This document shows, piece after piece, positions 1 through 42,970 of a stretch of DNA of 42,970 nt. Below the pieces are notes generated by a model that saw nothing but the letters and a program-made list of their open reading frames with translations, was not told the DNA's origin and did no database searches. Positions within the stretch are counted from its first letter, which is position 1. Each line of letters opens with the position of its first letter. The translations under genes were made by a program, and so were the position numbers. The DNA is taken from positions 1 to 42,970 of the forward strand of contig JAGVZL010000011.1 of NCBI GenBank assembly GCA_018302505.1, in the 5' to 3' direction. Origin of the DNA: Candidatus Woesearchaeota archaeon (GTDB lineage: Archaea; Nanobdellota; Nanobdellia; SCGC-AAA011-G17; ARS1403).

Positions 1-744
1 ACAGGAGACAAGACCTCAACCACTTATTATATACCTAATTTTGTTAAAACAGGTACGAAATTTGTTAAAAGAGAGTTTCTAAGAAGCTTCTTTGGATGCG
101 AGGGTGATAAATTAAATTGGCGTAGAGAGAATTGTTTTGAAGCAATTAAACTAACACAACATAAGATAAAAGATCTAGAAAGTGATGAAATTGATTATTT
201 AAATGACATTAGAAAAATGCTTATGGAGTTTGAGATAGAATCATATATAAAAGTGTTTAAAGAAAAAGAAAAAAGAAAAAAAGATAATAAAGAAGTATTG
301 GTATTTCGCCTGCATCTTAAATCTTCCAATAAAAATTTATTTAATTTTTTAAGCAGAGTTGGTTATTATTATGAACAATACAAAATAGAACCTGCAAAAA
401 TTGCTAGTGAATACTTAAGACACAAACAATTTGCCATAAATTTACAAAAGCAAAAAGCATTGCAAGTCATTAATTATATTAGTCAGGGAAAGAACAATCT
501 TGAGGTCATTAAAGAAATGAATTGCACATACGATTTTATCAGGGATAGAAAGAGTGGAAAAGAAATAAAATTAGCATATAGTCAATTTCCTTGGTTTGCA
601 AATTGGAAAGAGAAATATTCTTATAAAAATGGATTTGTATGGAACGAAATTCATGAAATAAAAGAAGTTGAAGAAAAAGAGGTTATGGATATTACATGTT
701 CTGAAAATCATAATTTTATAACAAACGGATTTATTTCTCATAAT
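1..744 (+). mobile_element. Intein (C-terminal portion, with LAGLIDADG homing-endonuclease domain) inside rfcS
   Basis: A LAGLIDADG-type block FLRSFFGCEGD lies at nt 76-108. The terminal splicing block EVMDITCSENHNFITNGFISHN ends at nt 744. It is followed by +1 Cys (745-747) of the extein motif CNYGSKII. The N-terminal junction is upstream of the window. Confidence 0.8.
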
Positions 745-1275
745 TGCAATTATGGATCTAAAATTATAGACCCTATACAGAGTCGTTGTGCCATCTTTAG
801 ATTTAAACCCTTAGAAAAAGAACCAATATCTAATTTAATTAACAAAATAGCAAAAGAAGAAAAAATAAAAGTAGACCCTAAAGCGATTGAAGCAATCTAT
901 CAAATCTCTGAAGGGGATGTGAGAAGAGTTATCAATATAATGCAAAGCTGTGCATCCGTCAGTAAAACCATTACAGAATCCTTAGTTTATGAATTATCCT
1001 CGGCTGCAGAACCCAAAGAGTTAAAGCAGGTTTTGGAACTAGCCTTATCTAAAAATTTCTTAAAAGCAAAAGACCAATTATTGGACATTATGCTCAAACA
1101 TGGCTTGTCAGGTCTGGATATTATCAAGCAAATACAAAAAGAAGTTTGGAATCTAAAAATAGAAGATGAAAAGAAATTAAAAATCATAGAAAAATGCGGT
1201 GAAATAGAATTTAGGATGGTGGAAGGCTCAGACGAATATTTGCAATTGCAAAGTCTATTAGCCAGCTTCTTATAA
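1..1275 (+). CDS. rfcS: Replication factor C small subunit, 5'-truncated by the window edge and interrupted by an intein
   Basis: Frame 1 is open from nt 1; the track ORF 217..1275 is only the part after an internal Met. After the intein the extein reads CNYGSKIIDPIQSRCAIFRFKPL...EGDVRRVINIMQ, which is the RFC-small sensor-1/SRC region plus C-terminal lid domains. Confidence 0.85.
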   Translation, partial: TGDKTSTTYYIPNFVKTGTKFVKREFLRSFFGCEGDKLNWRRENCFEAIKLTQHKIKDLESDEIDYLNDIRKMLMEFEIESYIKVFKEKEKRKKDNKEVLVFRLHLKSSNKNLFNFLSRVGYYYEQYKIEPAKIASEYLRHKQFAINLQKQKALQVINYISQGKNNLEVIKEMNCTYDFIRDRKSGKEIKLAYSQFPWFANWKEKYSYKNGFVWNEIHEIKEVEEKEVMDITCSENHNFITNGFISHNCNYGSKIIDPIQSRCAIFRFKPLEKEPISNLINKIAKEEKIKVDPKAIEAIYQISEGDVRRVINIMQSCASVSKTITESLVYELSSAAEPKELKQVLELALSKNFLKAKDQLLDIMLKHGLSGLDIIKQIQKEVWNLKIEDEKKLKIIEKCGEIEFRMVEGSDEYLQLQSLLASFL

Positions 1276-2429
1276 TGCTAACTCATAAATACTCCCCAAA
1301 ATCTTTGAAAGAAATTTACGGACAAAATTTAGCTTTAGAGAAATTAAAATATAATGTCCAGCATAAGATTCCAACTATTTTGCATGGTTCAACAGGAACT
1401 GGAAAAACTTCTTCTGTTTATGCTTTGGCTAATGAATTAAATTTTGAAGTTATGGAGTTAAACGCATCTAATTTTAGAAATAAAGACCAAATAGAATCTA
1501 TAGTAGGAGCCGCTTCTCAGCAGCAAAGTTTATTCAAAAAAGGAAAAATAATACTTTTAGATGAATTAGATGGAATCTCAGGAACGAAAGATCGTGGGGG
1601 CTTGCAGGCTTTAATAAAATTGCTCCCAAAAATAAGAACTTCTCTAGTTTTAGTTTCAAATGATATCTGGGACAATAAATTTTCAACTTTAAGAAAGAAA
1701 TTTGATTTAATTGAGTTTAATACACCTACTCATGAAATAATTTTTAACTTTTTAAAAGATATCTCAGATAAAGAGAATATAAAATATTTAGAAGATGACC
1801 TAAAAAAATTAGCAAGATCCTCAAACGGAGATTTCAGAGCTGCCTTGACAGATTTACAAATATCTTTAGAAAATAATGGTCTAAAAGTAGATTTATTGTC
1901 AGAAAGAAATAAAACAACAGAAATATTTAATTCTTTAAAATTAATCTTTAAAACTTTGGACCCAAAAATCGCTTTATCTTCTTTAGATAATTTAAAAGAA
2001 AATTTAGACGAAGTAGCTTTATGGTTGGAGGAAAATTTACCTAAAGAATATCATGGACAAGATTTATCAAAAGCTTTGGATTCTTTATCAAAAGCAGATG
2101 TATTCAAAGGCAGGATAATAAGGCAGCAATATTATCGCTTTATGGTTTATCAAATCGCTTTTTTAACAGCGGGAGTTGCTTTGTCTAAAAAAGAAAAAAA
2201 TCCTGGATTTGTAAATTACTCTCGACCTTCAAGAATACTAAAAATGTATATAGCTAAAATGAGAAACTCTAAAAAATTAGCAATCTCAAAAACTTTAGCA
2301 GAAAAAACCCACACATCAACAAAAAGAGTAATGCAGAATTTTGGTTACTATAAAAGATTTTTATTAAATAAAGACATAATTTCAGAATTAGAGTTAAATG
2401 AAGATGAAATTAAGTTCTTGAGAAGCTAA
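1275..2429 (+). CDS. rfcL: Replication factor C large subunit (short form)
   Basis: AAA+ clamp-loader motifs are present: GSTGTGKTSSVYALANELNFEVMELNASNFRN and LLDELDGISG. The start overlaps the rfcS stop (TAATG), giving the usual rfcS-rfcL pairing. Confidence 0.75.
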   Translation: MLTHKYSPKSLKEIYGQNLALEKLKYNVQHKIPTILHGSTGTGKTSSVYALANELNFEVMELNASNFRNKDQIESIVGAASQQQSLFKKGKIILLDELDGISGTKDRGGLQALIKLLPKIRTSLVLVSNDIWDNKFSTLRKKFDLIEFNTPTHEIIFNFLKDISDKENIKYLEDDLKKLARSSNGDFRAALTDLQISLENNGLKVDLLSERNKTTEIFNSLKLIFKTLDPKIALSSLDNLKENLDEVALWLEENLPKEYHGQDLSKALDSLSKADVFKGRIIRQQYYRFMVYQIAFLTAGVALSKKEKNPGFVNYSRPSRILKMYIAKMRNSKKLAISKTLAEKTHTSTKRVMQNFGYYKRFLLNKDIISELELNEDEIKFLRS

Positions 2430-2434
2430 TACCA

Positions 2435-4228
2435 TCATTCACAAGAAATTTCTTCTTCTGCTGTTTCATCCGGTAAAACTTCAAAAGTTTCTGGGTCATA
2501 ATAAATCCTGCCATAAATTTCAAAAGGTTTTCCAAATACACCTTCTTCTCCTTCTATACCCGCTAAATTAAAATCTTTATCCTCGAAACCAACTAAATCC
2601 CAAATATCATAATAAGAAAGATAATATCCTTTCTCATCTTGACCTTTAGAAACTTTATATTGTCCCATGATAAATGATCCACCAATTCCTCCATTTGCAT
2701 CGATCAAAAAATCCTGGCTAATAACATATTCTTTTCCATCATTAAAAAATGGAAGGAAACCTTCTATACTAAATACCGTTTTCTTTTCAAAATCTTCTAT
2801 ACTATAATAATATTTATCTTCTCTAGAAAGGCTAGGCTTGTAATCAGAGATTGTAAAAGTGTTTGATGTTTGTGGAAGTCCAAGATAAAATCGCCAAGCA
2901 TCTTCGCGACCGTTATTAGCTAATTCTCTTCTATGCCAAATAATATTTGGAATAAATTCCTTCAATTTATCATATGGATAATAATTAAGTGGTAAAATAC
3001 CCCTATACAATAATTCACTTATCCCAGATATATAAGCTTCTCTTTGCTCACTGGTTATACCATCACATTTTAATTCTCTTTTTGCACGTGCCTTCATCTC
3101 AGAAAAAGATTCAAGAGTATTCGTCTCGGATAAAGATTGAGGAGTAGATATCTGAGTATTATCTGTTAAATCATCTTCCACCACATTTCCTAATGAATCT
3201 ATCTCACTTATAACATCTTTTAATAAATCCACCATTTCTTCTTTTCTATCTACACTTCTAACTATTTCTTTCATATTATAAAACGAATACGCATCATCCA
3301 GAAGTTCATAATCTCCCTCTAACCCCTTAATTACTCTTTCTAATTGCTCTCTATGATTTCTTACGATCATAAATGCACTAGCAAACAATTCATTTGGAGA
3401 GTCCCATGGATGCCCTCCGATATAATTATCAAAATCCAAAGAACATAAAACCTTATATTGACAATCTTGCAATATTCTAACGGTAGAATCGGCTGAAAGT
3501 AAATTATTTAATGGTCTATATATTCCTTCTGAACGTTCTCTATCGATTGAGTCCCAATCAAATTCATTATTAAAACTTAAATATATTTCATAAAAAATTT
3601 CCCATCTTTCTAAAAACAAATTATTTTTGGATAATTTATCAAATATAGAATGTCCAATCTCATGGTCTATGAGAGATAATATCTCTTCTTCGGAAAATGT
3701 AAAACATTCCATAGCCATGACAATATTATTATGCTCACCATAAAATGCATTACATTCAAAAATTTCTACACCCCCAGAAACCTCCAATCTTATAACTTTT
3801 TCATTTGGCATAATATTATTTAATTCATTTATCCTATAAGCAATTAATTCAATAATTCCCATTGTAGGTAAAATCGCCATCTCATCATCAAGAATGACAT
3901 CTAATTTACCACATTTATAACCATCATCATTCTTAATGCACTCAACTCCGTTTCCATTCAATCTTCTCATTTCTTTCCTTATCTCTTCTTTAAAATCTTT
4001 CCACTTGGGATCTACATTTTCAGGCTGCCATCTATTTAGACTATCTAATGCTACAGATAAAACTTCGTCTCCTTCATATAATTGAGAATAAGTCTGCAAG
4101 ATATTTCTAGCTACAATGGGAACATTTTCATCTGAAGGAAGCAGACAGGAATCTGGAACTGCTTGAGCTAAACTACTTTGTAAAAATATAATAAATACTA
4201 ATAAAAACAATAATCCCCTTTTTAACAT
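2435..4228 (-). CDS. Secreted zincin-like metallopeptidase with an unrecognised C-terminal domain
   Basis: The signal peptide is MLKRGLLFLLVFIIFLQSSLAQA. It has the HExxH motif (SLIDHEIGHSIF). Downstream, GGHPWDSPNELFASAF resembles the Glu-ligand segment of MtfA/lethal-factor-type gluzincins. The last ~200 aa match nothing I recognise. Confidence 0.5.
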   Translation of the reverse strand: MLKRGLLFLLVFIIFLQSSLAQAVPDSCLLPSDENVPIVARNILQTYSQLYEGDEVLSVALDSLNRWQPENVDPKWKDFKEEIRKEMRRLNGNGVECIKNDDGYKCGKLDVILDDEMAILPTMGIIELIAYRINELNNIMPNEKVIRLEVSGGVEIFECNAFYGEHNNIVMAMECFTFSEEEILSLIDHEIGHSIFDKLSKNNLFLERWEIFYEIYLSFNNEFDWDSIDRERSEGIYRPLNNLLSADSTVRILQDCQYKVLCSLDFDNYIGGHPWDSPNELFASAFMIVRNHREQLERVIKGLEGDYELLDDAYSFYNMKEIVRSVDRKEEMVDLLKDVISEIDSLGNVVEDDLTDNTQISTPQSLSETNTLESFSEMKARAKRELKCDGITSEQREAYISGISELLYRGILPLNYYPYDKLKEFIPNIIWHRRELANNGREDAWRFYLGLPQTSNTFTISDYKPSLSREDKYYYSIEDFEKKTVFSIEGFLPFFNDGKEYVISQDFLIDANGGIGGSFIMGQYKVSKGQDEKGYYLSYYDIWDLVGFEDKDFNLAGIEGEEGVFGKPFEIYGRIYYDPETFEVLPDETAEEEISCE

Positions 4229-4248
4229 ATAAAAATAACTATCTTTAA

Positions 4249-4258
4249 TTTATATAAA
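4249..4258 (-). promoter_or_regulatory. TATA-like box for the 2435..4228 gene
   Basis: TTTATATAAA is centred ~25 nt upstream of the ATG at 4228. Confidence 0.4.
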
Positions 4259-4290
4259 ACTAATCTTTTAAATTCTTAAGAAGCTAAATC

Positions 4291-4297
4291 TTTAAAT
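4291..4297 (+). promoter_or_regulatory. TATA-like box for the Bro-N gene
   Basis: TTTAAAT is centred ~27 nt upstream of the ATG at 4321. Confidence 0.35.
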
Positions 4298-4320
4298 CTT
4301 TCTAAACCTATATATACAAA

Positions 4321-5160
4321 ATGGAATCAGATAAGGCTTTAGTCGTCTTTCAGGGAAAACAAATAAGAAGGAAATGGTTTAATGATGAATGGTGGTTTTC
4401 AGTAGTTGACATTATTGAGGTCTTGACAGAAAGTAAAAGACCAAGAAAATACTGGTCGGATCTTAAAAAGAACCTAACGGAAGAAGGATTTGAGCTGTCC
4501 GAAAAAATCGGACAACTGAAGTTGGTCTCTTCTGATGGAAAATCCTACCTTACGGACTGTGTAAACACAAAAAACGCATTTCGAATAATACAATCAATTC
4601 CATCTCCAAAAGCAGAGCCATTCAAACAATGGTTAGCCCAAGTAGGCTACGATAGAGTTCAAGAGATAGAAAACCCGGAATTAGCCCAAAAAAGAATGAA
4701 GGAAATTTACAAAGCAAAAGGCTATTCGGAAGATTGGATTGAAAAGAGAGTAAGAGGAATAGCAGTCAGGGATGAATTAACAGATGAATGGAAAAAAAGA
4801 GAGGTTAAAACAGACACAGAATTTTCGATTTTAACTGCTGAAATCTCTAAAGCAACATTTGATATGACTCCAAACGAATATAAAGAATTTAAAGGATTAA
4901 AAAATGAAAATCTAAGAGACCACATGAACGACTTAGAATTGATTTTTACAATGCTTGGAGAGGCTTCAACTACAAAAATTGCAAGAAAAAAAGATGCACA
5001 GGGATTTATTGAGAATAAAGATGCTGCAATAAAAGGAGGAAGAGTTGCAGGTATTGCCAGAAAAGAATTAGAAAAAGAAACTAAAGAGGGGGTAAGTACA
5101 TCCCAAAATTATTTAGATTTAAGAAACAGGAAAAAATTAAAGCATTCTGATAATCAATAA
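4321..5160 (+). CDS. Bro-N domain DNA-binding protein (virus/mobile-element-associated family) with a helical C-terminal domain
   Basis: The N-terminus VVFQGKQIRRKWFNDEWWFSVVDIIEVLTES...FRIIQSIPSPKAEPFKQWLA follows the Bro-N pattern (F.g..iR.....WF.a.Dv...L ... A..F..W). Confidence 0.6.
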   Translation: MESDKALVVFQGKQIRRKWFNDEWWFSVVDIIEVLTESKRPRKYWSDLKKNLTEEGFELSEKIGQLKLVSSDGKSYLTDCVNTKNAFRIIQSIPSPKAEPFKQWLAQVGYDRVQEIENPELAQKRMKEIYKAKGYSEDWIEKRVRGIAVRDELTDEWKKREVKTDTEFSILTAEISKATFDMTPNEYKEFKGLKNENLRDHMNDLELIFTMLGEASTTKIARKKDAQGFIENKDAAIKGGRVAGIARKELEKETKEGVSTSQNYLDLRNRKKLKHSDNQ

Positions 5161-5168
5161 CATAAAAA

Positions 5169-5176
5169 TTTATAAA
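5169..5176 (+). promoter_or_regulatory. TATA-like box for the OB-fold gene
   Basis: TTTATAAA is centred ~28 nt upstream of the ATG at 5201. Confidence 0.4.
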
Positions 5177-5200
5177 GGATTACAAAAGTTAAAAACTAAA

Positions 5201-5497
5201 ATGACATTAATTTCAGAAATACAAGCAAGACAAGGAAATATAGACCTAGATGAATGTAAAATAACCCAAAAAGACAAACCAAGAGAATTTGAAAAATTCG
5301 GAAAAAAAGGAAAAGTTTGCAATTGCACAATAGAAAATGAATCCGGAGAAATTAAATTAACCCTTTGGAATGAGGATGTAGACAAATTTGACGTTGGAGA
5401 TAAAATTAAAATAACAAATGGGTACTGCAATGAATTTCAGGGAGAGAAACAATTAACCGCAGGTAAATTTGGAAAAGTAGAAAAAATAGAAGATTAA
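5201..5497 (+). CDS. Single OB-fold nucleic-acid-binding protein (short archaeal SSB/RPA-like)
   Basis: The 98-aa protein reads GKVCNCTIENESGEIKLTLWNEDVDKFDVGDKIKITNGYCNEFQGEKQL, a typical OB-fold tRNA/helicase-type anticodon-binding pattern. Confidence 0.55.
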   Translation: MTLISEIQARQGNIDLDECKITQKDKPREFEKFGKKGKVCNCTIENESGEIKLTLWNEDVDKFDVGDKIKITNGYCNEFQGEKQLTAGKFGKVEKIED

Positions 5498-6681
5498 CCA
5501 GGGAAATATTTCTTTCCTACAACTTCTACAAAAGCATCTACCAAATCTTCTCTAGCAATTAAACCTCTGCCATTTTGAATTGTTTTACAAATTTTTAAAG
5601 CGTTTAATCTTGTTCTACTCTGGGCCATTAAAGTTGTGAAAAATACAGCCAAATGAATGGGTTCATTGTAAATTGTTGGAACCTCGAATATATTATCTGT
5701 AGTTAAGCCTTCTCTTTTCACAGTAGCAGCATGTTCAGCAAGTCTTTTTCTAACCGCATCATTTATATCATAAACATCGTGAGTCCTCATACCATTCCCA
5801 ATAAATATAGAAGATAATTTTTCACCATCTATTGTTCTAACTTCCCTGCCATCTCTTCTAGTTAATCTATGTTTTACAGCTTCAACATCCCCCTCTTCTA
5901 ACCCGTCTACGAATTTCCATTCAGGTCTTAAAATTTGTTCAGCTAGAACTAAATCTCTAAATGGCCAAAGCTTTTTGTAAGCCATAGTTTCAGGTTCTAA
6001 TTTTCTTCTAAGTCCAACTTCTCCAATATTATTCAAAAATGAAGGTTTGACTGCAGGTCTCGGTATTATTCCAGCAACCATACAAATAGCAGCAGCCAAA
6101 TTAGTTACATCTAATGCTCTTTCATAAGTATCAGGTCCGCTATAAGATAAATAAACATTAGCAACAGGGTCTTCTACAAGCAGAGGATCTATCAAATTTC
6201 TATGTATCTCTTCGTTCAGTTTTCTAGAACTAAGATATCTTCCTAATCTTTTGTGGGCCTCAGTATATCTACCAAACTCCGCTTCAGATTCCGCTAATTC
6301 TCCTACTAATACCTTAACCCTTTCATCTATGGATCTAGCTATATTTAATTGACCTTCTCTTAATTTTTGAACTAGAGAAGACATGCTTTCAACAATTTTG
6401 ACATCACGTCCAAAATCTTTTATCATATCTCTTCCTCTTTGTTCGGTAGTCCCAAAATCATAAACTTCTATAGGATCCCTTCTTTGCTTACCTTCCACTC
6501 TTAAAACATTAGGATGTCCACTAGTGTCTCTAAGAATATTTGCAGATGTATCTAATAAAGTATATCCCACTCCCGCAGCCAAGCCATCTGGAAATCTCAC
6601 AGGCTCAGCTAAAACCATTCCTGGCTCTAATTGATACAGGGGTACTTTCACAGTTTCAGGATATTTATCTAGGTCTATCAT
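5494..6681 (-). CDS. Hypothetical protein, possibly a degenerate (non-catalytic) HD-GYP-like domain protein
   Basis: This is a long ORF. The N-terminus VKVPLYQLEPGMVLAEPV and C-terminus LIAREDLVDAFVEVVGKKYFPG resemble HD-GYP proteins. The HD and HHExxDGxGYP positions read FLNNIGEVGL and KHRLTRRDGREV. The functional call is weak. Confidence 0.35.
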   Translation of the reverse strand: MIDLDKYPETVKVPLYQLEPGMVLAEPVRFPDGLAAGVGYTLLDTSANILRDTSGHPNVLRVEGKQRRDPIEVYDFGTTEQRGRDMIKDFGRDVKIVESMSSLVQKLREGQLNIARSIDERVKVLVGELAESEAEFGRYTEAHKRLGRYLSSRKLNEEIHRNLIDPLLVEDPVANVYLSYSGPDTYERALDVTNLAAAICMVAGIIPRPAVKPSFLNNIGEVGLRRKLEPETMAYKKLWPFRDLVLAEQILRPEWKFVDGLEEGDVEAVKHRLTRRDGREVRTIDGEKLSSIFIGNGMRTHDVYDINDAVRKRLAEHAATVKREGLTTDNIFEVPTIYNEPIHLAVFFTTLMAQSRTRLNALKICKTIQNGRGLIAREDLVDAFVEVVGKKYFPG

Positions 6682-6720
6682 TTTACTATTAGAAAGTAGT
6701 TTAATCGTTTAAAAAATTAT

Positions 6721-7401
6721 CTATTTAAAAAAAGCATTATTTTCTCTTTCTTCTTTTACAGTTGTGCAGGGGCCATGTCCCGGAAAAATAAATAAATCTT
6801 CATCTAAATTTAAAATTCTTTTAGCACTTTCTAACAATTTTTCATAAGAATAGCTTCCGCCGCCTAAACTACCTGCAAAAATTAAGTCTCCAACAAACAA
6901 AAATTTACCAATCCGATAAGTTAAAGATTCTTTGCTGTGTCCAGGAGTCTTAAAAACTTTAATATCTCTAAAATTTTCTATATCTCCCACTTCAATATCG
7001 AACTCTTCTTCAATCTTCTCAATCCCTCCAACATGGTCGTAATGTTCATGAGTTTTCAAGACAGCTTTAACATTTAATTTTTCTTTCTTAACAAATCCAA
7101 TTATTTTTTCAGCAGCTTGAGCTGTGTCGATAATAGCACAATTCTTATCTTCATCAATTATAATATAAGCATTAACCTCCCCATCCATAAAAGGAGATGA
7201 AATCTTAACAACCCTCAATCCATTATAAGTTTTAGAATAATCAAATTTCTTAGGTTTATATTTTCCTTCTTTGATATTTTTTAAGGCTTTAAAATTTAAA
7301 CTCAATTCTTTAGCAGCTCCTTCGATATCACTAGAATTAATTTTCTTATTCAACCCTCTAGAAGCTTTACCGATAATATCTTCATAATTATCTTCCAGCA
7401 T
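6721..7401 (-). CDS. MBL-fold metallo-hydrolase (glyoxalase II-like)
   Basis: It has the HxHxDH motif LKTHEHYDHVGG, then TPGHSKES, FVGDLIF and FPGHGP. Confidence 0.7.
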   Translation of the reverse strand: MLEDNYEDIIGKASRGLNKKINSSDIEGAAKELSLNFKALKNIKEGKYKPKKFDYSKTYNGLRVVKISSPFMDGEVNAYIIIDEDKNCAIIDTAQAAEKIIGFVKKEKLNVKAVLKTHEHYDHVGGIEKIEEEFDIEVGDIENFRDIKVFKTPGHSKESLTYRIGKFLFVGDLIFAGSLGGGSYSYEKLLESAKRILNLDEDLFIFPGHGPCTTVKEERENNAFFK

Positions 7402-7402
7402 T

Positions 7403-8260
7403 TTAAAAGTTTAAAGCTCTTAATCTCTTGCACCTTTCTTTATAATCTGGATGTGTTGAAAATAAATTAACAAATGCTCTTCCAGCACCTCTGAACGGAC
7501 TAATAATCATCAAATGGTTTGTTGCATCAGTCCCAAACATCAAAGGATGGCTTTTATTACCTTCATGTAGCTTCTCCAAAGCTTTAGCCAAACTTTCTCC
7601 ATTCATTACTAATTTAGCACCTGTTGAGTCAGCGATATATTCTCTTGATCTTGAAATCGCTAATTGAATTACTGTAGCAGCTATCGGAGCTAATATACCT
7701 AAAGCGATTAAACCGATTATATTATTTCCATGATTCTCTCTATTCCCTCCACCGCCAAACATAGCTCCCCATCTAGCCATAAATGCAACATAAGAAATAA
7801 CAGCGGCAATAGTAGCAGCTATTGAAGAAATCAACATATCTCTGTTTTTAATATGCGCAACTTCATGTGCTATAACCCCCTTTAATTCATCTTTGCTTAA
7901 TAATTTTAAAATTCCTTGGGTAACAGCAACAACAGACCTTTTATAACTTGGTCCAGTAGCGAAGGCATTTGGATTCTCGCTTGGAACTATGTAAACTTTA
8001 GGTTTTGGAATATTTGCTGCATAAGCTACTTCCTCAACAATATTATGTAATTCAGCATAATCTTCTTTTTTAGCCTCTTTAGCCCTATACATTAATAAAA
8101 CTAATTTATGGGAAAAGAATAAGCTTCCAATGTTCATTAAAATTGCAAAAATAAAAGCAACAGTCAAACCAGATCTTCCACCAATTAAGCTTCCTATAAC
8201 TAATAAAATGCCTGTTAAAGCTCCTAACAATAGAACTGTTTTAATTTGATTTCCAATCAT
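7403..8260 (-). CDS. htpX: Membrane zinc protease HtpX (M48 family)
   Basis: It has the HEVAHIKNRD motif, multiple TM segments, and the C-terminus FSTHPDYKERCKRL typical of HtpX. Confidence 0.85.
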   Translation of the reverse strand: MIGNQIKTVLLLGALTGILLVIGSLIGGRSGLTVAFIFAILMNIGSLFFSHKLVLLMYRAKEAKKEDYAELHNIVEEVAYAANIPKPKVYIVPSENPNAFATGPSYKRSVVAVTQGILKLLSKDELKGVIAHEVAHIKNRDMLISSIAATIAAVISYVAFMARWGAMFGGGGNRENHGNNIIGLIALGILAPIAATVIQLAISRSREYIADSTGAKLVMNGESLAKALEKLHEGNKSHPLMFGTDATNHLMIISPFRGAGRAFVNLFSTHPDYKERCKRLRALNF

Positions 8261-8332
8261 ACATTATTATAAGAAAAATATGTTTAAAAACCTAACGATA
8301 GTTTTATATAACAGTTTAAAATATATAATTAA

Positions 8333-8339
8333 GAGGTGA
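8333..8339 (+). promoter_or_regulatory. Shine-Dalgarno site
   Basis: GAGGTGA lies 7 nt before the GTG start at 8347. Confidence 0.5.
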
Positions 8340-8346
8340 TTAAAGG

Positions 8347-8688
8347 GTGGTATCTGCTTGGATGATAAATTTTGCTGGTATAATCTTCGCGGCAATTGCA
8401 GTTCTGATAATTATTATAAAGATATTTCCTAGAATCGGAGGATTAGCTGATTCTATTTTTAATGATGATGGGGTCGTCGGAAACTTAATGTCATTGCTTG
8501 TAATCTTAGTTTATATCTTATTTGCCTTTACAGTAATAGGTTTAATAAAAAATGTTGATAACAAATATTTAAATTATGTTTCATTATTAGATCCCGGGCT
8601 TGAAATATTTAATTCGATGATGCCTTATATCAAATGGGTTATCTTTGCTCTATTGATTGCAGCTGCATTGAAACAGTTTAGGAAATAA
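8347..8688 (+). CDS. Small integral membrane protein (about 3 TM)
   Basis: It has hydrophobic segments MINFAGIIFAAIAVLIIII, LMSLLVILVYILFAFTVIGLI and WVIFALLIAAAL. The GTG start has a strong SD. It ends 5 nt before the ATPase gene. Confidence 0.5.
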   Translation: MVSAWMINFAGIIFAAIAVLIIIIKIFPRIGGLADSIFNDDGVVGNLMSLLVILVYILFAFTVIGLIKNVDNKYLNYVSLLDPGLEIFNSMMPYIKWVIFALLIAAALKQFRK

Positions 8689-8693
8689 TTCTT

Positions 8694-10007
8694 ATGGTTT
8701 ACAATGTAATAGTAGGAAGGGATAAGGAAGACAGAGAGAAATACGGAGAAAGAGGTTTAATTTTATTAGGGAAAACTTATGTTAAAATGGGAAGAAATGT
8801 TTCTTTGTCTAATCCATTATTTTTAGATATTGCAAAAAGTCATGTTATCCTTGTAACTGGCAAAAGAGGTTCAGGAAAGAGTCACAGTCTCGGAGTTATA
8901 GCAGAATCAATAGCGAATCTACCTGAAGAAACAAAACAAAAAGTTTCAGTTATAATTTTAGATACAATGGGAATCTTTTGGTCTATGAAATTCCCAAACG
9001 AAAGGGATGCTAAATTATTGAAACAATGGAACCTAGAACCAAAAGCTTTAGAAGATGTTCAAATTTATACTCCCGAAGGTTATTTTAATGATCATAAACA
9101 GCAGGGAATTCCTGTAGATTTTCCTTTTTCAATAAGGCCAAATACATTAACAGCTTCAGATTGGGTAACAACTTTTAATTTAGATGTTCATTCTCAGGCT
9201 TCAATTTTAATTACTAGAGTTTTAAAAAAATTAATGGGAAATTATTCTTTGCACGACATAATAATGGAAGTTGAATCTGATCAAAAAGCAACTATAGAAA
9301 CAAAAAATTTAGTTGAAAGTCTATTTGAAGCGACAATGGCTTGGGGTTTATTTTCAGAAGAAGGGGAATTATTTGAAAACTTGGCCAAACCAGGAAAAAT
9401 TTCTATAATTGATATTAGCTGCTATTCCTCAGTTTCAGGAAGCTGGAGCATTAAAAGTTTAGTAGCTGGATTAGTTGCTCAAAAATTATTGCAGCAGAGA
9501 ATGATGGAAAGAAAAAAAGAAGAACTAAAAGAAATTAAACAGGGATTTTCACCATTTAAAAAAATAAAAAATATTTCTAAATTACCTCAGACTTGGTTAA
9601 TTATAGACGAATGTCACCAAATGCTCCCCAAGGATAAAATTACGCCAGCAACTAACGCTTTAATTTCTTTATTAAGAGAAGGAAGACAGCCTGGAATTTC
9701 AATGATATTAGCAACCCAGCAGCCTGGAAAAATTCACGATGATGTTATAACCCAATCAGATATAGTTTTATCCCATCGCTTAACAGCAAAACAAGATATA
9801 GATGCATTAAATGAAATGATGCAGAGCTATATGCAACAAGGATTGACTGATGAAATAAATCAACTGCCTAGAGAAACAGGAGCAGGAATTATATTGGATG
9901 ATACTTCTGAAAGAATCTATCCTTTAAGAGTCAGACCGAAATTATCCTGGCACGCTGGTTCTTCTCCATCTGCAGTTGAAGAGATAAAGAAAGAAATAGA
10001 AATTTAA
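8694..10007 (+). CDS. HerA/FtsK-superfamily P-loop ATPase (DUF87/COG0433-like)
   Basis: Walker A is VTGKRGSGKSHSLG and Walker B is WLIIDECHQMLP. The downstream ATQQPGKIHDDVITQSDIVLSHRL resembles the HerA sensor/arginine-finger region. Confidence 0.65.
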   Translation: MVYNVIVGRDKEDREKYGERGLILLGKTYVKMGRNVSLSNPLFLDIAKSHVILVTGKRGSGKSHSLGVIAESIANLPEETKQKVSVIILDTMGIFWSMKFPNERDAKLLKQWNLEPKALEDVQIYTPEGYFNDHKQQGIPVDFPFSIRPNTLTASDWVTTFNLDVHSQASILITRVLKKLMGNYSLHDIIMEVESDQKATIETKNLVESLFEATMAWGLFSEEGELFENLAKPGKISIIDISCYSSVSGSWSIKSLVAGLVAQKLLQQRMMERKKEELKEIKQGFSPFKKIKNISKLPQTWLIIDECHQMLPKDKITPATNALISLLREGRQPGISMILATQQPGKIHDDVITQSDIVLSHRLTAKQDIDALNEMMQSYMQQGLTDEINQLPRETGAGIILDDTSERIYPLRVRPKLSWHAGSSPSAVEEIKKEIEI

Positions 10008-10321
10008 CCTCTCCATCCTCTTCTTGGTTTTAATGAATCTGGTAAATGTTCATATTTATCAGTTATATCTTTTTTTAATTTTCTGATAGAACTTTTTAAT
10101 TCTTCTAATTTAGCATCTTCTTCCCTAGTATCCTCATCTTTTAAATCTCCATGAGAATTAATACCTATTATCCCATCAATAACCGCAATAGCATTTTTCT
10201 TATATTCTTTTATATCCTCTTCATTATCCCGGTTCATAGCATCTTCTAATAAAAATATCGCATTCCTTAAAAAAATAATAAATTTAACTTTCCTTTCTGA
10301 TTCTTGTTTTTTATTACTCAT
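10004..10321 (-). CDS. Hypothetical acidic/coiled-coil protein
   Basis: This 105-aa ORF overlaps the upstream gene by 8 nt (operon-like). No motif is recognised. Confidence 0.4.
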   Translation of the reverse strand: MSNKKQESERKVKFIIFLRNAIFLLEDAMNRDNEEDIKEYKKNAIAVIDGIIGINSHGDLKDEDTREEDAKLEELKSSIRKLKKDITDKYEHLPDSLKPRRGWRG

Positions 10322-10943
10322 TTTTCCCTATTAAGTCCGCAGCACTCGCTCCAATTATAGCGGGTATTGAAACTGCTGCAACCTGTTTGTATATTTCTGT
10401 TATTGTAGCATGCTCTGTTAAGCCGAATATGAACAGTACAAAATAAACTACTGCTAAACTGACAAAGTATATAACTGTTATTCTTGCAGGAATAAATCCA
10501 AATAATTTAATATTCTTGACTTTTCTGAATCCTGCAACATAAATAAATATCATTCCTAAAACATAAGCAGTAACTAACAAAATAGTCGCTCTCATAATGC
10601 TTAGCCCTTCAGATAAATGTGCTCCCTCTAAAAATGCAAAATGACTTACAACTCCAATAAAAGCTCCAATTAATGATTTACCAAAATCTCTGTAAGTTAT
10701 TTTCTTTAAAGGATGGCTTCCAACATTTTTTTCTAAATGCTCCTGCAGTTCATCAATATTTTTCTCAAATTCATCATCCTGTTTTATCTGTCTCTTGCCT
10801 AATCTTTCTAGGATATCATCGCTTTTATTCTGCTCTTTTTCATATTTTAAAATTTTATCCAGCTTATCATCAATTTTATTTAAATTAGGTTTAGAAACAT
10901 TCCTCTTATTAGTCTTTTTTTGAGTCGTTTTTTTCTTTGGCAT
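10314..10943 (-). CDS. Integral membrane protein with a basic/coiled-coil N-terminal tail (possibly DUF2391-like)
   Basis: The N-terminus is MPKKKTTQKKTNKRN... It is followed by four hydrophobic segments (LIGAFIGVVSHFAF, ILLVTAYVLGMIFIYVAGF, VIYFVSLAVVYFVLFIFGL, AAVSIPAIIGASAADLIG). Confidence 0.5.
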   Translation of the reverse strand: MPKKKTTQKKTNKRNVSKPNLNKIDDKLDKILKYEKEQNKSDDILERLGKRQIKQDDEFEKNIDELQEHLEKNVGSHPLKKITYRDFGKSLIGAFIGVVSHFAFLEGAHLSEGLSIMRATILLVTAYVLGMIFIYVAGFRKVKNIKLFGFIPARITVIYFVSLAVVYFVLFIFGLTEHATITEIYKQVAAVSIPAIIGASAADLIGKNE

Positions 10944-11024
10944 TATTTAATTTTAAACTAAATTTATATTTAAATCTTTACATAGAAACATTTATAAATA
11001 GATTTATCACTATCAAATAGTAAA

Positions 11025-11138
11025 ATGAATAGACTAGCAACTTTAGCAGGAATCATTGCAGCTTCAATATTATCTCCTAAGGAAGCTGAAGCAAAAAGCT
11101 GGGAAACTCCAAGATTATCCTCCAAGAATAGGGATTAA
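11025..11138 (+). other. Orphaned signal-peptide ORF belonging to the next CDS (frame break at an A5 run, 11093-11097)
   Basis: The ORF reads MNRLATLAGIIAASILSPKEAEAKS... and stops after 37 codons. Removing one A from the A5 run joins it in frame to 11056..11655. Confidence 0.55.
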
Positions 11139-11655
11139 TCTTCCTGTTCAACAATATGGTGAAAATTTTACACCCGGATTTGCATTTGCTGTAGACTACA
11201 AAGCATCTCAGCCAAGAGCATCTTTTGATTTAGGTTTTTCTGGTTATCAATCACAAGGAGATAATTTTAATTCTAGAGAGAGAGTATGGGGAAGAACCGT
11301 AATAGATTCTTATAATGAAAGTATATGGGAATTAGCAGTGCATGGGGGTCCAACTTTTCATATAAGACCTTCAAATGATTCCTCTTCAATTTTCTTCGGA
11401 GGAGGATTAAGGCAAAATTTTGTTTTTAAAAGCGAAACTGGTCAAGATTCAGATTATAGGGGAACTTCAAGAAGCACAGAAAGAGATGCTATAGCATCAG
11501 AAACAGGATCTTACGGAATAGTCGGAATAGATTTCCCTTTAAAAGATGGAACCTTAGTTTATCTTAGAATAGAGCCTAGATTTACCTTTAACGATGGCTA
11601 TAGGGGGTTATCCGCATTTGTAGGGGTTGATATCCCATTAAAATCAAATAGATAA
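11056..11655 (+). CDS. Secreted Gly/Ser/aromatic-rich beta-strand protein, frameshifted relative to its signal peptide (pseudogene or homopolymer assembly error)
   Basis: The ORF body has no ATG start of its own; the track uses TTG. It shows an alternating hydrophobic pattern (GFAFAVDY, SFDLGFSGY, GSYGIVGIDFPL, LVYLRIEPRFTF, SAFVGVDIPL). Confidence 0.5.
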   Translation: MQLQYYLLRKLKQKAGKLQDYPPRIGINLPVQQYGENFTPGFAFAVDYKASQPRASFDLGFSGYQSQGDNFNSRERVWGRTVIDSYNESIWELAVHGGPTFHIRPSNDSSSIFFGGGLRQNFVFKSETGQDSDYRGTSRSTERDAIASETGSYGIVGIDFPLKDGTLVYLRIEPRFTFNDGYRGLSAFVGVDIPLKSNR

Positions 11656-11727
11656 ATCTAAACAAATTCTAAATTTTCCAGGACCAAAACTTCCGCATTT
11701 AACTTTTTTATTTATCTTAAAATTATC

Positions 11728-12777
11728 TTAAATCAATGACCAAACATGGTTAGGAGTACAAACCTCAATTTTCTTGCCAATTATCTTAACTTTTTTACCT
11801 TCAAGTCTCTTTAAGTGATATCTAATTGTACTACGATGCTTCTTTGTATCTTTTGATATTTCATTTATAGTTTTAGGATTATTTTTTAAAGAAGAAAATA
11901 TTTCTTTTTTAGTTTTGTCTCCATCAAATGCATCTCTTGTAAAAGAACTTAATGCTTCTTCTAATTTTATTCTTTTTCTTTTAATAATAAATCCTATATA
12001 TTTATTATATAGGTTAAGATCTTTCCTACTTATAATTCTCAATAAGAACATTCCGGTAGATTTATCTCTGCCATATTGTTTAATACACGAATTAATACCA
12101 ATTCTACCTAATAAACTTTTCAAAGTTAAGACACTTCTCCCATACATCCTTAAATCGATCCTTTTTTTATTCCACTTCTTATCATATACCATACAACCTT
12201 CAGAATCGAAAATACCTTTCAAAAAAGAAACAATAATCTCCTTTCTGTTAGATTTTAAAATTCTATTAGGAACATTCCAGGAATAAGTTCTTGTATCAAT
12301 CTTATTTGCTAAAAACTCTACTATTTGTACCGAACCAAGTCTTACAACATATTGATCTTTTTTAGTTTCAATCCAGTTATCATATTTAGATTTGTGTTTG
12401 TAGCCATTAACTTTTCTTACATTCATTGTAGGATTTAAACCAGACCATTTCTTTAAAACATTAGAAAAGTTTAAAGCAAAGTCTTTATCCGAAACATTAA
12501 TTCCTATCCTACCTCCTTTCTTATCAATATGTCCATCCCCTATTAATACACCATAAATATAAGCTAACTCTTTAGACAATTTTTTTGATTTCTCAGGAAG
12601 CTTTCTTTGTCTATTTTTCATTGAGACATAATAGGGTTTAACATTTGTATTTGCCCAATACCAAATACTAGTAGGATTAACACCTGTTATCTCTGATATC
12701 TTATTTTGACTTAATCCTTTCTTTTTCAATTCCAACACTTTGTTATAATCTTCCATAGTATATACTTTCTTAATCAT
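11728..12777 (-). CDS. Free-standing LAGLIDADG homing-endonuclease-like protein flanked by N- and C-terminal HTH/wHTH domains
   Basis: It has two LAGLIDADG motifs, LAYIYGVLIGDGHI and IVSFLKGIFDSEGCM. The N-terminal HTH is KKGLSQNKISEITGVNPTSIWYW. The C-terminal wHTH is TINEISKDTKKHRSTIRYHLKRLEG. No intein splicing blocks are present. Confidence 0.7.
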   Translation of the reverse strand: MIKKVYTMEDYNKVLELKKKGLSQNKISEITGVNPTSIWYWANTNVKPYYVSMKNRQRKLPEKSKKLSKELAYIYGVLIGDGHIDKKGGRIGINVSDKDFALNFSNVLKKWSGLNPTMNVRKVNGYKHKSKYDNWIETKKDQYVVRLGSVQIVEFLANKIDTRTYSWNVPNRILKSNRKEIIVSFLKGIFDSEGCMVYDKKWNKKRIDLRMYGRSVLTLKSLLGRIGINSCIKQYGRDKSTGMFLLRIISRKDLNLYNKYIGFIIKRKRIKLEEALSSFTRDAFDGDKTKKEIFSSLKNNPKTINEISKDTKKHRSTIRYHLKRLEGKKVKIIGKKIEVCTPNHVWSLI

Positions 12778-12790
12778 TTTATATCATATA

Positions 12791-12798
12791 AGATATCT
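12791..12798. promoter_or_regulatory. 8-bp palindrome AGATATCT in a divergent promoter region
   Basis: The palindrome is perfect and lies 14-21 nt upstream of the LAGLIDADG gene ATG (12777). See also TATCATATA(A)GATA at 12782-12795 and 12834-12846. Confidence 0.3.
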
Positions 12799-12830
12799 AT
12801 AAGTATCTCAATTATATAAATATTTCTATA

Positions 12831-12845
12831 ATCTATCATATAGAT
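12831..12845. promoter_or_regulatory. 6-3-6 palindrome ATCTAT-CAT-ATAGAT
   Basis: This perfect inverted repeat sits in the intergenic region between the LAGLIDADG gene and the small RHH ORF. Confidence 0.3.
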
Positions 12846-12895
12846 AACTCTTAAGAAACACAAGTAATATAAATATGTTAAACTTATTTTCTAGT

Positions 12896-13048
12896 ATGAA
12901 AAGACTTTTAGTTAGTATTCCAGATGGATCTTGGAGAATCATCGAAAAGAAATTAAAAGGTAGACTTGGAGATAAAGATTCGGAAGTTGTTAGAAATATA
13001 GTTCTATCTTATCTATCGGAAAAAGGTTATATCAAAGATGAATCCTAA
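12896..13048 (+). CDS. Small ribbon-helix-helix (CopG/MetJ-like) protein, not in the ORF track (<60 aa)
   Basis: The ORF reads MKRLLVSIPDGSWRIIEKKLKGRLGDKDSEVVRNIVLSYLSEKGYIKDES, a beta-strand followed by two helices. The TATA-like TAATATAAATA is centred ~26 nt upstream. An alternative ATG lies at 12875. Confidence 0.45.
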   Translation: MKRLLVSIPDGSWRIIEKKLKGRLGDKDSEVVRNIVLSYLSEKGYIKDES

Positions 13049-13821
13049 TTAACTAAAATATCTAATCTAATTTTCCATATTCTAGGACCATAAGGTAATA
13101 CTTTTCTTTTATCTATAATTTTAATCTTTTTATTTGATTTTCTTGCCTCTTCTCTTACTATTTTTACCGCTTCTGAAAATAAATCAGATTCATTAGCCCA
13201 ATAATAAAAATAAATCATTCCTTTCTTTTTAGTCTTATTTAACGCCAAATCCAAATAGGAATATCCTTTTTTTGGCAAAGGCATAATAATTCTATCAAAT
13301 TTATTTTTTATTTTTGGTAATATTTCTTTTACATCACCACTATATAATTTTATTTTTTTAGTTTTATTCAATTTTAAATTTTCTTCAGCATATTCATGGG
13401 CTTTCGGATTTATCTCAACACAACAAATTCTTTTCACATCAGGTTGTTTTTTTTCAATTGCTATACCAAATGGGCAGATACCACTAAACATAATTAATAT
13501 ATCCTCATCCGAATTTACTTTAGTAGCTATCCTTTGTCTTTCAGTTGCTTCTCTAGGAGAAAAATAAGTATATCTCGGATTTAATTTTAATAAGAAACCA
13601 TGTTCTCTATGAATTACCTCCGTATTTTTAATTCCTGCCACAAATTTATATTCTCTATTTCGATATTTACCCTTTCTCTCAGAAGTCTTTTTTAAAACAG
13701 TCTTAATATTTGGATGTTTTTTTAGTATTTCTCTAGCAAAATTTTTCTCTTCATTAGAATTACTTTCTTCTATTATAGCTACAGACTTATCTTTATTTCC
13801 AATAGTATCAAAACTAGTCAT
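13045..13821 (-). CDS. trm5: tRNA (guanine37-N1)-methyltransferase Trm5/Taw22 family (class I SAM MTase)
   Basis: The motifs are SFDTIGN...AIIE, HGFLLKLNPRYTYFSPREATERQRIA, ILIMFSGICPFGIAI, CVEINPKAHEYAEENLKLN and FDRIIMPLP. Confidence 0.75.
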   Translation of the reverse strand: MTSFDTIGNKDKSVAIIEESNSNEEKNFAREILKKHPNIKTVLKKTSERKGKYRNREYKFVAGIKNTEVIHREHGFLLKLNPRYTYFSPREATERQRIATKVNSDEDILIMFSGICPFGIAIEKKQPDVKRICCVEINPKAHEYAEENLKLNKTKKIKLYSGDVKEILPKIKNKFDRIIMPLPKKGYSYLDLALNKTKKKGMIYFYYWANESDLFSEAVKIVREEARKSNKKIKIIDKRKVLPYGPRIWKIRLDILVN

Positions 13822-13855
13822 GAAGAAATAAAAAGAGAAAGAAGTTTAAAAAGTT

Positions 13856-14422
13856 TTAGAAATCTCTAACATTTAAACCAGCACTAACAGTTAAATTCTT
13901 TAAAGTGCCGTCATAGCCATTGCCGTTAAATTCTCTAAGCCATCTTCCCGGCCCGGTTATTCCAACTCTACCTGTTAAATAAACAGGGCCGCTAATTTGG
14001 TAGTCTGAAACAACTGAAGCATTCAGAGGAAATCTAGTTTCGTTTACACCACTTCCTTCTAAATGTTCTCTAGTTACTCCTACTTCTCCGCCAAGCAGCC
14101 AGTAATCATCTACTCTTCCTAATAATCTTAAATTAGCACTAGTAACAGAATTTCTAATATTCCCATAGGCACCATAATCAAAATTATCATCAGCAAAAGG
14201 AATAGGATTAAAAGATAAGCCAGCATACCAATCCTTATCAAGACTAGTTTCTAAAGAATATTCTGGAAATGAAAGATTTGAGGAAGGAACATAAGTTGTT
14301 CTAACACCTGCTCCATTTACATTATCCCTTACTCTGCCTAAAAATCCTCCATCGGCATTTGCGGAACCAGCTAAACCCACAATTACAGCTAAAGGTAATA
14401 AAATCTTTCCTAATGATTTCAT
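13856..14422 (-). CDS. Secreted beta-rich protein with an OMP-like C-terminus (paralog of the C-terminal domain of 14422..15771)
   Basis: The signal peptide is MKSLGKILLPLAVIVGLAGSANA. It shares NLRLLGR and NGNG motifs with the neighbour. It ends LTVSAGLNVRDF. Its ATG overlaps the upstream stop (TAATG). Confidence 0.5.
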   Translation of the reverse strand: MKSLGKILLPLAVIVGLAGSANADGGFLGRVRDNVNGAGVRTTYVPSSNLSFPEYSLETSLDKDWYAGLSFNPIPFADDNFDYGAYGNIRNSVTSANLRLLGRVDDYWLLGGEVGVTREHLEGSGVNETRFPLNASVVSDYQISGPVYLTGRVGITGPGRWLREFNGNGYDGTLKNLTVSAGLNVRDF

Positions 14423-15771
14423 TAGAATCTTACTCCTATTCCGACTCTTGCTTCGCCATAATCTCTTGTAGCATCATTACCATTGCCATTTTCCATAACT
14501 TGTCTTCTCCATTCCCCAACATCCCAGATATCAGCACCAACTTCTCCATAAACTCTGTCAGTTGCAAAATGAGGCACTTGGAATTGGAAATATGGTCCGC
14601 CAGTAATAGACTTCTTACCATCTACATAAGTATGTCCTAAACCAACACCTGCTCTGAAGTCATCATTACCATAAGATAATCTTCCTAATAATCTCAAATT
14701 ATCATTTGATCTGCCAGCTTCAGCACCTAATCCGAAACCATTGTCGAATAATCGATCATAGCTTGCTCCACCATCAAAACTTCCAGTAGATAACTTATAA
14801 GCGGATAATAGGTTTCTTCTAGGAGTTGCTTCTTTATCTTTTGCAGATAATGCTTTCCAAGATTCATAAGTACTTATAAAACTGTCATTAAATCCATCTT
14901 CTCTGTCTTGGCTAATCTTGCCAGCTTCGCCAAATTTATCTACAAACCCAAAATAGTCTAAGATTCCAACAGGGTCACTGTCCTTGTCAAAATCATTTAC
15001 ATTAGCATCAGGGTCTTGAGAATATCTATCTAAAAATAGATTAAAGTCAGCATAGTCAAGCACATTGTCTCCATTTAAGTCCATAGTTGTTAATTCTCTT
15101 ATTGGAACTACAGTAGGAGTAGCATCAGCCTCAACTTTTTGTTCTAATTTTCGACCATAAACTGCATCTTGAATAGCATTACTAAAGTAAACTGCATCTC
15201 CAGGTCTTAATTGTTCAGGTCTTATAGAAACTTCTCTTCCGTTTCTGAAAATCATAACATCATCAACTAAATCAGTGATTTGAGCAGAAGTTAATCTAGT
15301 ATTAGCATTTCTTGCTAAAGCCTCAATTCCACCATGAATAGTATTCCCTCTTTGAACTTTGAAAAAGTCTACTCTACCATCTCTTAAACCATCTATTTCA
15401 TCAAATGAATAATTAGGATTATAAGTCCAGGTGACTTTAGGTGATTGATTAACTATAGCAGGAGCTGTAACAACTGTTTCCGGAACGATTGGCTTTTCCT
15501 CAGCCGTTGGTTCGCTTACTAAAGAGAAGGGTTCCATTGGAATTTCTCCAAACACTGAAATAGGTTCTTCTTCTAAATTAGGAAGATCAATTCCTGGTAA
15601 GGAGCTTTCTAATTCTGGCAAGTATGAGTTTCTTGGACCAACTACTCCACTTCCTGATTCTTCTCTTTCTTTTCTTAAAATTTCTTCATCTGAATTACCG
15701 CCGCAACTAGCACTGCCTAAAGCAGCAATTGCAGCTAACGGCAAAATTAATTTTCTGTATAAACTTCTCAT
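14422..15771 (-). CDS. Lipoprotein with dockerin-like Ca-binding repeats and a C-terminal OMP-like beta-rich domain
   Basis: The lipobox is LGSASC. The dockerin-like pair is DLNGDNVLDYADFNLFLDRY / DFDKDSDPVGILDYFGFVDKF (nt ~14926-15081). The C-terminus is NLRLLGRLSYGNDDFRAGVGLGH...YGEARVGIGVRF. Confidence 0.5.
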   Translation of the reverse strand: MRSLYRKLILPLAAIAALGSASCGGNSDEEILRKEREESGSGVVGPRNSYLPELESSLPGIDLPNLEEEPISVFGEIPMEPFSLVSEPTAEEKPIVPETVVTAPAIVNQSPKVTWTYNPNYSFDEIDGLRDGRVDFFKVQRGNTIHGGIEALARNANTRLTSAQITDLVDDVMIFRNGREVSIRPEQLRPGDAVYFSNAIQDAVYGRKLEQKVEADATPTVVPIRELTTMDLNGDNVLDYADFNLFLDRYSQDPDANVNDFDKDSDPVGILDYFGFVDKFGEAGKISQDREDGFNDSFISTYESWKALSAKDKEATPRRNLLSAYKLSTGSFDGGASYDRLFDNGFGLGAEAGRSNDNLRLLGRLSYGNDDFRAGVGLGHTYVDGKKSITGGPYFQFQVPHFATDRVYGEVGADIWDVGEWRRQVMENGNGNDATRDYGEARVGIGVRF

Positions 15772-15912
15772 TTTTATTTACCTCATAAATATTATTTTTA
15801 TCATTCTATAGTAACAAAAACCCTTTATAAATCTTTCGTTTTGTTTTTCCTAATAATTAAACTAATCTTAGAAAACATTTATATAGAAAAACTATCTATT
15901 TCTATTAAATAA

Positions 15913-15918
15913 AGAGGT
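15913..15918 (+). promoter_or_regulatory. Shine-Dalgarno site
   Basis: AGAGGT lies 7 nt before the ATG at 15926. Confidence 0.4.
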
Positions 15919-15925
15919 TATATGA

Positions 15926-18454
15926 ATGAATAAAAAGCTTTTCTCTGTAGTTTTAATTATATCATCATTATTTTTAATCCCTTTAGTTCAAGCGGGTCCG
16001 ATTTTTGATCTTTTTAGCCGGGTAATACAGACAAACACAATATCTAATTTATATAATAATTATCAAGAATTTATAGAATTCTTTATTTATATGGTTATTT
16101 TTATTTCTTTAATTATTGGCGTATTCAAAGATAGGTTCGAAAAAAAACAAACAAAAGCAATAGCAATTGCATTGGGGACTGCATTATCTATATCTTTAGT
16201 TAATTTTATGCCCGGACTTATTGGAAAATTAGGTCCGATAGCTTTCTTTATTTTTGTAGCCTTATTTTGGTTCTTAATCTTTGCTTCTCTCAAAAAAGGA
16301 TTGGAAAGCAGTTTGTTGTCAATGGCATTGGCATACATCTTTGCTTTCTTAACTTTTGTTTTTCTAGATCATGATAAAAAGGTGCAAAATTTTCTGAAAA
16401 GAACAGAAGTTGGAGAATTTCTTTTAGGTTCATCAACAGAATTATTTATTCTAGCATTGTTCATAGCATTAATCGCTCTTTTTTGGTGGTTAATTAAAAA
16501 GTTTGGTGGATGGACCCCTTCAAGTGGAGGAGCACCATCAGGAGGAGGGACGCCAACAAGGATATCTACTCCCACAACAACAGTTTCAACAGGCGGAGGA
16601 AGTGGCGGAGGAAGTCCATCATTCTGGAAAGATAGAAAATGGTGGGGTGGAAAAAAATCCTCGCATCCAAGTAAAGTTTCAAAAAATTTAAAGAACGCTT
16701 TAAAAGCTGATGAACTGGAAGTCAACCAAATAGAAGATGCTATTGGTTTATTAAAAGATTTAAAGAAAGCGGAAGACAGACTTTCTGAGGAAGAAAAATC
16801 CGCAGTATTATCAAAAATTAATGATTATCTAACAAGAATTATACAAGCTGATCCAACAGAAAGCATAGAAAATTTAGTCAATGAAAGATTGCAGGAAATA
16901 GACCAGCTTAGAAAATTCTTAAATCCAACTACCCCAAGAATAAACGACATTCCACTTTCAAAAGTAGTTTCAAGTCTGGATAGTAATAGATATATATCTG
17001 AAAGCACAAAAAATGAGTTAAAAACATTAATTGCTGAAATGGATGGCAAGGATAGAAAATTATCCAATTATGCAAGGACATTATCCACTTTTAAAAGAGT
17101 TTATGATACAAGAGGTCAGCAATTCCGCAGGTTGGCAGAACAAATAATGGTCAATATTAATACCGGCCAGACACAGGGTTTACCTAAAGATTTAGGAAAT
17201 CTATTGGCACTTAAAAAACATTTAGCAGAAACAGATGAAAGGATTAGTAGGGTGCTAGAAGATCCAGAATTTGTTTATGCAATTGAAGATGTAAAAAATA
17301 TTTATGGGCCGCCAGAAGGAATCGAAGACCGCACACAAGAGCATATTAATATTCACAATATTATAAGAAGTGCATTAGGAGAGAGCTACGTAAATAAATT
17401 TAATACCTATCTTCATGGATTTATGGAAAGTTTTGAAGGAGAAAAAACTTATCAAAATTTTTTGAGATGGTTGGCTAGTAAAAATATTAAGGAAGTTGAA
17501 CCTTTCTTTGGTATCCCATTAGAAGATTTTGAAAACATGTTTAATGCTAGAATTAGTGGAAATAGGAGTGAACCACAAGAAGGCCAACGATTCCCACCAG
17601 CAGAACATGATACTCAAAGAATTGAAAGAAGAGATCCTAAAGAGTTATTTAGAAAAGCAAAAGAATATGGGAATAAAATAGGTAAGGCTTGGGGCATTGA
17701 AAAATTGAGATATAGAGATTTTATTTTTAATTTAACCCAAGAAATGGGTATAAATTCCTATGAAGACTTGTTAAGAATTTATCAAATAGATGATGAATCT
17801 TTGAAAAGAATCTTTGAAAGAGCAACAGGTGTTGTTCCAGAAGAATTTGAAGAGTTAGGAGGAAATAGAAGCAGAGTAGGTGAAGCAGAAAGAAGAAAAC
17901 TAGAAGAATCTCTCATAGAATTATTAGATGCCTTAAAAAGAAATGAACCAAATAGACAATCCACCATTAATTTATTAAGGGCCATAAAGAATTCTGCAGA
18001 TTCTATATATGGTTTAATAGATGACAGAAACAGAGGGGATTATGAAAGGTTTGTACAATTAATTAAGAAATCAGAAAAAAGTCTAATGTCAGGAACACAG
18101 GAATGGGAAGAAGCTGTACTAAGGGACGCGGAGGAGGCAGAATCTCTTGCTAATAAGATTTTTGCGTCATTAAATTTACATTCAAGAGAACAAGAAGAAC
18201 CAAAAGATGAAAATTTAGAAGACAAACAAATAGGACTAGAAAAAAGACTCGAAAGTTTAAGGCATTACTTAAATGAAATATCAGATAAAATTCCCGCTTC
18301 GGAAAGAGGAAATCGTTCTTATCTACTTAAATTAATGAGAGACATAAGTCCGGTATTATCAATAAAAAGCTCAAAGAATCTAAGAGAAGCAGAAAGTATG
18401 ATTCAAGAAGCAGAATCAATAATTGAAAGATGGATTGAAAAATACAGTAATTAA
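15926..18454 (+). CDS. Large membrane protein: signal peptide, about 5 TM segments, Gly/Ser/Pro/Thr linker, ~600-aa charged coiled-coil region
   Basis: The signal peptide is MNKKLFSVVLIISSLFLIPLVQA, followed by TM segments up to ~aa 190. The linker is SSGGAPSGGGTPTRISTPTTTVSTGGGSGGGSP. The rest is E/K/R-rich helical sequence with no recognisable catalytic motif. Confidence 0.5.
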   Translation: MNKKLFSVVLIISSLFLIPLVQAGPIFDLFSRVIQTNTISNLYNNYQEFIEFFIYMVIFISLIIGVFKDRFEKKQTKAIAIALGTALSISLVNFMPGLIGKLGPIAFFIFVALFWFLIFASLKKGLESSLLSMALAYIFAFLTFVFLDHDKKVQNFLKRTEVGEFLLGSSTELFILALFIALIALFWWLIKKFGGWTPSSGGAPSGGGTPTRISTPTTTVSTGGGSGGGSPSFWKDRKWWGGKKSSHPSKVSKNLKNALKADELEVNQIEDAIGLLKDLKKAEDRLSEEEKSAVLSKINDYLTRIIQADPTESIENLVNERLQEIDQLRKFLNPTTPRINDIPLSKVVSSLDSNRYISESTKNELKTLIAEMDGKDRKLSNYARTLSTFKRVYDTRGQQFRRLAEQIMVNINTGQTQGLPKDLGNLLALKKHLAETDERISRVLEDPEFVYAIEDVKNIYGPPEGIEDRTQEHINIHNIIRSALGESYVNKFNTYLHGFMESFEGEKTYQNFLRWLASKNIKEVEPFFGIPLEDFENMFNARISGNRSEPQEGQRFPPAEHDTQRIERRDPKELFRKAKEYGNKIGKAWGIEKLRYRDFIFNLTQEMGINSYEDLLRIYQIDDESLKRIFERATGVVPEEFEELGGNRSRVGEAERRKLEESLIELLDALKRNEPNRQSTINLLRAIKNSADSIYGLIDDRNRGDYERFVQLIKKSEKSLMSGTQEWEEAVLRDAEEAESLANKIFASLNLHSREQEEPKDENLEDKQIGLEKRLESLRHYLNEISDKIPASERGNRSYLLKLMRDISPVLSIKSSKNLREAESMIQEAESIIERWIEKYSN

Positions 18455-18494
18455 TAAATAATTTATTACTTTCAAGTAACTACAAATCGTAAGA

Positions 18495-18502
18495 TTTATA
18501 AA
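18495..18502 (+). promoter_or_regulatory. TATA-like box
   Basis: TTTATAAA is centred ~26 nt upstream of the ATG at 18525. The extended AGATTTATAAAGGG also occurs in reverse complement upstream of the 14422..15771 gene (about 15822-15835). Confidence 0.4.
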
Positions 18503-18524
18503 GGGTAATTTTCTATTTCTAAGT

Positions 18525-19001
18525 ATGAAAAGTTATGATTTGGAAAGGAGTATCGGAAGAGATTTAACTATTTTAGCAACAGCAGGATTATATTCTTTAA
18601 GTGCCATTGGGTGCGGGAATGGTCCTGAAGAAAGAGGAGATTTATGGTTTGATGAATCTATCGATGGGGTAAGAGTTGCATATTTTAATGATCCTGATAG
18701 GATGGAAATATATGGACCAAAAGGAGACTTAGTTGAAATCATAGAAGATGATGGCAACGACGAAGTTGGTGACGATTCAGATGATAGATACACCATTTTC
18801 TTAAAAGATGGCAGGTCAAGGACATATGCAGAAAATTATTTTATTGACGAAAGAGGCATTGAATTTAAAGAAGGAGAAGATGCTATCGCAAACAATCTAG
18901 TACAATATTCAAGAGGCGTACTTAAAACAGTAACAGGAAAATATAGAGGATTAAAATCAAAAATATCTAGTATATTAACAAGAAAGTGCACCACTAAATA
19001 A
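18525..19001 (+). CDS. Small acidic putative lipoprotein
   Basis: It has a hydrophobic stretch LTILATAGLYSLSAIGCGNG with a lipobox-like AIGC. Its stop codon lies inside the duplicated fen 3'-end fragment. Confidence 0.45.
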   Translation: MKSYDLERSIGRDLTILATAGLYSLSAIGCGNGPEERGDLWFDESIDGVRVAYFNDPDRMEIYGPKGDLVEIIEDDGNDEVGDDSDDRYTIFLKDGRSRTYAENYFIDERGIEFKEGEDAIANNLVQYSRGVLKTVTGKYRGLKSKISSILTRKCTTK

Positions 19002-19059
19002 ATTCTCCCAAACCTTTCTGACCTTTATTTTTATCTTTTTTCTTTAATTTATCTAAAAT
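18994..19059. repeat. Direct repeat copy 1 (66 nt): displaced duplicate of the fen 3' end including the stop codon
   Basis: It is identical to 20422-20490 except for a 3-nt deletion (the final Lys codon). On the minus strand it reads ...LDKLKKKDKNKGQKGLGEFI*. Confidence 0.9.
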
Positions 19060-20370
19060 TTATTCTAACAGCCATTTCCAAAGAGGAATAAACTTAATAT
19101 TTTTATTCTCAACTTTTTCTTCTTTTTCATAATTTTCATTTAGAACAATTAGATTATTACATCTTAATTCTTTACTACATTTCAATAAGGCTTTCAACTC
19201 TCTTTCTTTAGTTTTAATATCCTCCAAATTATAACAAACTTGAATTAGTTGCTTTACCTTTAAACCTTCTTTCAAAACAAAATCAACTTCCTCATGCTTA
19301 ATATTTTTCCAATAATACATTTCAATATTAGCATTTTCCATTATCTCTTTCTTTAATTCAATTGCAACAATATTTTCATACAGATTTCCAATATTAGAGC
19401 TGAATTTAAATCCAATAGCATTAGACAAACCAGTATCAATAGAATAAACTTTCCTTGGTGATTTTTCTTGTTCCTTAATTTTAAAAGAAAAAGATTTTAT
19501 AAAAAAGAGTAGATTATTTTTTTCAAAATAAGAAGAAAATTTTTCTATTGTATCTGTACTCAATTCTAGATATTTTTTCAAAGAGTTAAAAGTAATAAGA
19601 TTGGAAATATTTGTTAAATAGAATTTAGCCAAAGCTCTTAGTTTTTCTCCTTCTCTAATCTTATATCTTTTTTCTATATCTTCTGTTAAAATATCATCAA
19701 AATAAGTTAACAGTAAAATTTTTTTTTCTTCGTTTAAAACAATTTCAGGAAATCCTCCAAATTCTAAATATTCTTTTAATAATTTTTTAATTTCTAATTT
19801 TTTTGACACTAAATCTAATTTATTTTTTATTTCTAATCCTTTAAAACAAATAAATTCTTTAAAACTTAATGGAAACACGTTTATATCTAAGTGTCTGCCG
19901 GTTAAGACAGTAGCTAATTCTCCAGACATTAATTCAGAAGAAGATCCAGACACAATTATTTTTGCTTTATTTAATTCATGCATGGTCCTTGCCCACTTTT
20001 CCCATTTAGGTATTTTATGGATTTCATCTAAAAAAATATAAGGTTTGTCCTTAGGATTTAAATTTTCCACATAAGTTTCATAAATCTTATCTAAGAGATC
20101 TAAATTAAATTTGGTAAATCTTCCATCTTCAAAGTTTATTATTAAAATACTGTTTTTTTCTATCTTTCCAGCTATTAATTTTTTTGCTAATTGTCTCATT
20201 AAATAAGATTTTCCAGATCTTCTAACGCCTATGAAAGAAAGGATAACATTGGGCTTAAGAAATTTCAAAGCCGATTTAAGATATTCTTCTCTTTCATAAC
20301 CAGACTTTAATTCTTTTCTCCAGAGATTCCAATCTTCCAAAATTTCCAGTATTTGATTTTTGTCTATCAT
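19060..20370 (-). CDS. AAA+ ATPase of the COG1373 type (AAA_14 plus DUF4143-like C-terminal domain)
   Basis: Walker A is GVRRSGKSYLMRQL and Walker B is IFLDEIHKIPKWEKW, followed by IIVSGSSSELMSGELATVLTGRHLDINVFPLSFKEF. Hand-counted GC is about 18%. Confidence 0.8.
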   Translation of the reverse strand: MIDKNQILEILEDWNLWRKELKSGYEREEYLKSALKFLKPNVILSFIGVRRSGKSYLMRQLAKKLIAGKIEKNSILIINFEDGRFTKFNLDLLDKIYETYVENLNPKDKPYIFLDEIHKIPKWEKWARTMHELNKAKIIVSGSSSELMSGELATVLTGRHLDINVFPLSFKEFICFKGLEIKNKLDLVSKKLEIKKLLKEYLEFGGFPEIVLNEEKKILLLTYFDDILTEDIEKRYKIREGEKLRALAKFYLTNISNLITFNSLKKYLELSTDTIEKFSSYFEKNNLLFFIKSFSFKIKEQEKSPRKVYSIDTGLSNAIGFKFSSNIGNLYENIVAIELKKEIMENANIEMYYWKNIKHEEVDFVLKEGLKVKQLIQVCYNLEDIKTKERELKALLKCSKELRCNNLIVLNENYEKEEKVENKNIKFIPLWKWLLE

Positions 20371-20421
20371 ATTAGATAAAATTTACTATTTTTATAGAGT
20401 ATATTAGATATATAAACTTAT

Positions 20422-20490
20422 CTATTTAATAAATTCTCCCAAACCTTTCTGACCTTTATTTTTATCTTTTTTCTTTAATTTATCTAAAAT
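20422..20490. repeat. Direct repeat copy 2 (69 nt): the functional 3' end of fen
   Basis: See copy 1. The offset between the copies is 1431 nt. Confidence 0.9.
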
Positions 20491-21438
20491 ATTCTGAACT
20501 CTTTCCTCTCCAAACTCATGTCTTTCAACTAAGATCTCTTTTACTTTACCTTCATCAACATCGCTCCATTTTAATTGGTATTCTTTCATTACAGGCATCG
20601 ACTTAAAAATAGCATAAACTTTCTTCCAGTTGAATTCAGCTTTAACTTCTTTAAATAAAGTATCAAAATTATTAAATTGTTTAACTAAATTCAAAGCTTT
20701 CTTAGGACCAATTCCAACAACACCCTTAGGATTATAATCAGTTCCAGTTAAAATTCCCATCACAATTAACTTATCCCTGTCAACTCCTAAATGATTTAAA
20801 ACATCATGCAGCTCAATTATCTGAGGCTGGATATACACATAACCTTTCCCGGCTTTTCTAGTCTGAGATAAAGTTAAATTAGGTATTAATCTCGGACAGC
20901 CATGCAATAAACAATCCATGTCTGAACTAGCTGCAAAATCTACATCTCCCTTCTCACATAAGAAACTAATTTGTGCATCACTTTCTTGTGGGGCCTGTAT
21001 AACTGGAATTCCCATAGCTTTCAATAGTTCTTTAGTTTCTTTAGTCATATCATTATTCAAATAAGTAACCTGTTTAGAATATTTACCCATAGATTCTTCA
21101 TCATCCTCTTCTTTGGCAATTTCATATTTTTCATATGCTTTTTCCTTTCTCTCTCTCCTCTTTCTCTGAGTTTCATATTTTAATGAAGGCGGTTTGCCAT
21201 CAAAACACACACACGGAAGTATTCCTTTCTGCATTAAGTTTGATATCCTATAGAATGTACCTGAAAGATGCGAAGTTACATTTCCATTAGAATCCATCAA
21301 AGGGGTCCCATCACGTTGGCGAATAGAGCTAAGGAATTGGTACAACATATTAGATGCATCTATTGCAATCCTTTTTCCTTTTAAATCTTCCCAAGAAATA
21401 ATCTTTACGGGAAGTATACCTGGTAATTTAACACCCAT
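20422..21438 (-). CDS. fen: Flap endonuclease 1
   Basis: The sequence reads MGVKLPGIL...GKRIAIDASNMLYQFLSSIRQRDGTPLMDSNGNVTSHLSGTFYR...CFDGKPP and GIGPKKAL, with a C-terminal PIP-like QKGLGEFI. Confidence 0.9.
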   Translation of the reverse strand: MGVKLPGILPVKIISWEDLKGKRIAIDASNMLYQFLSSIRQRDGTPLMDSNGNVTSHLSGTFYRISNLMQKGILPCVCFDGKPPSLKYETQRKRRERKEKAYEKYEIAKEEDDEESMGKYSKQVTYLNNDMTKETKELLKAMGIPVIQAPQESDAQISFLCEKGDVDFAASSDMDCLLHGCPRLIPNLTLSQTRKAGKGYVYIQPQIIELHDVLNHLGVDRDKLIVMGILTGTDYNPKGVVGIGPKKALNLVKQFNNFDTLFKEVKAEFNWKKVYAIFKSMPVMKEYQLKWSDVDEGKVKEILVERHEFGEERVQNILDKLKKKDKNKGQKGLGEFIK

Positions 21439-21440
21439 CC

Positions 21441-21611
21441 TTAGTCGGTTGGTAATTTTATTTTTACTGATTTGTCAGTATAAACTATAAAAAAACCATT
21501 TCCCTCCTTCACAAATAATGTATCATTTTCTTTTATATTTAGGTTTTTTCTAATCTCTTCAGGGATAGTTATCCTTCCACGTTCATCAGCTTTTATAGTA
21601 GTTAGTGACAT
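21441..21611 (-). CDS. AbrB/SpoVT-family small DNA-binding protein (MazE-like), not in the ORF track (56 aa)
   Basis: The ORF reads MSLTTIKADERGRITIPEEIRKNLNIKENDTLFVKEGNGFFIVYTDKSVKIKLPTD, with the classic RGRITIPxEIRxxLxIxxGD pattern. Its stop is 2 nt before the fen ATG. Confidence 0.65.
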   Translation of the reverse strand: MSLTTIKADERGRITIPEEIRKNLNIKENDTLFVKEGNGFFIVYTDKSVKIKLPTD

Positions 21612-21634
21612 ATCTATATTCTAATATGGAAAAG

Positions 21635-21642
21635 TTTATATA
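21635..21642. promoter_or_regulatory. Shared TATA-like box midway between divergent genes
   Basis: TTTATATA is centred at 21638.5. That is 27 nt from the abrB-like ATG (21611) and 29 nt from the ATG at 21668. Confidence 0.4.
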
Positions 21643-21667
21643 CCTTTTTATCCCTTAAAAGGGTATA

Positions 21668-23146
21668 ATGGGTAAGATTAAATTAAATAAAAGGTCGAGT
21701 TTAACATTTAAGAAATTAAATAAGTTATATCAAAAAGTAAAACAAGAGACTAACAACTTTAAGGAATTTAAACAAGAATTAATAATAAAAAACCCAGAGT
21801 CTGTAAGACTATTTAGAATAATGATTGGAAAGGGGTTGGTAGAATTTTCTAGACTTCTTAATAAGTCAGCTTCCACAATTCAATCTTTAGAAGAAAAAAG
21901 ATGGAATATAAGAATACAAACAGCTAAAAAATATATTGATATTATAAAAAATTTAAATAAAAAATATATTTTTTCAAGTATTCCCTATGAAACAATTAAA
22001 TATAACTATGAAAATTTTTATACAAGCAGATTTTTTTCTCGTATTTCAAAGAGAGTTCCCTATGAAAAACGTGTAAGAAAAGGAAAAATTGGAGGGAAAG
22101 CGACTTTAAAGAAGTACGGAAGAAATTATTTTGTTAATTTAGCAAAAAAGGGTGCTAGCCTAGGTGGAATTGCAGTTAGCAAAAAATATCCACATGAGCA
22201 CTATCAAAAAATAGGGAAGATGACAGGAGAAATTCATGGTAGAGAAAAATTAAGTGAATGGGGCAAAAGAGGAGGAATAACAACAGCATCTAAACAAAAA
22301 TTAACTGAGCAAGAAGAATTAATCAAAAAAAGATTAGATAAAAACAAAATCAAAAATATAACCCATCATAAAGTAGAAGGACATAATAAATATTACGTTG
22401 TGGATTTTCTGGTTAAACACAATAATTTAGATATTTATATAGAAGCTACAGCAGTACATGGAAAAAAATCTAGCTCATATCCTTATTCAAAATCTCTTGA
22501 TTTAATAAAGAGAATCCAATCAATCAGATTAAAAAATAATAAATGCAAATTCCTATGTATAATTAGTTCAAAATTTTCAGTAGAAGGCATGATAAAACTT
22601 TCCCAATATGCAGATTGTGTTTTATTAGATAATCATCTTAATAAACTACCATTCATAATTAATAAAATAAATCACAAAACTTATTTAAAGAATATTACAA
22701 AAATTGGACTTAATAGTATATTAAAAAGAAAAATAATGTTCAAAAATGGAGGAATAGCTACTAAAGATTTGAATATAAATAAAAGTGAAACTAAAGTAAT
22801 AAACTTTCTAAATAGAAACAAAATCAAATTTTCAACTCAATCTATTTTAGAAAGTAAATTCGGCACCATTTCTATTGTAGATTTTATCTTAACTTCTACT
22901 AGAGATCTAAAATTAATTATAGAAGTAACTAGCATAAATGGAAAAAGTAAAAAAGCACTTCCCAGAACAATTAATAAAATGGAATCAAGATTATCCATGT
23001 TAAAAGAGTTTTATATTAAAGAAGCAAATCTTGTAGGCCTAATAGATAATGTTAGTCAAAAAGAAATTAATAAATATAACCCAAAGTTTAAACTAATTAG
23101 TATGAACAATTTCATATCAAACATTAAAAATATTTATTCAAATTAA
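21668..23146 (+). CDS. HTH protein with basic KGG-like repeats and two tandem Vsr/DUF559-like (PD-(D/E)XK-fold) endonuclease modules
   Basis: The XRE-like HTH is LVEFSRLLNKSASTIQSLEEKRWN. The repeats are RKGKIGGKATLKKYGRNYF, AKKGASLGGIAVSKKY and SEWGKRGGITTASKQ. The two nuclease-like modules are YYVVDFLVKHNNLDIYIEATAVHGK and ISIVDFILTSTRDLKLIIEVTSINGK. GC is ~13-20% in sampled stretches. Confidence 0.45.
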   Translation: MGKIKLNKRSSLTFKKLNKLYQKVKQETNNFKEFKQELIIKNPESVRLFRIMIGKGLVEFSRLLNKSASTIQSLEEKRWNIRIQTAKKYIDIIKNLNKKYIFSSIPYETIKYNYENFYTSRFFSRISKRVPYEKRVRKGKIGGKATLKKYGRNYFVNLAKKGASLGGIAVSKKYPHEHYQKIGKMTGEIHGREKLSEWGKRGGITTASKQKLTEQEELIKKRLDKNKIKNITHHKVEGHNKYYVVDFLVKHNNLDIYIEATAVHGKKSSSYPYSKSLDLIKRIQSIRLKNNKCKFLCIISSKFSVEGMIKLSQYADCVLLDNHLNKLPFIINKINHKTYLKNITKIGLNSILKRKIMFKNGGIATKDLNINKSETKVINFLNRNKIKFSTQSILESKFGTISIVDFILTSTRDLKLIIEVTSINGKSKKALPRTINKMESRLSMLKEFYIKEANLVGLIDNVSQKEINKYNPKFKLISMNNFISNIKNIYSN

Positions 23147-23488
23147 ATGATACAAAAAATACTAACTTTAGACGGATCTAGTAAATTTTTAGAGGTTTTA
23201 GGAGATTCTCCAAGAAATAGAATTCTAGATTTTTTATTAGGGGAAATTAACTATGATTTCACATTAAAAGAAATTGCAAATAAAAGTAATGTAGGTTATG
23301 CAACGATAAAAAGAACTTGGCATTATTTTATTGGAGCAGAATTAGTTAAGAAGACTAGAAAGGTTGGGAAAGCCGTATTTTACACTTATAATACTGAAAG
23401 TAGAGAAGGAAAAGCACTAAGAAAATTTTACTTAGAAATTATTTTTAATGAAGTAGAAAAGGAAATTCCGCAAAAAATTACAGCTTAA
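23147..23488 (+). CDS. Winged-helix transcriptional regulator
   Basis: The sequence is PRNRILDFLLGEINYDFTLKEIANKSNVGYATIKRTWHYFIGAELVKKTRKVGKAVFY. The ATG directly abuts the upstream TAA. Confidence 0.55.
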   Translation: MIQKILTLDGSSKFLEVLGDSPRNRILDFLLGEINYDFTLKEIANKSNVGYATIKRTWHYFIGAELVKKTRKVGKAVFYTYNTESREGKALRKFYLEIIFNEVEKEIPQKITA

Positions 23489-23533
23489 TTACCGATATCT
23501 TTATATTAAACATTAAATTTTTCTAAACTCAAG

Positions 23534-24190
23534 ATGGTGATAAGAACTTTCTCATTTGACCACAAAGGCGGCTTTTATCAATATAGAGTTCATACCGTAA
23601 AATTAAATAACTTTTGTAAAGGAATATTATTTCCATTAAAGAATTATCTAGAGTCCATCTTTAACTCCTGTCCTAATGATTATTTTCAAAAAGGACCTAG
23701 GTCTTCATCTTTAAAATTTAATCTATCCAATATAAACCTGCAAAATGCTCCAAAACATGAATTATGTTTATTAACACATTATGGTTTAGAACAAAATAGT
23801 AATAGATATTCATCCGCACATTCTAAAGTTCAGGTATTTATGTTAGAGCATGATAAAACTTCAATCGCCTGCGAAACTCCAATATGGCTGTTGCCCGAGG
23901 AGTTAGAATTATATAAAGAGGTTTTCAATTCTAAAGAAGTATTAACAGGACATATTGATATATTAAGAATACAGGATAATAAGATTTGGATTTTAGATTA
24001 CAAACCCAATGCGTCAAAAGAAAAATACGCATCAACTCAAGTTTATTTTTATGCTTTAATGTTAAGCAAAAGAACAGGAATTCCTTTGGAATATTTTAGA
24101 TGTGGTTATTTTGATAATTTAAACTGTTATTTATTTAAACCTGAAGATTGTTCTTTGCCTCAATTAAAATCAATACAGGAATTTATTTAG
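23534..24190 (+). CDS. PD-(D/E)XK nuclease, RecB/Cas4-like
   Basis: The motif order is GHIDILRI (D), WILDYKPN (D-x-K), then STQVYFYALML (QxxxY). Three Cys lie near the C-terminus (FRCGYFDNLNCYLFKPEDC). Confidence 0.6.
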   Translation: MVIRTFSFDHKGGFYQYRVHTVKLNNFCKGILFPLKNYLESIFNSCPNDYFQKGPRSSSLKFNLSNINLQNAPKHELCLLTHYGLEQNSNRYSSAHSKVQVFMLEHDKTSIACETPIWLLPEELELYKEVFNSKEVLTGHIDILRIQDNKIWILDYKPNASKEKYASTQVYFYALMLSKRTGIPLEYFRCGYFDNLNCYLFKPEDCSLPQLKSIQEFI

Positions 24191-27100
24191 AAAAACTATT
24201 CAGATCTACTTGGGTACTGCCTTCTAACAATTCATCTAAAGTAATATTAAAGAAAATTAAAACAGCATTAGCAATAGGTTTTATCTGCTTGTCAATATAA
24301 TGTTTATAATCTAATTTATGTTTCTGATTTTGAATAGGTTCAGGTCCGTCTTCAGTTATAACATACTCAATAACACTACCTTTGAAATTTTTAAGTTTTT
24401 TTGCCGCCTTAACATGTTGAGCATTCATAGCATAATCTTCTAAATTCTTTCTTATTTGTTTTCTATAAACTAAATCTTTGTCATGTCTTCCATCTTTTAC
24501 TTCTTCAATTAATTTTTTAATATAACTCTTAACTTCTTTTTTATGGAATAATCTATCTAATAATTCCATCTGGAATTTTTTTGCTAATTCAGTCCAGTCC
24601 CCCCTAATAGCTTCCATCCCAGTTATTTCAATTTTACCTTTAGAATTCAACCCTGCATATCTTTTTTTTGCACCAGTCTCGCTTCCTCTTACTCTAGGCA
24701 TTAAAAACCTGACAAAGCATTTTTCATATTCTAATTCTAGATGATTATTTCTATTATACTCTTTCTTAACATAACTCTCAAAGAATTTATTTAATTTAAT
24801 ATTTAATTCATTTCCAATTTTCTCCGCCTCTTCTAAATTTTCAGCTTTGCTTAAAACAAAAACCGAATCAGTATTGTGAAGTAGAATATTACCACAAGCA
24901 TCCACAAACGTCTTGTTTTTATCCACAGATAAGTCGTATAAATAATCTTCATAATGGATTTCTTCTATATTAGTTTTTATTCTCGAATTATTTTTATTTG
25001 AAGTTGTAATTGTATAATTACTCTTTTCTTTCCTATATCTGATACTATAATTAAATCTAAGCTGGGTTAATAATGTAGATAAATCCGAAGTTAAACCTAG
25101 TGAATTTGTGCAATAAGAAAAATGCTTTAATTTATATTGTTCAGAATATCTCTTATCCTTTGATTTTCTACTTCCATCTCCTTCAATCATTGTATCTAAT
25201 AAAATTTTTTTATACTTTTCATCTACATGGAACATAAAATAAGGAACTCTTTTTCCATTACTATTTTGTCCAGCCAGTGATTTAAAGAAAACAGCAGAAA
25301 GAATATTCATTAGTTGTAGTTTTTGTGTTTTATCAACATAACTAATATTTTTCTCTGTTTCACCATTAAAATATTTTAATTCTCTAATTTTTTTAGTAGA
25401 AACTATGATAGACACATCCACATTATCAAATAATTTATAATAATCTTCCTTTAGAGATTTTAACCAATTTACATTAGAAGAAGAAATTGAAGCACCCAAT
25501 CTAGATTTTGTTGTTTCCGGAGTTGAAGAAGACCCTTCTGCAATGTATGCTCCAACCAATCTGCATAAAGACTCAAATTCTTTTGATTTAATATCAATAA
25601 ATCTTTTTACCCTTACAGATTTTTTTCTATTTGTCCATCCGAACCACACCCATTTATCATCACAATGAGCCTTCGCAGTTTTTATCCTTCCTTTATAAGT
25701 AACTTTATAACTATAATTTTTTAAATATTCATAAATATCAATTTTAACTATTTTAGGTAAGTCTGGGATCTTAACAATTTTGAATAAGGGTCTTTTTTCA
25801 ATCTCCAAGGGCCTTACTTCTTTTAATTTATTATCTTCAAAAATAATTAATGAATGATCTTCTGAGCAGATTGTTTCTCCATATTTTTGATTTACTCTAA
25901 AAACTTTCTTATTTGTCTTATGTCTTATGATTTCATTAAGTTTAGAAAATTCAGGCTCAAGAGTTTCTTTATTTACTGTTAGAGCAAGAACATTCTCTTT
26001 TCTTAAGTCTATTCTTTCTTTTTTACCAATTATAACCTTCTTTGATATAAATTTTTTAAATAACTCTTCCATACTAATTATCAACAATTTTCCATTAACT
26101 ATCAATGTTGTGAACCGATCTTTGGTTATACTATCTGAATAAATAACTTCATAACCCTCCTCTTCAACTTTTTCAGCTGTTAATTTTATCATCTTCTGAC
26201 CAAAATGAGTAATTGCATTAGCAACGTCTAAAGAAAAAAATCTGCAATTAGCATTAGCCAAAACACCAAAAAAACTATTTAATAAAATTTTAATTGCATG
26301 TCTTTGTAATTCATTTTTCTCTTTTTTAGCCTTGTCTCTTGATTTTAATAATCTTTCAACTAAAACACCCATTACTCCATTTTGATTCTTAAAACAGGCT
26401 CCATTAGGTGCTTTAATTAAATTCTTACCATTGCAATTTTCAACATAACTAAGTGGATCAATATTAAATGTTCTCATCAAACTAGGATAAAGGCTTTTGA
26501 AATCTAAAACTAATAAATAATCATAAATCCCAGGTTTAGATTCCATAACATAACCGCCCTTAATTCTCTCCTCTTTTGGAGTATAGTGACCGGAATTAGC
26601 AACATAACCTCTCTTATTCAATTCCCTTAAATACAAAGAATCTAAAGAAGCAATGGAAGCATTTACCCTGTCTAATGGCATCCCTGTTAAGATGCTTCTT
26701 TCAATAGTCATCTCAATTATCTTAGTTTTTTTTAATATCTCTGTAACTAACCTTGCATCATTCAAATTATATTTAGCTAATTTTTTCTTATCTTCTCTAA
26801 ACAGCCTATCAATTTCTTCACCTTTGCCTTCTATATAAGAAATTAATTTACCTTCTTTTAAAATAGATTGAGCAGCATCTTCCAATTTATAACTATCCAA
26901 GTCGACAAAACTCATTCTTAATAACTGAATTCCATCCAAAACAACTCTTCCAGGAAAATCAGCTTTAGAATCCCTAAAAAAATCTTTCTCAATTCTAATT
27001 TTACATGTTTCGTTTGTTCTTCCCAAAACAAAAGAGATTCTATGTTCTTTAAATTTATTTTTCAAATATTCTAAATCAAAATCAATTAAATTCCATCCTG

Positions 27101-27707
27101 TTATAATATCTGGATCCTCTTCTAAAATTATCTTTTTGAATTCTTCCAACATCTCTTCTTCATCCATATCAATTAAAACTTTCTCAAATCCTTCAGAATA
27201 AATTGCAATGCTGTATAATTTTTTACCGTTTGAACTCGTTTCAATATCTACTGAAAATATTTTTAGATTATTAGGAAAATACTCTATTGGTTTTATCTCA
27301 GCGTCCCTGTAAATTCTGTTAATAAAATCACTTGTTTCATAGTCACCATCTATTTCAACACCCATCATTATTTCTTTATCCATTAAATACCGATAAGCAA
27401 ATCTAATATCTGCTTCATAGCATTCAATTCCGTCTTCCTCAAAACTTCTTCTTAAACCAGGAACATCTTTCGGAGTTTCTAGAATAACTCTTGATAATTT
27501 TTCATCATTGAAACTTTTGAAATCACTATTTTCAATCTTAAAATCCCCATTACCAGCTTTTTTAACATCTTTAGTTTTAATATAAAAATAAGGTTCATAG
27601 AAATTCATAACTAAAAAACTCTCTCCATTCTCTAATTTTCCAAACAAAAAAACATAACTTTTCCCATCTATTATCTTATAGCTTGGGTAAAGTATAAAAC
27701 CTTTCAT
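24183..27707 (-). CDS. polB: Family B DNA polymerase containing one intein
   Basis: The exonuclease motifs are FSVDIET, NLIDFDLEYL and YNLNDARL. The polymerase motifs are DFKSLYPSLM, KILLNSFFGV and a split motif C, VIYSD|...|TDSVFV. Confidence 0.9.
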   Translation of the reverse strand: MKGFILYPSYKIIDGKSYVFLFGKLENGESFLVMNFYEPYFYIKTKDVKKAGNGDFKIENSDFKSFNDEKLSRVILETPKDVPGLRRSFEEDGIECYEADIRFAYRYLMDKEIMMGVEIDGDYETSDFINRIYRDAEIKPIEYFPNNLKIFSVDIETSSNGKKLYSIAIYSEGFEKVLIDMDEEEMLEEFKKIILEEDPDIITGWNLIDFDLEYLKNKFKEHRISFVLGRTNETCKIRIEKDFFRDSKADFPGRVVLDGIQLLRMSFVDLDSYKLEDAAQSILKEGKLISYIEGKGEEIDRLFREDKKKLAKYNLNDARLVTEILKKTKIIEMTIERSILTGMPLDRVNASIASLDSLYLRELNKRGYVANSGHYTPKEERIKGGYVMESKPGIYDYLLVLDFKSLYPSLMRTFNIDPLSYVENCNGKNLIKAPNGACFKNQNGVMGVLVERLLKSRDKAKKEKNELQRHAIKILLNSFFGVLANANCRFFSLDVANAITHFGQKMIKLTAEKVEEEGYEVIYSDSITKDRFTTLIVNGKLLIISMEELFKKFISKKVIIGKKERIDLRKENVLALTVNKETLEPEFSKLNEIIRHKTNKKVFRVNQKYGETICSEDHSLIIFEDNKLKEVRPLEIEKRPLFKIVKIPDLPKIVKIDIYEYLKNYSYKVTYKGRIKTAKAHCDDKWVWFGWTNRKKSVRVKRFIDIKSKEFESLCRLVGAYIAEGSSSTPETTKSRLGASISSSNVNWLKSLKEDYYKLFDNVDVSIIVSTKKIRELKYFNGETEKNISYVDKTQKLQLMNILSAVFFKSLAGQNSNGKRVPYFMFHVDEKYKKILLDTMIEGDGSRKSKDKRYSEQYKLKHFSYCTNSLGLTSDLSTLLTQLRFNYSIRYRKEKSNYTITTSNKNNSRIKTNIEEIHYEDYLYDLSVDKNKTFVDACGNILLHNTDSVFVLSKAENLEEAEKIGNELNIKLNKFFESYVKKEYNRNNHLELEYEKCFVRFLMPRVRGSETGAKKRYAGLNSKGKIEITGMEAIRGDWTELAKKFQMELLDRLFHKKEVKSYIKKLIEEVKDGRHDKDLVYRKQIRKNLEDYAMNAQHVKAAKKLKNFKGSVIEYVITEDGPEPIQNQKHKLDYKHYIDKQIKPIANAVLIFFNITLDELLEGSTQVDLNSFSK
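24873..26132 (-). mobile_element. 420-aa intein with LAGLIDADG endonuclease domain in polB motif C (pol-c type site)
   Basis: It starts with Ser (SITKDRF...) after YSD and ends ...FVDACGNILLHN before TDSVFV. Block B is CSEDHSLI. The LAGLIDADG blocks are LVGAYIAEGSS and LLDTMIEGDGS. Excision restores YSDTDS. Confidence 0.85.
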
Positions 27708-27729
27708 ATATTCTAGTTTAGATAAATAC

Positions 27730-27738
27730 TTTTAAATA
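27730..27738. promoter_or_regulatory. Shared TATA-like box exactly midway between polB and map
   Basis: TTTTAAATA is centred at 27734. The ATGs at 27707 (polB, minus) and 27761 (map, plus) are each 27 nt away. Confidence 0.45.
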
Positions 27739-27760
27739 TCTTATTCTTTAATTTAAGACT

Positions 27761-28633
27761 ATGACTTATGAAAAAGCGGGAAAAATAGCCGCAGAAACCC
27801 TGCAATTTGGCAGAAAACTGGTCCAGGAAGGCGTTTTATTATCAGATGTAACTAGGCAGGTAGAGGATAAAATAAAGGCTTTAAATGCAAAACCCGCTTT
27901 CCCGCCTCAGATCTCAATAAATAATATAGCAGCTCATTATTATCCGGATGAGGATGATGAATTAAAGTTTGAAAGGGGAGATCTAGTTAAGTTAGATTTA
28001 GGAGTTCATATTGATGGTTATATCGCGGATAATGCAGTTACAATTAATTTAGGCGGTGATGAAAATTTAAGTTTAATAAAAGCCAGCAAAGATGCATTAA
28101 GGGAAATTTTGCCAATGTTTAAACCAGGCACAACTTTAGGGGAAATAGGCAGAGTAGTTGAAGAAATTATCAATGGTTATGGGTTTAGTCCGATTAAAAA
28201 TTTATCTGGACATGAAATAAAACCCTATCAATTACATGCCGGTTTAACAGTTCCGAATTTCGATAATGGAGACAAAACAGAATTGCAGGATGGGCAGGTT
28301 TTTGCAGTCGAGCCTTTTGCAACAACCGGAAATGGTTATGTCAAAGATGGGAGACCTTCAGGAATTTATAGATTAGTTGATTCAAGAAATGTTCGTTCTG
28401 GCAGAGAAGTCTTACAGTTTATTATGGATGAATATCAAACCCTGCCTTTCCACAGAAGATGGGTCTTAAGAAAATTTGGAGAATTTAAGACGAATTTTGC
28501 TTTAAGAATTTTAGAACATGAAGAACTCCTTCACTCATACGCTCAATTAATGGAAAGGTCAAATGGTATAGTTTCCCAGGCAGAGCATACAGTAATAGTT
28601 AAAGATAAACCTATAATAACAACTAAGATTTAA
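27761..28633 (+). CDS. map: Methionine aminopeptidase, type 2 (archaeal)
   Basis: The sequence reads KAGKIAAE...[16 protein letters not shown]...[22 protein letters not shown]...LSGHEI...EPFATTG...AQAEHTV. Confidence 0.85.
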
Positions 28634-31065
28634 CCAAAATAGTTCGGTGCCTCCTTCTTAATCGCGGCGCCTCTAGAAGTTTTCAAATATTCTTCTTCAA
28701 TTTTTTTATAAGTTTCTAAATCGTTTTCACTAACACTGGGTTTTACTTTTTTCATAGCTTCTTCAAAATGCCTCATTGTAACTTTATCTGCTTTGATACT
28801 CTCTCTCAACGCTAAAATAGCAGCTTCCCTGCATAAGTTTTCAATATCAGCACCTGTAAAATCTTTTAATTCTTTGGCAATGTGATATAAGAATTTATCT
28901 TTATCATTCAATTCTCTAAATTTATCTTTATTCTTTTTTAACTCTTTAGGATTTATTGATTCATCTCCCACCATTTTTGAGAGGGTTTTATTATCTTCGT
29001 AAATACTGCCATCACTATATTTTTTTTCTAATTCTTTTATTGTTTCCTTGTTAATTTCTAATGGCATATCTTTAGTATGAATCTTTAAAATATTCAATCT
29101 GGCTTTTTCATCAGGAACATTAATCATTATAGTCCTGTCAAACCTTCCAGGTCTTAATAAAGCCGGGTCAATCATATCAGGTCTGTTTGTAGCTGCAATA
29201 ACAACAACATCATTTAACTCTTCAAGTCCATCAATTTCACCTAACATAGTATTAACAATTCTCTCGGTTACTTTATTGCTGTCAGTTCCCCTTCTAGGAG
29301 CAATAGAATCTACCTCATCAAAGAAAACAATAGTAGGAGCCGTTTGTCTCGCTTTCTCAAATATTTTTCTTACCCCTTTCTCTGACTCTCCAACATATTT
29401 ATTCAATAATTCAGGACCTTTAACTAAGATAAAATTACTTTGACTTTCATTAGCAACAGCTTTAGCTAATAATGTCTTCCCGGTACCTGGAGGACCATAT
29501 AATAAAATTCCTCTAGGGGGTTTAATCCCTAATCTTTTAAATGCATTAGGATGTTTTAAAGGCCATTCAACACTTTCTTTCAAATCTCTTTTAGTATCAT
29601 CTAATCCACCTACATCTTCCCATCTAATATTCGGAATTTCAACTAAGATTTCCCTCATAGCACTTGGTCTTACAATTTTTAAAGATGCTTGAAAATCTTT
29701 AGCAGTAATAATTAATTTTTCTAATAATTCCTCAGGAATAGGATCTTTTTCTCTTAATTTAAAATCCGGCAGCAATCTCCTTAAAACATTCATAGCAGCT
29801 TCTTTAGCCAAAGCATTCAAATCTGCACCGACAAAACCATAAGTAATATCTGCAATATCTTTTAATTTAACATCATCAGTTAACGGCATATTTCTTGTAT
29901 GAATCTTTAAAATATTCAACCTTCCTTTTTTGTCTGGAACACCAAAACTAATCTCCCTGTCAAATCTTCCAGGTCTTCTTAAAGCGGGATCAATAGCATT
30001 TGGTCTGTTAGTTGCAGCAATAACAACAACCCTTCCTCTATTCTTCAATCCATCCATCAAAGCTAATAATTGTGCAACAACTCTTCTTTCCAATTCACCA
30101 TGAACTTCTTCCCTTTGCGGGGCAATAGCATCGATTTCATCAATGAAGATAATACTAGGAGAATTTTTATCAGCTTCTTCAAATACATCGCGAAGCCTTT
30201 TTTCCGACTCGCCGTAAAATTTATTCATAATTTCAGGACCATTAATCAAAATAAAATTAGCTTCACTTTCATTCGCAACAGCTTTAGCTAACAATGTCTT
30301 CCCAGTACCAGGCGGACCATGTAATAAAACTCCAGCCGGAGGTTCAATTCCCAATCTCTTAAATATTTCAGGATGTCTTAATGGCAATTCAACCATTTCT
30401 CTTATCTTGACAACTTCTTCATCCAATCCGCCAATATCCTCATAACTAACATCTGGAAAAGATTCTTCAACAACATCTACAGCTTTAGGACTAACTTTAA
30501 TTTCAGTACTATCCGTAATAATAACAGCCTCTTTTGGATTGCTGTCTGTAATAATAAATTTCAAAGAACTTAAACCAAAGTTCCCCATAAAATCTTCCCC
30601 GAATACATTAAAAATATCATCAAATAAAGGACTTTCACTCATAGTCCTTCTCCTTCTCCTTGTCCCGCCTAAAGCAACTATATCTCCCTTAACAACAGCC
30701 CTTCCTAGTAATCCTCTTTTGAAAACCTCAGGATGAGCTTGAATCATAACTCCCTTTTGCGCAGGAGCAATATTAACACTTTTAGCTTCTTTAATCTCTG
30801 CAGCTCTAACTTTAACTGTCTCCCCTATTCCGGTTTTAGCATTCCTTCTTACAATTCCATCCATTCTAATAACTGCCTGACCGACATCACTAGGATAAGC
30901 CCTGTCAACAATAGCCACAGTCTTTCTGCTTCCCTCTATCTCAACAATATCTCCCGGTCTAGCTCCGATATGACTCATCGTCCCAGAATCTATTCTGACT
31001 ATGCCTTTATACGCTTCTTCCTGCAAGGCTTCCATAACTTTTAGTTGAGCTTCCCCAGTTTGCAT
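28630..31065 (-). CDS. cdc48: Cdc48/VCP-like AAA+ ATPase (N domain plus D1 and D2)
   Basis: It has two Walker A sites, [20 protein letters not shown] and [20 protein letters not shown]. The Walker B sites are [10 protein letters not shown] and [10 protein letters not shown], with SRH motifs [20 protein letters not shown] and [20 protein letters not shown]. Confidence 0.9.
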
Positions 31066-31071
31066 TTTATT

Positions 31072-31203
31072 TTACTCCTTAATTAGTATTATTTTAATCT
31101 TCCTATTAGCCCAACTCTTAGGAACACTCACTCTAGTGCAAGTTGGATAAGACTTAACTTCTCTTTCTATCATCTCAATAGCTTCTTCAATTATTATTCT
31201 CAT
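31072..31203 (-). CDS. Possible 43-aa SpoVT/AbrB-like (DUF2080-like) small protein upstream of cdc48
   Basis: The ORF reads MRIIIEEAIEMIEREVKSYPTCTRVSVPKSWANRKIKIILIKE, and the RVSVPKSW..RKIKI segment resembles a swapped-hairpin strand pair. Its stop is 6 nt before the cdc48 ATG. The ORF is short, so this is tentative. Confidence 0.3.
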   Translation of the reverse strand: MRIIIEEAIEMIEREVKSYPTCTRVSVPKSWANRKIKIILIKE

Positions 31204-31278
31204 AATACCTAAAATAGGTATAATAAAGGTATTTAAAATTTACGGTTTTTTAAAAATAAATAAAAGAAACAATTAGAA

Positions 31279-31767
31279 TTAACTAGTCCTTGATTTAGTC
31301 TGCCCAGTTTTCTCAGTTATTACTTCCTCTTGTTTCCTATGAGCATGTTTTTTCTCTTCTATACCGCTCTCTTTTACTCTTTCTTTCTTTTCAGGGATAT
31401 TAGTTATAGCTTTCTTAGTATCTTCTTTTCCTTCATCTTTAATCTCTTCAGCTATTTTTCCTATATCCACTTTAGGTTTTTTGATTTCTTCTTTCTCAAC
31501 TTTTTTAACTTCTCTTGGAGCATCAATCAATTCAGCAATTACAAAATCTTTTCCATCTTCAACTCTAACCTTTATTTTTCCAGGAGGATGTTTTCTACCA
31601 TCTTTCCACAATTCTAAATTTAAATATTTTCCAATCTTAACTTCTTTTTTCGTATGTTTTTCTAAAAATTTTCTTAAGACAACAACAGCCTTTCTAGTTC
31701 TATCATAATTAGGAGCTTTCAAAAATCCTTTTCTTAAAGGAACCGTGTATATTCTTTCATCTGCCAT
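31279..31767 (-). CDS. rpl31e: Ribosomal protein L31e with a ~80-aa Lys/Glu-rich C-terminal extension
   Basis: The sequence is ERIYTVPLRKGFLKAPNYDRTRKAVVVLRKFLEKHTK...LNLELWKDGRKHPPGKIKVRV. Confidence 0.85.
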   Translation of the reverse strand: MADERIYTVPLRKGFLKAPNYDRTRKAVVVLRKFLEKHTKKEVKIGKYLNLELWKDGRKHPPGKIKVRVEDGKDFVIAELIDAPREVKKVEKEEIKKPKVDIGKIAEEIKDEGKEDTKKAITNIPEKKERVKESGIEEKKHAHRKQEEVITEKTGQTKSRTS

Positions 31768-31768
31768 T

Positions 31769-31942
31769 TTACGCTTTAATATTGCTGCTTCTCCATCTTC
31801 TTTTTACTGTAGTATGCCTGCCAGGATGTACTCTCTTCCCAACACCATATTTTTTAGGCACTGTCCAGAAAGGAGCCCATCTAGTTTGAGTTCCAGCTTT
31901 AATCAGCCTTACTTTTTTCCCCCTCGGCTTCCTACTCGCCAT
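31769..31942 (-). CDS. rpl39e: Ribosomal protein L39e
   Basis: The sequence is MASRKPRGKKVRLIKAGTQTRWAPFWTVPKKYGVGKRVHPGRHTTVKRRWRSSNIKA. I prefer the start at 31942, which has GGAGG upstream, over the track start at 31966. Confidence 0.8.
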   Translation of the reverse strand: MASRKPRGKKVRLIKAGTQTRWAPFWTVPKKYGVGKRVHPGRHTTVKRRWRSSNIKA

Positions 31943-32102
31943 CTTCAGCCTCCATGATTGTGTCACTCAAATCTTCAGAAACACCATGAAAAAGTCTTCC
32001 ATAATTAGTGCTAACATAATCATAAGCCAAAACAAAAGGCATATACAAAACTCCTAAACCACTAACAGCAGTTAATATATCCTTTAAATTTAAATCTGTC
32101 AT
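31932..32102 (-). CDS. Possible 56-aa single-TM protein between rps19e and rpl39e
   Basis: The ORF reads MTDLNLKDILTAVSGLGVLYMPFVLAYDYVSTNYGRLFHGVSEDLSDTIMEAEDGE. It starts 5 nt after the rps19e stop and overlaps the rpl39e start by 11 nt. It is not in the track (<60 aa). Confidence 0.3.
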   Translation of the reverse strand: MTDLNLKDILTAVSGLGVLYMPFVLAYDYVSTNYGRLFHGVSEDLSDTIMEAEDGE

Positions 32103-32106
32103 TTTC

Positions 32107-32595
32107 TTAATTATTCTTTTTTAAAGAAGGCTCCTTAATAACTTCAACTCTTTTAACTTCTTTTTTTATCTCCCCGCCAAGATTTTTAGCAGCCTGATTT
32201 AGTAATTTTTCTCCTTTGCCTGTAACTATCCTTCCTTTATGAACTCCCTTTTCAACATATTTTAATAACTCCGCTTTTTCTAATTGTTGTAATATTTTTC
32301 TTAGAATATTTCCACTGCCAACATACACTCTTTCAGGTTTATGCCCCCTGTTTTTCTTAGCACTATATTTCTTTCTTAATTTACTTACCCCAATAGGTCC
32401 GCTTAAGTAAACTTTCCTCATAACACTAGCAGCTCTTGTATGCCACCAGTCTTTCTCTACAGGAGGTCTCTCTTTTCCAGCACCAGTTTTAGCAAATTTA
32501 GCCCATTCAGGAGCTACAATATTCTCTATCTTTTTCAATTCTTCAGCTAATTTTTCAATTAACTTCCCAGGATCAACATCATATGGAGTAACCAT
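32107..32595 (-). CDS. rps19e: Ribosomal protein S19e
   Basis: The sequence is VTPYDVDPGKLIEKLAEELKK...PEWAKFAKTGAGKERPPVEKDWWHTRAASVMRKVY..GPIGVSKLRKKY, with a GAGGA SD upstream. Confidence 0.85.
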   Translation of the reverse strand: MVTPYDVDPGKLIEKLAEELKKIENIVAPEWAKFAKTGAGKERPPVEKDWWHTRAASVMRKVYLSGPIGVSKLRKKYSAKKNRGHKPERVYVGSGNILRKILQQLEKAELLKYVEKGVHKGRIVTGKGEKLLNQAAKNLGGEIKKEVKRVEVIKEPSLKKNN

Positions 32596-32653
32596 TTTTT
32601 TATCCTCACGGATTATAACCTGTTATTAAATAACATTAACAATTTTAACAAAA

Positions 32654-33370
32654 TTAGTCTCTTTTAAAGCTTTCTATATCCTGTTTTTCAACTAAGATTA
32701 AGTTTCTTTTTCCATTAACGCCAAACGTCCCAGTATTCATATTTTTATTTTTATGTATCTGATCACCTTTAACATACATCACTTCTATATCTTTTTTACA
32801 ATTTTTCCATTCTTTGCTAAATGCAGCAGTAACTAAAGCAGTAAATTGGATTAATTTTTCATCTCCTCCCTTAATTAGAAAAAAGGGACTGCCTCTAGCT
32901 TCTGTATGAAATACTAAGTCTTCTTTATCTAAATAGTTTTTTAATAAATCCTCATTAGAACTTCTGCTTTTCCCTCCAACAATTAATGTATCTTCTTTAA
33001 TAAAATACCTAAAATTCTCAAACCATTTTTTATTAGTTATTTTTTTCTTTATAAAATTAAAAATAGTCTCTTTTTGTTTTTCATTCTCAACTTCTAATTT
33101 CAGAAAATCATATTTTTCTCTTGGTAATTTCTCTAATTGTTCTAAATGCCAGCTCCCAGTATATTTTATAACGTGTTCATAATGTCTTCTAAATTTTTTC
33201 TTAGCCATACCACCAGCATTTGTTTTTTTCACAACTCTCTCTTTATTTAGAATTAATTTCCTTTTTCCTTTAATAACCTCAACAGCCTTTAATCTTCTAG
33301 TATCTGCTTTGATATATAGTAAACTATCATAATCTTCTATTTCTTCTTTAGAAAATTCTTTATGTTTCAT
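32654..33370 (-). CDS. NFACT-R_1 (DUF814) domain protein
   Basis: IVGGKSRSSNEDLLKNYLDKEDLVFHTEARGSPFFLIKGG matches the GrN..qNd.L......D.w.Ha....GSHvvik pattern. Confidence 0.55.
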   Translation of the reverse strand: MKHKEFSKEEIEDYDSLLYIKADTRRLKAVEVIKGKRKLILNKERVVKKTNAGGMAKKKFRRHYEHVIKYTGSWHLEQLEKLPREKYDFLKLEVENEKQKETIFNFIKKKITNKKWFENFRYFIKEDTLIVGGKSRSSNEDLLKNYLDKEDLVFHTEARGSPFFLIKGGDEKLIQFTALVTAAFSKEWKNCKKDIEVMYVKGDQIHKNKNMNTGTFGVNGKRNLILVEKQDIESFKRD

Positions 33371-33410
33371 TTAATAAACTAAAATAAAAAGAATATATAA
33401 AATTAAGTAA

Positions 33411-33929
33411 TTATCGTATTTGAATAGCTATTGCTTCAGAAGTATAAGATATATCTGGATTTGGAGTTGTATCAACAACATCAATTCTAACAATACCTCC
33501 TTCAGTACAATCCTTGGTTAATATTCCTCCACCAATTTCTGTAGTTCCACCACCAGGAATAACAATACCAGTAGCTATTTTTTCACTAGTTGCAGGAACA
33601 CCAGTTATACAATTTGCAGGAGTACCACCTATTATTGTTGCAGTAGCATCAAGTGTTATTGGTGTAGTGCCAGTATTTCTTAAGTTAACCCTATACCTCT
33701 TAGCATCATCACTTTCCATTATCATTACAGCAGGAGTACCTATCTTTCCTGTAAAACCAACTTCACCAAAAATTGTTTCAGCATTCTCTAAAGCCGCTTC
33801 AGTAATTGTCCCAACTTGTGTAAATGTACCTCTAACCCAAGTTAAACCTAAAGCTAGAACAGCAACACCTATAATAATAACCATGATAGTAGTCATAGAA
33901 AATTCAATTGCACCTTTCTTATCCATCAT
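33411..33929 (-). CDS. Archaeal type IV pilin-like protein (class III signal peptide)
   Basis: MMDKKGAIEFSMTTIMVIIIGVAVLALGLTW shows a KKG|A prepilin-peptidase site followed by a hydrophobic helix. The remainder is Thr/Gly-rich. AAGGTGA SD lies upstream. Confidence 0.65.
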   Translation of the reverse strand: MMDKKGAIEFSMTTIMVIIIGVAVLALGLTWVRGTFTQVGTITEAALENAETIFGEVGFTGKIGTPAVMIMESDDAKRYRVNLRNTGTTPITLDATATIIGGTPANCITGVPATSEKIATGIVIPGGGTTEIGGGILTKDCTEGGIVRIDVVDTTPNPDISYTSEAIAIQIR

Positions 33930-33988
33930 ATCACCTTTTATTTTACTAATCTTATCTTCTTTATAAAAGTTTCTATAGATTTAAAACT

Positions 33989-34062
33989 TGGGACGGGGGG
34001 GATTTGAACCCCCGACATCACGAGCTTCAGTCGTGCACTCTCCCGAGCTGAGTTACCATCCC
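33989..34062 (-). tRNA. tRNA-Phe (anticodon GAA), no encoded CCA
   Basis: The manual cloverleaf is GGGATGG TA ACTC AGCTCGGGA GAGT G CACGA CTGAAGC TCGTG ATGTC GGGGG TTCAAAT CCCCC CCGTCCC A. All stems pair, with one G-U in the acceptor stem. Confidence 0.9.
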
Positions 34063-34088
34063 GTAATTAAAAATAAACCTTTGGAGCA

Positions 34089-34099
34089 TTTAAATATAT
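34089..34099 (-). promoter_or_regulatory. TATA-like box for tRNA-Phe
   Basis: On the minus strand AATATATTTAAATGC places a TATA box centred ~32 nt upstream of the tRNA 5' end. Confidence 0.35.
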
Positions 34100-34125
34100 T
34101 TCTATCTCCTCCATTATCGGAATCC

Positions 34126-34134
34126 TTATATAAA
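34126..34134 (+). promoter_or_regulatory. TATA-like box
   Basis: TTATATAAA is centred ~25 nt upstream of the ATG at 34155. Confidence 0.4.
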
Positions 34135-34154
34135 TAAGTTACATAAAAAACAAC

Positions 34155-34940
34155 ATGGACTGTAAAATTATTTTCTTAGGAACCGCTGGAAATAACTCAA
34201 CGTATCAGCAGTTAAAACCAGCAGGAGGCATAATATTTAAATTCAATGACAAGCAATTCCATATAGATCCTGGCCCCGGAGCTTTAATCTCAGCAAAAGA
34301 AGCTAATGTTAACCCAAAAGAAACAAATGTTTTGATAGCAACCCATAATCATCTTAATCATTTTAATGATGTTAATGCAATAATAAATGCAATGACTTCC
34401 AAAGGTATGGATAAAATAGGAACTTTAATCTTTCCGGAGTCTTTATCTGAAGAAAAATTTCAAAAAGATTTTTTAAAAGAATCTTTTTCTTTAGAAGCAA
34501 ACAAAACAAAGCCTTTTGATGATATAATCCTAAAAACACTGCCAACAAAACATAATGATATTCATGGGTTCGGTTTAAAATTTACTGCCCCAAATTTAAC
34601 AGTTACATACACTTCAGATACGGGTTATTCAAAAGGAGTTGTTGAGAACTACAAAAATTCAGATATATTAATATTAAATAACGTCTACCCTTTAAATCAC
34701 AAAAAATCAGAACATAATTTATCCTCCGAAGATTCAATAAAAATAATTAAAAAAATACAGCCCGCATTAGCTATAATAACCCATTTCTCAACAAAAATGT
34801 TAGAAGCCAATCCAATATACGAAGCCAGAGAAATTCAAAAACAAACAGAAGTTCAGACCATAGCAGCAAAAGATGGCTTAATGATTAACCCCCTATCTAT
34901 GTCTATTTCATTGAGGCAAAAAAGCTTAAATCAATACTAA
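34155..34940 (+). CDS. MBL-fold hydrolase (RNase Z/ribonuclease-like, degenerate HxHxDH)
   Basis: The motifs are IIFLGTAGN, IDPGPGAL, ATHNHLNHFND and ITHFS. Confidence 0.55.
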   Translation: MDCKIIFLGTAGNNSTYQQLKPAGGIIFKFNDKQFHIDPGPGALISAKEANVNPKETNVLIATHNHLNHFNDVNAIINAMTSKGMDKIGTLIFPESLSEEKFQKDFLKESFSLEANKTKPFDDIILKTLPTKHNDIHGFGLKFTAPNLTVTYTSDTGYSKGVVENYKNSDILILNNVYPLNHKKSEHNLSSEDSIKIIKKIQPALAIITHFSTKMLEANPIYEAREIQKQTEVQTIAAKDGLMINPLSMSISLRQKSLNQY

Positions 34941-34942
34941 TA

Positions 34943-34950
34943 TTTATAAA
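34943..34950 (+). promoter_or_regulatory. TATA-like box
   Basis: TTTATAAA is centred ~27 nt upstream of the ATG at 34974. Confidence 0.4.
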
Positions 34951-34973
34951 AGATACCTTCTACTTTTTAATAA

Positions 34974-37358
34974 ATGTTAAACCCAAAAATTTTGGAAAAA
35001 AACTGGGGTAAAGAACTGGAAAAACCCATATACGAAGAGTGGAAAAGTAAGAAAATATACAAATTTAAAAAATCAAAGAAAAAAGTCTTTTCAATAGATA
35101 CACCTCCGCCATATGTTAATACTCCGGTCCATATCGGTCAGGCAACTACTTATGTTCTAATGGATATGTTTGCAAGGTTTAAACGTATGACCGGATATGA
35201 AGTTTTATTTCCTTTGGGTTTAGACAGAAATGGTCTCCCAATAGAGATAGCCGTAGAAAAAAAATTCAATATAAAATTAACTGAAACTCCAAGAGAAAAG
35301 TTCATAGAATACTGCAATAAAGTTTTAGATGAATCTTCTCTAGCATCAACAGAATCTTTTCTTAGGTTAGGAATAGGGTTTAATTCCTGGGATATAGGAG
35401 ATGGAGTAGGAGATGTCTACCAAACAGACTCAGAAGAATACAGGACATTAACCCAAGAAACTTTTATAGATTTATACAATAAAGGACTAATATATGAAGG
35501 AGAGCAGATAACAAATTATTGTCCCGGATGTCAAACAACTATAGCGGATGCGGAAATTGAATATGAAGATATTCCAACTTTTTTTAATGATATTATCTTT
35601 AAAGTAAAGGAAACAGGTGAAAAAATTATAATTGGTACTACAAGACCTGAATTAATATCTACTTGTGGTATGATAATTTTTAATCCAGATGATAAGCGTT
35701 ACAAACATTTAGATGGCAAAACAGCAGTAACTCCACTATATAATAAAGAAGTTCCAATTAAAACGCATCCAATGGCTGATATAAACAAAGGAACCGGATT
35801 AGCGATGATGTGTTCTGCAGGAGACTTGTCAGATATTAGGTTTTTTAGGGATATGGATTTGGATGCAAAAATCGCTATTAATAAAGATGGAAAAATGAAT
35901 GAAATCTCTGGTTTCCTAAAAAGTTTAAAAGTTAAGGAAGCGAGGGAAAAAATAATAGAAACACTAAAAGAAAATAAATTATTAGTTAAACAAGTAAAGA
36001 TTAATCACCACATCCCAATATGTGAAAGGTCAAAAGATCATATTGAATTTATAAAAACAAAAGAATTCTACTTAAAACAGATTGATTATAAAGATAAAAT
36101 GAAAGAACTGGCAGAAAAACTTAATTTTTATTCTCCAAAATCAAGACAAATTTTACTGAATTGGATAGATTCTGTTTCTATTGATTGGCCTATATCAAGA
36201 CAAAGATACTATGCAACAGAAATCCCCGTTTGGAATTGCAAAAAATGTAAAGAAATAATAGTCCCTGAAAAAGGGAGATATTACCAACCATGGAAGGAGT
36301 CTTGCCCAATAAAACAATGCCCAAAATGTAAATCAAAAGAATTCCTTGGCGAAACTAGGGTTTTCGATACATGGTTTGATTCATCAATCTCGCCTTTATA
36401 CATCTTAAAATATTCAAGAGATGAAGATTTCTTTAAAAAAAATTTTCCATGCACATTAAGACCACAAGGAAAAGAGATTGTTAGAACATGGCTGTATTAT
36501 ACGGTCCTAAAATGTTACTTGCTTACAAATAAATTAATTTTCAGAGATGCATGGATAAATTACCATATAATAGATGAAAAAGGGTATAAAATGTCCAAAA
36601 GTAAAGGTAATATTATTGATCCAAAAGATGTTTTAAATAAATATGGAGCGGAACCTTTTAGACTTTGGGCAGCTGTAGAAGGAAATCTAGATAAAACAGA
36701 TTTTAGATGCAGTTTTGAAAGAATTGAAGGGGCGACTAAAACCTTAACAAAACTATGGAATGTTTCAAAATTTATTTCTATGTTCCCCCAAACAAAATCA
36801 AGCAACCTTTCAGATTCGGACAAATGGATTTTAAATGAATTAAATGAATTAATAGAATACTCTAAAAAAAAATATGAAAAATATGACTTTCACAATCCCT
36901 CAATTAAAATAAGACACTTTATTTGGGAAACACTAGCCTCTCATTATTTGGAATTAGTTAAAAGCAGAGCTTATAATTCTGAAAAACAATTTACAAAAGA
37001 AGAACAAGACTCTGCATGTTATACATTACATTATTGCTTAGATAATTTATTAAAATTATTAGCACCAATAAACCCAATGTTCACTTATAAAATTTACAAA
37101 GATCTAAGAAATAAAGACATCCATTTTGAATTATTTCCTGAAATAGGTAATAAATATAAACTTAAATTCTCTACAAAAGATCTAGAAGAATTGAATAGCA
37201 ATGTATGGAAGGCTAAAAAAGACAAAGGTCTTTCATTAAAAGAGGAAATCAAAATTTTAACAGTGCCAAACAATTTAAAAAGCATAGAAAAAGATTTAGT
37301 TAAGATTCATAACGTAAAAGAAATCAAATACTCTACAAAGTTTAATGTAGAATTCTAA
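34974..37358 (+). CDS. valS: Valyl-tRNA synthetase (archaeal type)
   Basis: The motifs are TPPPYVNTPVHIGQ (HIGH region), GLDRNGLPIE, CPGCQTTIADAEIEYED, TTRPELI, the GTGLAMMCSAGDLSDIRF editing-domain pattern and KMSKSKGN. The 794-aa size fits ValRS rather than IleRS or LeuRS. Confidence 0.8.
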   Translation: MLNPKILEKNWGKELEKPIYEEWKSKKIYKFKKSKKKVFSIDTPPPYVNTPVHIGQATTYVLMDMFARFKRMTGYEVLFPLGLDRNGLPIEIAVEKKFNIKLTETPREKFIEYCNKVLDESSLASTESFLRLGIGFNSWDIGDGVGDVYQTDSEEYRTLTQETFIDLYNKGLIYEGEQITNYCPGCQTTIADAEIEYEDIPTFFNDIIFKVKETGEKIIIGTTRPELISTCGMIIFNPDDKRYKHLDGKTAVTPLYNKEVPIKTHPMADINKGTGLAMMCSAGDLSDIRFFRDMDLDAKIAINKDGKMNEISGFLKSLKVKEAREKIIETLKENKLLVKQVKINHHIPICERSKDHIEFIKTKEFYLKQIDYKDKMKELAEKLNFYSPKSRQILLNWIDSVSIDWPISRQRYYATEIPVWNCKKCKEIIVPEKGRYYQPWKESCPIKQCPKCKSKEFLGETRVFDTWFDSSISPLYILKYSRDEDFFKKNFPCTLRPQGKEIVRTWLYYTVLKCYLLTNKLIFRDAWINYHIIDEKGYKMSKSKGNIIDPKDVLNKYGAEPFRLWAAVEGNLDKTDFRCSFERIEGATKTLTKLWNVSKFISMFPQTKSSNLSDSDKWILNELNELIEYSKKKYEKYDFHNPSIKIRHFIWETLASHYLELVKSRAYNSEKQFTKEEQDSACYTLHYCLDNLLKLLAPINPMFTYKIYKDLRNKDIHFELFPEIGNKYKLKFSTKDLEELNSNVWKAKKDKGLSLKEEIKILTVPNNLKSIEKDLVKIHNVKEIKYSTKFNVEF

Positions 37359-37367
37359 AGCAAAAAG

Positions 37368-37376
37368 TTTATAAAA
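37368..37376 (+). promoter_or_regulatory. TATA-like box of the toxin-antitoxin-like pair
   Basis: TTTATAAAA is centred ~33 nt upstream of the ATG at 37405. Confidence 0.35.
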
Positions 37377-37381
37377 TATAG

Positions 37382-37398
37382 CGTACTATAATAGTACG
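37382..37398. promoter_or_regulatory. Perfect 7-3-7 palindrome CGTACTA-TAA-TAGTACG (operator candidate)
   Basis: It lies between the TATA-like box and the ATG at 37405. Confidence 0.45.
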
Positions 37399-37404
37399 AT
37401 TATA

Positions 37405-37674
37405 ATGATTATTAAAAAAGTAGAAATTGAACGCAAAACGAAGTTTAAAATATATAACAAACATGGAATAAAATTTAATGAAGTTGAGCAGGCTTTAAAC
37501 TCAAAAAATAAATTTGTCAAGAAAACCAAAGACGAGAAATATGTGGCGTTCACAAAAACCAGCAGGCATTTAACCATAGTGTTTTCAATAACTAAAGGAA
37601 TTGCAACTATCATAGCAGCATATCCATCGTCAAGATGGCAAATTGATTTATTAAAAAGGAGGACCCAAAAATGA
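37405..37674 (+). CDS. BrnT/DUF497-like putative toxin
   Basis: The 89-aa protein has KIYNKHGIKFNEVEQAL ... HLTIVFSITKGIATIIAAYPSS, following the KHGvsFeEa...l.vv......riISa pattern. It has an ATGA overlap with the next gene. Confidence 0.45.
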   Translation: MIIKKVEIERKTKFKIYNKHGIKFNEVEQALNSKNKFVKKTKDEKYVAFTKTSRHLTIVFSITKGIATIIAAYPSSRWQIDLLKRRTQK

Positions 37675-38108
37675 AAATAGATTATGAAAATTTAAAACCT
37701 GAAGATTTGGAAAACGAAGAAGTAGAGTTAGAAATAGATAAGGATGCTTTTAAAGGACCATTAATATGTAAAACCTGTAACAAGAAAATGCAAAATACAG
37801 TAATAGATTTTGATTTGCCAGGAAAAGAGGTAACATTGCACCTAGAAGCATTTAAATGCACTAAATGCAATAAGGAATCTTTATCAGGAGATCAAGCAGA
37901 AAAATTTGATAAGATGCTGGTATTAATTGATGCTCTTAAGCAAAAAACAAAATTCAAGTTTGAAAGGGCTGCCAATTATGACGGGAAAACATGGTTTGTT
38001 AGATTCCCAAATGATTTGACAAAAACTTGGGATAAAACTATGATTACAGATATTATCCCTATTACAAATAAAGATTTTTTTATTCATATAAAAAATAAAA
38101 AAGATTAA
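37671..38108 (+). CDS. YgiT/MqsA-type zinc-ribbon protein with SpoVT/AbrB-like C-terminus (putative antitoxin)
   Basis: It has CKTCNKK...FKCTKCNKESLSGDQ (CxxC...CxxC). The C-terminus is GKTWFVRFPNDLTKTWDKTMITDIIPI. Confidence 0.45.
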   Translation: MKIDYENLKPEDLENEEVELEIDKDAFKGPLICKTCNKKMQNTVIDFDLPGKEVTLHLEAFKCTKCNKESLSGDQAEKFDKMLVLIDALKQKTKFKFERAANYDGKTWFVRFPNDLTKTWDKTMITDIIPITNKDFFIHIKNKKD

Positions 38109-38109
38109 T

Positions 38110-39612
38110 ATGGAAGAACTAGACACTAAAAAGAAGTATAAACTGAAGCATTTTATTAATCATCTAAAGAGCATTAGGGGGAGGCATACTGAATTAGTCT
38201 CAGTTTATGTGCCGCAGGGAACAGAATTAATAAAAACAATCCAGCAGTTAGAGCAGGAACAGGGAACCGCTTCTAATATCAAAGATAAAAAAACGAAAAC
38301 TCATGTAATAGACTCTTTAGAAAAATTAATCCGGCATTTACGATTGTATAAACAAACTCCGGAAAATGGCTTAGCTGCCTTTGCAGGAGATACTTCTCAG
38401 ACAGAAAACAAATCAAATGTAGAAGCTTTTTCAATCGAGCCGCCATTGCCGATTAAAACAAGAATCTACCGATGCGATCAAACTTTTTTATTAGATATTT
38501 TAGAAGAACAGTTAGAGCACTCAGATTCATTTGGTTTAATTGCTATGGATAAAAGGGAAGCAACAGTAGGATTGTTAAGAGGAAGCAATGTCAAAGTATT
38601 ATCAAATATGACTTCAGGAGTGCCGGGAAAATATAAAACTGGTGGTCAATGCCTTTCTCCAGACACATTAGTTGAAATTAATAAAAGTCAAACAAAAATT
38701 AAAAATATAAAAAAAGGAGACTTGTTAAAATCTTATGATTCTAAAAATAGAAAATTTATTTTCTCAGAATGTGTAGATGTTTGGAAAGTAAAAAAGAGTA
38801 AAGTTTACAAAATTACTACAAAGAATGGTTTTACAAATGAATGCTCCAAAGACCACATATTCTTCATCACCAATAACAAAGAAAAACCAGCAGAAACTCT
38901 AACTACGGATGACTATTTATTAACGTATGAGAATTCAGAGATTATTTCATCTAAAATTTTAAAAATAGGAATTACAAACAAACCGGCAGAGATGATAGAT
39001 ATCTCGGTTAAGAACAAAAATTTTATAGCAAATGGGATAATAGTCCATAATTCAGCCATGCGCTTTGCCCGTCTGAGAGAAGAAGCAGCCCATGATTTTT
39101 ACAAAAGGATAGCAGAGGTTGCAAATAAAGAATTCTTAGGAAAAAAAGAATTAAAAGGAATATTAGTAGGAGGGCCAGGACCGACAAAAAATGAATTTGT
39201 TGACGGAGATTGGTTAAACAACGAAGTAAAAACAAAAGTCCTTGGTATTGCGGATATAACTTATACAGATGAATTCGGCTTGCAGGATTTAATTGAAAAA
39301 TCAAAAGAATTTATTTCAGAACAGGCAATTACAAAAGAAAGAGAAATTTTAACAAAATTTTTAGAAACTTTAGGTAAGGAACCGGGAAAAGCAGTATATG
39401 GAGAAAAAGAAACAGTGAAAGCTTTAGATAACGGAGTGGTTGATGTTTTAATTATCTCAGAAAAAATAGATGATAAGTTAGCTGAAGAGTTAGAAGAAAA
39501 AGCAACCAAATATGGGGCGAGAACAGAAATAGTTTCTATAGATACTCCCGAAGGTCAGCAGTTTAAATATCTAAGCGGGATAGGAGCAATATTAAGATAC
39601 TCTATAAAATAA
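38110..39612 (+). CDS. prf1: Peptide chain release factor aRF1 containing a mini-intein
   Basis: The codon-recognition loop reads GTASNIKDKKT. The YRCDQTF region is present. The GGQ motif is split as KYKTGGQ|...|SAMRFARLREE. The C-terminal domain is eRF1 domain 3-like. Confidence 0.9.
   Translation: MEELDTKKKYKLKHFINHLKSIRGRHTELVSVYVPQGTELIKTIQQLEQEQGTASNIKDKKTKTHVIDSLEKLIRHLRLYKQTPENGLAAFAGDTSQTENKSNVEAFSIEPPLPIKTRIYRCDQTFLLDILEEQLEHSDSFGLIAMDKREATVGLLRGSNVKVLSNMTSGVPGKYKTGGQCLSPDTLVEINKSQTKIKNIKKGDLLKSYDSKNRKFIFSECVDVWKVKKSKVYKITTKNGFTNECSKDHIFFITNNKEKPAETLTTDDYLLTYENSEIISSKILKIGITNKPAEMIDISVKNKNFIANGIIVHNSAMRFARLREEAAHDFYKRIAEVANKEFLGKKELKGILVGGPGPTKNEFVDGDWLNNEVKTKVLGIADITYTDEFGLQDLIEKSKEFISEQAITKEREILTKFLETLGKEPGKAVYGEKETVKALDNGVVDVLIISEKIDDKLAEELEEKATKYGARTEIVSIDTPEGQQFKYLSGIGAILRYSIK
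38650..39051 (+). mobile_element. 134-aa mini-intein (no endonuclease domain) inserted between Q and S of GGQS
   Basis: Block A is CLSPDTLVEI, block B is ECSKDHIFF, and blocks F/G are EMIDISVKNKNFIANGIIVHN, followed by +1 Ser. Excision restores GGQSAMRFARLR. Confidence 0.85.
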
Positions 39613-39620
39613 CCTAAATC

Positions 39621-39628
39621 TTTAAAAA
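39621..39628 (+). promoter_or_regulatory. TATA-like box for the histone gene
   Basis: TTTAAAAA is centred ~27 nt upstream of the ATG at 39651. Confidence 0.4.
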
Positions 39629-39650
39629 CAACTTAATATTACATTAAAAT

Positions 39651-39848
39651 ATGTCATTACCATTAGCAGCTATGGAAAGATTATTGAAAAAAGCAGGTGT
39701 AGAAAGAGTTAGTGAAGAAGCAAAGATTACTTTAAAAGAAATTCTGGAGTCCCACGCCAATAATGTAAGTCAAAAAGCATGGGAAATGGCAAAACATGCC
39801 AAAAGAAAAACATTAAAATCAGACGACCTAAAATTAGCAAGTAAGTAA
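39651..39848 (+). CDS. Archaeal histone (HMf-type histone fold)
   Basis: The 65-aa protein reads LPLAAMERLLKKAGVERVSEEAKITLKEILE...AKHAKRKTLKSDDLKLA. Confidence 0.85.
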   Translation: MSLPLAAMERLLKKAGVERVSEEAKITLKEILESHANNVSQKAWEMAKHAKRKTLKSDDLKLASK

Positions 39849-39850
39849 CA

Positions 39851-39860
39851 TTTAAAAATA
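39851..39860 (+). promoter_or_regulatory. TATA-like box for scpB
   Basis: TTTAAAAATA is centred ~26 nt upstream of the ATG at 39881. Confidence 0.4.
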
Positions 39861-39880
39861 ACCTTTCTTTCTCAAAGAAT

Positions 39881-40501
39881 ATGGAGTTAGAACAATATAA
39901 AAAACAGATAGAAGCAGTACTTTTCACAGTAGGCAGACCTTTAACAACTAAGGAAATTGCAGAATTGCTTAATCTAGGCTCTGAAGGCATGGTAAAGAAA
40001 GCAGTTTCTCAATTATTTGATGAGTACAAAATAAAAGATTCAGCTTTGGAAATCTTACAGGATGGAGAGAAATACAGGATGAATATTAAAGGCGAACATC
40101 TGCATCTAGTCCAAAACCTAATGCCCATAACAGAATTAGACAGACCAACTATGGAAACATTAGCAATAATAGCTTGGAAACAGCCGATTTTACAGTCAGA
40201 TGTTGTAAGGATAAGGGGAAATAAAACTTATGAACATATGAAAGTCTTAGAAGAAAGTGAATTTGTATCAACAACCCCAACAGGATTGTCTAAAACAATA
40301 AAATTAACTCCCAAATTTTACCAATATTTTGATACCAACAAAGACCAAATTCAGAAACAATTGGAGGAGGAAGCAGCTAAAAACCTGCCAGATTTGCCAG
40401 ATGAATCTCCATCAATTGTTCCGTCTGATGAGATGCCTCAAATGCCAGGCCAGGGAATCAGTTCTGGTGAAATGCAATTAAAGGAAAAGAAGAAAAAATA
40501 A
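39881..40501 (+). CDS. scpB: Segregation and condensation protein B-like (ScpB)
   Basis: IEAVLFTVGRPLTTKEIAELL... and LETLAIIAWKQPILQSDVVRIRG form two wHTH repeats typical of ScpB. Confidence 0.7.
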   Translation: MELEQYKKQIEAVLFTVGRPLTTKEIAELLNLGSEGMVKKAVSQLFDEYKIKDSALEILQDGEKYRMNIKGEHLHLVQNLMPITELDRPTMETLAIIAWKQPILQSDVVRIRGNKTYEHMKVLEESEFVSTTPTGLSKTIKLTPKFYQYFDTNKDQIQKQLEEEAAKNLPDLPDESPSIVPSDEMPQMPGQGISSGEMQLKEKKKK

Positions 40502-40505
40502 TACA

Positions 40506-41585
40506 ATGTTTAGCTTCTTAAAAGACAAAATAAAGAAAGCAGTTGATAGTGTTAGTGAGAAATTTAAGAAAGAAGAAGAAATCCCAGTAGTAGAAGAAAT
40601 CAAAGAAAAACCTAAAAAAAAATTAAAAGAAGAATTAAAAAAGAAAATAGAGGAAAAGAAGAAAGAAATTCAGGAAGAAATAAAGAGAGAAAACTTACAG
40701 GATGAAATTCAGGAAAAAGGATTTTTAAAAAAACTTTCTGAAAAAATAACTACAAGAAAAATCTCGGAAGAAAAATTTGAATCTTTATTTTCAGAATTAG
40801 AAATGGCCTTATTGGAGAATAACGTAGCTTTAGAGGTAATAGACAAAATTAAGGAAGACATGAAAATAGATTTAGTTGACACCCCGCTTTCAAGAGGCAA
40901 TATTGAAGATCAAATTAAAAACTCGCTAAAAAATTCCATCTCAGATTTATTTGAGAAAAGCTTTGATATTTTAGACAAGATGAATAAAAAACCATATGTT
41001 ATTTGTTTTGTTGGAATTAATGGTTCAGGAAAAACAACAAATTTAGCCAAGGTAGCAAACTATCTCCAAAAAAATAAAAAAACCTGCATATTTTCCGCTT
41101 CAGATACTTTTAGGGCAGCAGCAATACAACAATTAGAAATTCATGGTAAGAAATTAGGGGTTAAAGTAATAAAACATAACTATGGCTCTGATCCTGCTGC
41201 AGTTGCCTATGATGCAATTGAATATGCAAAAAAACATAAGATAGATGCAGTATTGATTGACACATCTGGAAGGTTGCATTCTAATGAGAATTTAATGGCT
41301 GAATTAAAGAAGATAATAAGAATATCTAATCCGGATTTAACAATATTTGTTGGAGAAGCGATAACAGGAAATGATGCAGTGGAGCAGGCCAAAACATTTA
41401 ATGAACAAATAGGTTTAGACGGCATTATTTTATCTAAACAGGATATTGATGAAAAAGGTGGAACTGCAATTTCTATAGGTTACATAACTAAACTTCCCAT
41501 CTTATTCATTGGTTGCGGTCAGGGTATAGATGATTTAGAAGCATTTAATAAAGATAAAATCTTACAACAACTTGGGTTAGAGTAG
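40506..41585 (+). CDS. ftsY: Signal recognition particle receptor FtsY
   Basis: It has a K/E-rich N-terminus and an NG domain with VGINGSGKTTNLAKVA, DTFRAAAIQQL, IDTSGRLH and LSKQDIDEKGG. Confidence 0.9.
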   Translation: MFSFLKDKIKKAVDSVSEKFKKEEEIPVVEEIKEKPKKKLKEELKKKIEEKKKEIQEEIKRENLQDEIQEKGFLKKLSEKITTRKISEEKFESLFSELEMALLENNVALEVIDKIKEDMKIDLVDTPLSRGNIEDQIKNSLKNSISDLFEKSFDILDKMNKKPYVICFVGINGSGKTTNLAKVANYLQKNKKTCIFSASDTFRAAAIQQLEIHGKKLGVKVIKHNYGSDPAAVAYDAIEYAKKHKIDAVLIDTSGRLHSNENLMAELKKIIRISNPDLTIFVGEAITGNDAVEQAKTFNEQIGLDGIILSKQDIDEKGGTAISIGYITKLPILFIGCGQGIDDLEAFNKDKILQQLGLE

Positions 41586-41592
41586 AAAGAAT

Positions 41593-41865
41593 ATGGTGAT
41601 AAAAATGCAAGAAGAAATACTACCTTACAAATGCAGTTGCAATGGCACATTAAAAAAGAGCCATACACAAGTAGAATTTTATGGAATAGATTTTGGTGTT
41701 AAAGAGTGTGAAGTATGCACAAAGTGCGGTTCTGAATTTCTAAGTGATAAAACATTAGAGGAAATAGAGCGTGAAGTCAAAAAGAAAGGATTATTTGGAT
41801 TAGAAAAACAAGCACATATTACTAAGTCCGGGAATTCACTTGTTGTTCGCATCCCCCAGAGATAG
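41593..41865 (+). CDS. YgiT-type zinc-ribbon / SpoVT-AbrB fusion protein, interrupted at a C5 run (pseudogene or homopolymer error)
   Basis: It has KCSCNG...CTKCGSEFLSD, then KSGNSLVVRIPQR*. The AbrB-like domain continues out of frame. Confidence 0.55.
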   Translation: MVIKMQEEILPYKCSCNGTLKKSHTQVEFYGIDFGVKECEVCTKCGSEFLSDKTLEEIEREVKKKGLFGLEKQAHITKSGNSLVVRIPQR

Positions 41866-41951
41866 TTAAATTTTCTGGAATACAATATAAAGATCTTGTT
41901 AAAATATACCCAACAGCAAAAAATAAGATAGAGTTAGACCTAAAAAACTAG
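41859..41951 (+). other. Out-of-frame continuation of the AbrB-like domain of 41593..41865
   Basis: This frame reads EIVKFSGIQYKDLVKIYPTAKNKIELDLKN*. One extra C in the C5 run (41853-41857) would give ...VVRIPPEIVKFSGIQ..., the canonical SpoVT/AbrB pattern. Confidence 0.55.
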
Positions 41952-42030
41952 AATTTAATTAACCCCTTTATAGTAATTACAAAATAGAAAAGTTTATAAA
42001 CATTTAATTTCTATTAATTTAAAGATTAAA

Positions 42031-42789
42031 ATGACAACTCAACATAGAATAATTAAAGCAAGAACAGACCTTCCAATAACAGATTTACTTGTAGTTCCTC
42101 ATAGGGGAGGAGATTTAACTTTAAGATATCCTGCTTTTGGCAGAGATAGTTATTTAGGCAACGTAAGAAGCATGCAAAATGAATTTTATCATTCAGATGA
42201 ACTTCAAAGAGTAGCATTCAGACCGGCAACAACTTCTGAATCAGTTTCAGCAGTAGCTTATAAGTTTAGAGAATTAACTAAACCGGAGATATTGGATCCA
42301 TCTTGGTTGCAGCTCGGTTTGATAGTAAGGACTTCAGAAGGGGTATTTGCCAATCCTCCAAAAAATGCAGAAGGAAATCCAATAACAGATGAAGCTGAGT
42401 TAAAAGCATATTTAGACAGCTGTAGAAGAGTTAATGGAATTTATTTAGGAGATAATGATTTTGGGTTTGCACCTTATGAAACATTCGAAAGAGGAGTTCA
42501 GGAAAGTAGAACCTTTGCAGAAGGGGGTTTGGCAAAATTATTAGAGCATTCAGATGAAAGAACTGCACCTAAGCTTGGAGAAATATCATCTTCAGAAAAT
42601 TATCCAAGAGGGGTAAATGTTTTTTGGTTTGACCCCGTTGAAGAACCTGTTCTTAAAGTTTCCGTTTTAGATTCCGGCGGGGACTTTGGTCGTGGGTTGG
42701 GTGTTGTTGGCTTCATTCATGGTGACGACAGGGATGGTTATGCTTTCGGGGTACAAAAAACTGGCGAAGCCAGTCGCACCGAAAACTAA
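42031..42789 (+). CDS. Hypothetical protein (no motif recognised), GC-richer than its surroundings
   Basis: This is a 252-aa ORF. Hand-counted 60-nt samples give 38% and 52% GC against ~30% for core genes. Confidence 0.5.
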   Translation: MTTQHRIIKARTDLPITDLLVVPHRGGDLTLRYPAFGRDSYLGNVRSMQNEFYHSDELQRVAFRPATTSESVSAVAYKFRELTKPEILDPSWLQLGLIVRTSEGVFANPPKNAEGNPITDEAELKAYLDSCRRVNGIYLGDNDFGFAPYETFERGVQESRTFAEGGLAKLLEHSDERTAPKLGEISSSENYPRGVNVFWFDPVEEPVLKVSVLDSGGDFGRGLGVVGFIHGDDRDGYAFGVQKTGEASRTEN

Positions 42790-42970
42790 TATTTATTAAT
42801 TATTTCTTATTCTTATTTTTGTCTTAGCTTAGGCTAGGGCTACAAGCTCATTGATAGTACTTTAATATTGGGTCATAAAAATTCAATCATAACATTTAGT
42901 AAGTTCAAACTGAAAAATGAAGTGATGGTGATTTACTTTTAATTAATGAGCTACATAGCCTTCCGCTTTG

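What the first reader, a model, noticed from the sequence alone, without database searches (positions are those of the whole stretch)
13856..15771. Operon of secreted proteins with bacterial-OMP-like beta-rich C-termini (terminal Phe) plus a dockerin-like module, in an archaeon
The 449-aa protein has a lipobox signal (LGSASC) and a possible LysM-like segment (FFKVQRGNTIHGGIEALARN...). It also has two dockerin/EF-hand-like repeats (DLNGDNVLDYADFNLFLDRY and DFDKDSDPVGILDYFGFVDKF). Its C-terminal ~120 aa are Gly/aromatic-rich with alternating hydrophobicity and end in ...YGEARVGIGVRF.

The translationally coupled 188-aa protein (TAATG overlap) has a cleavable signal peptide. It shares the NLRLLGR and NGNG motifs with its neighbour. 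It ends in ...LTVSAGLNVRDF.

A C-terminal aromatic residue after an amphipathic strand is the beta-signal of bacterial outer-membrane barrels, and such barrels are not an established feature of archaea. Only a few archaea (Ignicoccus, Altiarchaeum) are known to have outer membranes. Possible explanations are bacterial HGT, a surface beta-structure used for host attachment, or a genuine outer envelope component.
Basis: partly seen in the sequence, partly recalled or inferred. Interest (0 to 1): 0.6.

Follow-up and report, generated by a model that had tools for sequence, protein, structure and literature searches.

The report
Outer-membrane-type barrels in a DPANN archaeon
A tiny symbiotic-type archaeon carries, as long-resident genes, exported eight-stranded barrel proteins of the kind that sit in bacterial outer membranes, yet it shows no sign of the machine that inserts them, which points to a second membrane, most likely that of a bacterial host.

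Summary
Both ORFs are real, coupled and native to a Nanobdellota (DPANN) archaeon. AlphaFold2 models the 449-aa protein's C-terminus as an 8-stranded barrel (pLDDT 67-91). Its best Foldseek matches are OmpA/OprF/Ail/OmpX. Soluble 8-stranded barrels tie on geometry, but residue pattern favours a membrane barrel. The 188-aa protein is a paralogous stand-alone barrel. A third, frameshifted barrel gene lies at 11025-11655. Corrections: the lipobox is non-canonical and not conserved, the dockerin-like module is optional, and the 188-aa protein's terminal Phe is out of register and absent in 3 of 5 homologues. PF13505 hits occur in 25 of 240 genomes of the order; Omp85/BamA in 0 of 240 and 0 of 291 phylum genomes. 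The genome has a lytic transglycosylase, Lgt and LspA. Best reading (0.4): envelope proteins aimed at a Gram-negative host's outer membrane. Main rival (0.25): the archaeon's own outer membrane. The scan noted OMP-like DPANN barrels before in at least 8 other genomes; eight literature searches found no paper on them in Nanobdellota.

The parts
14422..15771 (-). P0001, 449 aa: N-terminal signal/anchor, low-complexity linker, LysM-like domain, optional dockerin-like pair, helix, C-terminal 8-stranded OMP-type barrel
15703..15771 (-). P0001 residues 1-23: basic N-region and Ala/Gly-rich hydrophobic segment ending S-A-S-C; signal peptide or retained anchor, lipidation doubtful
   Evidence: sequence
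15151..15444 (-). P0001 residues 110-207: conserved beta-alpha-alpha-beta domain with an inserted hairpin; LysM-like
   Evidence: 42-48% identity in 3 homologues; pLDDT 74-82; hhalign to LysM 66%, E 5.4e-5; no Pfam hit
14923..15084 (-). P0001 residues 230-283: degenerate paired EF-hand (dockerin-like) module, lineage-variable
14425..14817 (-). P0001 residues 319-449: 8-stranded barrel with a helical last loop and terminal R-V-G-I-G-V-R-F
13856..14422 (-). P0002, 188 aa: signal peptide (A-N-A site, judged by eye) plus stand-alone 8-stranded OMP-type barrel; paralogue of the P0001 barrel; translationally coupled by TAATG
   Evidence: Atlas model TM 0.65-0.77 to OMP barrels, features 0.95-0.96
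13045..13821 (-). Trm5/TYW2 tRNA methyltransferase; positional landmark, probably co-transcribed
11025..11655 (+). Third OMP-like barrel gene, broken by a frameshift: signal peptide from ATG 11025 runs into a stop; the barrel is in the next frame (11056-11655); intact in relatives
11728..12777 (-). LAGLIDADG/HTH ORF lying between trm5 and the third barrel gene; absent at this place in relatives
15926..18454 (+). Divergently transcribed 842-aa membrane protein of no known family; a similar membrane-protein gene lies between FEN1 and trm5 in relatives

Best explanation
P0001, P0002 and the third gene encode exported, membrane-integral 8-stranded beta-barrels (closed anchors or adhesins, not wide pores) native to one Nanobdellota family. 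P0001 has two membrane anchors, an N-terminal one and the barrel, with a linker and a LysM-like glycan-binding domain between them on the barrel's short-turn ('periplasmic') side, so it works like a tether across a periplasm. The membrane most likely belongs to a Gram-negative bacterial host. The proteins reach the host periplasm after wall opening by the archaeon's lytic transglycosylase or after delivery into the host, and are inserted by host BAM, as phage-encoded OMPs such as Lom are. There they fix or remodel the contact site. Shown by computation: fold, native status, architecture, conservation, no BamA hit. Inferred: membrane residence (about 0.8), glycan binding (about 0.5), host destination and route.
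For: Fold: 8 strands, pLDDT 67-91. The first 15 Foldseek rows are all natural or designed transmembrane barrels. Atlas searches for both proteins return OMP clusters. Inside-out pattern: Gly 27% and charged 24% on one face, aliphatic 53% and aromatic 16% on the other, in 6 homologues; identity in structural alignment averages 12.9% to 13 membrane barrels and 7.4% to 32 soluble ones. No Omp85 in 0 of 1, 0 of 240 and 0 of 291 genomes, controls positive; no Skp or SecA in this genome. A secreted SLT transglycosylase (E 7.7e-23) shares the Ala/Gly-rich signal style of P0001, which few of the 116 candidate exported proteins have. Barrel signal h-regions are less hydrophobic than those of the surface-protein gene downstream in 11 of 11 loci (2.12 vs 3.23). 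Lgt in 7 of 7 family genomes and LspA here suggest use of bacterial-type lipid (inference). PMC8204110 proposes bacterial hosts from murein transglycosylases. Phage-encoded OMPs are common.
Confidence: 0.4

Rival explanations
1. These archaea have their own second (outer) membrane. The barrels are its proteins, inserted spontaneously or by an unrecognised insertase, and P0001 ties it to the cytoplasmic membrane across the archaeon's own periplasm.
For: PF13505 hits in 24 of 240 order genomes after dropping one contaminant, in 11 of 29 families. A barrel-like gene faces trm5 in 8 of 9 family genomes. Linkage to own Ig/cadherin surface genes in 11 of 25 loci. Eroded beta-signal fits freedom from BAM. 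The two-anchor architecture fits without any delivery step. Double membranes are reported for ARMAN and SM1/Altiarchaeum (PMC4243693). Native Lgt and LspA.
Against: No Omp85 in 240 order and 291 phylum genomes; no Skp. The barrels are patchy and fast-evolving rather than core: 215 of 240 genomes had no PF13505 hit, G003 lacks the trm5-facing gene, and it is broken in this genome. No conserved outer-membrane pathway was found.
Confidence: 0.25
2. The domains are water-soluble 8-stranded barrels (like Slam-exported HphA, HpuA, TbpB or avidin/lipocalin types) that act as surface adhesins or lipid scavengers on a single-membrane cell.
Against: Foldseek, which uses residue identity, ranks membrane barrels first. 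Identity to membrane barrels is higher. Gly shares a face with conserved Arg/Glu/Asp and Tyr, leaving a bulky apolar face. 7 of 15 members of A11 hit OMP_b-brl, best E 3.5e-9. Both Atlas searches list only OMP-type clusters among the named ones.
Confidence: 0.15
3. The barrels insert from outside, unaided, into the archaeon's single membrane or the outer leaflet side of a partner's membrane, and serve as C-terminal anchors that display the N-terminal domains (LysM-like, dockerin-like, Ig).
For: Many order-wide hits are signal + variable domain + C-terminal barrel. Small barrels can fold into thin bilayers without BAM in vitro (recalled). No insertase needed.
Against: Stand-alone barrels (P0002, third gene) have nothing to display. 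P0009 and P0010 already appear to keep an N-terminal anchor. The terminal aromatic is still enriched (12 of 25 vs 10%).
Confidence: 0.1

Closest known systems
Small 8-stranded bacterial outer-membrane barrels: Pfam OMP_b-brl PF13505, OmpA N-domain PF01389, OprF, Ail/Lom/OmpX PF06316, NspA, Thermus TtoA (PDB 3dzm)
   Different: No sequence hit above any cut-off; archaeal host with no BamA, Skp or SecA hit; helical conserved last loop; domains fused at the N-terminus instead of OmpA's C-terminal wall-binding domain; P0002 lacks an in-register terminal aromatic.
Phage-encoded OMPs (lambda Lom; OMPs of huge phages, bioRxiv 10.64898/2026.10.24.761521)
   Same: 8-stranded OMPs encoded by a dependent organism that lacks BAM; BFVD matches to phage OMP barrels at E 1e-4 to 1e-2.
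   Different: Phage genes are expressed inside the host; an archaeal cell would need a delivery route or access to the periplasm. No sequence homology shown.
Envelope tethers OmpM/SlpA of diderm Firmicutes, Deinococcus and Thermotogae (recalled)
   Same: N-terminal wall-binding domain, stalk, C-terminal outer-membrane barrel.
   Different: Those use SLH domains and larger porin barrels; here a LysM-like domain, an 8-stranded barrel and a probable N-terminal membrane anchor. Analogy only, not tested.
Soluble Slam-substrate barrels (HphA, hemophilin, HpuA, TbpB, NHBA, fHbp)
   Different: Lower identity in structural alignment; no handle domain; not the nearest by Foldseek or Atlas.
LysM (PF01476) and type I dockerin (PF00404)
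   Same: Both ends of LysM align by profile; paired Ca-loop pattern like dockerins elsewhere in the genome.
   Different: LysM-like domain has a 15-residue insertion and no HMM hit; the dockerin-like pair is degenerate, optional and has no cohesin partner found.
PopA-superfamily relative in Altiarchaeales (PMC12228718)
   Same: The only mention found of an OMP-type barrel in a DPANN archaeon.
   Different: 16-stranded oligomeric family, one tentative sentence, another lineage.

Membership tests
8-stranded OMP barrels (PF13505/PF01389/PF06316) | Eight-stranded antiparallel barrel | tested here: met
   P0001. P0002: Atlas model only, pLDDT 0.67, TM 0.65-0.77.
8-stranded OMP barrels (PF13505/PF01389/PF06316) | Score above the family HMM cut-off | tested here: not met
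   No hit for P0001 or P0002; the G004 orthologue scores 17.5 bits against 28.7.
8-stranded OMP barrels (PF13505/PF01389/PF06316) | Apolar face outward, polar/Gly face inward | tested here: inconclusive
8-stranded OMP barrels (PF13505/PF01389/PF06316) | C-terminal aromatic beta-signal, P0001 | tested here: met
   In register in 7 of 7 homologues, last residue of the chain F in 6 of 7.
8-stranded OMP barrels (PF13505/PF01389/PF06316) | C-terminal aromatic beta-signal, P0002 | tested here: not met
   Out of register; absent in 3 of 5.
8-stranded OMP barrels (PF13505/PF01389/PF06316) | Cleavable Sec signal peptide | tested here: inconclusive
   Hydrophobic N-terminal segments in all full-length members; cleavage judged by eye, no predictor available.
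8-stranded OMP barrels (PF13505/PF01389/PF06316) | BAM-dependent residence in an outer membrane | not testable with these tools
   No Omp85 hit in the genomes searched; location needs experiment.
LysM (PF01476) | Pfam/HMM match | tested here: not met
LysM (PF01476) | Beta-alpha-alpha-beta fold with GDT-like and P..L..G..L motifs | tested here: inconclusive
   hhalign 66%, E 5.4e-5 against 16 LysM domains of the same order; secondary structure fits; the domain was not folded or searched alone.
LysM (PF01476) | Binds GlcNAc polymers | not testable with these tools
   needs a binding assay
Type I dockerin (PF00404) | Pfam match | tested here: not met
   P0001 not among the 5 matches in the genome; only EF-hand at E 0.3.
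Type I dockerin (PF00404) | Duplicated Ca-binding loop-helix | tested here: inconclusive
   E 7e-4 to an HMM of 4 dockerin units of this genome, biased composition; pLDDT under 50.
Type I dockerin (PF00404) | Cohesin partner | tested here: inconclusive
   PF00963 not found in an 86% complete genome; host unknown.
Bacterial-type lipoprotein | Lipobox [LVI][ASTVI][GAS]C, conserved Cys | tested here: not met
   Ser at -3 (motif); Cys absent in P0009 and P0010. Lgt and LspA are present, so lipidation of P0001 itself is not excluded.
Slam-type soluble barrels | Hydrophobic core with polar exterior, handle domain | tested here: inconclusive
   Geometry tied; residue pattern disfavours.

The most novel reading that the evidence does not exclude
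A whole order of Nanobdellota builds or exploits a bacterial-type outer membrane: either these archaea are diderms whose outer membrane holds OMP-type beta-barrels assembled without BamA, with bacterial lipoprotein biogenesis (Lgt, LspA), or they are parasites of Gram-negative bacteria that place their own OMPs and a LysM-like trans-periplasm tether in the host envelope.
Probability: 0.6. Interest if true: 0.9.

Novelty: new variant of a known kind. Interest (0 to 1): 0.7.

Why it matters
Membrane beta-barrels are taken to be confined to bacterial, mitochondrial and plastid outer membranes and to need Omp85 insertases (established knowledge). Native barrels across a DPANN order with no Omp85 hit mean one of two surprising things: an archaeal outer membrane with its own assembly route, or cross-domain parasitism on Gram-negative bacteria. 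The hosts and envelopes of the abundant groundwater Nanobdellota are open questions. These small proteins can be expressed and assayed, so both questions become testable.

Tried and rejected
Single-sequence AlphaFold2 of P0001 failed (pLDDT 33); the 9-row alignment worked. Pfam, NCBIfam and PDB sequence searches gave nothing for P0001 or P0002. Homologue searches found only 2, 2 and 4 proteins and 7 representatives, so no tree against bacterial OMPs was attempted. The P0001 family was not found outside its family in 240 order genomes or a 401-genome class sample. The third barrel family shows no profile similarity to P0001 or P0002. A genome-contig scan with trm5 found nothing; two alignments were too variable for that tool. 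My genome-wide alternation screen did not recover P0001 or P0002 and was discarded, so other barrels in the genome may be missed. The G143 hit has stops inside and was taken as chance. L021 (GC 0.67) was dropped as a contaminant. Five unclassified rows were left out of the identity comparison; p-values are not quoted because rows are related. No fold match for the LysM-like domain appeared, but the barrel filled the lists. No RNA holder listed. Assembly error as cause of the third gene's frameshift was rejected: contigs of 4 runs cover it with no gap (3 of 4 may be the source). No complex prediction was run, since G004 and G007 have the P0001 gene without a P0002 gene. Scan look-ups by sequence and by genome returned nothing. 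The order's name was not determined; 31% GC and size fit SCGC-AAA011-G17 as described, by inference only.

Full report
Observation. The window is the whole contig C27 of an 869-kb archaeal genome (85.8% complete, 0.71% contamination) with archaeal core genes. Named relatives are labelled Nanoarchaeota archaeon. The two ORFs, their sequences and the TAATG overlap are as described. A 7.2-kb contig from one run covers 9672-16878 without a difference (that run may be the source). GC3 of the two genes is 0.18, within the genome's 5-95% range of 0.17-0.29 (632 ORFs). They are native or fully ameliorated.

Family and gene order. Homologues are few. Searches gave 2 (P0002), 2 (P0001) and 4 (alignment A7) proteins, and 7 of 1.84 billion representatives. 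The P0001 family is in 3 of 10 genomes of the family, in three genera, always just upstream of trm5. It was not found in other families among 240 order genomes or in a 401-genome class sample. G004 and G007 have no P0002 gene between it and trm5; locus L017 has both. P0002 is a paralogue of the P0001 barrel: hhalign 81%, E 1.2e-5 over the last 49 columns.

Anatomy of P0001. In alignment A7 two blocks are conserved: residues 110-207 and the C-terminal 130 residues. The Cys of the proposed lipobox is absent in both other full-length members, whose N-termini look like uncleaved anchors by eye. The motif S-A-S-C also fails position -3 of the lipobox in PMC12462473 (passages). The paired EF-hand module is present in P0001, P0011 and L017 and missing in P0009 and P0010. 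It resembles dockerin units of other proteins in this genome but is not a Pfam dockerin, and no cohesin was found. Residues 110-207 model as beta-alpha-alpha-beta with an inserted hairpin (pLDDT 74-82) and align to both ends of LysM (66%, E 5.4e-5), with no HMM hit. I call it LysM-like, not LysM.

A third gene and the wider pattern. At 11025-11655 a signal peptide runs into a stop and an OMP-like barrel follows in the next frame; the break is in contigs of 4 runs. Intact orthologues exist in G004, G006, G007 and G035. A barrel-like exported gene faces trm5 in 8 of the 9 family genomes where trm5 was found; for G001, G002 and G009 this rests on position and alignment by eye. PF13505 hits 25 of 240 order genomes, 7 above cut-off, in 11 of 29 families. 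One is a high-GC contaminant; the other 25 places have host-like GC. Twelve of these 25 end in F/W/Y against 10% of ORFs here, a figure inflated by the search itself. Omp85 was found in 0 of 240 order and 0 of 291 phylum genomes, while 7 diderm controls scored. No Skp or SecA hit was found in this incomplete genome.

Bacteria-facing context. The genome encodes a secreted lytic transglycosylase, Lgt (7 of 7 family genomes) and LspA. Most of 116 candidate exported proteins have Leu/Ile/Phe-rich signals; P0001, the transglycosylase and a few others have Ala/Gly-rich ones. In 11 of 11 loci where a barrel gene precedes an Ig-like surface gene, the barrel's h-region is less hydrophobic (2.12 vs 3.23). 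Bacterial OMP signals are also of moderate hydrophobicity (recalled), so this shows a distinct export class, not its destination.

Mechanism. In OMP topology the termini and short turns face the periplasm (established). P0001 then has an N-terminal anchor, a flexible linker and a LysM-like domain on that side, and its conserved helical loop outside: a tether between two membranes (inference). My best reading (0.4) is that the second membrane is the outer membrane of a Gram-negative host and that host BAM does the insertion, as for phage OMPs (passages of bioRxiv 10.64898/2026.10.24.761521). This needs access to the host periplasm or cytoplasm, for which I found no route. The main rival (0.25) is an outer membrane of the archaeon itself; double membranes are reported for ARMAN and SM1 cells (passages of PMC4243693), and the link to own surface genes and the eroded beta-signal fit it. 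Soluble barrels (0.15) and unaided insertion as anchors (0.1) remain.

Literature and novelty. Eight searches (listings only) found no paper describing OMP barrels in Nanobdellota; subscription journals are largely outside the library. Passages read: PMC12228718 mentions one possible PopA relative in Altiarchaeales; PMC8204110 and PMC10936187 report murein transglycosylases in DPANN and suggest bacterial hosts, with no hit for 'outer membrane' in either text; PMC12352652 finds peptidoglycan hydrolases prominent in Nanoarchaeota; PMC6349945 and the 208-genome preprint 10.64898/2026.05.13.725050 do not discuss such barrels in the passages found. No supplements were read. The scan itself noted the theme in at least 8 other genomes (unchecked notes, not support); one note prompted the transglycosylase search and one the soluble-barrel test. 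The fold is known; its native presence in archaea without Omp85 is not described in what I could search. Verdict: new variant of a known kind, interest 0.7.

Noticed in passing
G000:C38:11717-12418 (L082, L084) and G000:C36:4100-4510 (L083:1420-1830): Full-length bacterial-type Lgt (PF01790 E 6.6e-64; TIGR00544 above cut-off) near archaeal TFIIB and tRNA splicing endonuclease genes, present in 7 of 7 family genomes searched; LspA (PF01252 above cut-off) also present. PMC12462473 states that no archaeal Lgt homologues had been identified. Worth its own follow-up.
   Followed up: partly
window 11025-11655 +: Third OMP-like gene, frameshifted just after its signal peptide near a short A run; the break is in the DNA of 4 runs. 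A barrel-like gene faces trm5 in 8 of 9 family genomes.
   Followed up: yes
G000:C56:2780-3406 (L081:1387-2013): Secreted SLT-family lytic transglycosylase with the same Ala/Gly-rich signal style as the barrels.
   Followed up: partly
G000 C37:1570-2286, C56:16962-19721, window 18525-19001: Other members of the small class with Ala/Gly-rich signals and high Arg/(Arg+Lys); two have lipobox-like Cys; the 919-aa one ends in a TolB-like repeat by eye. Candidate host-directed proteins.
   Followed up: partly
L020, L024, L027-L030, L032, L036, L038, L042, L043: Recurring gene pair in the order: signal + variable domain + C-terminal barrel, then an Ig/cadherin-like surface protein, one with a dockerin. 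Several barrel domains look larger than 8 strands by length.
   Followed up: partly
G000:C48:10816-13686 and C10:18617-19351: Surface proteins with dockerin repeats above Pfam cut-off (C48) in a genome with no cohesin hit.
   Followed up: partly
L056-L080: Canonical LysM domains in 28 of 240 order genomes, none in this family.
   Followed up: partly
window 11728-12777 -: Free-standing LAGLIDADG/HTH ORF at a place where relatives have none; G002 carries a longer HerA ORF with weak similarity to it.
   Followed up: no
window 217-1275, 24183-27707, 38110-39612; L084:14916-17378: Intein signatures in RFC, PolB, aRF1 and TFIIB; an intein in aRF1 seems unusual (recalled).
   Followed up: no
window 15926-18454 +: 842-aa membrane protein with no family hit, at a conserved position between FEN1 and trm5, of very variable length in relatives.
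   Followed up: no
L021 (G122:C24): OmpW-like gene on a 67% GC contig in an archaeal bin; probable contamination.
   Followed up: yes

Follow-up and report, generated by a model that had tools for sequence, protein, structure and literature searches.

A minimal cassette, made up of one ATPase gene and its putative promoter, has been inserted at the 3' end of the flap endonuclease gene (fen) of a Candidatus Woesearchaeota archaeon, and it lies between two copies of that gene end, one of which completes fen while the other persists beyond the cassette as a relic. The same gene end holds different cargo in other lineages, and homologous cassettes, as well as toxin cassettes, are found elsewhere between duplicated stretches of other host sequences. 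By the window we mean the whole stretch of DNA that was analysed (42,970 nt), in which the following features are of importance here.

18525-19001, plus strand: convergent open reading frame (ORF) of 158 aa, with its last codons and stop (18999-19001) inside the relic.
18994-19072, minus strand: distal relic of the fen 3' end, exact over 18997-19059, with the relic stop at 18994-18996.
19025-19046, plus strand: oligo-T tract TTTATTTTTATCTTTTTTCTTT, a candidate terminator, 3' of the 158-aa ORF and antisense to the Lys-rich tail of fen.
19060-20370, minus strand: cargo NTPase, 436 aa, with a winged-helix middle and a C-terminal DUF4143 domain.
20371-20427, minus strand: left end of the cassette with the putative promoter motif GTTTATATATCTAATATACTCTATAAAAATAG, in which AAATAG is the extra Lys codon and stop of fen.
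20422-21438, minus strand: fen (flap endonuclease 1), 338 aa, Pfam XPG_N and XPG_I.
20428-20490, minus strand: proximal, functional copy of the repeat, encoding ILDKLKKKDKNKGQKGLGEFI; its alignment with the distal copy reaches about 20495.

The two copies form an exact direct repeat of 63 nt (18997-19059 and 20428-20490), which continues through an imperfect flank to an alignment of 70 nt at 97% identity (18997-19066 against 20428-20495). Since the homology runs on past the exact part, the ATPase gene has its final codons and its stop within the extended relic, whose imperfect extension occupies 19060-19072. Read on the minus strand, the distal copy ends in ...GEFI* (stop 18994-18996) and the proximal copy in ...GEFIK* (stop 20422-20424), with a 3-nt indel between them, just as an earlier note, made from the letters alone, had described. 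Direct repeats of such a kind are otherwise found in the window only inside the CDC48 gene. A single ORF lies between the copies (19060-20370, minus strand, 436 aa), its stop abutting the repeat at 19060, and the cassette, 1368 nt in total, comprises this ATPase gene and a promoter region of about 57 nt. TATA-like boxes are predicted in the left end at about 20408-20418 and about 20387-20398, the latter reading CTATAAAAATA; this agrees with the single gene and TATA-like box described in the earlier note. The left-end motif, which also stands upstream of homologous ATPase genes in L105, L107, L112, L134 and L103, would act as the promoter. The GC values first reported from short samples (18% against 32% in fen) have to be corrected to 24.1% for the whole cassette and 33.0% for fen, with 30.8% for the whole window, and a further stretch at 21441-23488 is as GC-poor as the cassette (25.3%).

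Homologues of fen are numerous (4979 at E<=1e-40), and the nearest named ones come from Nanoarchaeota and Woesearchaeota MAGs. From what is known of archaeal FEN-1, we take its tail, ...QKGLGEFIK*, to be a C-terminal PIP-type motif (Q-x-x-L-x-x-F-I). The stop of the convergent 158-aa ORF lies within the relic, which therefore keeps the ancestral context of overlapping 3' ends. Oligo-T tracts are used in archaeal transcription termination, and the tract within the relic may, by analogy, terminate the 158-aa gene. The synteny CDC48-M24-PolB-PDDEXK-fen is kept, with the ATPase absent, in L016-L018 and L020-L022, and fen adjoins the next gene without a cassette in six relatives, in five of which that gene is convergent. 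The two genes overlap by 4 nt in L016, L020 and L021 and by 8 nt in L018, and a 5-nt gap separates them in L017. The empty site in these relatives, which are other species, is thus fen placed directly against the next gene; among the contigs fetched, no empty site was found within the cassette-bearing species itself. The host is a tiny groundwater archaeon, in which the cassette sits between two overlapping genes.

The arrangement of fen, ATPase and 158-aa gene recurs in at least 15 separate assemblies (contigs L001-L015, from NCBI, JGI and ENA), with contig names that point to different assembly pipelines, and in some of them SNPs affect the distal copy only (A>G in L005 and L013; T>A in L010). 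Two further haplotypes, L103 and L104, have a promoter at 84-86% identity and an ATPase gene cut to 38 codons, and the distal relic of L104 is strongly decayed. The existence of such degraded copies indicates that the insertion is old and, together with their divergence within the population, that the perfect identity of the repeat copies is no sign of recency. Ten SNPs are clustered at 20494-20602 (L007, L012, L014 and L015), with the cluster ending at the edge of the proximal copy, and one T/A variant recurs in both positions, within the proximal copy in L103 and L104 and within the distal one in L010. A SNP cluster halting at the repeat edge and a variant shared between copies both argue for gene conversion, which would best explain why the two copies are identical. 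At its 5' edge the L104 relic encodes VEKVLDK, which resembles fen in the L019 lineage and not the VQNILDK of the resident fen; this hints at a copy derived from a donor.

Both domain models, AAA_14 (4.5e-34, 117.7 bits) and DUF4143 (3.2e-22, 79.4 bits), are matched over their full length by the cargo protein, placing it in the AAA_14+DUF4143 family. The protein strongly matches the PADLOC candidate PDC-S01 (AAA_14+DUF4143, COG1373; 5e-115, 382.6 bits) and its counterpart in L019 matches PDC-S27 (ATPase_2+DUF234), both of which are candidates predicted from genomic association. The assignment to COG1373 in the earlier note is consistent with these matches, and the family is very large, patchily distributed and flagged as a defence candidate. 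An AlphaFold2 model of the ATPase (pLDDT 88) found its best Foldseek matches in CED-4, Apaf-1, Orc1/Cdc6 and Avs5; searches for the ATPase among solved structures and in NCBIfam returned no matches. DUF4143 is listed within the PD-(D/E)XK superfamily (PMC3424549), and the literature on DUF4143/COG1373 yielded nothing on mobility of these ATPases. The ATPase may have a role in defence, to which the candidate label and the toxin-antitoxin genes among its neighbours point. Across 120 homologues conservation holds up to ...PLWKWLL, after which come 0 to 26 residues with no relation to one another, as would suit an ORF that runs on into the adjoining sequence of each locus.

In these archaea the fen 3' end repeatedly serves as a site for accessory genes, since three other lineages carry different cargo at this position, each followed by a relic of the fen 3' end. 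In L019 the occupant is an ATPase_2+DUF234 gene with a 66-nt relic at 89% identity behind it; in L072 it is a pair of PIN (VapC-like) toxin genes with about 40 nt of relic after them; and in L085 it is an array of three cassettes, in which each module is followed by a relic and identity falls with distance from 89% through 85% to 63-67%. The earlier note had held that relatives carrying the same repeat around unrelated content would speak against a cassette, and L019, L072 and L085 are relatives of exactly that kind; we read them as signs of a general entry route for cassettes and of a recurrent site at fen, and find in them no argument against a cassette. Of the 83 lineages screened, 3 use the fen 3' end, compared with about 4-7 cassettes flanked by duplications among the roughly 700 other gene boundaries of these loci, which suggests some site preference. 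Two of the relics in L085 are followed by a 125-nt hairpin element that occurs only in that lineage, has no Rfam match and folds with a weak z-score of -1.8; the most plausible readings are that it belongs to a duplicated target of about 190 nt or that it is a miniature inverted-repeat element.

The cassette is not restricted to fen. Homologous ATPase cassettes with the same promoter motif, whose proteins are 69-82% identical, occupy three unrelated loci: L105 (ATPase 82% identical), with a duplication of about 107 nt that takes in the upstream gene's stop together with the beginning of the downstream gene; L134, with 44 nt at 95% that hold the stop of the convergent gene; and L107, with 23 nt. 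Each of these duplications is of its own local sequence and they have no core in common. Among six further ATPase contexts, two (L135 and L137) lack a flanking duplication. Cassettes encoding ParE, MNT-HepT, MazF and PIN proteins are likewise bracketed by 28-87-nt duplicated ends of polB and other genes. Compared by eye, 13 duplications of 23 to about 107 nt revealed no shared core. In the window, L019, L053 and L037 the inner edge of the duplication lies 0-4 nt from the stop codon of the target gene. Every instance is minimal, with one to three genes in 0.7-1.9 kb, and in all cases the cargo is enclosed by the copies, no piece of relic lying on the wrong side. We considered whether the L105 cassette keeps, at its right end, a remnant of an earlier residence at fen, and rejected this, the resemblance being too weak (shuffle p = 0.03).

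We looked for a recombinase at several levels. The ATPase is the sole ORF of the cassette, which holds no recombinase gene; across 14 contexts, a search of the surrounding 10 kb called no integrase Pfam family; and no integrase was found among the families matched by at least two of the 134 ORFs downstream of fen, a Pfam scan that covered only families with two or more members, such that a single integrase could escape it. A crude motif screen for an integrase near fen was also negative, and the absence of an integrase or transposase remarked upon in the earlier note is in this way borne out within and near the cassette. We found no terminal inverted repeats, as the similarity between the inverted ends of five cassettes did not exceed that of shuffled sequences (p = 0.5-0.99), and duplications of 23 to about 107 nt are likewise not those of a DDE or casposase transposon. 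The cassette 3' ends share no conserved imperfect palindrome and their flanks are copies of host genes; with no integrase found either, this is not the make-up of an integron cassette. Of the properties of an att-flanked integrative element, direct repeats that restore the target (fen is intact, with its stop from the cassette) and an empty site in relatives are present, but a recombinase in the element and a common attachment core are not. In the 83 screened fen loci (flanks up to 8 kb) we found no larger or integrase-bearing occupant, and no intact ICE or IME relative at the same site as would accompany a cis-mobilizable element. Nine short contigs were inspected as possible circular forms and none had overlapping ends; the breaks of several fall within the conserved promoter motif, a pattern that suggests multiple related copies in the community and not circles. 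In viral contigs, an exact search for the fen tail and the cassette promoter gave nothing, and the relatives of the ATPase that a profile search brought up there do not exceed 33% identity. A 337-aa FEN, considered as an excision product, is present in two contigs, both of which hold a degraded cassette and neither an empty site. Microhomology of 3-5 nt occurs at junctions (GTT(C)AGAAT at the right of the window cassette, AAAC at the left of L134), a length that carries little weight in such AT-rich DNA (GC of about 31% in the window and 24% in the cassette).

The reading that we prefer, and hold tentatively, is a recombinase-independent insertion that duplicates its target, with selection in a compact genome acting as a filter. 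A minimal cassette (ATPase plus promoter), acquired horizontally, would have been inserted into the overlap between the 3' ends of fen and of the 158-aa gene, and the insertion event itself would have duplicated about 65-78 nt of the fen 3' end. The proximal copy would then complete fen, with the first bases of the cassette giving the stop (TAA in one haplotype; AAA-TAG here, after the loss of 3 nt), and the distal copy would retain the stop, and probably the oligo-T terminator, of the 158-aa gene, its remainder being a decaying relic. The likely route would be host replication or repair, through template switching or the repair of a staggered break between genome copies, and would involve no site-specific recombinase recognising fen. 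In a compact genome with overlapping gene ends, the survivors would be only those insertions that duplicate the shared end, and such selective survival would lead to long, length-variable duplications anchored on gene ends. Gene conversion would then keep the copies identical, and the cassette would later decay in some haplotypes. Both the enzymology and the selective filter are what we infer. Several observations run against this mechanism: the edge of the duplication near the stop suits a ready-made gene end better than a random stagger, fen appears to be a preferred site, the edge of the L104 relic is donor-like, and L135 and L137 have no duplication.

The earlier note had compared the footprint to the integration of circles into tRNA genes, with the circle here carrying the end of fen. 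What it had said of an insertion footprint, of a minimal unit of promoter and one gene, and of fen being kept whole by the duplication stands, and it is the circle that fits less well, since other loci duplicate their own sequence and the fen relics differ in length among lineages (about 40 to 96 nt). In its full form this alternative, which we judge unlikely but worth serious attention, has a circle with its own copy of the fen 3' end entering by a Campbell-type crossover, through host recombination or an integrase acting in trans, and being released again to spread among related hosts. It would account for a duplication edge that coincides with the fen stop and for a stop that comes from cassette sequence, as well as for the L104 relic edge that resembles a foreign fen allele, and the right end of L105 is weakly like the junction of fen tail and left end in the window (shuffle p = 0.03), as circular permutation predicts. 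Archaeal elements are moreover known to hit protein genes 3'-distally and to bring a new stop (14 of 68 in Thaumarchaeota), and the tandem array of L085 at one site resembles re-used attachment sites (PMC6563490). However, the unrelated local duplications at the three other loci could not have been carried in advance, fen in the window lineage and fen in the L019 lineage differ too much in their tails for homologous recombination between them, and the expected traces are missing: no integrase in or near any instance, no overlapping ends in the nine short contigs, neither fen tail nor cassette promoter in the viral contigs, and no precise excision product, the 337-aa FEN occurring only beside a degraded cassette.

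A broader proposal, which we regard as doubtful, is that in DPANN archaea the small cassettes for defence or toxin-antitoxin functions, among them those with AAA+/STAND-like ATPases fused to PD-(D/E)XK nuclease-like domains, constitute a distinct mobile class, which would enter without a recombinase of its own, duplicate tens to about 100 bases of target, perhaps aided by the nuclease domain of the cargo, prefer 3' ends such as those of fen and polB, and build arrays. It is improbable that the cassette is instead the stump of a larger element, one that used a tyrosine recombinase of its own to enter the fen 3' end and then lost all but one cargo gene and two att copies, which would make it an archaeal equivalent of the cis-mobilizable elements. 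Such elements do keep attL and attR after losing their genes for integration and transfer, and accrete in tandem at the 3' ends of target genes (PMC5704250), the L085 array looks like such accretion, and decay is directly visible in L103 and L104. Against this, a larger or integrase-bearing version is absent from the 83 fen loci and from every other instance, all instances are already minimal (one to three genes, 0.7-1.9 kb), and the smallest cited integrase-bearing archaeal element has 2.6 kb (PMC6563490); the cassette ends are also tight, with the promoter beginning just after the fen stop and the ORF running into the relic, and each other locus with a homologous cassette would need a different lost integrase.

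Slippage first, in which a tandem duplication of the junction between fen and the 158-aa gene preceded a cassette that landed between the copies by chance, is very improbable: tandem duplications arise commonly and would, at a gene end, offer a neutral landing pad, but the cargo lies between the copies every time, with no fragment of relic on the wrong side, and the cassette-free relatives show no tandem duplication of the fen end. Misassembly, a concern of the earlier note, can be dismissed as far as contigs allow: a 63-nt repeat is in the range that can confuse de Bruijn assemblers and the contigs holding L019 end at the relic, but 15 contigs from different samples and pipelines agree, SNPs affect one copy only and diverged, degraded haplotypes share the same architecture.

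For most toxin-antitoxin and defence genes the chromosomal setting bears no hallmark of a mobile element, and we found no literature account of how they enter. Their horizontal mobility is exceptional (PMC2701414). The footprint described here, a unit of promoter and gene with a long duplication of a host gene end and no recombinase, can be searched for genome-wide and tested in reads, and its recurrence around small defence and toxin-antitoxin cassettes in related archaea may show how genes move without a visible recombinase. If it is the product of a dedicated mechanism, it represents a new kind of mobility; if it arises from illegitimate insertion filtered by selection, it shows how genes are taken up in extremely compact genomes with overlapping genes.

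Among known systems, the integrated elements, proviruses and casposons of Thaumarchaeota share with these cassettes the flanking direct repeats, a target kept whole by a stop from the insert, an empty site in related species and the re-use of a site in tandem, but they encode an integrase or casposase and measure at least 2.6 kb, whereas the cassettes are recombinase-free at 0.7-1.9 kb, and their attachment sites or target duplications are short, fixed per element and mostly below 25 bp, against 23 to about 107 nt here, varying among homologous cassettes (PMC6563490). The cis-mobilizable elements of Firmicutes come close in lacking an integrase, in being bracketed by copies of gene 3' ends and in forming tandem arrays by an intact gene; they differ in being decayed ICEs or IMEs with intact relatives at the same site (PMC5704250), of which we found none, and in our case the same cargo also occurs with other duplications elsewhere. 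The target-site duplications of transposons and casposons are likewise derived from the target and differ from site to site, but are fixed at 2-15 bp, whereas those seen here are several-fold longer, variable and accompanied by neither a transposase nor terminal inverted repeats. Template switching of the FoSTeS/MMBIR type can leave a foreign insertion with flanking duplications of variable length, requiring no sequence specificity or dedicated enzyme. Descriptions of it come mainly from rearrangements in eukaryotes and bacteria, and we know of no demonstration of it as a route of gene acquisition in archaea. The resemblance to MMBIR-type insertion lies in a foreign sequence placed between duplications of variable length, with no shared core and no recombinase found.

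The direct repeat that the earlier note saw around a single gene at the 3' end of fen (the flap endonuclease 1 gene; its protein, FEN) is borne out by a 63-nt identity with one ORF between the copies, both of which encode ILDKLKKKDKNKGQKGLGEFI on the minus strand:

18999-19001, stop codon of a 158-aa ORF, 8 nt into the distal copy
18997-19059, distal copy (relic), running straight into TAG
19060-20370, minus strand, ATPase ORF (436 aa), the sole ORF between the copies
20428-20490, proximal copy, followed by AAA TAG (Lys, stop), the true fen end
20422-21438, minus strand, fen, with XPG_N and XPG_I (Pfam)

Gapped alignment extends the repeat on the other side (70 nt, 97%, 18997-19066 vs 20428-20495), so that the last codons and stop of the ATPase sit within imperfect fen-derived sequence. 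Two TATA-like boxes lie within the 57 nt upstream of the ATPase ORF, and elsewhere in the window only the two AAA modules within the CDC48 gene form comparable direct repeats. GC content is 24.1% in the cassette (ATPase gene plus promoter region), 33.0% in fen and 30.8% overall; the contrast reported earlier thus holds in direction, with a smaller gap than estimated, and the block at 21441-23488 is likewise low.

The top FEN matches are Nanoarchaeota and Woesearchaeota MAGs, and a comparison of orthologous loci, as the earlier note had proposed, was made with six species representatives (FEN 61-75% identical). All six keep the order CDC48-M24-PolB-PDDEXK-fen wholly or partly and lack the ATPase, and in five a convergent gene follows fen with an overlap of 4-8 nt or a 5-nt gap. 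Because relatives have this close convergent neighbor and the 158-aa ORF ends inside the distal copy, the distal copy is the original fen end in its native context, with the cassette and a new fen end set upstream of it.

Groundwater metagenome assemblies at NCBI, JGI and ENA contain many contigs that encode exactly these FEN and ATPase proteins. An assembly artefact is contradicted by the agreement of the 15 fetched contigs (L001-L015), all of which keep both repeat copies and the order fen, ATPase, 158-aa gene, and by single-copy SNPs, i.e. changes in the distal copy only (A>G in L005 and L013, T>A in L010). The expected product of precise excision, FEN minus its last Lys, was looked up among proteins as a sign of a within-species empty site, and it exists on two contigs (L103, L104), both still holding the cassette architecture. 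Their promoter is 84-86% identical to that of the window, their ATPase has an internal deletion that leaves 38 codons, and the L104 relic carries frameshifts and stops. In both, fen ends in GEFI-TAA, then AAATAG, so the window's Lys extension arose later, through a 3-nt loss. Judging from these degraded sequences, the insertion is old within the species complex, and the perfect identity of the copies therefore needs a separate explanation. The observations point to gene conversion, since a 10-SNP cluster at 20494-20602 (four haplotypes) ends at the repeat edge, where ~9% divergence predicts 5-6 differences within the repeat in those haplotypes, and since L103 and L104 have in their proximal copy the very T/A variant that L010 has in its distal one.

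Neighboring parts of the window vary as well. Haplotypes L008, L014 and L015 are without a block inside 21439-23486 that comprises a MazE/AbrB-like gene (21441-21611), a 492-aa gene and a 113-aa gene, which places the PDDEXK gene directly before fen, like in other species. In these haplotypes the first ~520 nt of fen (20917-21438) are ~30% diverged (FEN 88% identical) and everything else is ~99-100% identical; this fen 5' part looks like an allele imported from a diverged relative by homologous recombination. The 492-aa gene (21668-23146, plus strand) contains two internal repeats ~474-480 nt apart, and its product has no Pfam match and a weak PADLOC match (PDC-M24B, 9.7e-5). The family B DNA polymerase gene (24183-27707, minus strand) is split by an intein, part of which resembles a homing endonuclease (Pfam DNA_pol_B and Intein_splicing; PADLOC 'HEase' 9e-39); the intein is missing, going by tblastn gaps, from the PolB of four relatives without the cassette (L017, L018, L020, L021). 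A free-standing 349-aa protein (11728-12777, minus strand; Pfam LAGLIDADG_3 and HTH_5/HTH_24) could represent a homing endonuclease, either free or domesticated.

A screen of 83 additional fen loci, in which each was searched at the DNA and protein level for repeats of its own fen 3' end, uncovered other cargo at the same site:

L019 (FEN 74%): one gene, ATPase_2+DUF234 (PADLOC PDC-S27); relic 66 nt, 89%, reading KVLEKLKKKDKGKEQKGLGDFI and a stop
L072 (FEN 49%): 73-aa protein and PIN toxin; relic of ~40 nt across the stop codon
L085, with L086 of the same lineage (FEN 49%): three consecutive modules, each followed by a relic

Relatives with unrelated content between the repeats, which the earlier note had named as evidence against a cassette, thus exist; we take them to mean that the fen 3' end is used repeatedly by incoming cassettes, not that a cassette is absent. 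The L019 ATPase has no similarity to the window ATPase by BLASTP; its functional fen copy likewise ends in FIK through AAATAG, and its relic in FI. The first L085 module encodes an unknown protein and a nucleotidyltransferase, the second a winged-helix protein and a DUF6036 nucleotidyltransferase, and the third an AAA_14+DUF4143 ATPase 32% identical to that of the window. Relic identity falls from 89% nearest fen to 85% and then 63-67%, a gradient that successive insertions at the live fen end would give, and the final relic adjoins a convergent membrane-protein gene. In L065, an AAA_14 ATPase gene converges upon the fen stop at the contig end. Altogether, the fen 3' end is duplicated in 3/83 lineages vs about 4-7 cases at the ~700 remaining gene boundaries of these loci, a rough comparison of scans unequal in sensitivity, so fen looks like a preferred, not exclusive, site.

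Several further features accompany these relics. In the window, the fen frame of the relic continues that of the ATPase ORF, with one TAA between them (19057-19062; 18994-19059), and read-through would add the FEN Lys-rich tail and PIP-type motif onto the ATPase. The last L085 relic likewise shares the frame of its ATPase over its 5' part, the L019 relic is out of frame, and the shared frame could be of chance origin. A 125-nt element follows two of the three L085 relics (7973-8097 and 9491-9615, 94% identical) and can fold to a long hairpin that a 16-bp terminal stem closes; Rfam gave no match for it, and the element was seen in that lineage only and is either part of a ~190-nt duplicated target or a miniature inverted-repeat element. 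Between the L085 fen stop and the first module (6793-6887) lie two 40-nt direct repeats, each with the palindrome GTCTTAATACTTTTAAGAC, which are probably the operator of the adjoining toxin-antitoxin-like pair; a resembling sequence also follows fen in L066.

The window ATPase has thousands of relatives, and 120 of them are conserved up to ...PLWKWLL, beyond which their tails, 0 to 26 residues long, are unrelated. At the DNA level (window, L105, L107, L112, L134), similarity starts ~60 nt before the ATG, at the promoter motif, and stops just past the Leu-Leu codons. Copies flanked by duplicated local ends, for which the earlier note had suggested a search, do occur elsewhere, and a blind direct-repeat scan over ~0.8 Mb of fetched loci added other cargo, with every duplication from the scan covering the end of a flanking gene:

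L105/L106, ATPase 82%: ~107 nt, 83-88% identical, covering the neighbors' overlapping stop/start and ~35 first codons of the downstream gene (left copy a pseudo-start, right copy functional)
L134, ATPase 69%: 44 nt, 95%; extra 120-aa ORF in the cassette, convergent gene's stop in the right copy
L107/L108/L111, ATPase 75%: 23 nt, downstream copy inside the convergent gene's 3' end
L032, ParE toxin pair (scan): 87 nt, gene 3' end and terminator
L032, MNT-HepT pair (scan): 43 nt
L053, MazF pair (scan): 79 nt of a phosphatase gene 3' end
L037, PIN pair (scan): 28 nt of the polB 3' end

No flanking duplication was detected for L135 and L137 (ATPase 63-66%), nor for the gas-vesicle gene cluster of L137/L138/L139, from the same groundwater samples, in which two tandem AAA_14+DUF4143 ATPase genes and a PIN toxin pair lie among genes for GvpO, an AAA_5 GvpN-like protein, PadR and Gas_vesicle proteins.

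The AlphaFold2 model of the ATPase is confident (pLDDT 88); its closest domain-level matches (TM ~0.4) are CED-4, Apaf-1, Orc1/Cdc6 and Avs5, a STAND protein of anti-phage defence, and DUF4143 and DUF234 both belong to the PD-(D/E)XK nuclease superfamily (PMC3424549). The protein is therefore predicted to be an NTPase switch whose middle part binds DNA and whose end is nuclease-like, an architecture that would fit a conflict system, for which its PADLOC listing makes it a candidate only.

Any mechanism has to explain duplications that are target-derived, long, variable in length and anchored at gene ends, that surround unrelated cargo, and that accompany the same cargo at unrelated sites, with a recombinase absent. 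Consistent with the earlier note, neither the cassettes nor the 10 kb around them yielded an integrase or transposase, and no integrase family was among those matched by at least 2 of 134 ORFs downstream of fen. Terminal inverted repeats (in five cassettes), overlapping contig ends (in nine short contigs), a common motif among 13 duplications compared by eye, and the fen tail or cassette promoter in viral contigs were also sought and not found. We favor the view that the insertion event itself duplicates the target: a broken or stalled replication end might copy foreign DNA and resume upstream on a sister copy of the genome, or the insert might join two such copies that had broken at staggered positions. 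Selection would then purge events harming either neighbor. With overlapping convergent genes, the oligo-T terminator of each being embedded in its partner, an event would be harmless only if the duplication covers both stops and terminators, which would explain lengths of 50-100 nt; a putative terminator of this kind is the oligo-T tract at 19025-19046, antisense to the Lys-rich tail of fen. The main rival, proposed in the earlier note, is a circle carrying the fen end that integrates through a single crossover. It better explains why the inner duplication edge lies so often at the stop codon, the repeated use of fen, and the L104 relic edge, which resembles the fen of another lineage, but it needs an extra illegitimate step for the other target sites. 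Both could act jointly, with rare duplicative insertion making the unit and recombination via repeats or flanks spreading it among close relatives.

Archaeal integrated elements enter 3'-distal parts of protein genes, bring a new stop codon and stack in tandem (PMC6563490), and the cis-mobilizable elements of bacteria lack an integrase and lie between two copies of an attachment site (PMC5704250). The fen locus has its footprint in common with these systems but departs from the features that define them: it has no recombinase and no shared core, no intact relative was found, and its duplication length is variable.

Follow-up and report, generated by a model that had tools for sequence, protein, structure and literature searches.

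In the window analysed here (42,970 nt), three co-directional genes lie on the forward strand between two core genes, with the coordinates and lengths first claimed for them: g1 (21668-23146; 492 aa), in which an HTH region, KGG repeats, nuclease module A and nuclease module B follow one another; g2 (23147-23488; 113 aa), a winged-helix protein of ArsR/Csa3-wHTH-like type whose ATG directly abuts the TAA of g1; and g3 (23534-24190; 218 aa), a RecB-family PD-(D/E)XK nuclease. The flanking genes, both on the reverse strand, are fen1 (20422-21438), a flap endonuclease (XPG_N 5.5e-21, XPG_I 2.2e-25) whose C-terminus, QKGLGEFIK, is a canonical PIP box, and polB (24183-27707; DNA_pol_B 9.4e-35, DNA_pol_B_exo1 3.6e-17, Intein_splicing 4.5e-09), which carries an intein at about residues 546-945 and is convergent with g3, overlapping it by 8 nt. 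The original prediction had named both flanks, had described the abutting start of g2 and had called this protein a winged helix; the first two points are borne out and the third is essentially right. It had left out a 56-aa gene for an AbrB/MazE/SpoVT-type small DNA-binding protein (21441-21611, reverse strand), which lies 2 nt upstream of fen1 and is separated from g1 by a divergent spacer of 56 nt (21612-21667) holding a near-palindromic TATA-like element, GTTTATATACC, a putative promoter. On the other side of fen1, PADLOC marks a PDC-S01 ATPase.

The base composition of the three-gene block is less extreme than hand counts of 13-20% GC had suggested. Its computed GC is 25.9%, as compared with 30.8% for the window, with g1 at 24.6%, g2 at 27.2% and g3 at 28.6%. 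The block is indeed the lowest-GC 2.5-kb segment in the window (percentile 0.001), but the anomaly is mild: GC3 is slightly low in g1 (0.17) and g2 (0.15) and normal in g3 (0.22). Because the GC3 of g1 is only slightly lowered, codon positions 1 and 2 account for most of the deficit of this gene, which reflects amino-acid composition.

The third gene, g3, is a PD-(D/E)XK nuclease of the RecB/AddA/Exo5 type. It matches PDDEXK_1 at 2.1e-05, above the Pfam cut-off; its motifs GHID, DYK and QxxxY do not vary among 116 homologs, and this GhhD, DYK, QxxxY pattern is its likeness to the C-terminal domains of AddA and RecB, human Exo5, MGME1 and the Dna2 nuclease. Foldseek matched its AlphaFold model (pLDDT 93) to the nuclease domains of AddA (1.6e-4), Exo5 (3.2e-3), RecB (4e-3) and MGME1 (3.9e-2), and also to Cas4. 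Its link to replication genes, here one of synteny, is shared with Dna2, Exo5 and MGME1, and its C-terminal tail is PIP-box-like; unlike the RecB-family domains, g3 is a stand-alone protein of 218 aa with a lineage-specific N-terminal half (TM-scores about 0.35) and has neither a helicase partner domain nor an Fe-S cluster. By sequence and fold, it is a candidate nuclease. The RecB half of the earlier RecB/Cas4 assignment thus stands, but the Cas4 half does not. With Cas4 and solo-Cas4 proteins (COG1468, PF01930), g3 shares the RecB-type catalytic core and weak matches to Cas4 models and to the structures of SSO0001 and Pcal_0546; however, its Pfam Cas4 score of 21.6 lies below the gathering cut-off of 22.7, no cas genes lie nearby, and identity as Cas4 is ruled out by the absence of the module of four conserved Fe-S cysteines that defines that family. 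The three C-terminal cysteines that had been pointed out are not conserved as a set, C190 being widely kept among the 116 homologs (113/116) and C198 and C206 being found in 51 and 46, respectively. Stand-alone Cas4-like genes are common in DPANN genomes, and pfam12705, in which g3 falls, has been set apart from Cas4 proper (PMC5704561).

At least 785 homologs of g3 share 50-85% identity, and relatives are present in 411 species-level DPANN genomes. Among 80 sampled loci, fen1 lies upstream of and divergent from g3 in 70, polB or a polB-like gene lies downstream in 69, and g1 and g2 are missing beside g3 in at least 78. The gap between fen1 and g3 spans just 54-147 nt in 39 of the 71 loci that were scored for it, namely, these 70 and L001. 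Directly after the g2 stop codon, a BRE/TATA-like, promoter-like motif, TTACCGATATCTTTATAT (23489-23506, forward strand), ends 28 nt before the g3 ATG; the motif recurs equally far upstream of g3 in L004, and a version with two changes does so in L005; both of these genomes lack AbrB, g1 and g2. Given its synteny with fen1 and polB and its own conserved promoter-like motif, g3 is therefore a core gene of the replication cluster, kept between fen1 and polB by most of the sampled Woesearchaeota and Nanoarchaeota. It is vertically inherited and no part of a mobile module, and it would be transcribed from its own conserved element.

The variable insertion comprises only AbrB, g1 and g2 (21441-23488), lineage-restricted genes that have been inserted into a divergent fen1/g3 promoter region of roughly 80 nt. 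We are highly confident of these two parts, namely, a core g3 and, unrelated to it, an AbrB-g1-g2 insertion at the same locus. The earlier proposal had instead joined g1, g2 and g3 into a single candidate operon for defence or mobility, perhaps variably present between fen1 and polB, with g3 as a Cas4-like effector. The genes are certainly co-directional and tightly spaced, the stop of g1 abutting the start of g2 and 45 nt separating g2 from g3, and they share the lowest GC in the window; variability, too, is found for AbrB, g1 and g2. However, g3 is conserved at this locus in relatives, beside fen1 and polB and for the most part without the other two genes, and it retains its ancestral promoter-like motif within the 45-nt spacer. 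Moreover, g1 homologs occur without g2 (L001, L003, L092) or on contigs that have no g3 (L089-L091), and g3 lacks the cysteines of Cas4. The three-gene operon is contradicted by these synteny data, and we regard it as extremely improbable. As originally stated, the window contains no cas gene, DNA methyltransferase or integrase, and the combination corresponds to no named defence system; PADLOC assembled none, returning just weak single-protein matches to three different candidate families.

The AbrB gene (MazE_antitoxin 1.6e-09, AbrB TIGR01439 6.3e-10, PHROG antitoxin family 1.8e-06) accompanies g1 in L002 and L003 and is missing from L001. The second gene, g2, matches PDC-M05A (2.1e-06) and the Csa3 wHTH (4.1e-06) in PADLOC, with weak SdpR/ArsR matches; it adjoins g1 in this population (L002) only, and relatives with 35-37% identity lie across TYW2-fen1, on the other side, in L014 and L025. 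Both genes would encode small regulators of local effect, acquired in this lineage. The insertion is absent from the closer relatives L004 and L005, whose core genes are 44-79% identical to those of the window, and g1 is present at the same site, with 57% identity, in the more distant L001, whose core genes are 38-61% identical; this value is also compatible with vertical descent and two losses. No terminal repeats that would support an insertion event were found flanking it. In other genomes, the fen1-g3 gap holds miscellaneous genes, many of them housekeeping, and it is no defence island.

We read g1 as a tandem endonuclease that binds DNA and belongs to a family of which little is known. 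A search of 5.8 billion (5.8e9) sequence clusters gave only five close homologs, a profile search recovered 185 relatives with modular architectures, and all named members come from Woesearchaeota or Nanoarchaeota. The XRE-type helix-turn-helix region that had been predicted (residues 10-118; 21695-22021, forward strand) is supported indirectly: a Pfam search of g1 itself gave no significant HTH match, but the region aligns to the HTH segments of relatives, and HTH_3 matches 30 of 54 family members (best E-value 3e-17), one of which bears the NCBI name 'helix-turn-helix transcriptional regulator'. The predicted basic KGG-like repeats are likewise upheld. Three GsiB/KGG/LEA_5-like repeats of 20 residues occupy residues 133-212 (22064-22303, forward strand; LEA_5 E=0.0098), and positions 130-212 match stand-alone GsiB/KGG repeat proteins; a plasmid 'general stress protein' is matched as well. 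Predicted to be disordered (pLDDT about 30 in AlphaFold), these repeats are nearly invariant in the alignment and form the best-conserved part of the close family. In the wider family, one to four HTH domains are followed by a nuclease module.

The C-terminal part of g1 consists of module A (residues 213-345; 22304-22702) and module B (residues 366-492; 22763-23143), both on the forward strand, with the triads E216, D246, E259 and E374, D405, E419. AlphaFold predicts two confident helix / three-strand / helix / strand modules of PD-(D/E)XK-like appearance (pLDDT 80-95 in module A), and every Foldseek match is a PD-(D/E)XK protein (among them DUF559, Vsr, endonuclease I, restriction enzymes and homing endonucleases), although these matches are weak, their E-values being 1e-4 to 1e-2 and their TM-scores about 0.2 when the full-length query is used for normalisation. 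The earlier call of two tandem Vsr/DUF559-type modules agrees with these results and with a profile of 45 modules. The likeness to DUF559 and Vsr lies in the pattern T-x-x-E ... (V)DF ... h-h-I-E and in fold-level match probabilities of 0.97-1.0, whereas the Pfam search gave no DUF559 or Vsr match, nor any nuclease family above threshold, and g1 has neither the E-x-D-G-x-x-H motif nor the histidines of Vsr, with no zinc site identified. Among solved structures, the profile best matched T7 endonuclease I (PDB 1M0D, 2PFJ; E=1.2e-4), on whose catalytic E20, D55 and E65 the residues E216, D246 and E259 fall; only about 55 residues align, and T7 endonuclease I, which has no HTH, recognises DNA structure and not sequence. 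It is a two-site dimer, an arrangement that the tandem modules of g1 could mimic. Modules A and B are 29% identical over 118 columns (E=0.016), and DNA repeats (22335-22378/22809-22852 and 22438-22466/22918-22946) mark the duplication; module B is an old tandem duplicate of module A.

We consider g1 to be probably an active DNA endonuclease. Its N-terminal HTH would read a DNA site, its basic, disordered repeats would serve as a flexible DNA-contacting linker, and its two Vsr/T7-endonuclease-I-like modules, each with an E-D-E metal-binding triad, would form a single-chain pseudo-dimer cutting both strands, whereas single-module relatives would have to dimerise for a double-strand cut. E216 does not vary among 54 relatives, in which D246, F247 and E259 each reach at least 90% conservation, and this holds across relatives with just 18-30% identity. 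The E-D-E triads of both modules are likewise unchanged in the five close homologs. Without catalysis, metal-binding residues would hardly be expected to be conserved to this degree. It could nevertheless be argued that g1 is catalytically dead, a DNA-binding regulator re-using nuclease folds for DNA binding or oligomerisation. Consistent with this, both modules carry T in place of the E-x-K lysine (position 261, where T7 endonuclease I has K67, and T421), and of the 54 relatives, 20 have T here, 14 have F and 12 have K; in addition, all Pfam nuclease families score below threshold, and the HTH is the most recognisable domain of relatives. Lysine migration is, however, well known for PD-(D/E)XK enzymes, and an active g1 would have to recruit its lysine from another position, such as the conserved GKS that lies five to seven residues further downstream. 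Given the conserved triads, we consider a dead g1 improbable.

The genomic contexts bear on what such an endonuclease might do. In the two-module subfamily, eight of nine contexts fall within the TYW2-fen1-g3-polB cluster, where the gene takes any of four positions (divergent from fen1, sharing an operon with it, or downstream of either g3 or TYW2), and three of four other family members examined lie in the rps13-rps4-rps11-rpoD cluster. Keeping to the same genes despite changing order and orientation is the usual signature of functional linkage, and g1 might thus be an accessory replication or repair factor, that is, a single-chain nuclease of T7-endonuclease-I-like type, anchored by its HTH, that would act with Fen1, g3 and an AP endonuclease on DNA that is branched or damaged, or else a local transcription factor encoded divergently from its target genes in the fen1/g3 cluster. 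In L089, the g1-type gene overlaps fen1 in a single operon, and in L090, it shares an operon with an AP_endonuc_2 gene; T7 endonuclease I, the closest solved relative, is a junction-resolving enzyme that acts as a dimer; the identity of g1 to its L001 counterpart is on par with that of the flanking core genes; and the NCBI label mentioned above would suit a regulator. Set against this, g1 is very rare and is missing from at least 78 of the 80 sampled genomes with the same cluster, close relatives included, the ribosomal-protein/rpoD cluster has no repair logic, and a sequence-specific XRE-type HTH would be unusual for a structure-specific nuclease. We regard a role in repair or local regulation as a serious but doubtful candidate. 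A solitary restriction-like nuclease cutting foreign DNA, possibly with g2 and AbrB as regulators, is unlikely in our judgement; it could be, for example, a modification-dependent (type IV-like) enzyme needing no cognate methyltransferase. The rarity, patchiness and fast evolution of g1 would fit such a role, as would the weak matches of module B to PvuRts1I-like_N, the Vsr-like nuclease domain of that family (0.0038), and to PDC-M24B (9.7e-05), those of g2 to PDC-M05A and Csa3, the RE_XcyI and HSDR_N_2 matches of some relatives, viral structure matches often annotated 'restriction enzyme', the ATPase beyond fen1 and the diversity-generating retroelement cassettes that adjoin family members in L085 and L087. 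Yet the three weak PADLOC matches fall in as many candidate families, the neighbourhood holds neither a methyltransferase nor any other defence gene, and family members are found within clusters of ribosomal and replication genes, not in defence islands, the fen1-g3 gap being filled elsewhere mostly with housekeeping genes.

The most likely role of g1, and the least certain part of our interpretation, is that of a free-standing, homing-type selfish endonuclease. Like phage Seg/Mob genes and I-Bth0305I-type enzymes, such a gene would persist beside a target region of high conservation, which would account for the rarity and patchy presence of g1 and its recurrence beside the same core genes. 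I-Bth0305I is one of the 'EDxHD' Vsr-like homing endonucleases (PDB 3R3P; PMC3239194). Like g1, it places N-terminal HTH-type DNA-binding modules before a C-terminal Vsr-like PD-(D/E)XK nuclease domain and requires two nuclease domains for a double-strand cut; the g1-module profile matches 3R3P at E=1.1e-3, and the BFVD matches of g1 include a Bacillus phage homing endonuclease, Vsr and DUF559 proteins. Unlike I-Bth0305I, g1 lacks the EDxHD motif (A-T-A-V, which includes neither H nor D, follows E259), stands by itself in the chromosome of a cellular archaeon, outside any intron or intein, has an XRE-type HTH instead of NUMOD modules, and also carries KGG repeats and two nuclease modules per chain. 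The missing E-x-K lysines count against a homing role, as do the failure of phage and plasmid collections to yield any relative and the lack of flanking terminal repeats, and varied position relative to fen1 is equally what functional linkage predicts. Moreover, shared location inside one subfamily may reflect shared ancestry alone, and DPANN genomes are small, so that any accessory gene has core neighbours. Taken as one statement, the composite locus, the nuclease and the homing-type, site-specific role together are put forward tentatively, at somewhat less than even confidence. In favour of the homing reading, the layout of one to four HTH domains and then a nuclease resembles, by analogy, the HTH/NUMOD-plus-Vsr-like arrangement of I-Bth0305I, and the family recurs in the TYW2-fen1-g3-polB and rps13-rps4-rps11-rpoD clusters. 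Further points in its favour are that the 90%-identity clusters of those family members that were looked up hold merely 1-4 sequences, that a g1 allele with a 75-nt in-frame deletion occurs in the same population, and that this genome carries inteins in polB, RFC and eRF1 as well as a free-standing LAGLIDADG gene.

The three open reading frames (ORFs) that lie between fen1 (20422-21438, minus strand) and polB (24183-27707, minus strand) are real and had been correctly placed: g1 (21668-23146) encodes a 492-aa protein with a helix-turn-helix (HTH), KGG repeats and tandem nuclease modules; g2 (23147-23488) encodes a 113-aa winged-helix protein, and its ATG directly follows the g1 TAA; and g3 (23534-24190) encodes a 218-aa RecB-type nuclease and is convergent with polB, which it overlaps by 8 nt. 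The original prediction was right about these genes but missed a 56-aa AbrB/MazE-type gene (AbrB; 21441-21611, minus strand), located 2 nt upstream of fen1 in an orientation divergent from that of g1. It also joined g1, g2 and g3 into one three-gene module, which is contradicted by synteny: the variable insertion comprises AbrB, g1 and g2 only, and the proposal of a variable insertion of uncharacterised nuclease genes holds for these but fails for g3, a core gene that encodes a conserved nuclease and is not part of a mobile module. The window is AT-rich, and its archaeal housekeeping genes include those for RFC subunits, an SSB-like OB-fold protein, a HerA-like ATPase, fen1 and the intein-containing polB, together with those for TYW2 methyltransferase, methionine aminopeptidase (MetAP), CDC48, L31e, S19e, a class I aminoacyl-tRNA synthetase, eRF1 with a mini-intein, ScpB and FtsY; the named homologs of window genes belong to metagenome-assembled genomes of Woesearchaeota, Nanoarchaeota or Nanoarchaeia, which places the window in a DPANN archaeon.

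The GC content of the block (21668-24190) is 25.9% (g1, 24.6%; g2, 27.2%; g3, 28.6%), compared with 30.8% for the whole window, a mean of 31.4% (SD 3.7) over 40 window genes and 27.7% for polB. The block is the lowest-GC 2.5-kb segment in the window (percentile 0.001), but the 13-20% hand-counted in the original prediction is true of selected 60-nt samples only; 10 of 42 such samples in the block have a GC content of 20% or less, versus 9% window-wide. GC3 values of g1, g2 and g3 (0.17, 0.15 and 0.22) are slightly below or inside the background of approximately 0.18-0.25, and the deficit of g1 falls mostly on the first two codon positions, a consequence of the K-, N- and I-rich protein that it encodes. 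The low GC content is weak evidence of foreign origin.

At least 785 homologs of g3 are found at 50-85% identity, and relatives occur in 411 genomes in a scan of one genome per species, nearly all of them labelled Woesearchaeota or Nanoarchaeota. When the window proteins were compared by tblastn with the 80 best g3 loci, fen1 was divergent upstream of g3 in 70 (4 further contigs were too short to judge) and a polB gene lay downstream in 69, usually followed by MetAP and CDC48. The downstream gene is a convergent polB, 46-76% identical to that of the window, in 36 of the 80 loci, and a plus-strand PolB-like gene with only 24-31% identity to the window polB in 33 (for example, L012, L013, L021-L024 and L028); therefore, two different PolB paralogs share one syntenic slot across lineages. 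The spacer between fen1 and g3, scored in 71 loci (70 of the 80 best plus the related locus L001), measures 54-147 nt in 39. In the window, an 18-nt promoter-like motif, TTACCGATATCTTTATAT (23489-23506), immediately follows the stop codon of g2, and its end lies 28 nt short of the start codon of g3. The identical motif is present at an equal distance upstream of g3 in L004, and a version with two changes in L005; these two loci, from the closest relatives in the scan, are without the g1-g2 insertion. This sharing suggests that g3 retains an ancestral, putative BRE/TATA-like promoter and, consequently, that g1 and g2 were placed upstream of the motif, which probably functions as the g3 promoter.

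The g3 protein matches PDDEXK_1 (PF12705) with 25.0 bits against a Pfam cut-off of 22 and carries the RecB-family motifs GhhD, hhhDYK and QhxxY; 115-116 of the 116 homologs retain H140, D142, D155, Y156, K157, Q169 and Y173, as well as E105, D107 and E114. Its AlphaFold model (pLDDT 93, pTM 0.90) has a predicted RecB/AddA-type nuclease fold, and the best fold matches in the PDB are the AddA nuclease domain (1.6e-4), Exo5, the RecB nuclease domain, the Cas4 proteins SSO0001 and Pcal_0546, RecE and MGME1; the probabilities are about 0.5-1.0 (best chain of each) and the TM-scores only about 0.3-0.35, which points to a divergent RecB-family nuclease with a lineage-specific N-terminal half. A PDB sequence search with the g3 profile returned nothing relevant. 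Cas4 proper is defined by an Fe-S-binding module of four conserved cysteines (PMC5704561). Among the 116 g3 homologs, C46 is kept in 115, C190 in 113, C28 in 99, C198 in 51 and C206 in 46, and no C-x2-C-x5-C pattern is present; of the three C-terminal cysteines highlighted in the original prediction, C190 is thus the one that is conserved. Scores remain below the cut-offs for both Pfam Cas_Cas4 (PF01930; 21.6 bits versus 22.7) and TIGR00372 (23.2 versus 65), the window annotation contains no cas genes, and the neighbours of g3 in 80 genomes are fen1 and polB. With only C46 and C190 conserved, a score below the cut-off and no cas neighbours, we rejected the assignment of g3 to Cas4 (COG1468/PF01930). 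What was described as a Cas4-like gene of a defence or mobile block is a conserved core nuclease without the four Cas4 cysteines, and the "Cas4-like defence gene" of these genomes can be re-annotated as a gene conserved beside fen1 and polB, both of them replication genes.

The C-terminus of g3 (...LKSIQEFI) is disordered in the model. A relaxed PIP-like pattern, K-x-[ILV]-x-[DE]-F-x, is found in this tail in 62 of 116 homologs, although the Q of the canonical PIP box (Q-x-x-[ILM]-x-x-[FY]-[FYLI]) is usually missing; the window Fen1 has a canonical PIP box, QKGLGEFIK, at its C-terminal end. Taken together, synteny, the divergent promoter region common to both genes and the PIP-like tail suggest a replication- or repair-coupled role for g3, possibly at PCNA. 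We speculate that this compact RecB-type protein may be regulated jointly with Fen1 through a divergent promoter region of approximately 80 nt that serves both genes and may process long flaps or fork intermediates at PCNA in the manner of the eukaryotic RecB-type flap and end nucleases Dna2, Exo5 and MGME1. Our literature search found no description of the g3-fen1 gene pair, and the novelty of g3 lies in the conserved linkage of so divergent a member of the RecB nuclease family with replication genes. Should g3 act at the fork alongside Fen1 and PolB, it would close a gap in the account of Okazaki fragment maturation or fork repair in these archaea with reduced genomes.

The insertion itself is distributed differently. 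Only five homologs of g1 were found among 5.8 billion sequence clusters. The fen1-g3 site is occupied in the window and in the related loci L001, L002, L003 and L092, and empty in L004 (78-nt gap) and L005. L002, from the groundwater run SRR1658462, represents the same population as the window (DNA 99.9-100% identical). Its g1 has an in-frame deletion of 75 nt (window approximately 21993-22067) that removes residues 108-132 from the stretch linking the HTH to the KGG repeats and is flanked by 12 nt of directly repeated sequence (microhomology); a deletion allele of g1 is therefore segregating in the population. In L001, g1 (57% identity) is divergent from fen1, AbrB and g2 are absent, and g3 lies 2.5 kb beyond; L003 (50% identity) has the order fen1-AbrB-g1-DUF6364, and L092 (56% identity) has g1, a 59-aa ORF, g3 and polB. 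L004 (core-gene identity to the window, 44-79%) and L005 (73-75% for fen1, g3 and polB) are nearer to the window than is L001 (38-61%) and yet lack g1, a pattern that requires g1 either to have been lost at least twice or to have been transferred into the same position. The g2 gene lies beside g1 only in the window/L002 population; its relatives (35-37% identity) are located beyond TYW2-fen1 in L014 and L025. AbrB is not followed by a cognate toxin gene, as it would be in a type II toxin-antitoxin pair: no MazF, VapC or Doc-type toxin gene adjoins it, the downstream gene being the housekeeping gene fen1. The arrangement of AbrB and fen1 (21438-21441), which is kept in L003 with an AbrB of 74% identity, mimics a VapB-VapC layout; Fen1 has a PIN-like fold, yet is a housekeeping flap endonuclease.

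Of the 71 scored loci, 30 have 0.4-4.2 kb of other genes between fen1 and g3, none of which, except the g1 of L001, is related to g1. These include genes for IMPase and TrmB, Sua5, NAD(P)HX dehydratase, a T2SSE ATPase and NYN (four genomes), as well as nucleotidyltransferase, LAGLIDADG, methyltransferase and MFS proteins. Such miscellaneous contents, unrelated to g1, led us to discard the notion of a dedicated defence hotspot or island and mark the site as a general breakpoint of synteny. In these small genomes, it is at the junctions of otherwise rigid core gene clusters that accessory genes are packed in. In a search for flanking repeats or target-site duplications at the insertion, only short, probably chance repeats were found. 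An 18-nt direct repeat, TTYATATYAAACATTAAA (16 of 18 nt identical; 23111-23128 and 23500-23517), brackets g2, but its left copy lies inside the conserved g1 coding sequence, and we therefore do not read it as an insertion scar; it probably reflects chance or promoter mimicry. Each copy is situated 17-36 nt upstream of an ATG, that of g2 or that of g3. The second insertion that had been proposed across fen1 was borne out: TYW2 directly follows fen1 in L001 and L025, and hence an ATPase gene and the unannotated genes at 13856-19001 constitute a second variable insertion. The ATPase gene (19060-20370, minus strand), beyond fen1 from g1, encodes a 436-aa AAA_14/DUF4143 ATPase with a PADLOC PDC-S01 match of 5e-115; its GC content (24.6%) is as low as that of g1.

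Searches of Pfam, NCBIfam and PHROGs with g1 gave nothing significant. A profile of five close homologs (A1), compared with 1.84 billion representative proteins, retrieved 185 relatives, which form a modular family. The commonest architecture is one HTH followed by one nuclease module, with a length of approximately 260 aa (41 of 148 scored members); in others the module follows two, three or four HTH domains, and the g1 layout of HTH, KGG repeats and two modules is common to approximately ten relatives. For the putative XRE-family HTH at the g1 N-terminus, the profile HTH_3 (PF01381) matches 30 of the 54 members aligned over the same region (best E-value 3.3e-17) and, faintly, the homolog P0004, but not g1 itself; a few members match RE_XcyI or HSDR_N_2. 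Residues 133-212 of g1 comprise three 20-residue repeats of the GsiB/KGG/LEA_5 type, predicted to be disordered, and this region is the most conserved stretch among close homologs.

The g1 model contains two confident modules (A, residues 213-345; B, residues 366-492; pLDDT 80-95), each composed of a helix, three strands, a helix and a strand, with the acidic residues of a PD-(D/E)XK core on helix 1, strand 2 and strand 3. Both acidic triads are conserved: in module A, E216 never varies over 54 relatives, of which at least 90% keep each of L223, D246, F247 and E259, and in module B, E374, D405 and E419 are invariant in close homologs. The modules share 29% identity over 118 columns (E = 0.016) and are an old tandem duplication, traces of which persist in the DNA. 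A profile of 45 nuclease modules (A4) matches T7 endonuclease I (E = 1.2e-4 and 4.3e-4), with the E, D and E aligned on E20, D55 and E65, and also the Vsr-like homing endonuclease I-Bth0305I (E = 1.1e-3); the PDB sequence search with A1 yielded only a 31-residue match to 3R3P (E = 0.016), and A4 was needed to reach T7 endonuclease I. Foldseek, for which the E-values were modest (1e-4 to 1e-2), returned PD-(D/E)XK proteins only: the R2 restriction-like endonuclease domain, R.BspD6I, AF1548, Can2, Bax1 and XisH in the PDB, and DUF559, Vsr, endonuclease I and "restriction enzyme" proteins and a phage homing endonuclease in BFVD. The catalytic lysine of (D/E)-x-K is missing in both modules, where T occupies the K67-equivalent positions 261 and 421 (among 54 relatives, 20 have T, 14 have F and 12 have K). 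The lysine would need to be supplied from another position, and a conserved K at 266/267 and that in G-K-S at 425-427 might replace it. The composite E-D-x-H-D catalytic motif of the EDxHD homing endonucleases, such as I-Bth0305I (PMC3239194), differs from the g1 modules, which read IEATAV and IEVTSI at the conserved E, without the H or D. Isolated modules gave no match to Pfam DUF559 or Vsr even at E-values up to 10. The predicted double endonuclease of Vsr/DUF559 type is therefore sustained at the level of fold and motifs but not as a member of Pfam DUF559, Vsr or EDxHD. A further homology search with A4 yielded a single protein, and a weak A4 match in the C-terminal region of the L004 polB is probably spurious.

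The family is rare and patchy, and its members recur beside the same core genes. For members with a named source, this is Nanoarchaeota or Woesearchaeota, or else a 0.1-0.22 µm Tara Oceans fraction; the 90%-identity clusters looked up hold 1-4 sequences each. Eight of nine contexts of the two-module subfamily are in the TYW2-fen1-g3-polB neighbourhood, at differing positions: between fen1 and g3 in the window, L002, L001, L003 and L092 (one flank is visible on the short contigs L003 and L092), directly upstream of fen1, overlapping it in one operon, in L089 (39% identity), downstream of g3 in L085/L086 (26%) and downstream of TYW2 in L091 (27%). In the ninth context, L090, the gene is in an operon with an AP_endonuc_2 gene. 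Three of the four other members examined are in the rps13-rps4-rps11-rpoD cluster, between rps11 and rpoD (P0132 and P0179) or between rps4 and rps11 (P0137), and the fourth (P0177) is beside leuS. No conserved partner gene accompanies the distant members, whose other neighbours are mutually non-homologous, indicating that the unit is a single gene. No relative was found in phage records or, with A1, in the JGI metagenome scan, and the plasmid records yielded only a GsiB-like "general stress protein" on one plasmid.

With its anatomy and conserved triads, g1 is probably an active metal-dependent endonuclease, in which the HTH would read a DNA site and the two modules would form an intramolecular dimer that cuts both strands. 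We tentatively favour, while rating it somewhat below an even chance, a role as a free-standing, homing-type selfish endonuclease, because the combination of modular DNA-binding units with a Vsr-like nuclease resembles the logic of I-Bth0305I and of phage Seg/Mob proteins, because the family adjoins extremely conserved genes in two unrelated clusters and is so sparsely distributed, because the g1 deletion allele segregates in the population, and because inteins abound in the genome, alongside a free-standing LAGLIDADG gene. Proximity combined with a changing gene order fits equally well with a functional linkage of g1 with fen1, g3 and the AP endonuclease, as a repair nuclease or local regulator; this is the main rival, to which we give roughly one chance in four.

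A solitary, restriction-like defence nuclease is a rather unlikely alternative, for which there are weak matches to PvuRts1I-like, PDC-M24B and PDC-M05A models. In PADLOC-DB v2, g1 matches PDC-M24B (9.7e-05), g2 matches PDC-M05A (2.1e-06) and Csa3 (4.1e-06), and g3 matches Cas4 models (approximately 1e-5); these matches fall in different candidate anti-phage defence systems, none of which is complete. A non-catalytic regulator, a reading to be set beside both the missing lysines and the conserved acidic triads, is improbable. If the favoured homing role is correct, proteins with one to four HTH domains and a Vsr/endonuclease-I-like module would be new free-standing homing endonucleases colonising archaeal core clusters, a rare case of such genes in cellular archaeal chromosomes, and g1 would be the single-chain form with two active sites. 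That at least one of the two proposals holds, namely g3 as an undescribed core replication nuclease or the g1 family as new free-standing homing endonucleases, we consider an evenly balanced proposition. The g1 protein is a predicted PD-(D/E)XK endonuclease whose HTH-guided architecture, a tandem in a single chain, is unusual, and neither g1 nor g3 falls outside known enzyme classes. The compact modular design of the family, in which sequence-reading HTH domains precede a nuclease, is a possible source of programmable-length, single-chain site-specific nucleases, and g1 and g3 together provide testable hypotheses on DPANN replication and on selfish nucleases in cellular archaeal chromosomes.

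The rps4/rps11 and rps11/rpoD junctions repeatedly hold accessory genes (L084, 1015-4432; L094, 6621-7789; L087, 2676-6378), including members of the HTH-nuclease family, a 75-aa HTH_3 protein, 251- and 400-aa proteins of unknown type and a diversity-generating retroelement. A candidate part of such a cassette is also present in the window, where a 252-aa ORF with no Pfam match (42031-42789, plus strand) is followed by an Rfam RT-16 RNA (42822-42959; 101.6 bits), 11 nt from the window end. The same cassette in L087 (2676-4727) and L088 consists of a 263-aa ORF, RT-16, a template repeat and an RVT_1 reverse transcriptase, so that RT-16 separates the target gene from the template repeat. The 3' portion of the L087 ORF (4078-4167) is approximately 82% identical to the segment adjoining the reverse transcriptase (3694-3777), and about half of the mismatches are at template adenines; the cassette looks like a diversity-generating retroelement. 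It is divergent from the g1-family genes in L087 and L085 (3925-4789). The R2 domain as the top PDB fold match and the reverse transcriptase beside P0137 had raised an R2-like retroelement reading of g1, which we rejected because that reverse transcriptase belongs to such a cassette with a TR/VR pair.

Self-splicing or homing elements are numerous in the window. The polB intein has approximately 400 aa (residues 546-945), the gene for the RFC small subunit (217-1275, plus strand) retains an intein-splicing remnant, and the mini-intein gene eRF1 lies at 38110-39612 (plus strand); the HerA-like gene of L025 is also intein-bearing. A free-standing LAGLIDADG_3 + HTH_5 protein is encoded at 11728-12777 (minus strand). 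Bro-N domains are typical of viruses and mobile elements, and a Bro-N domain protein (7.6e-13) is encoded at 4321-5160 (plus strand), between unannotated genes and the gene for the SSB-like OB-fold protein.
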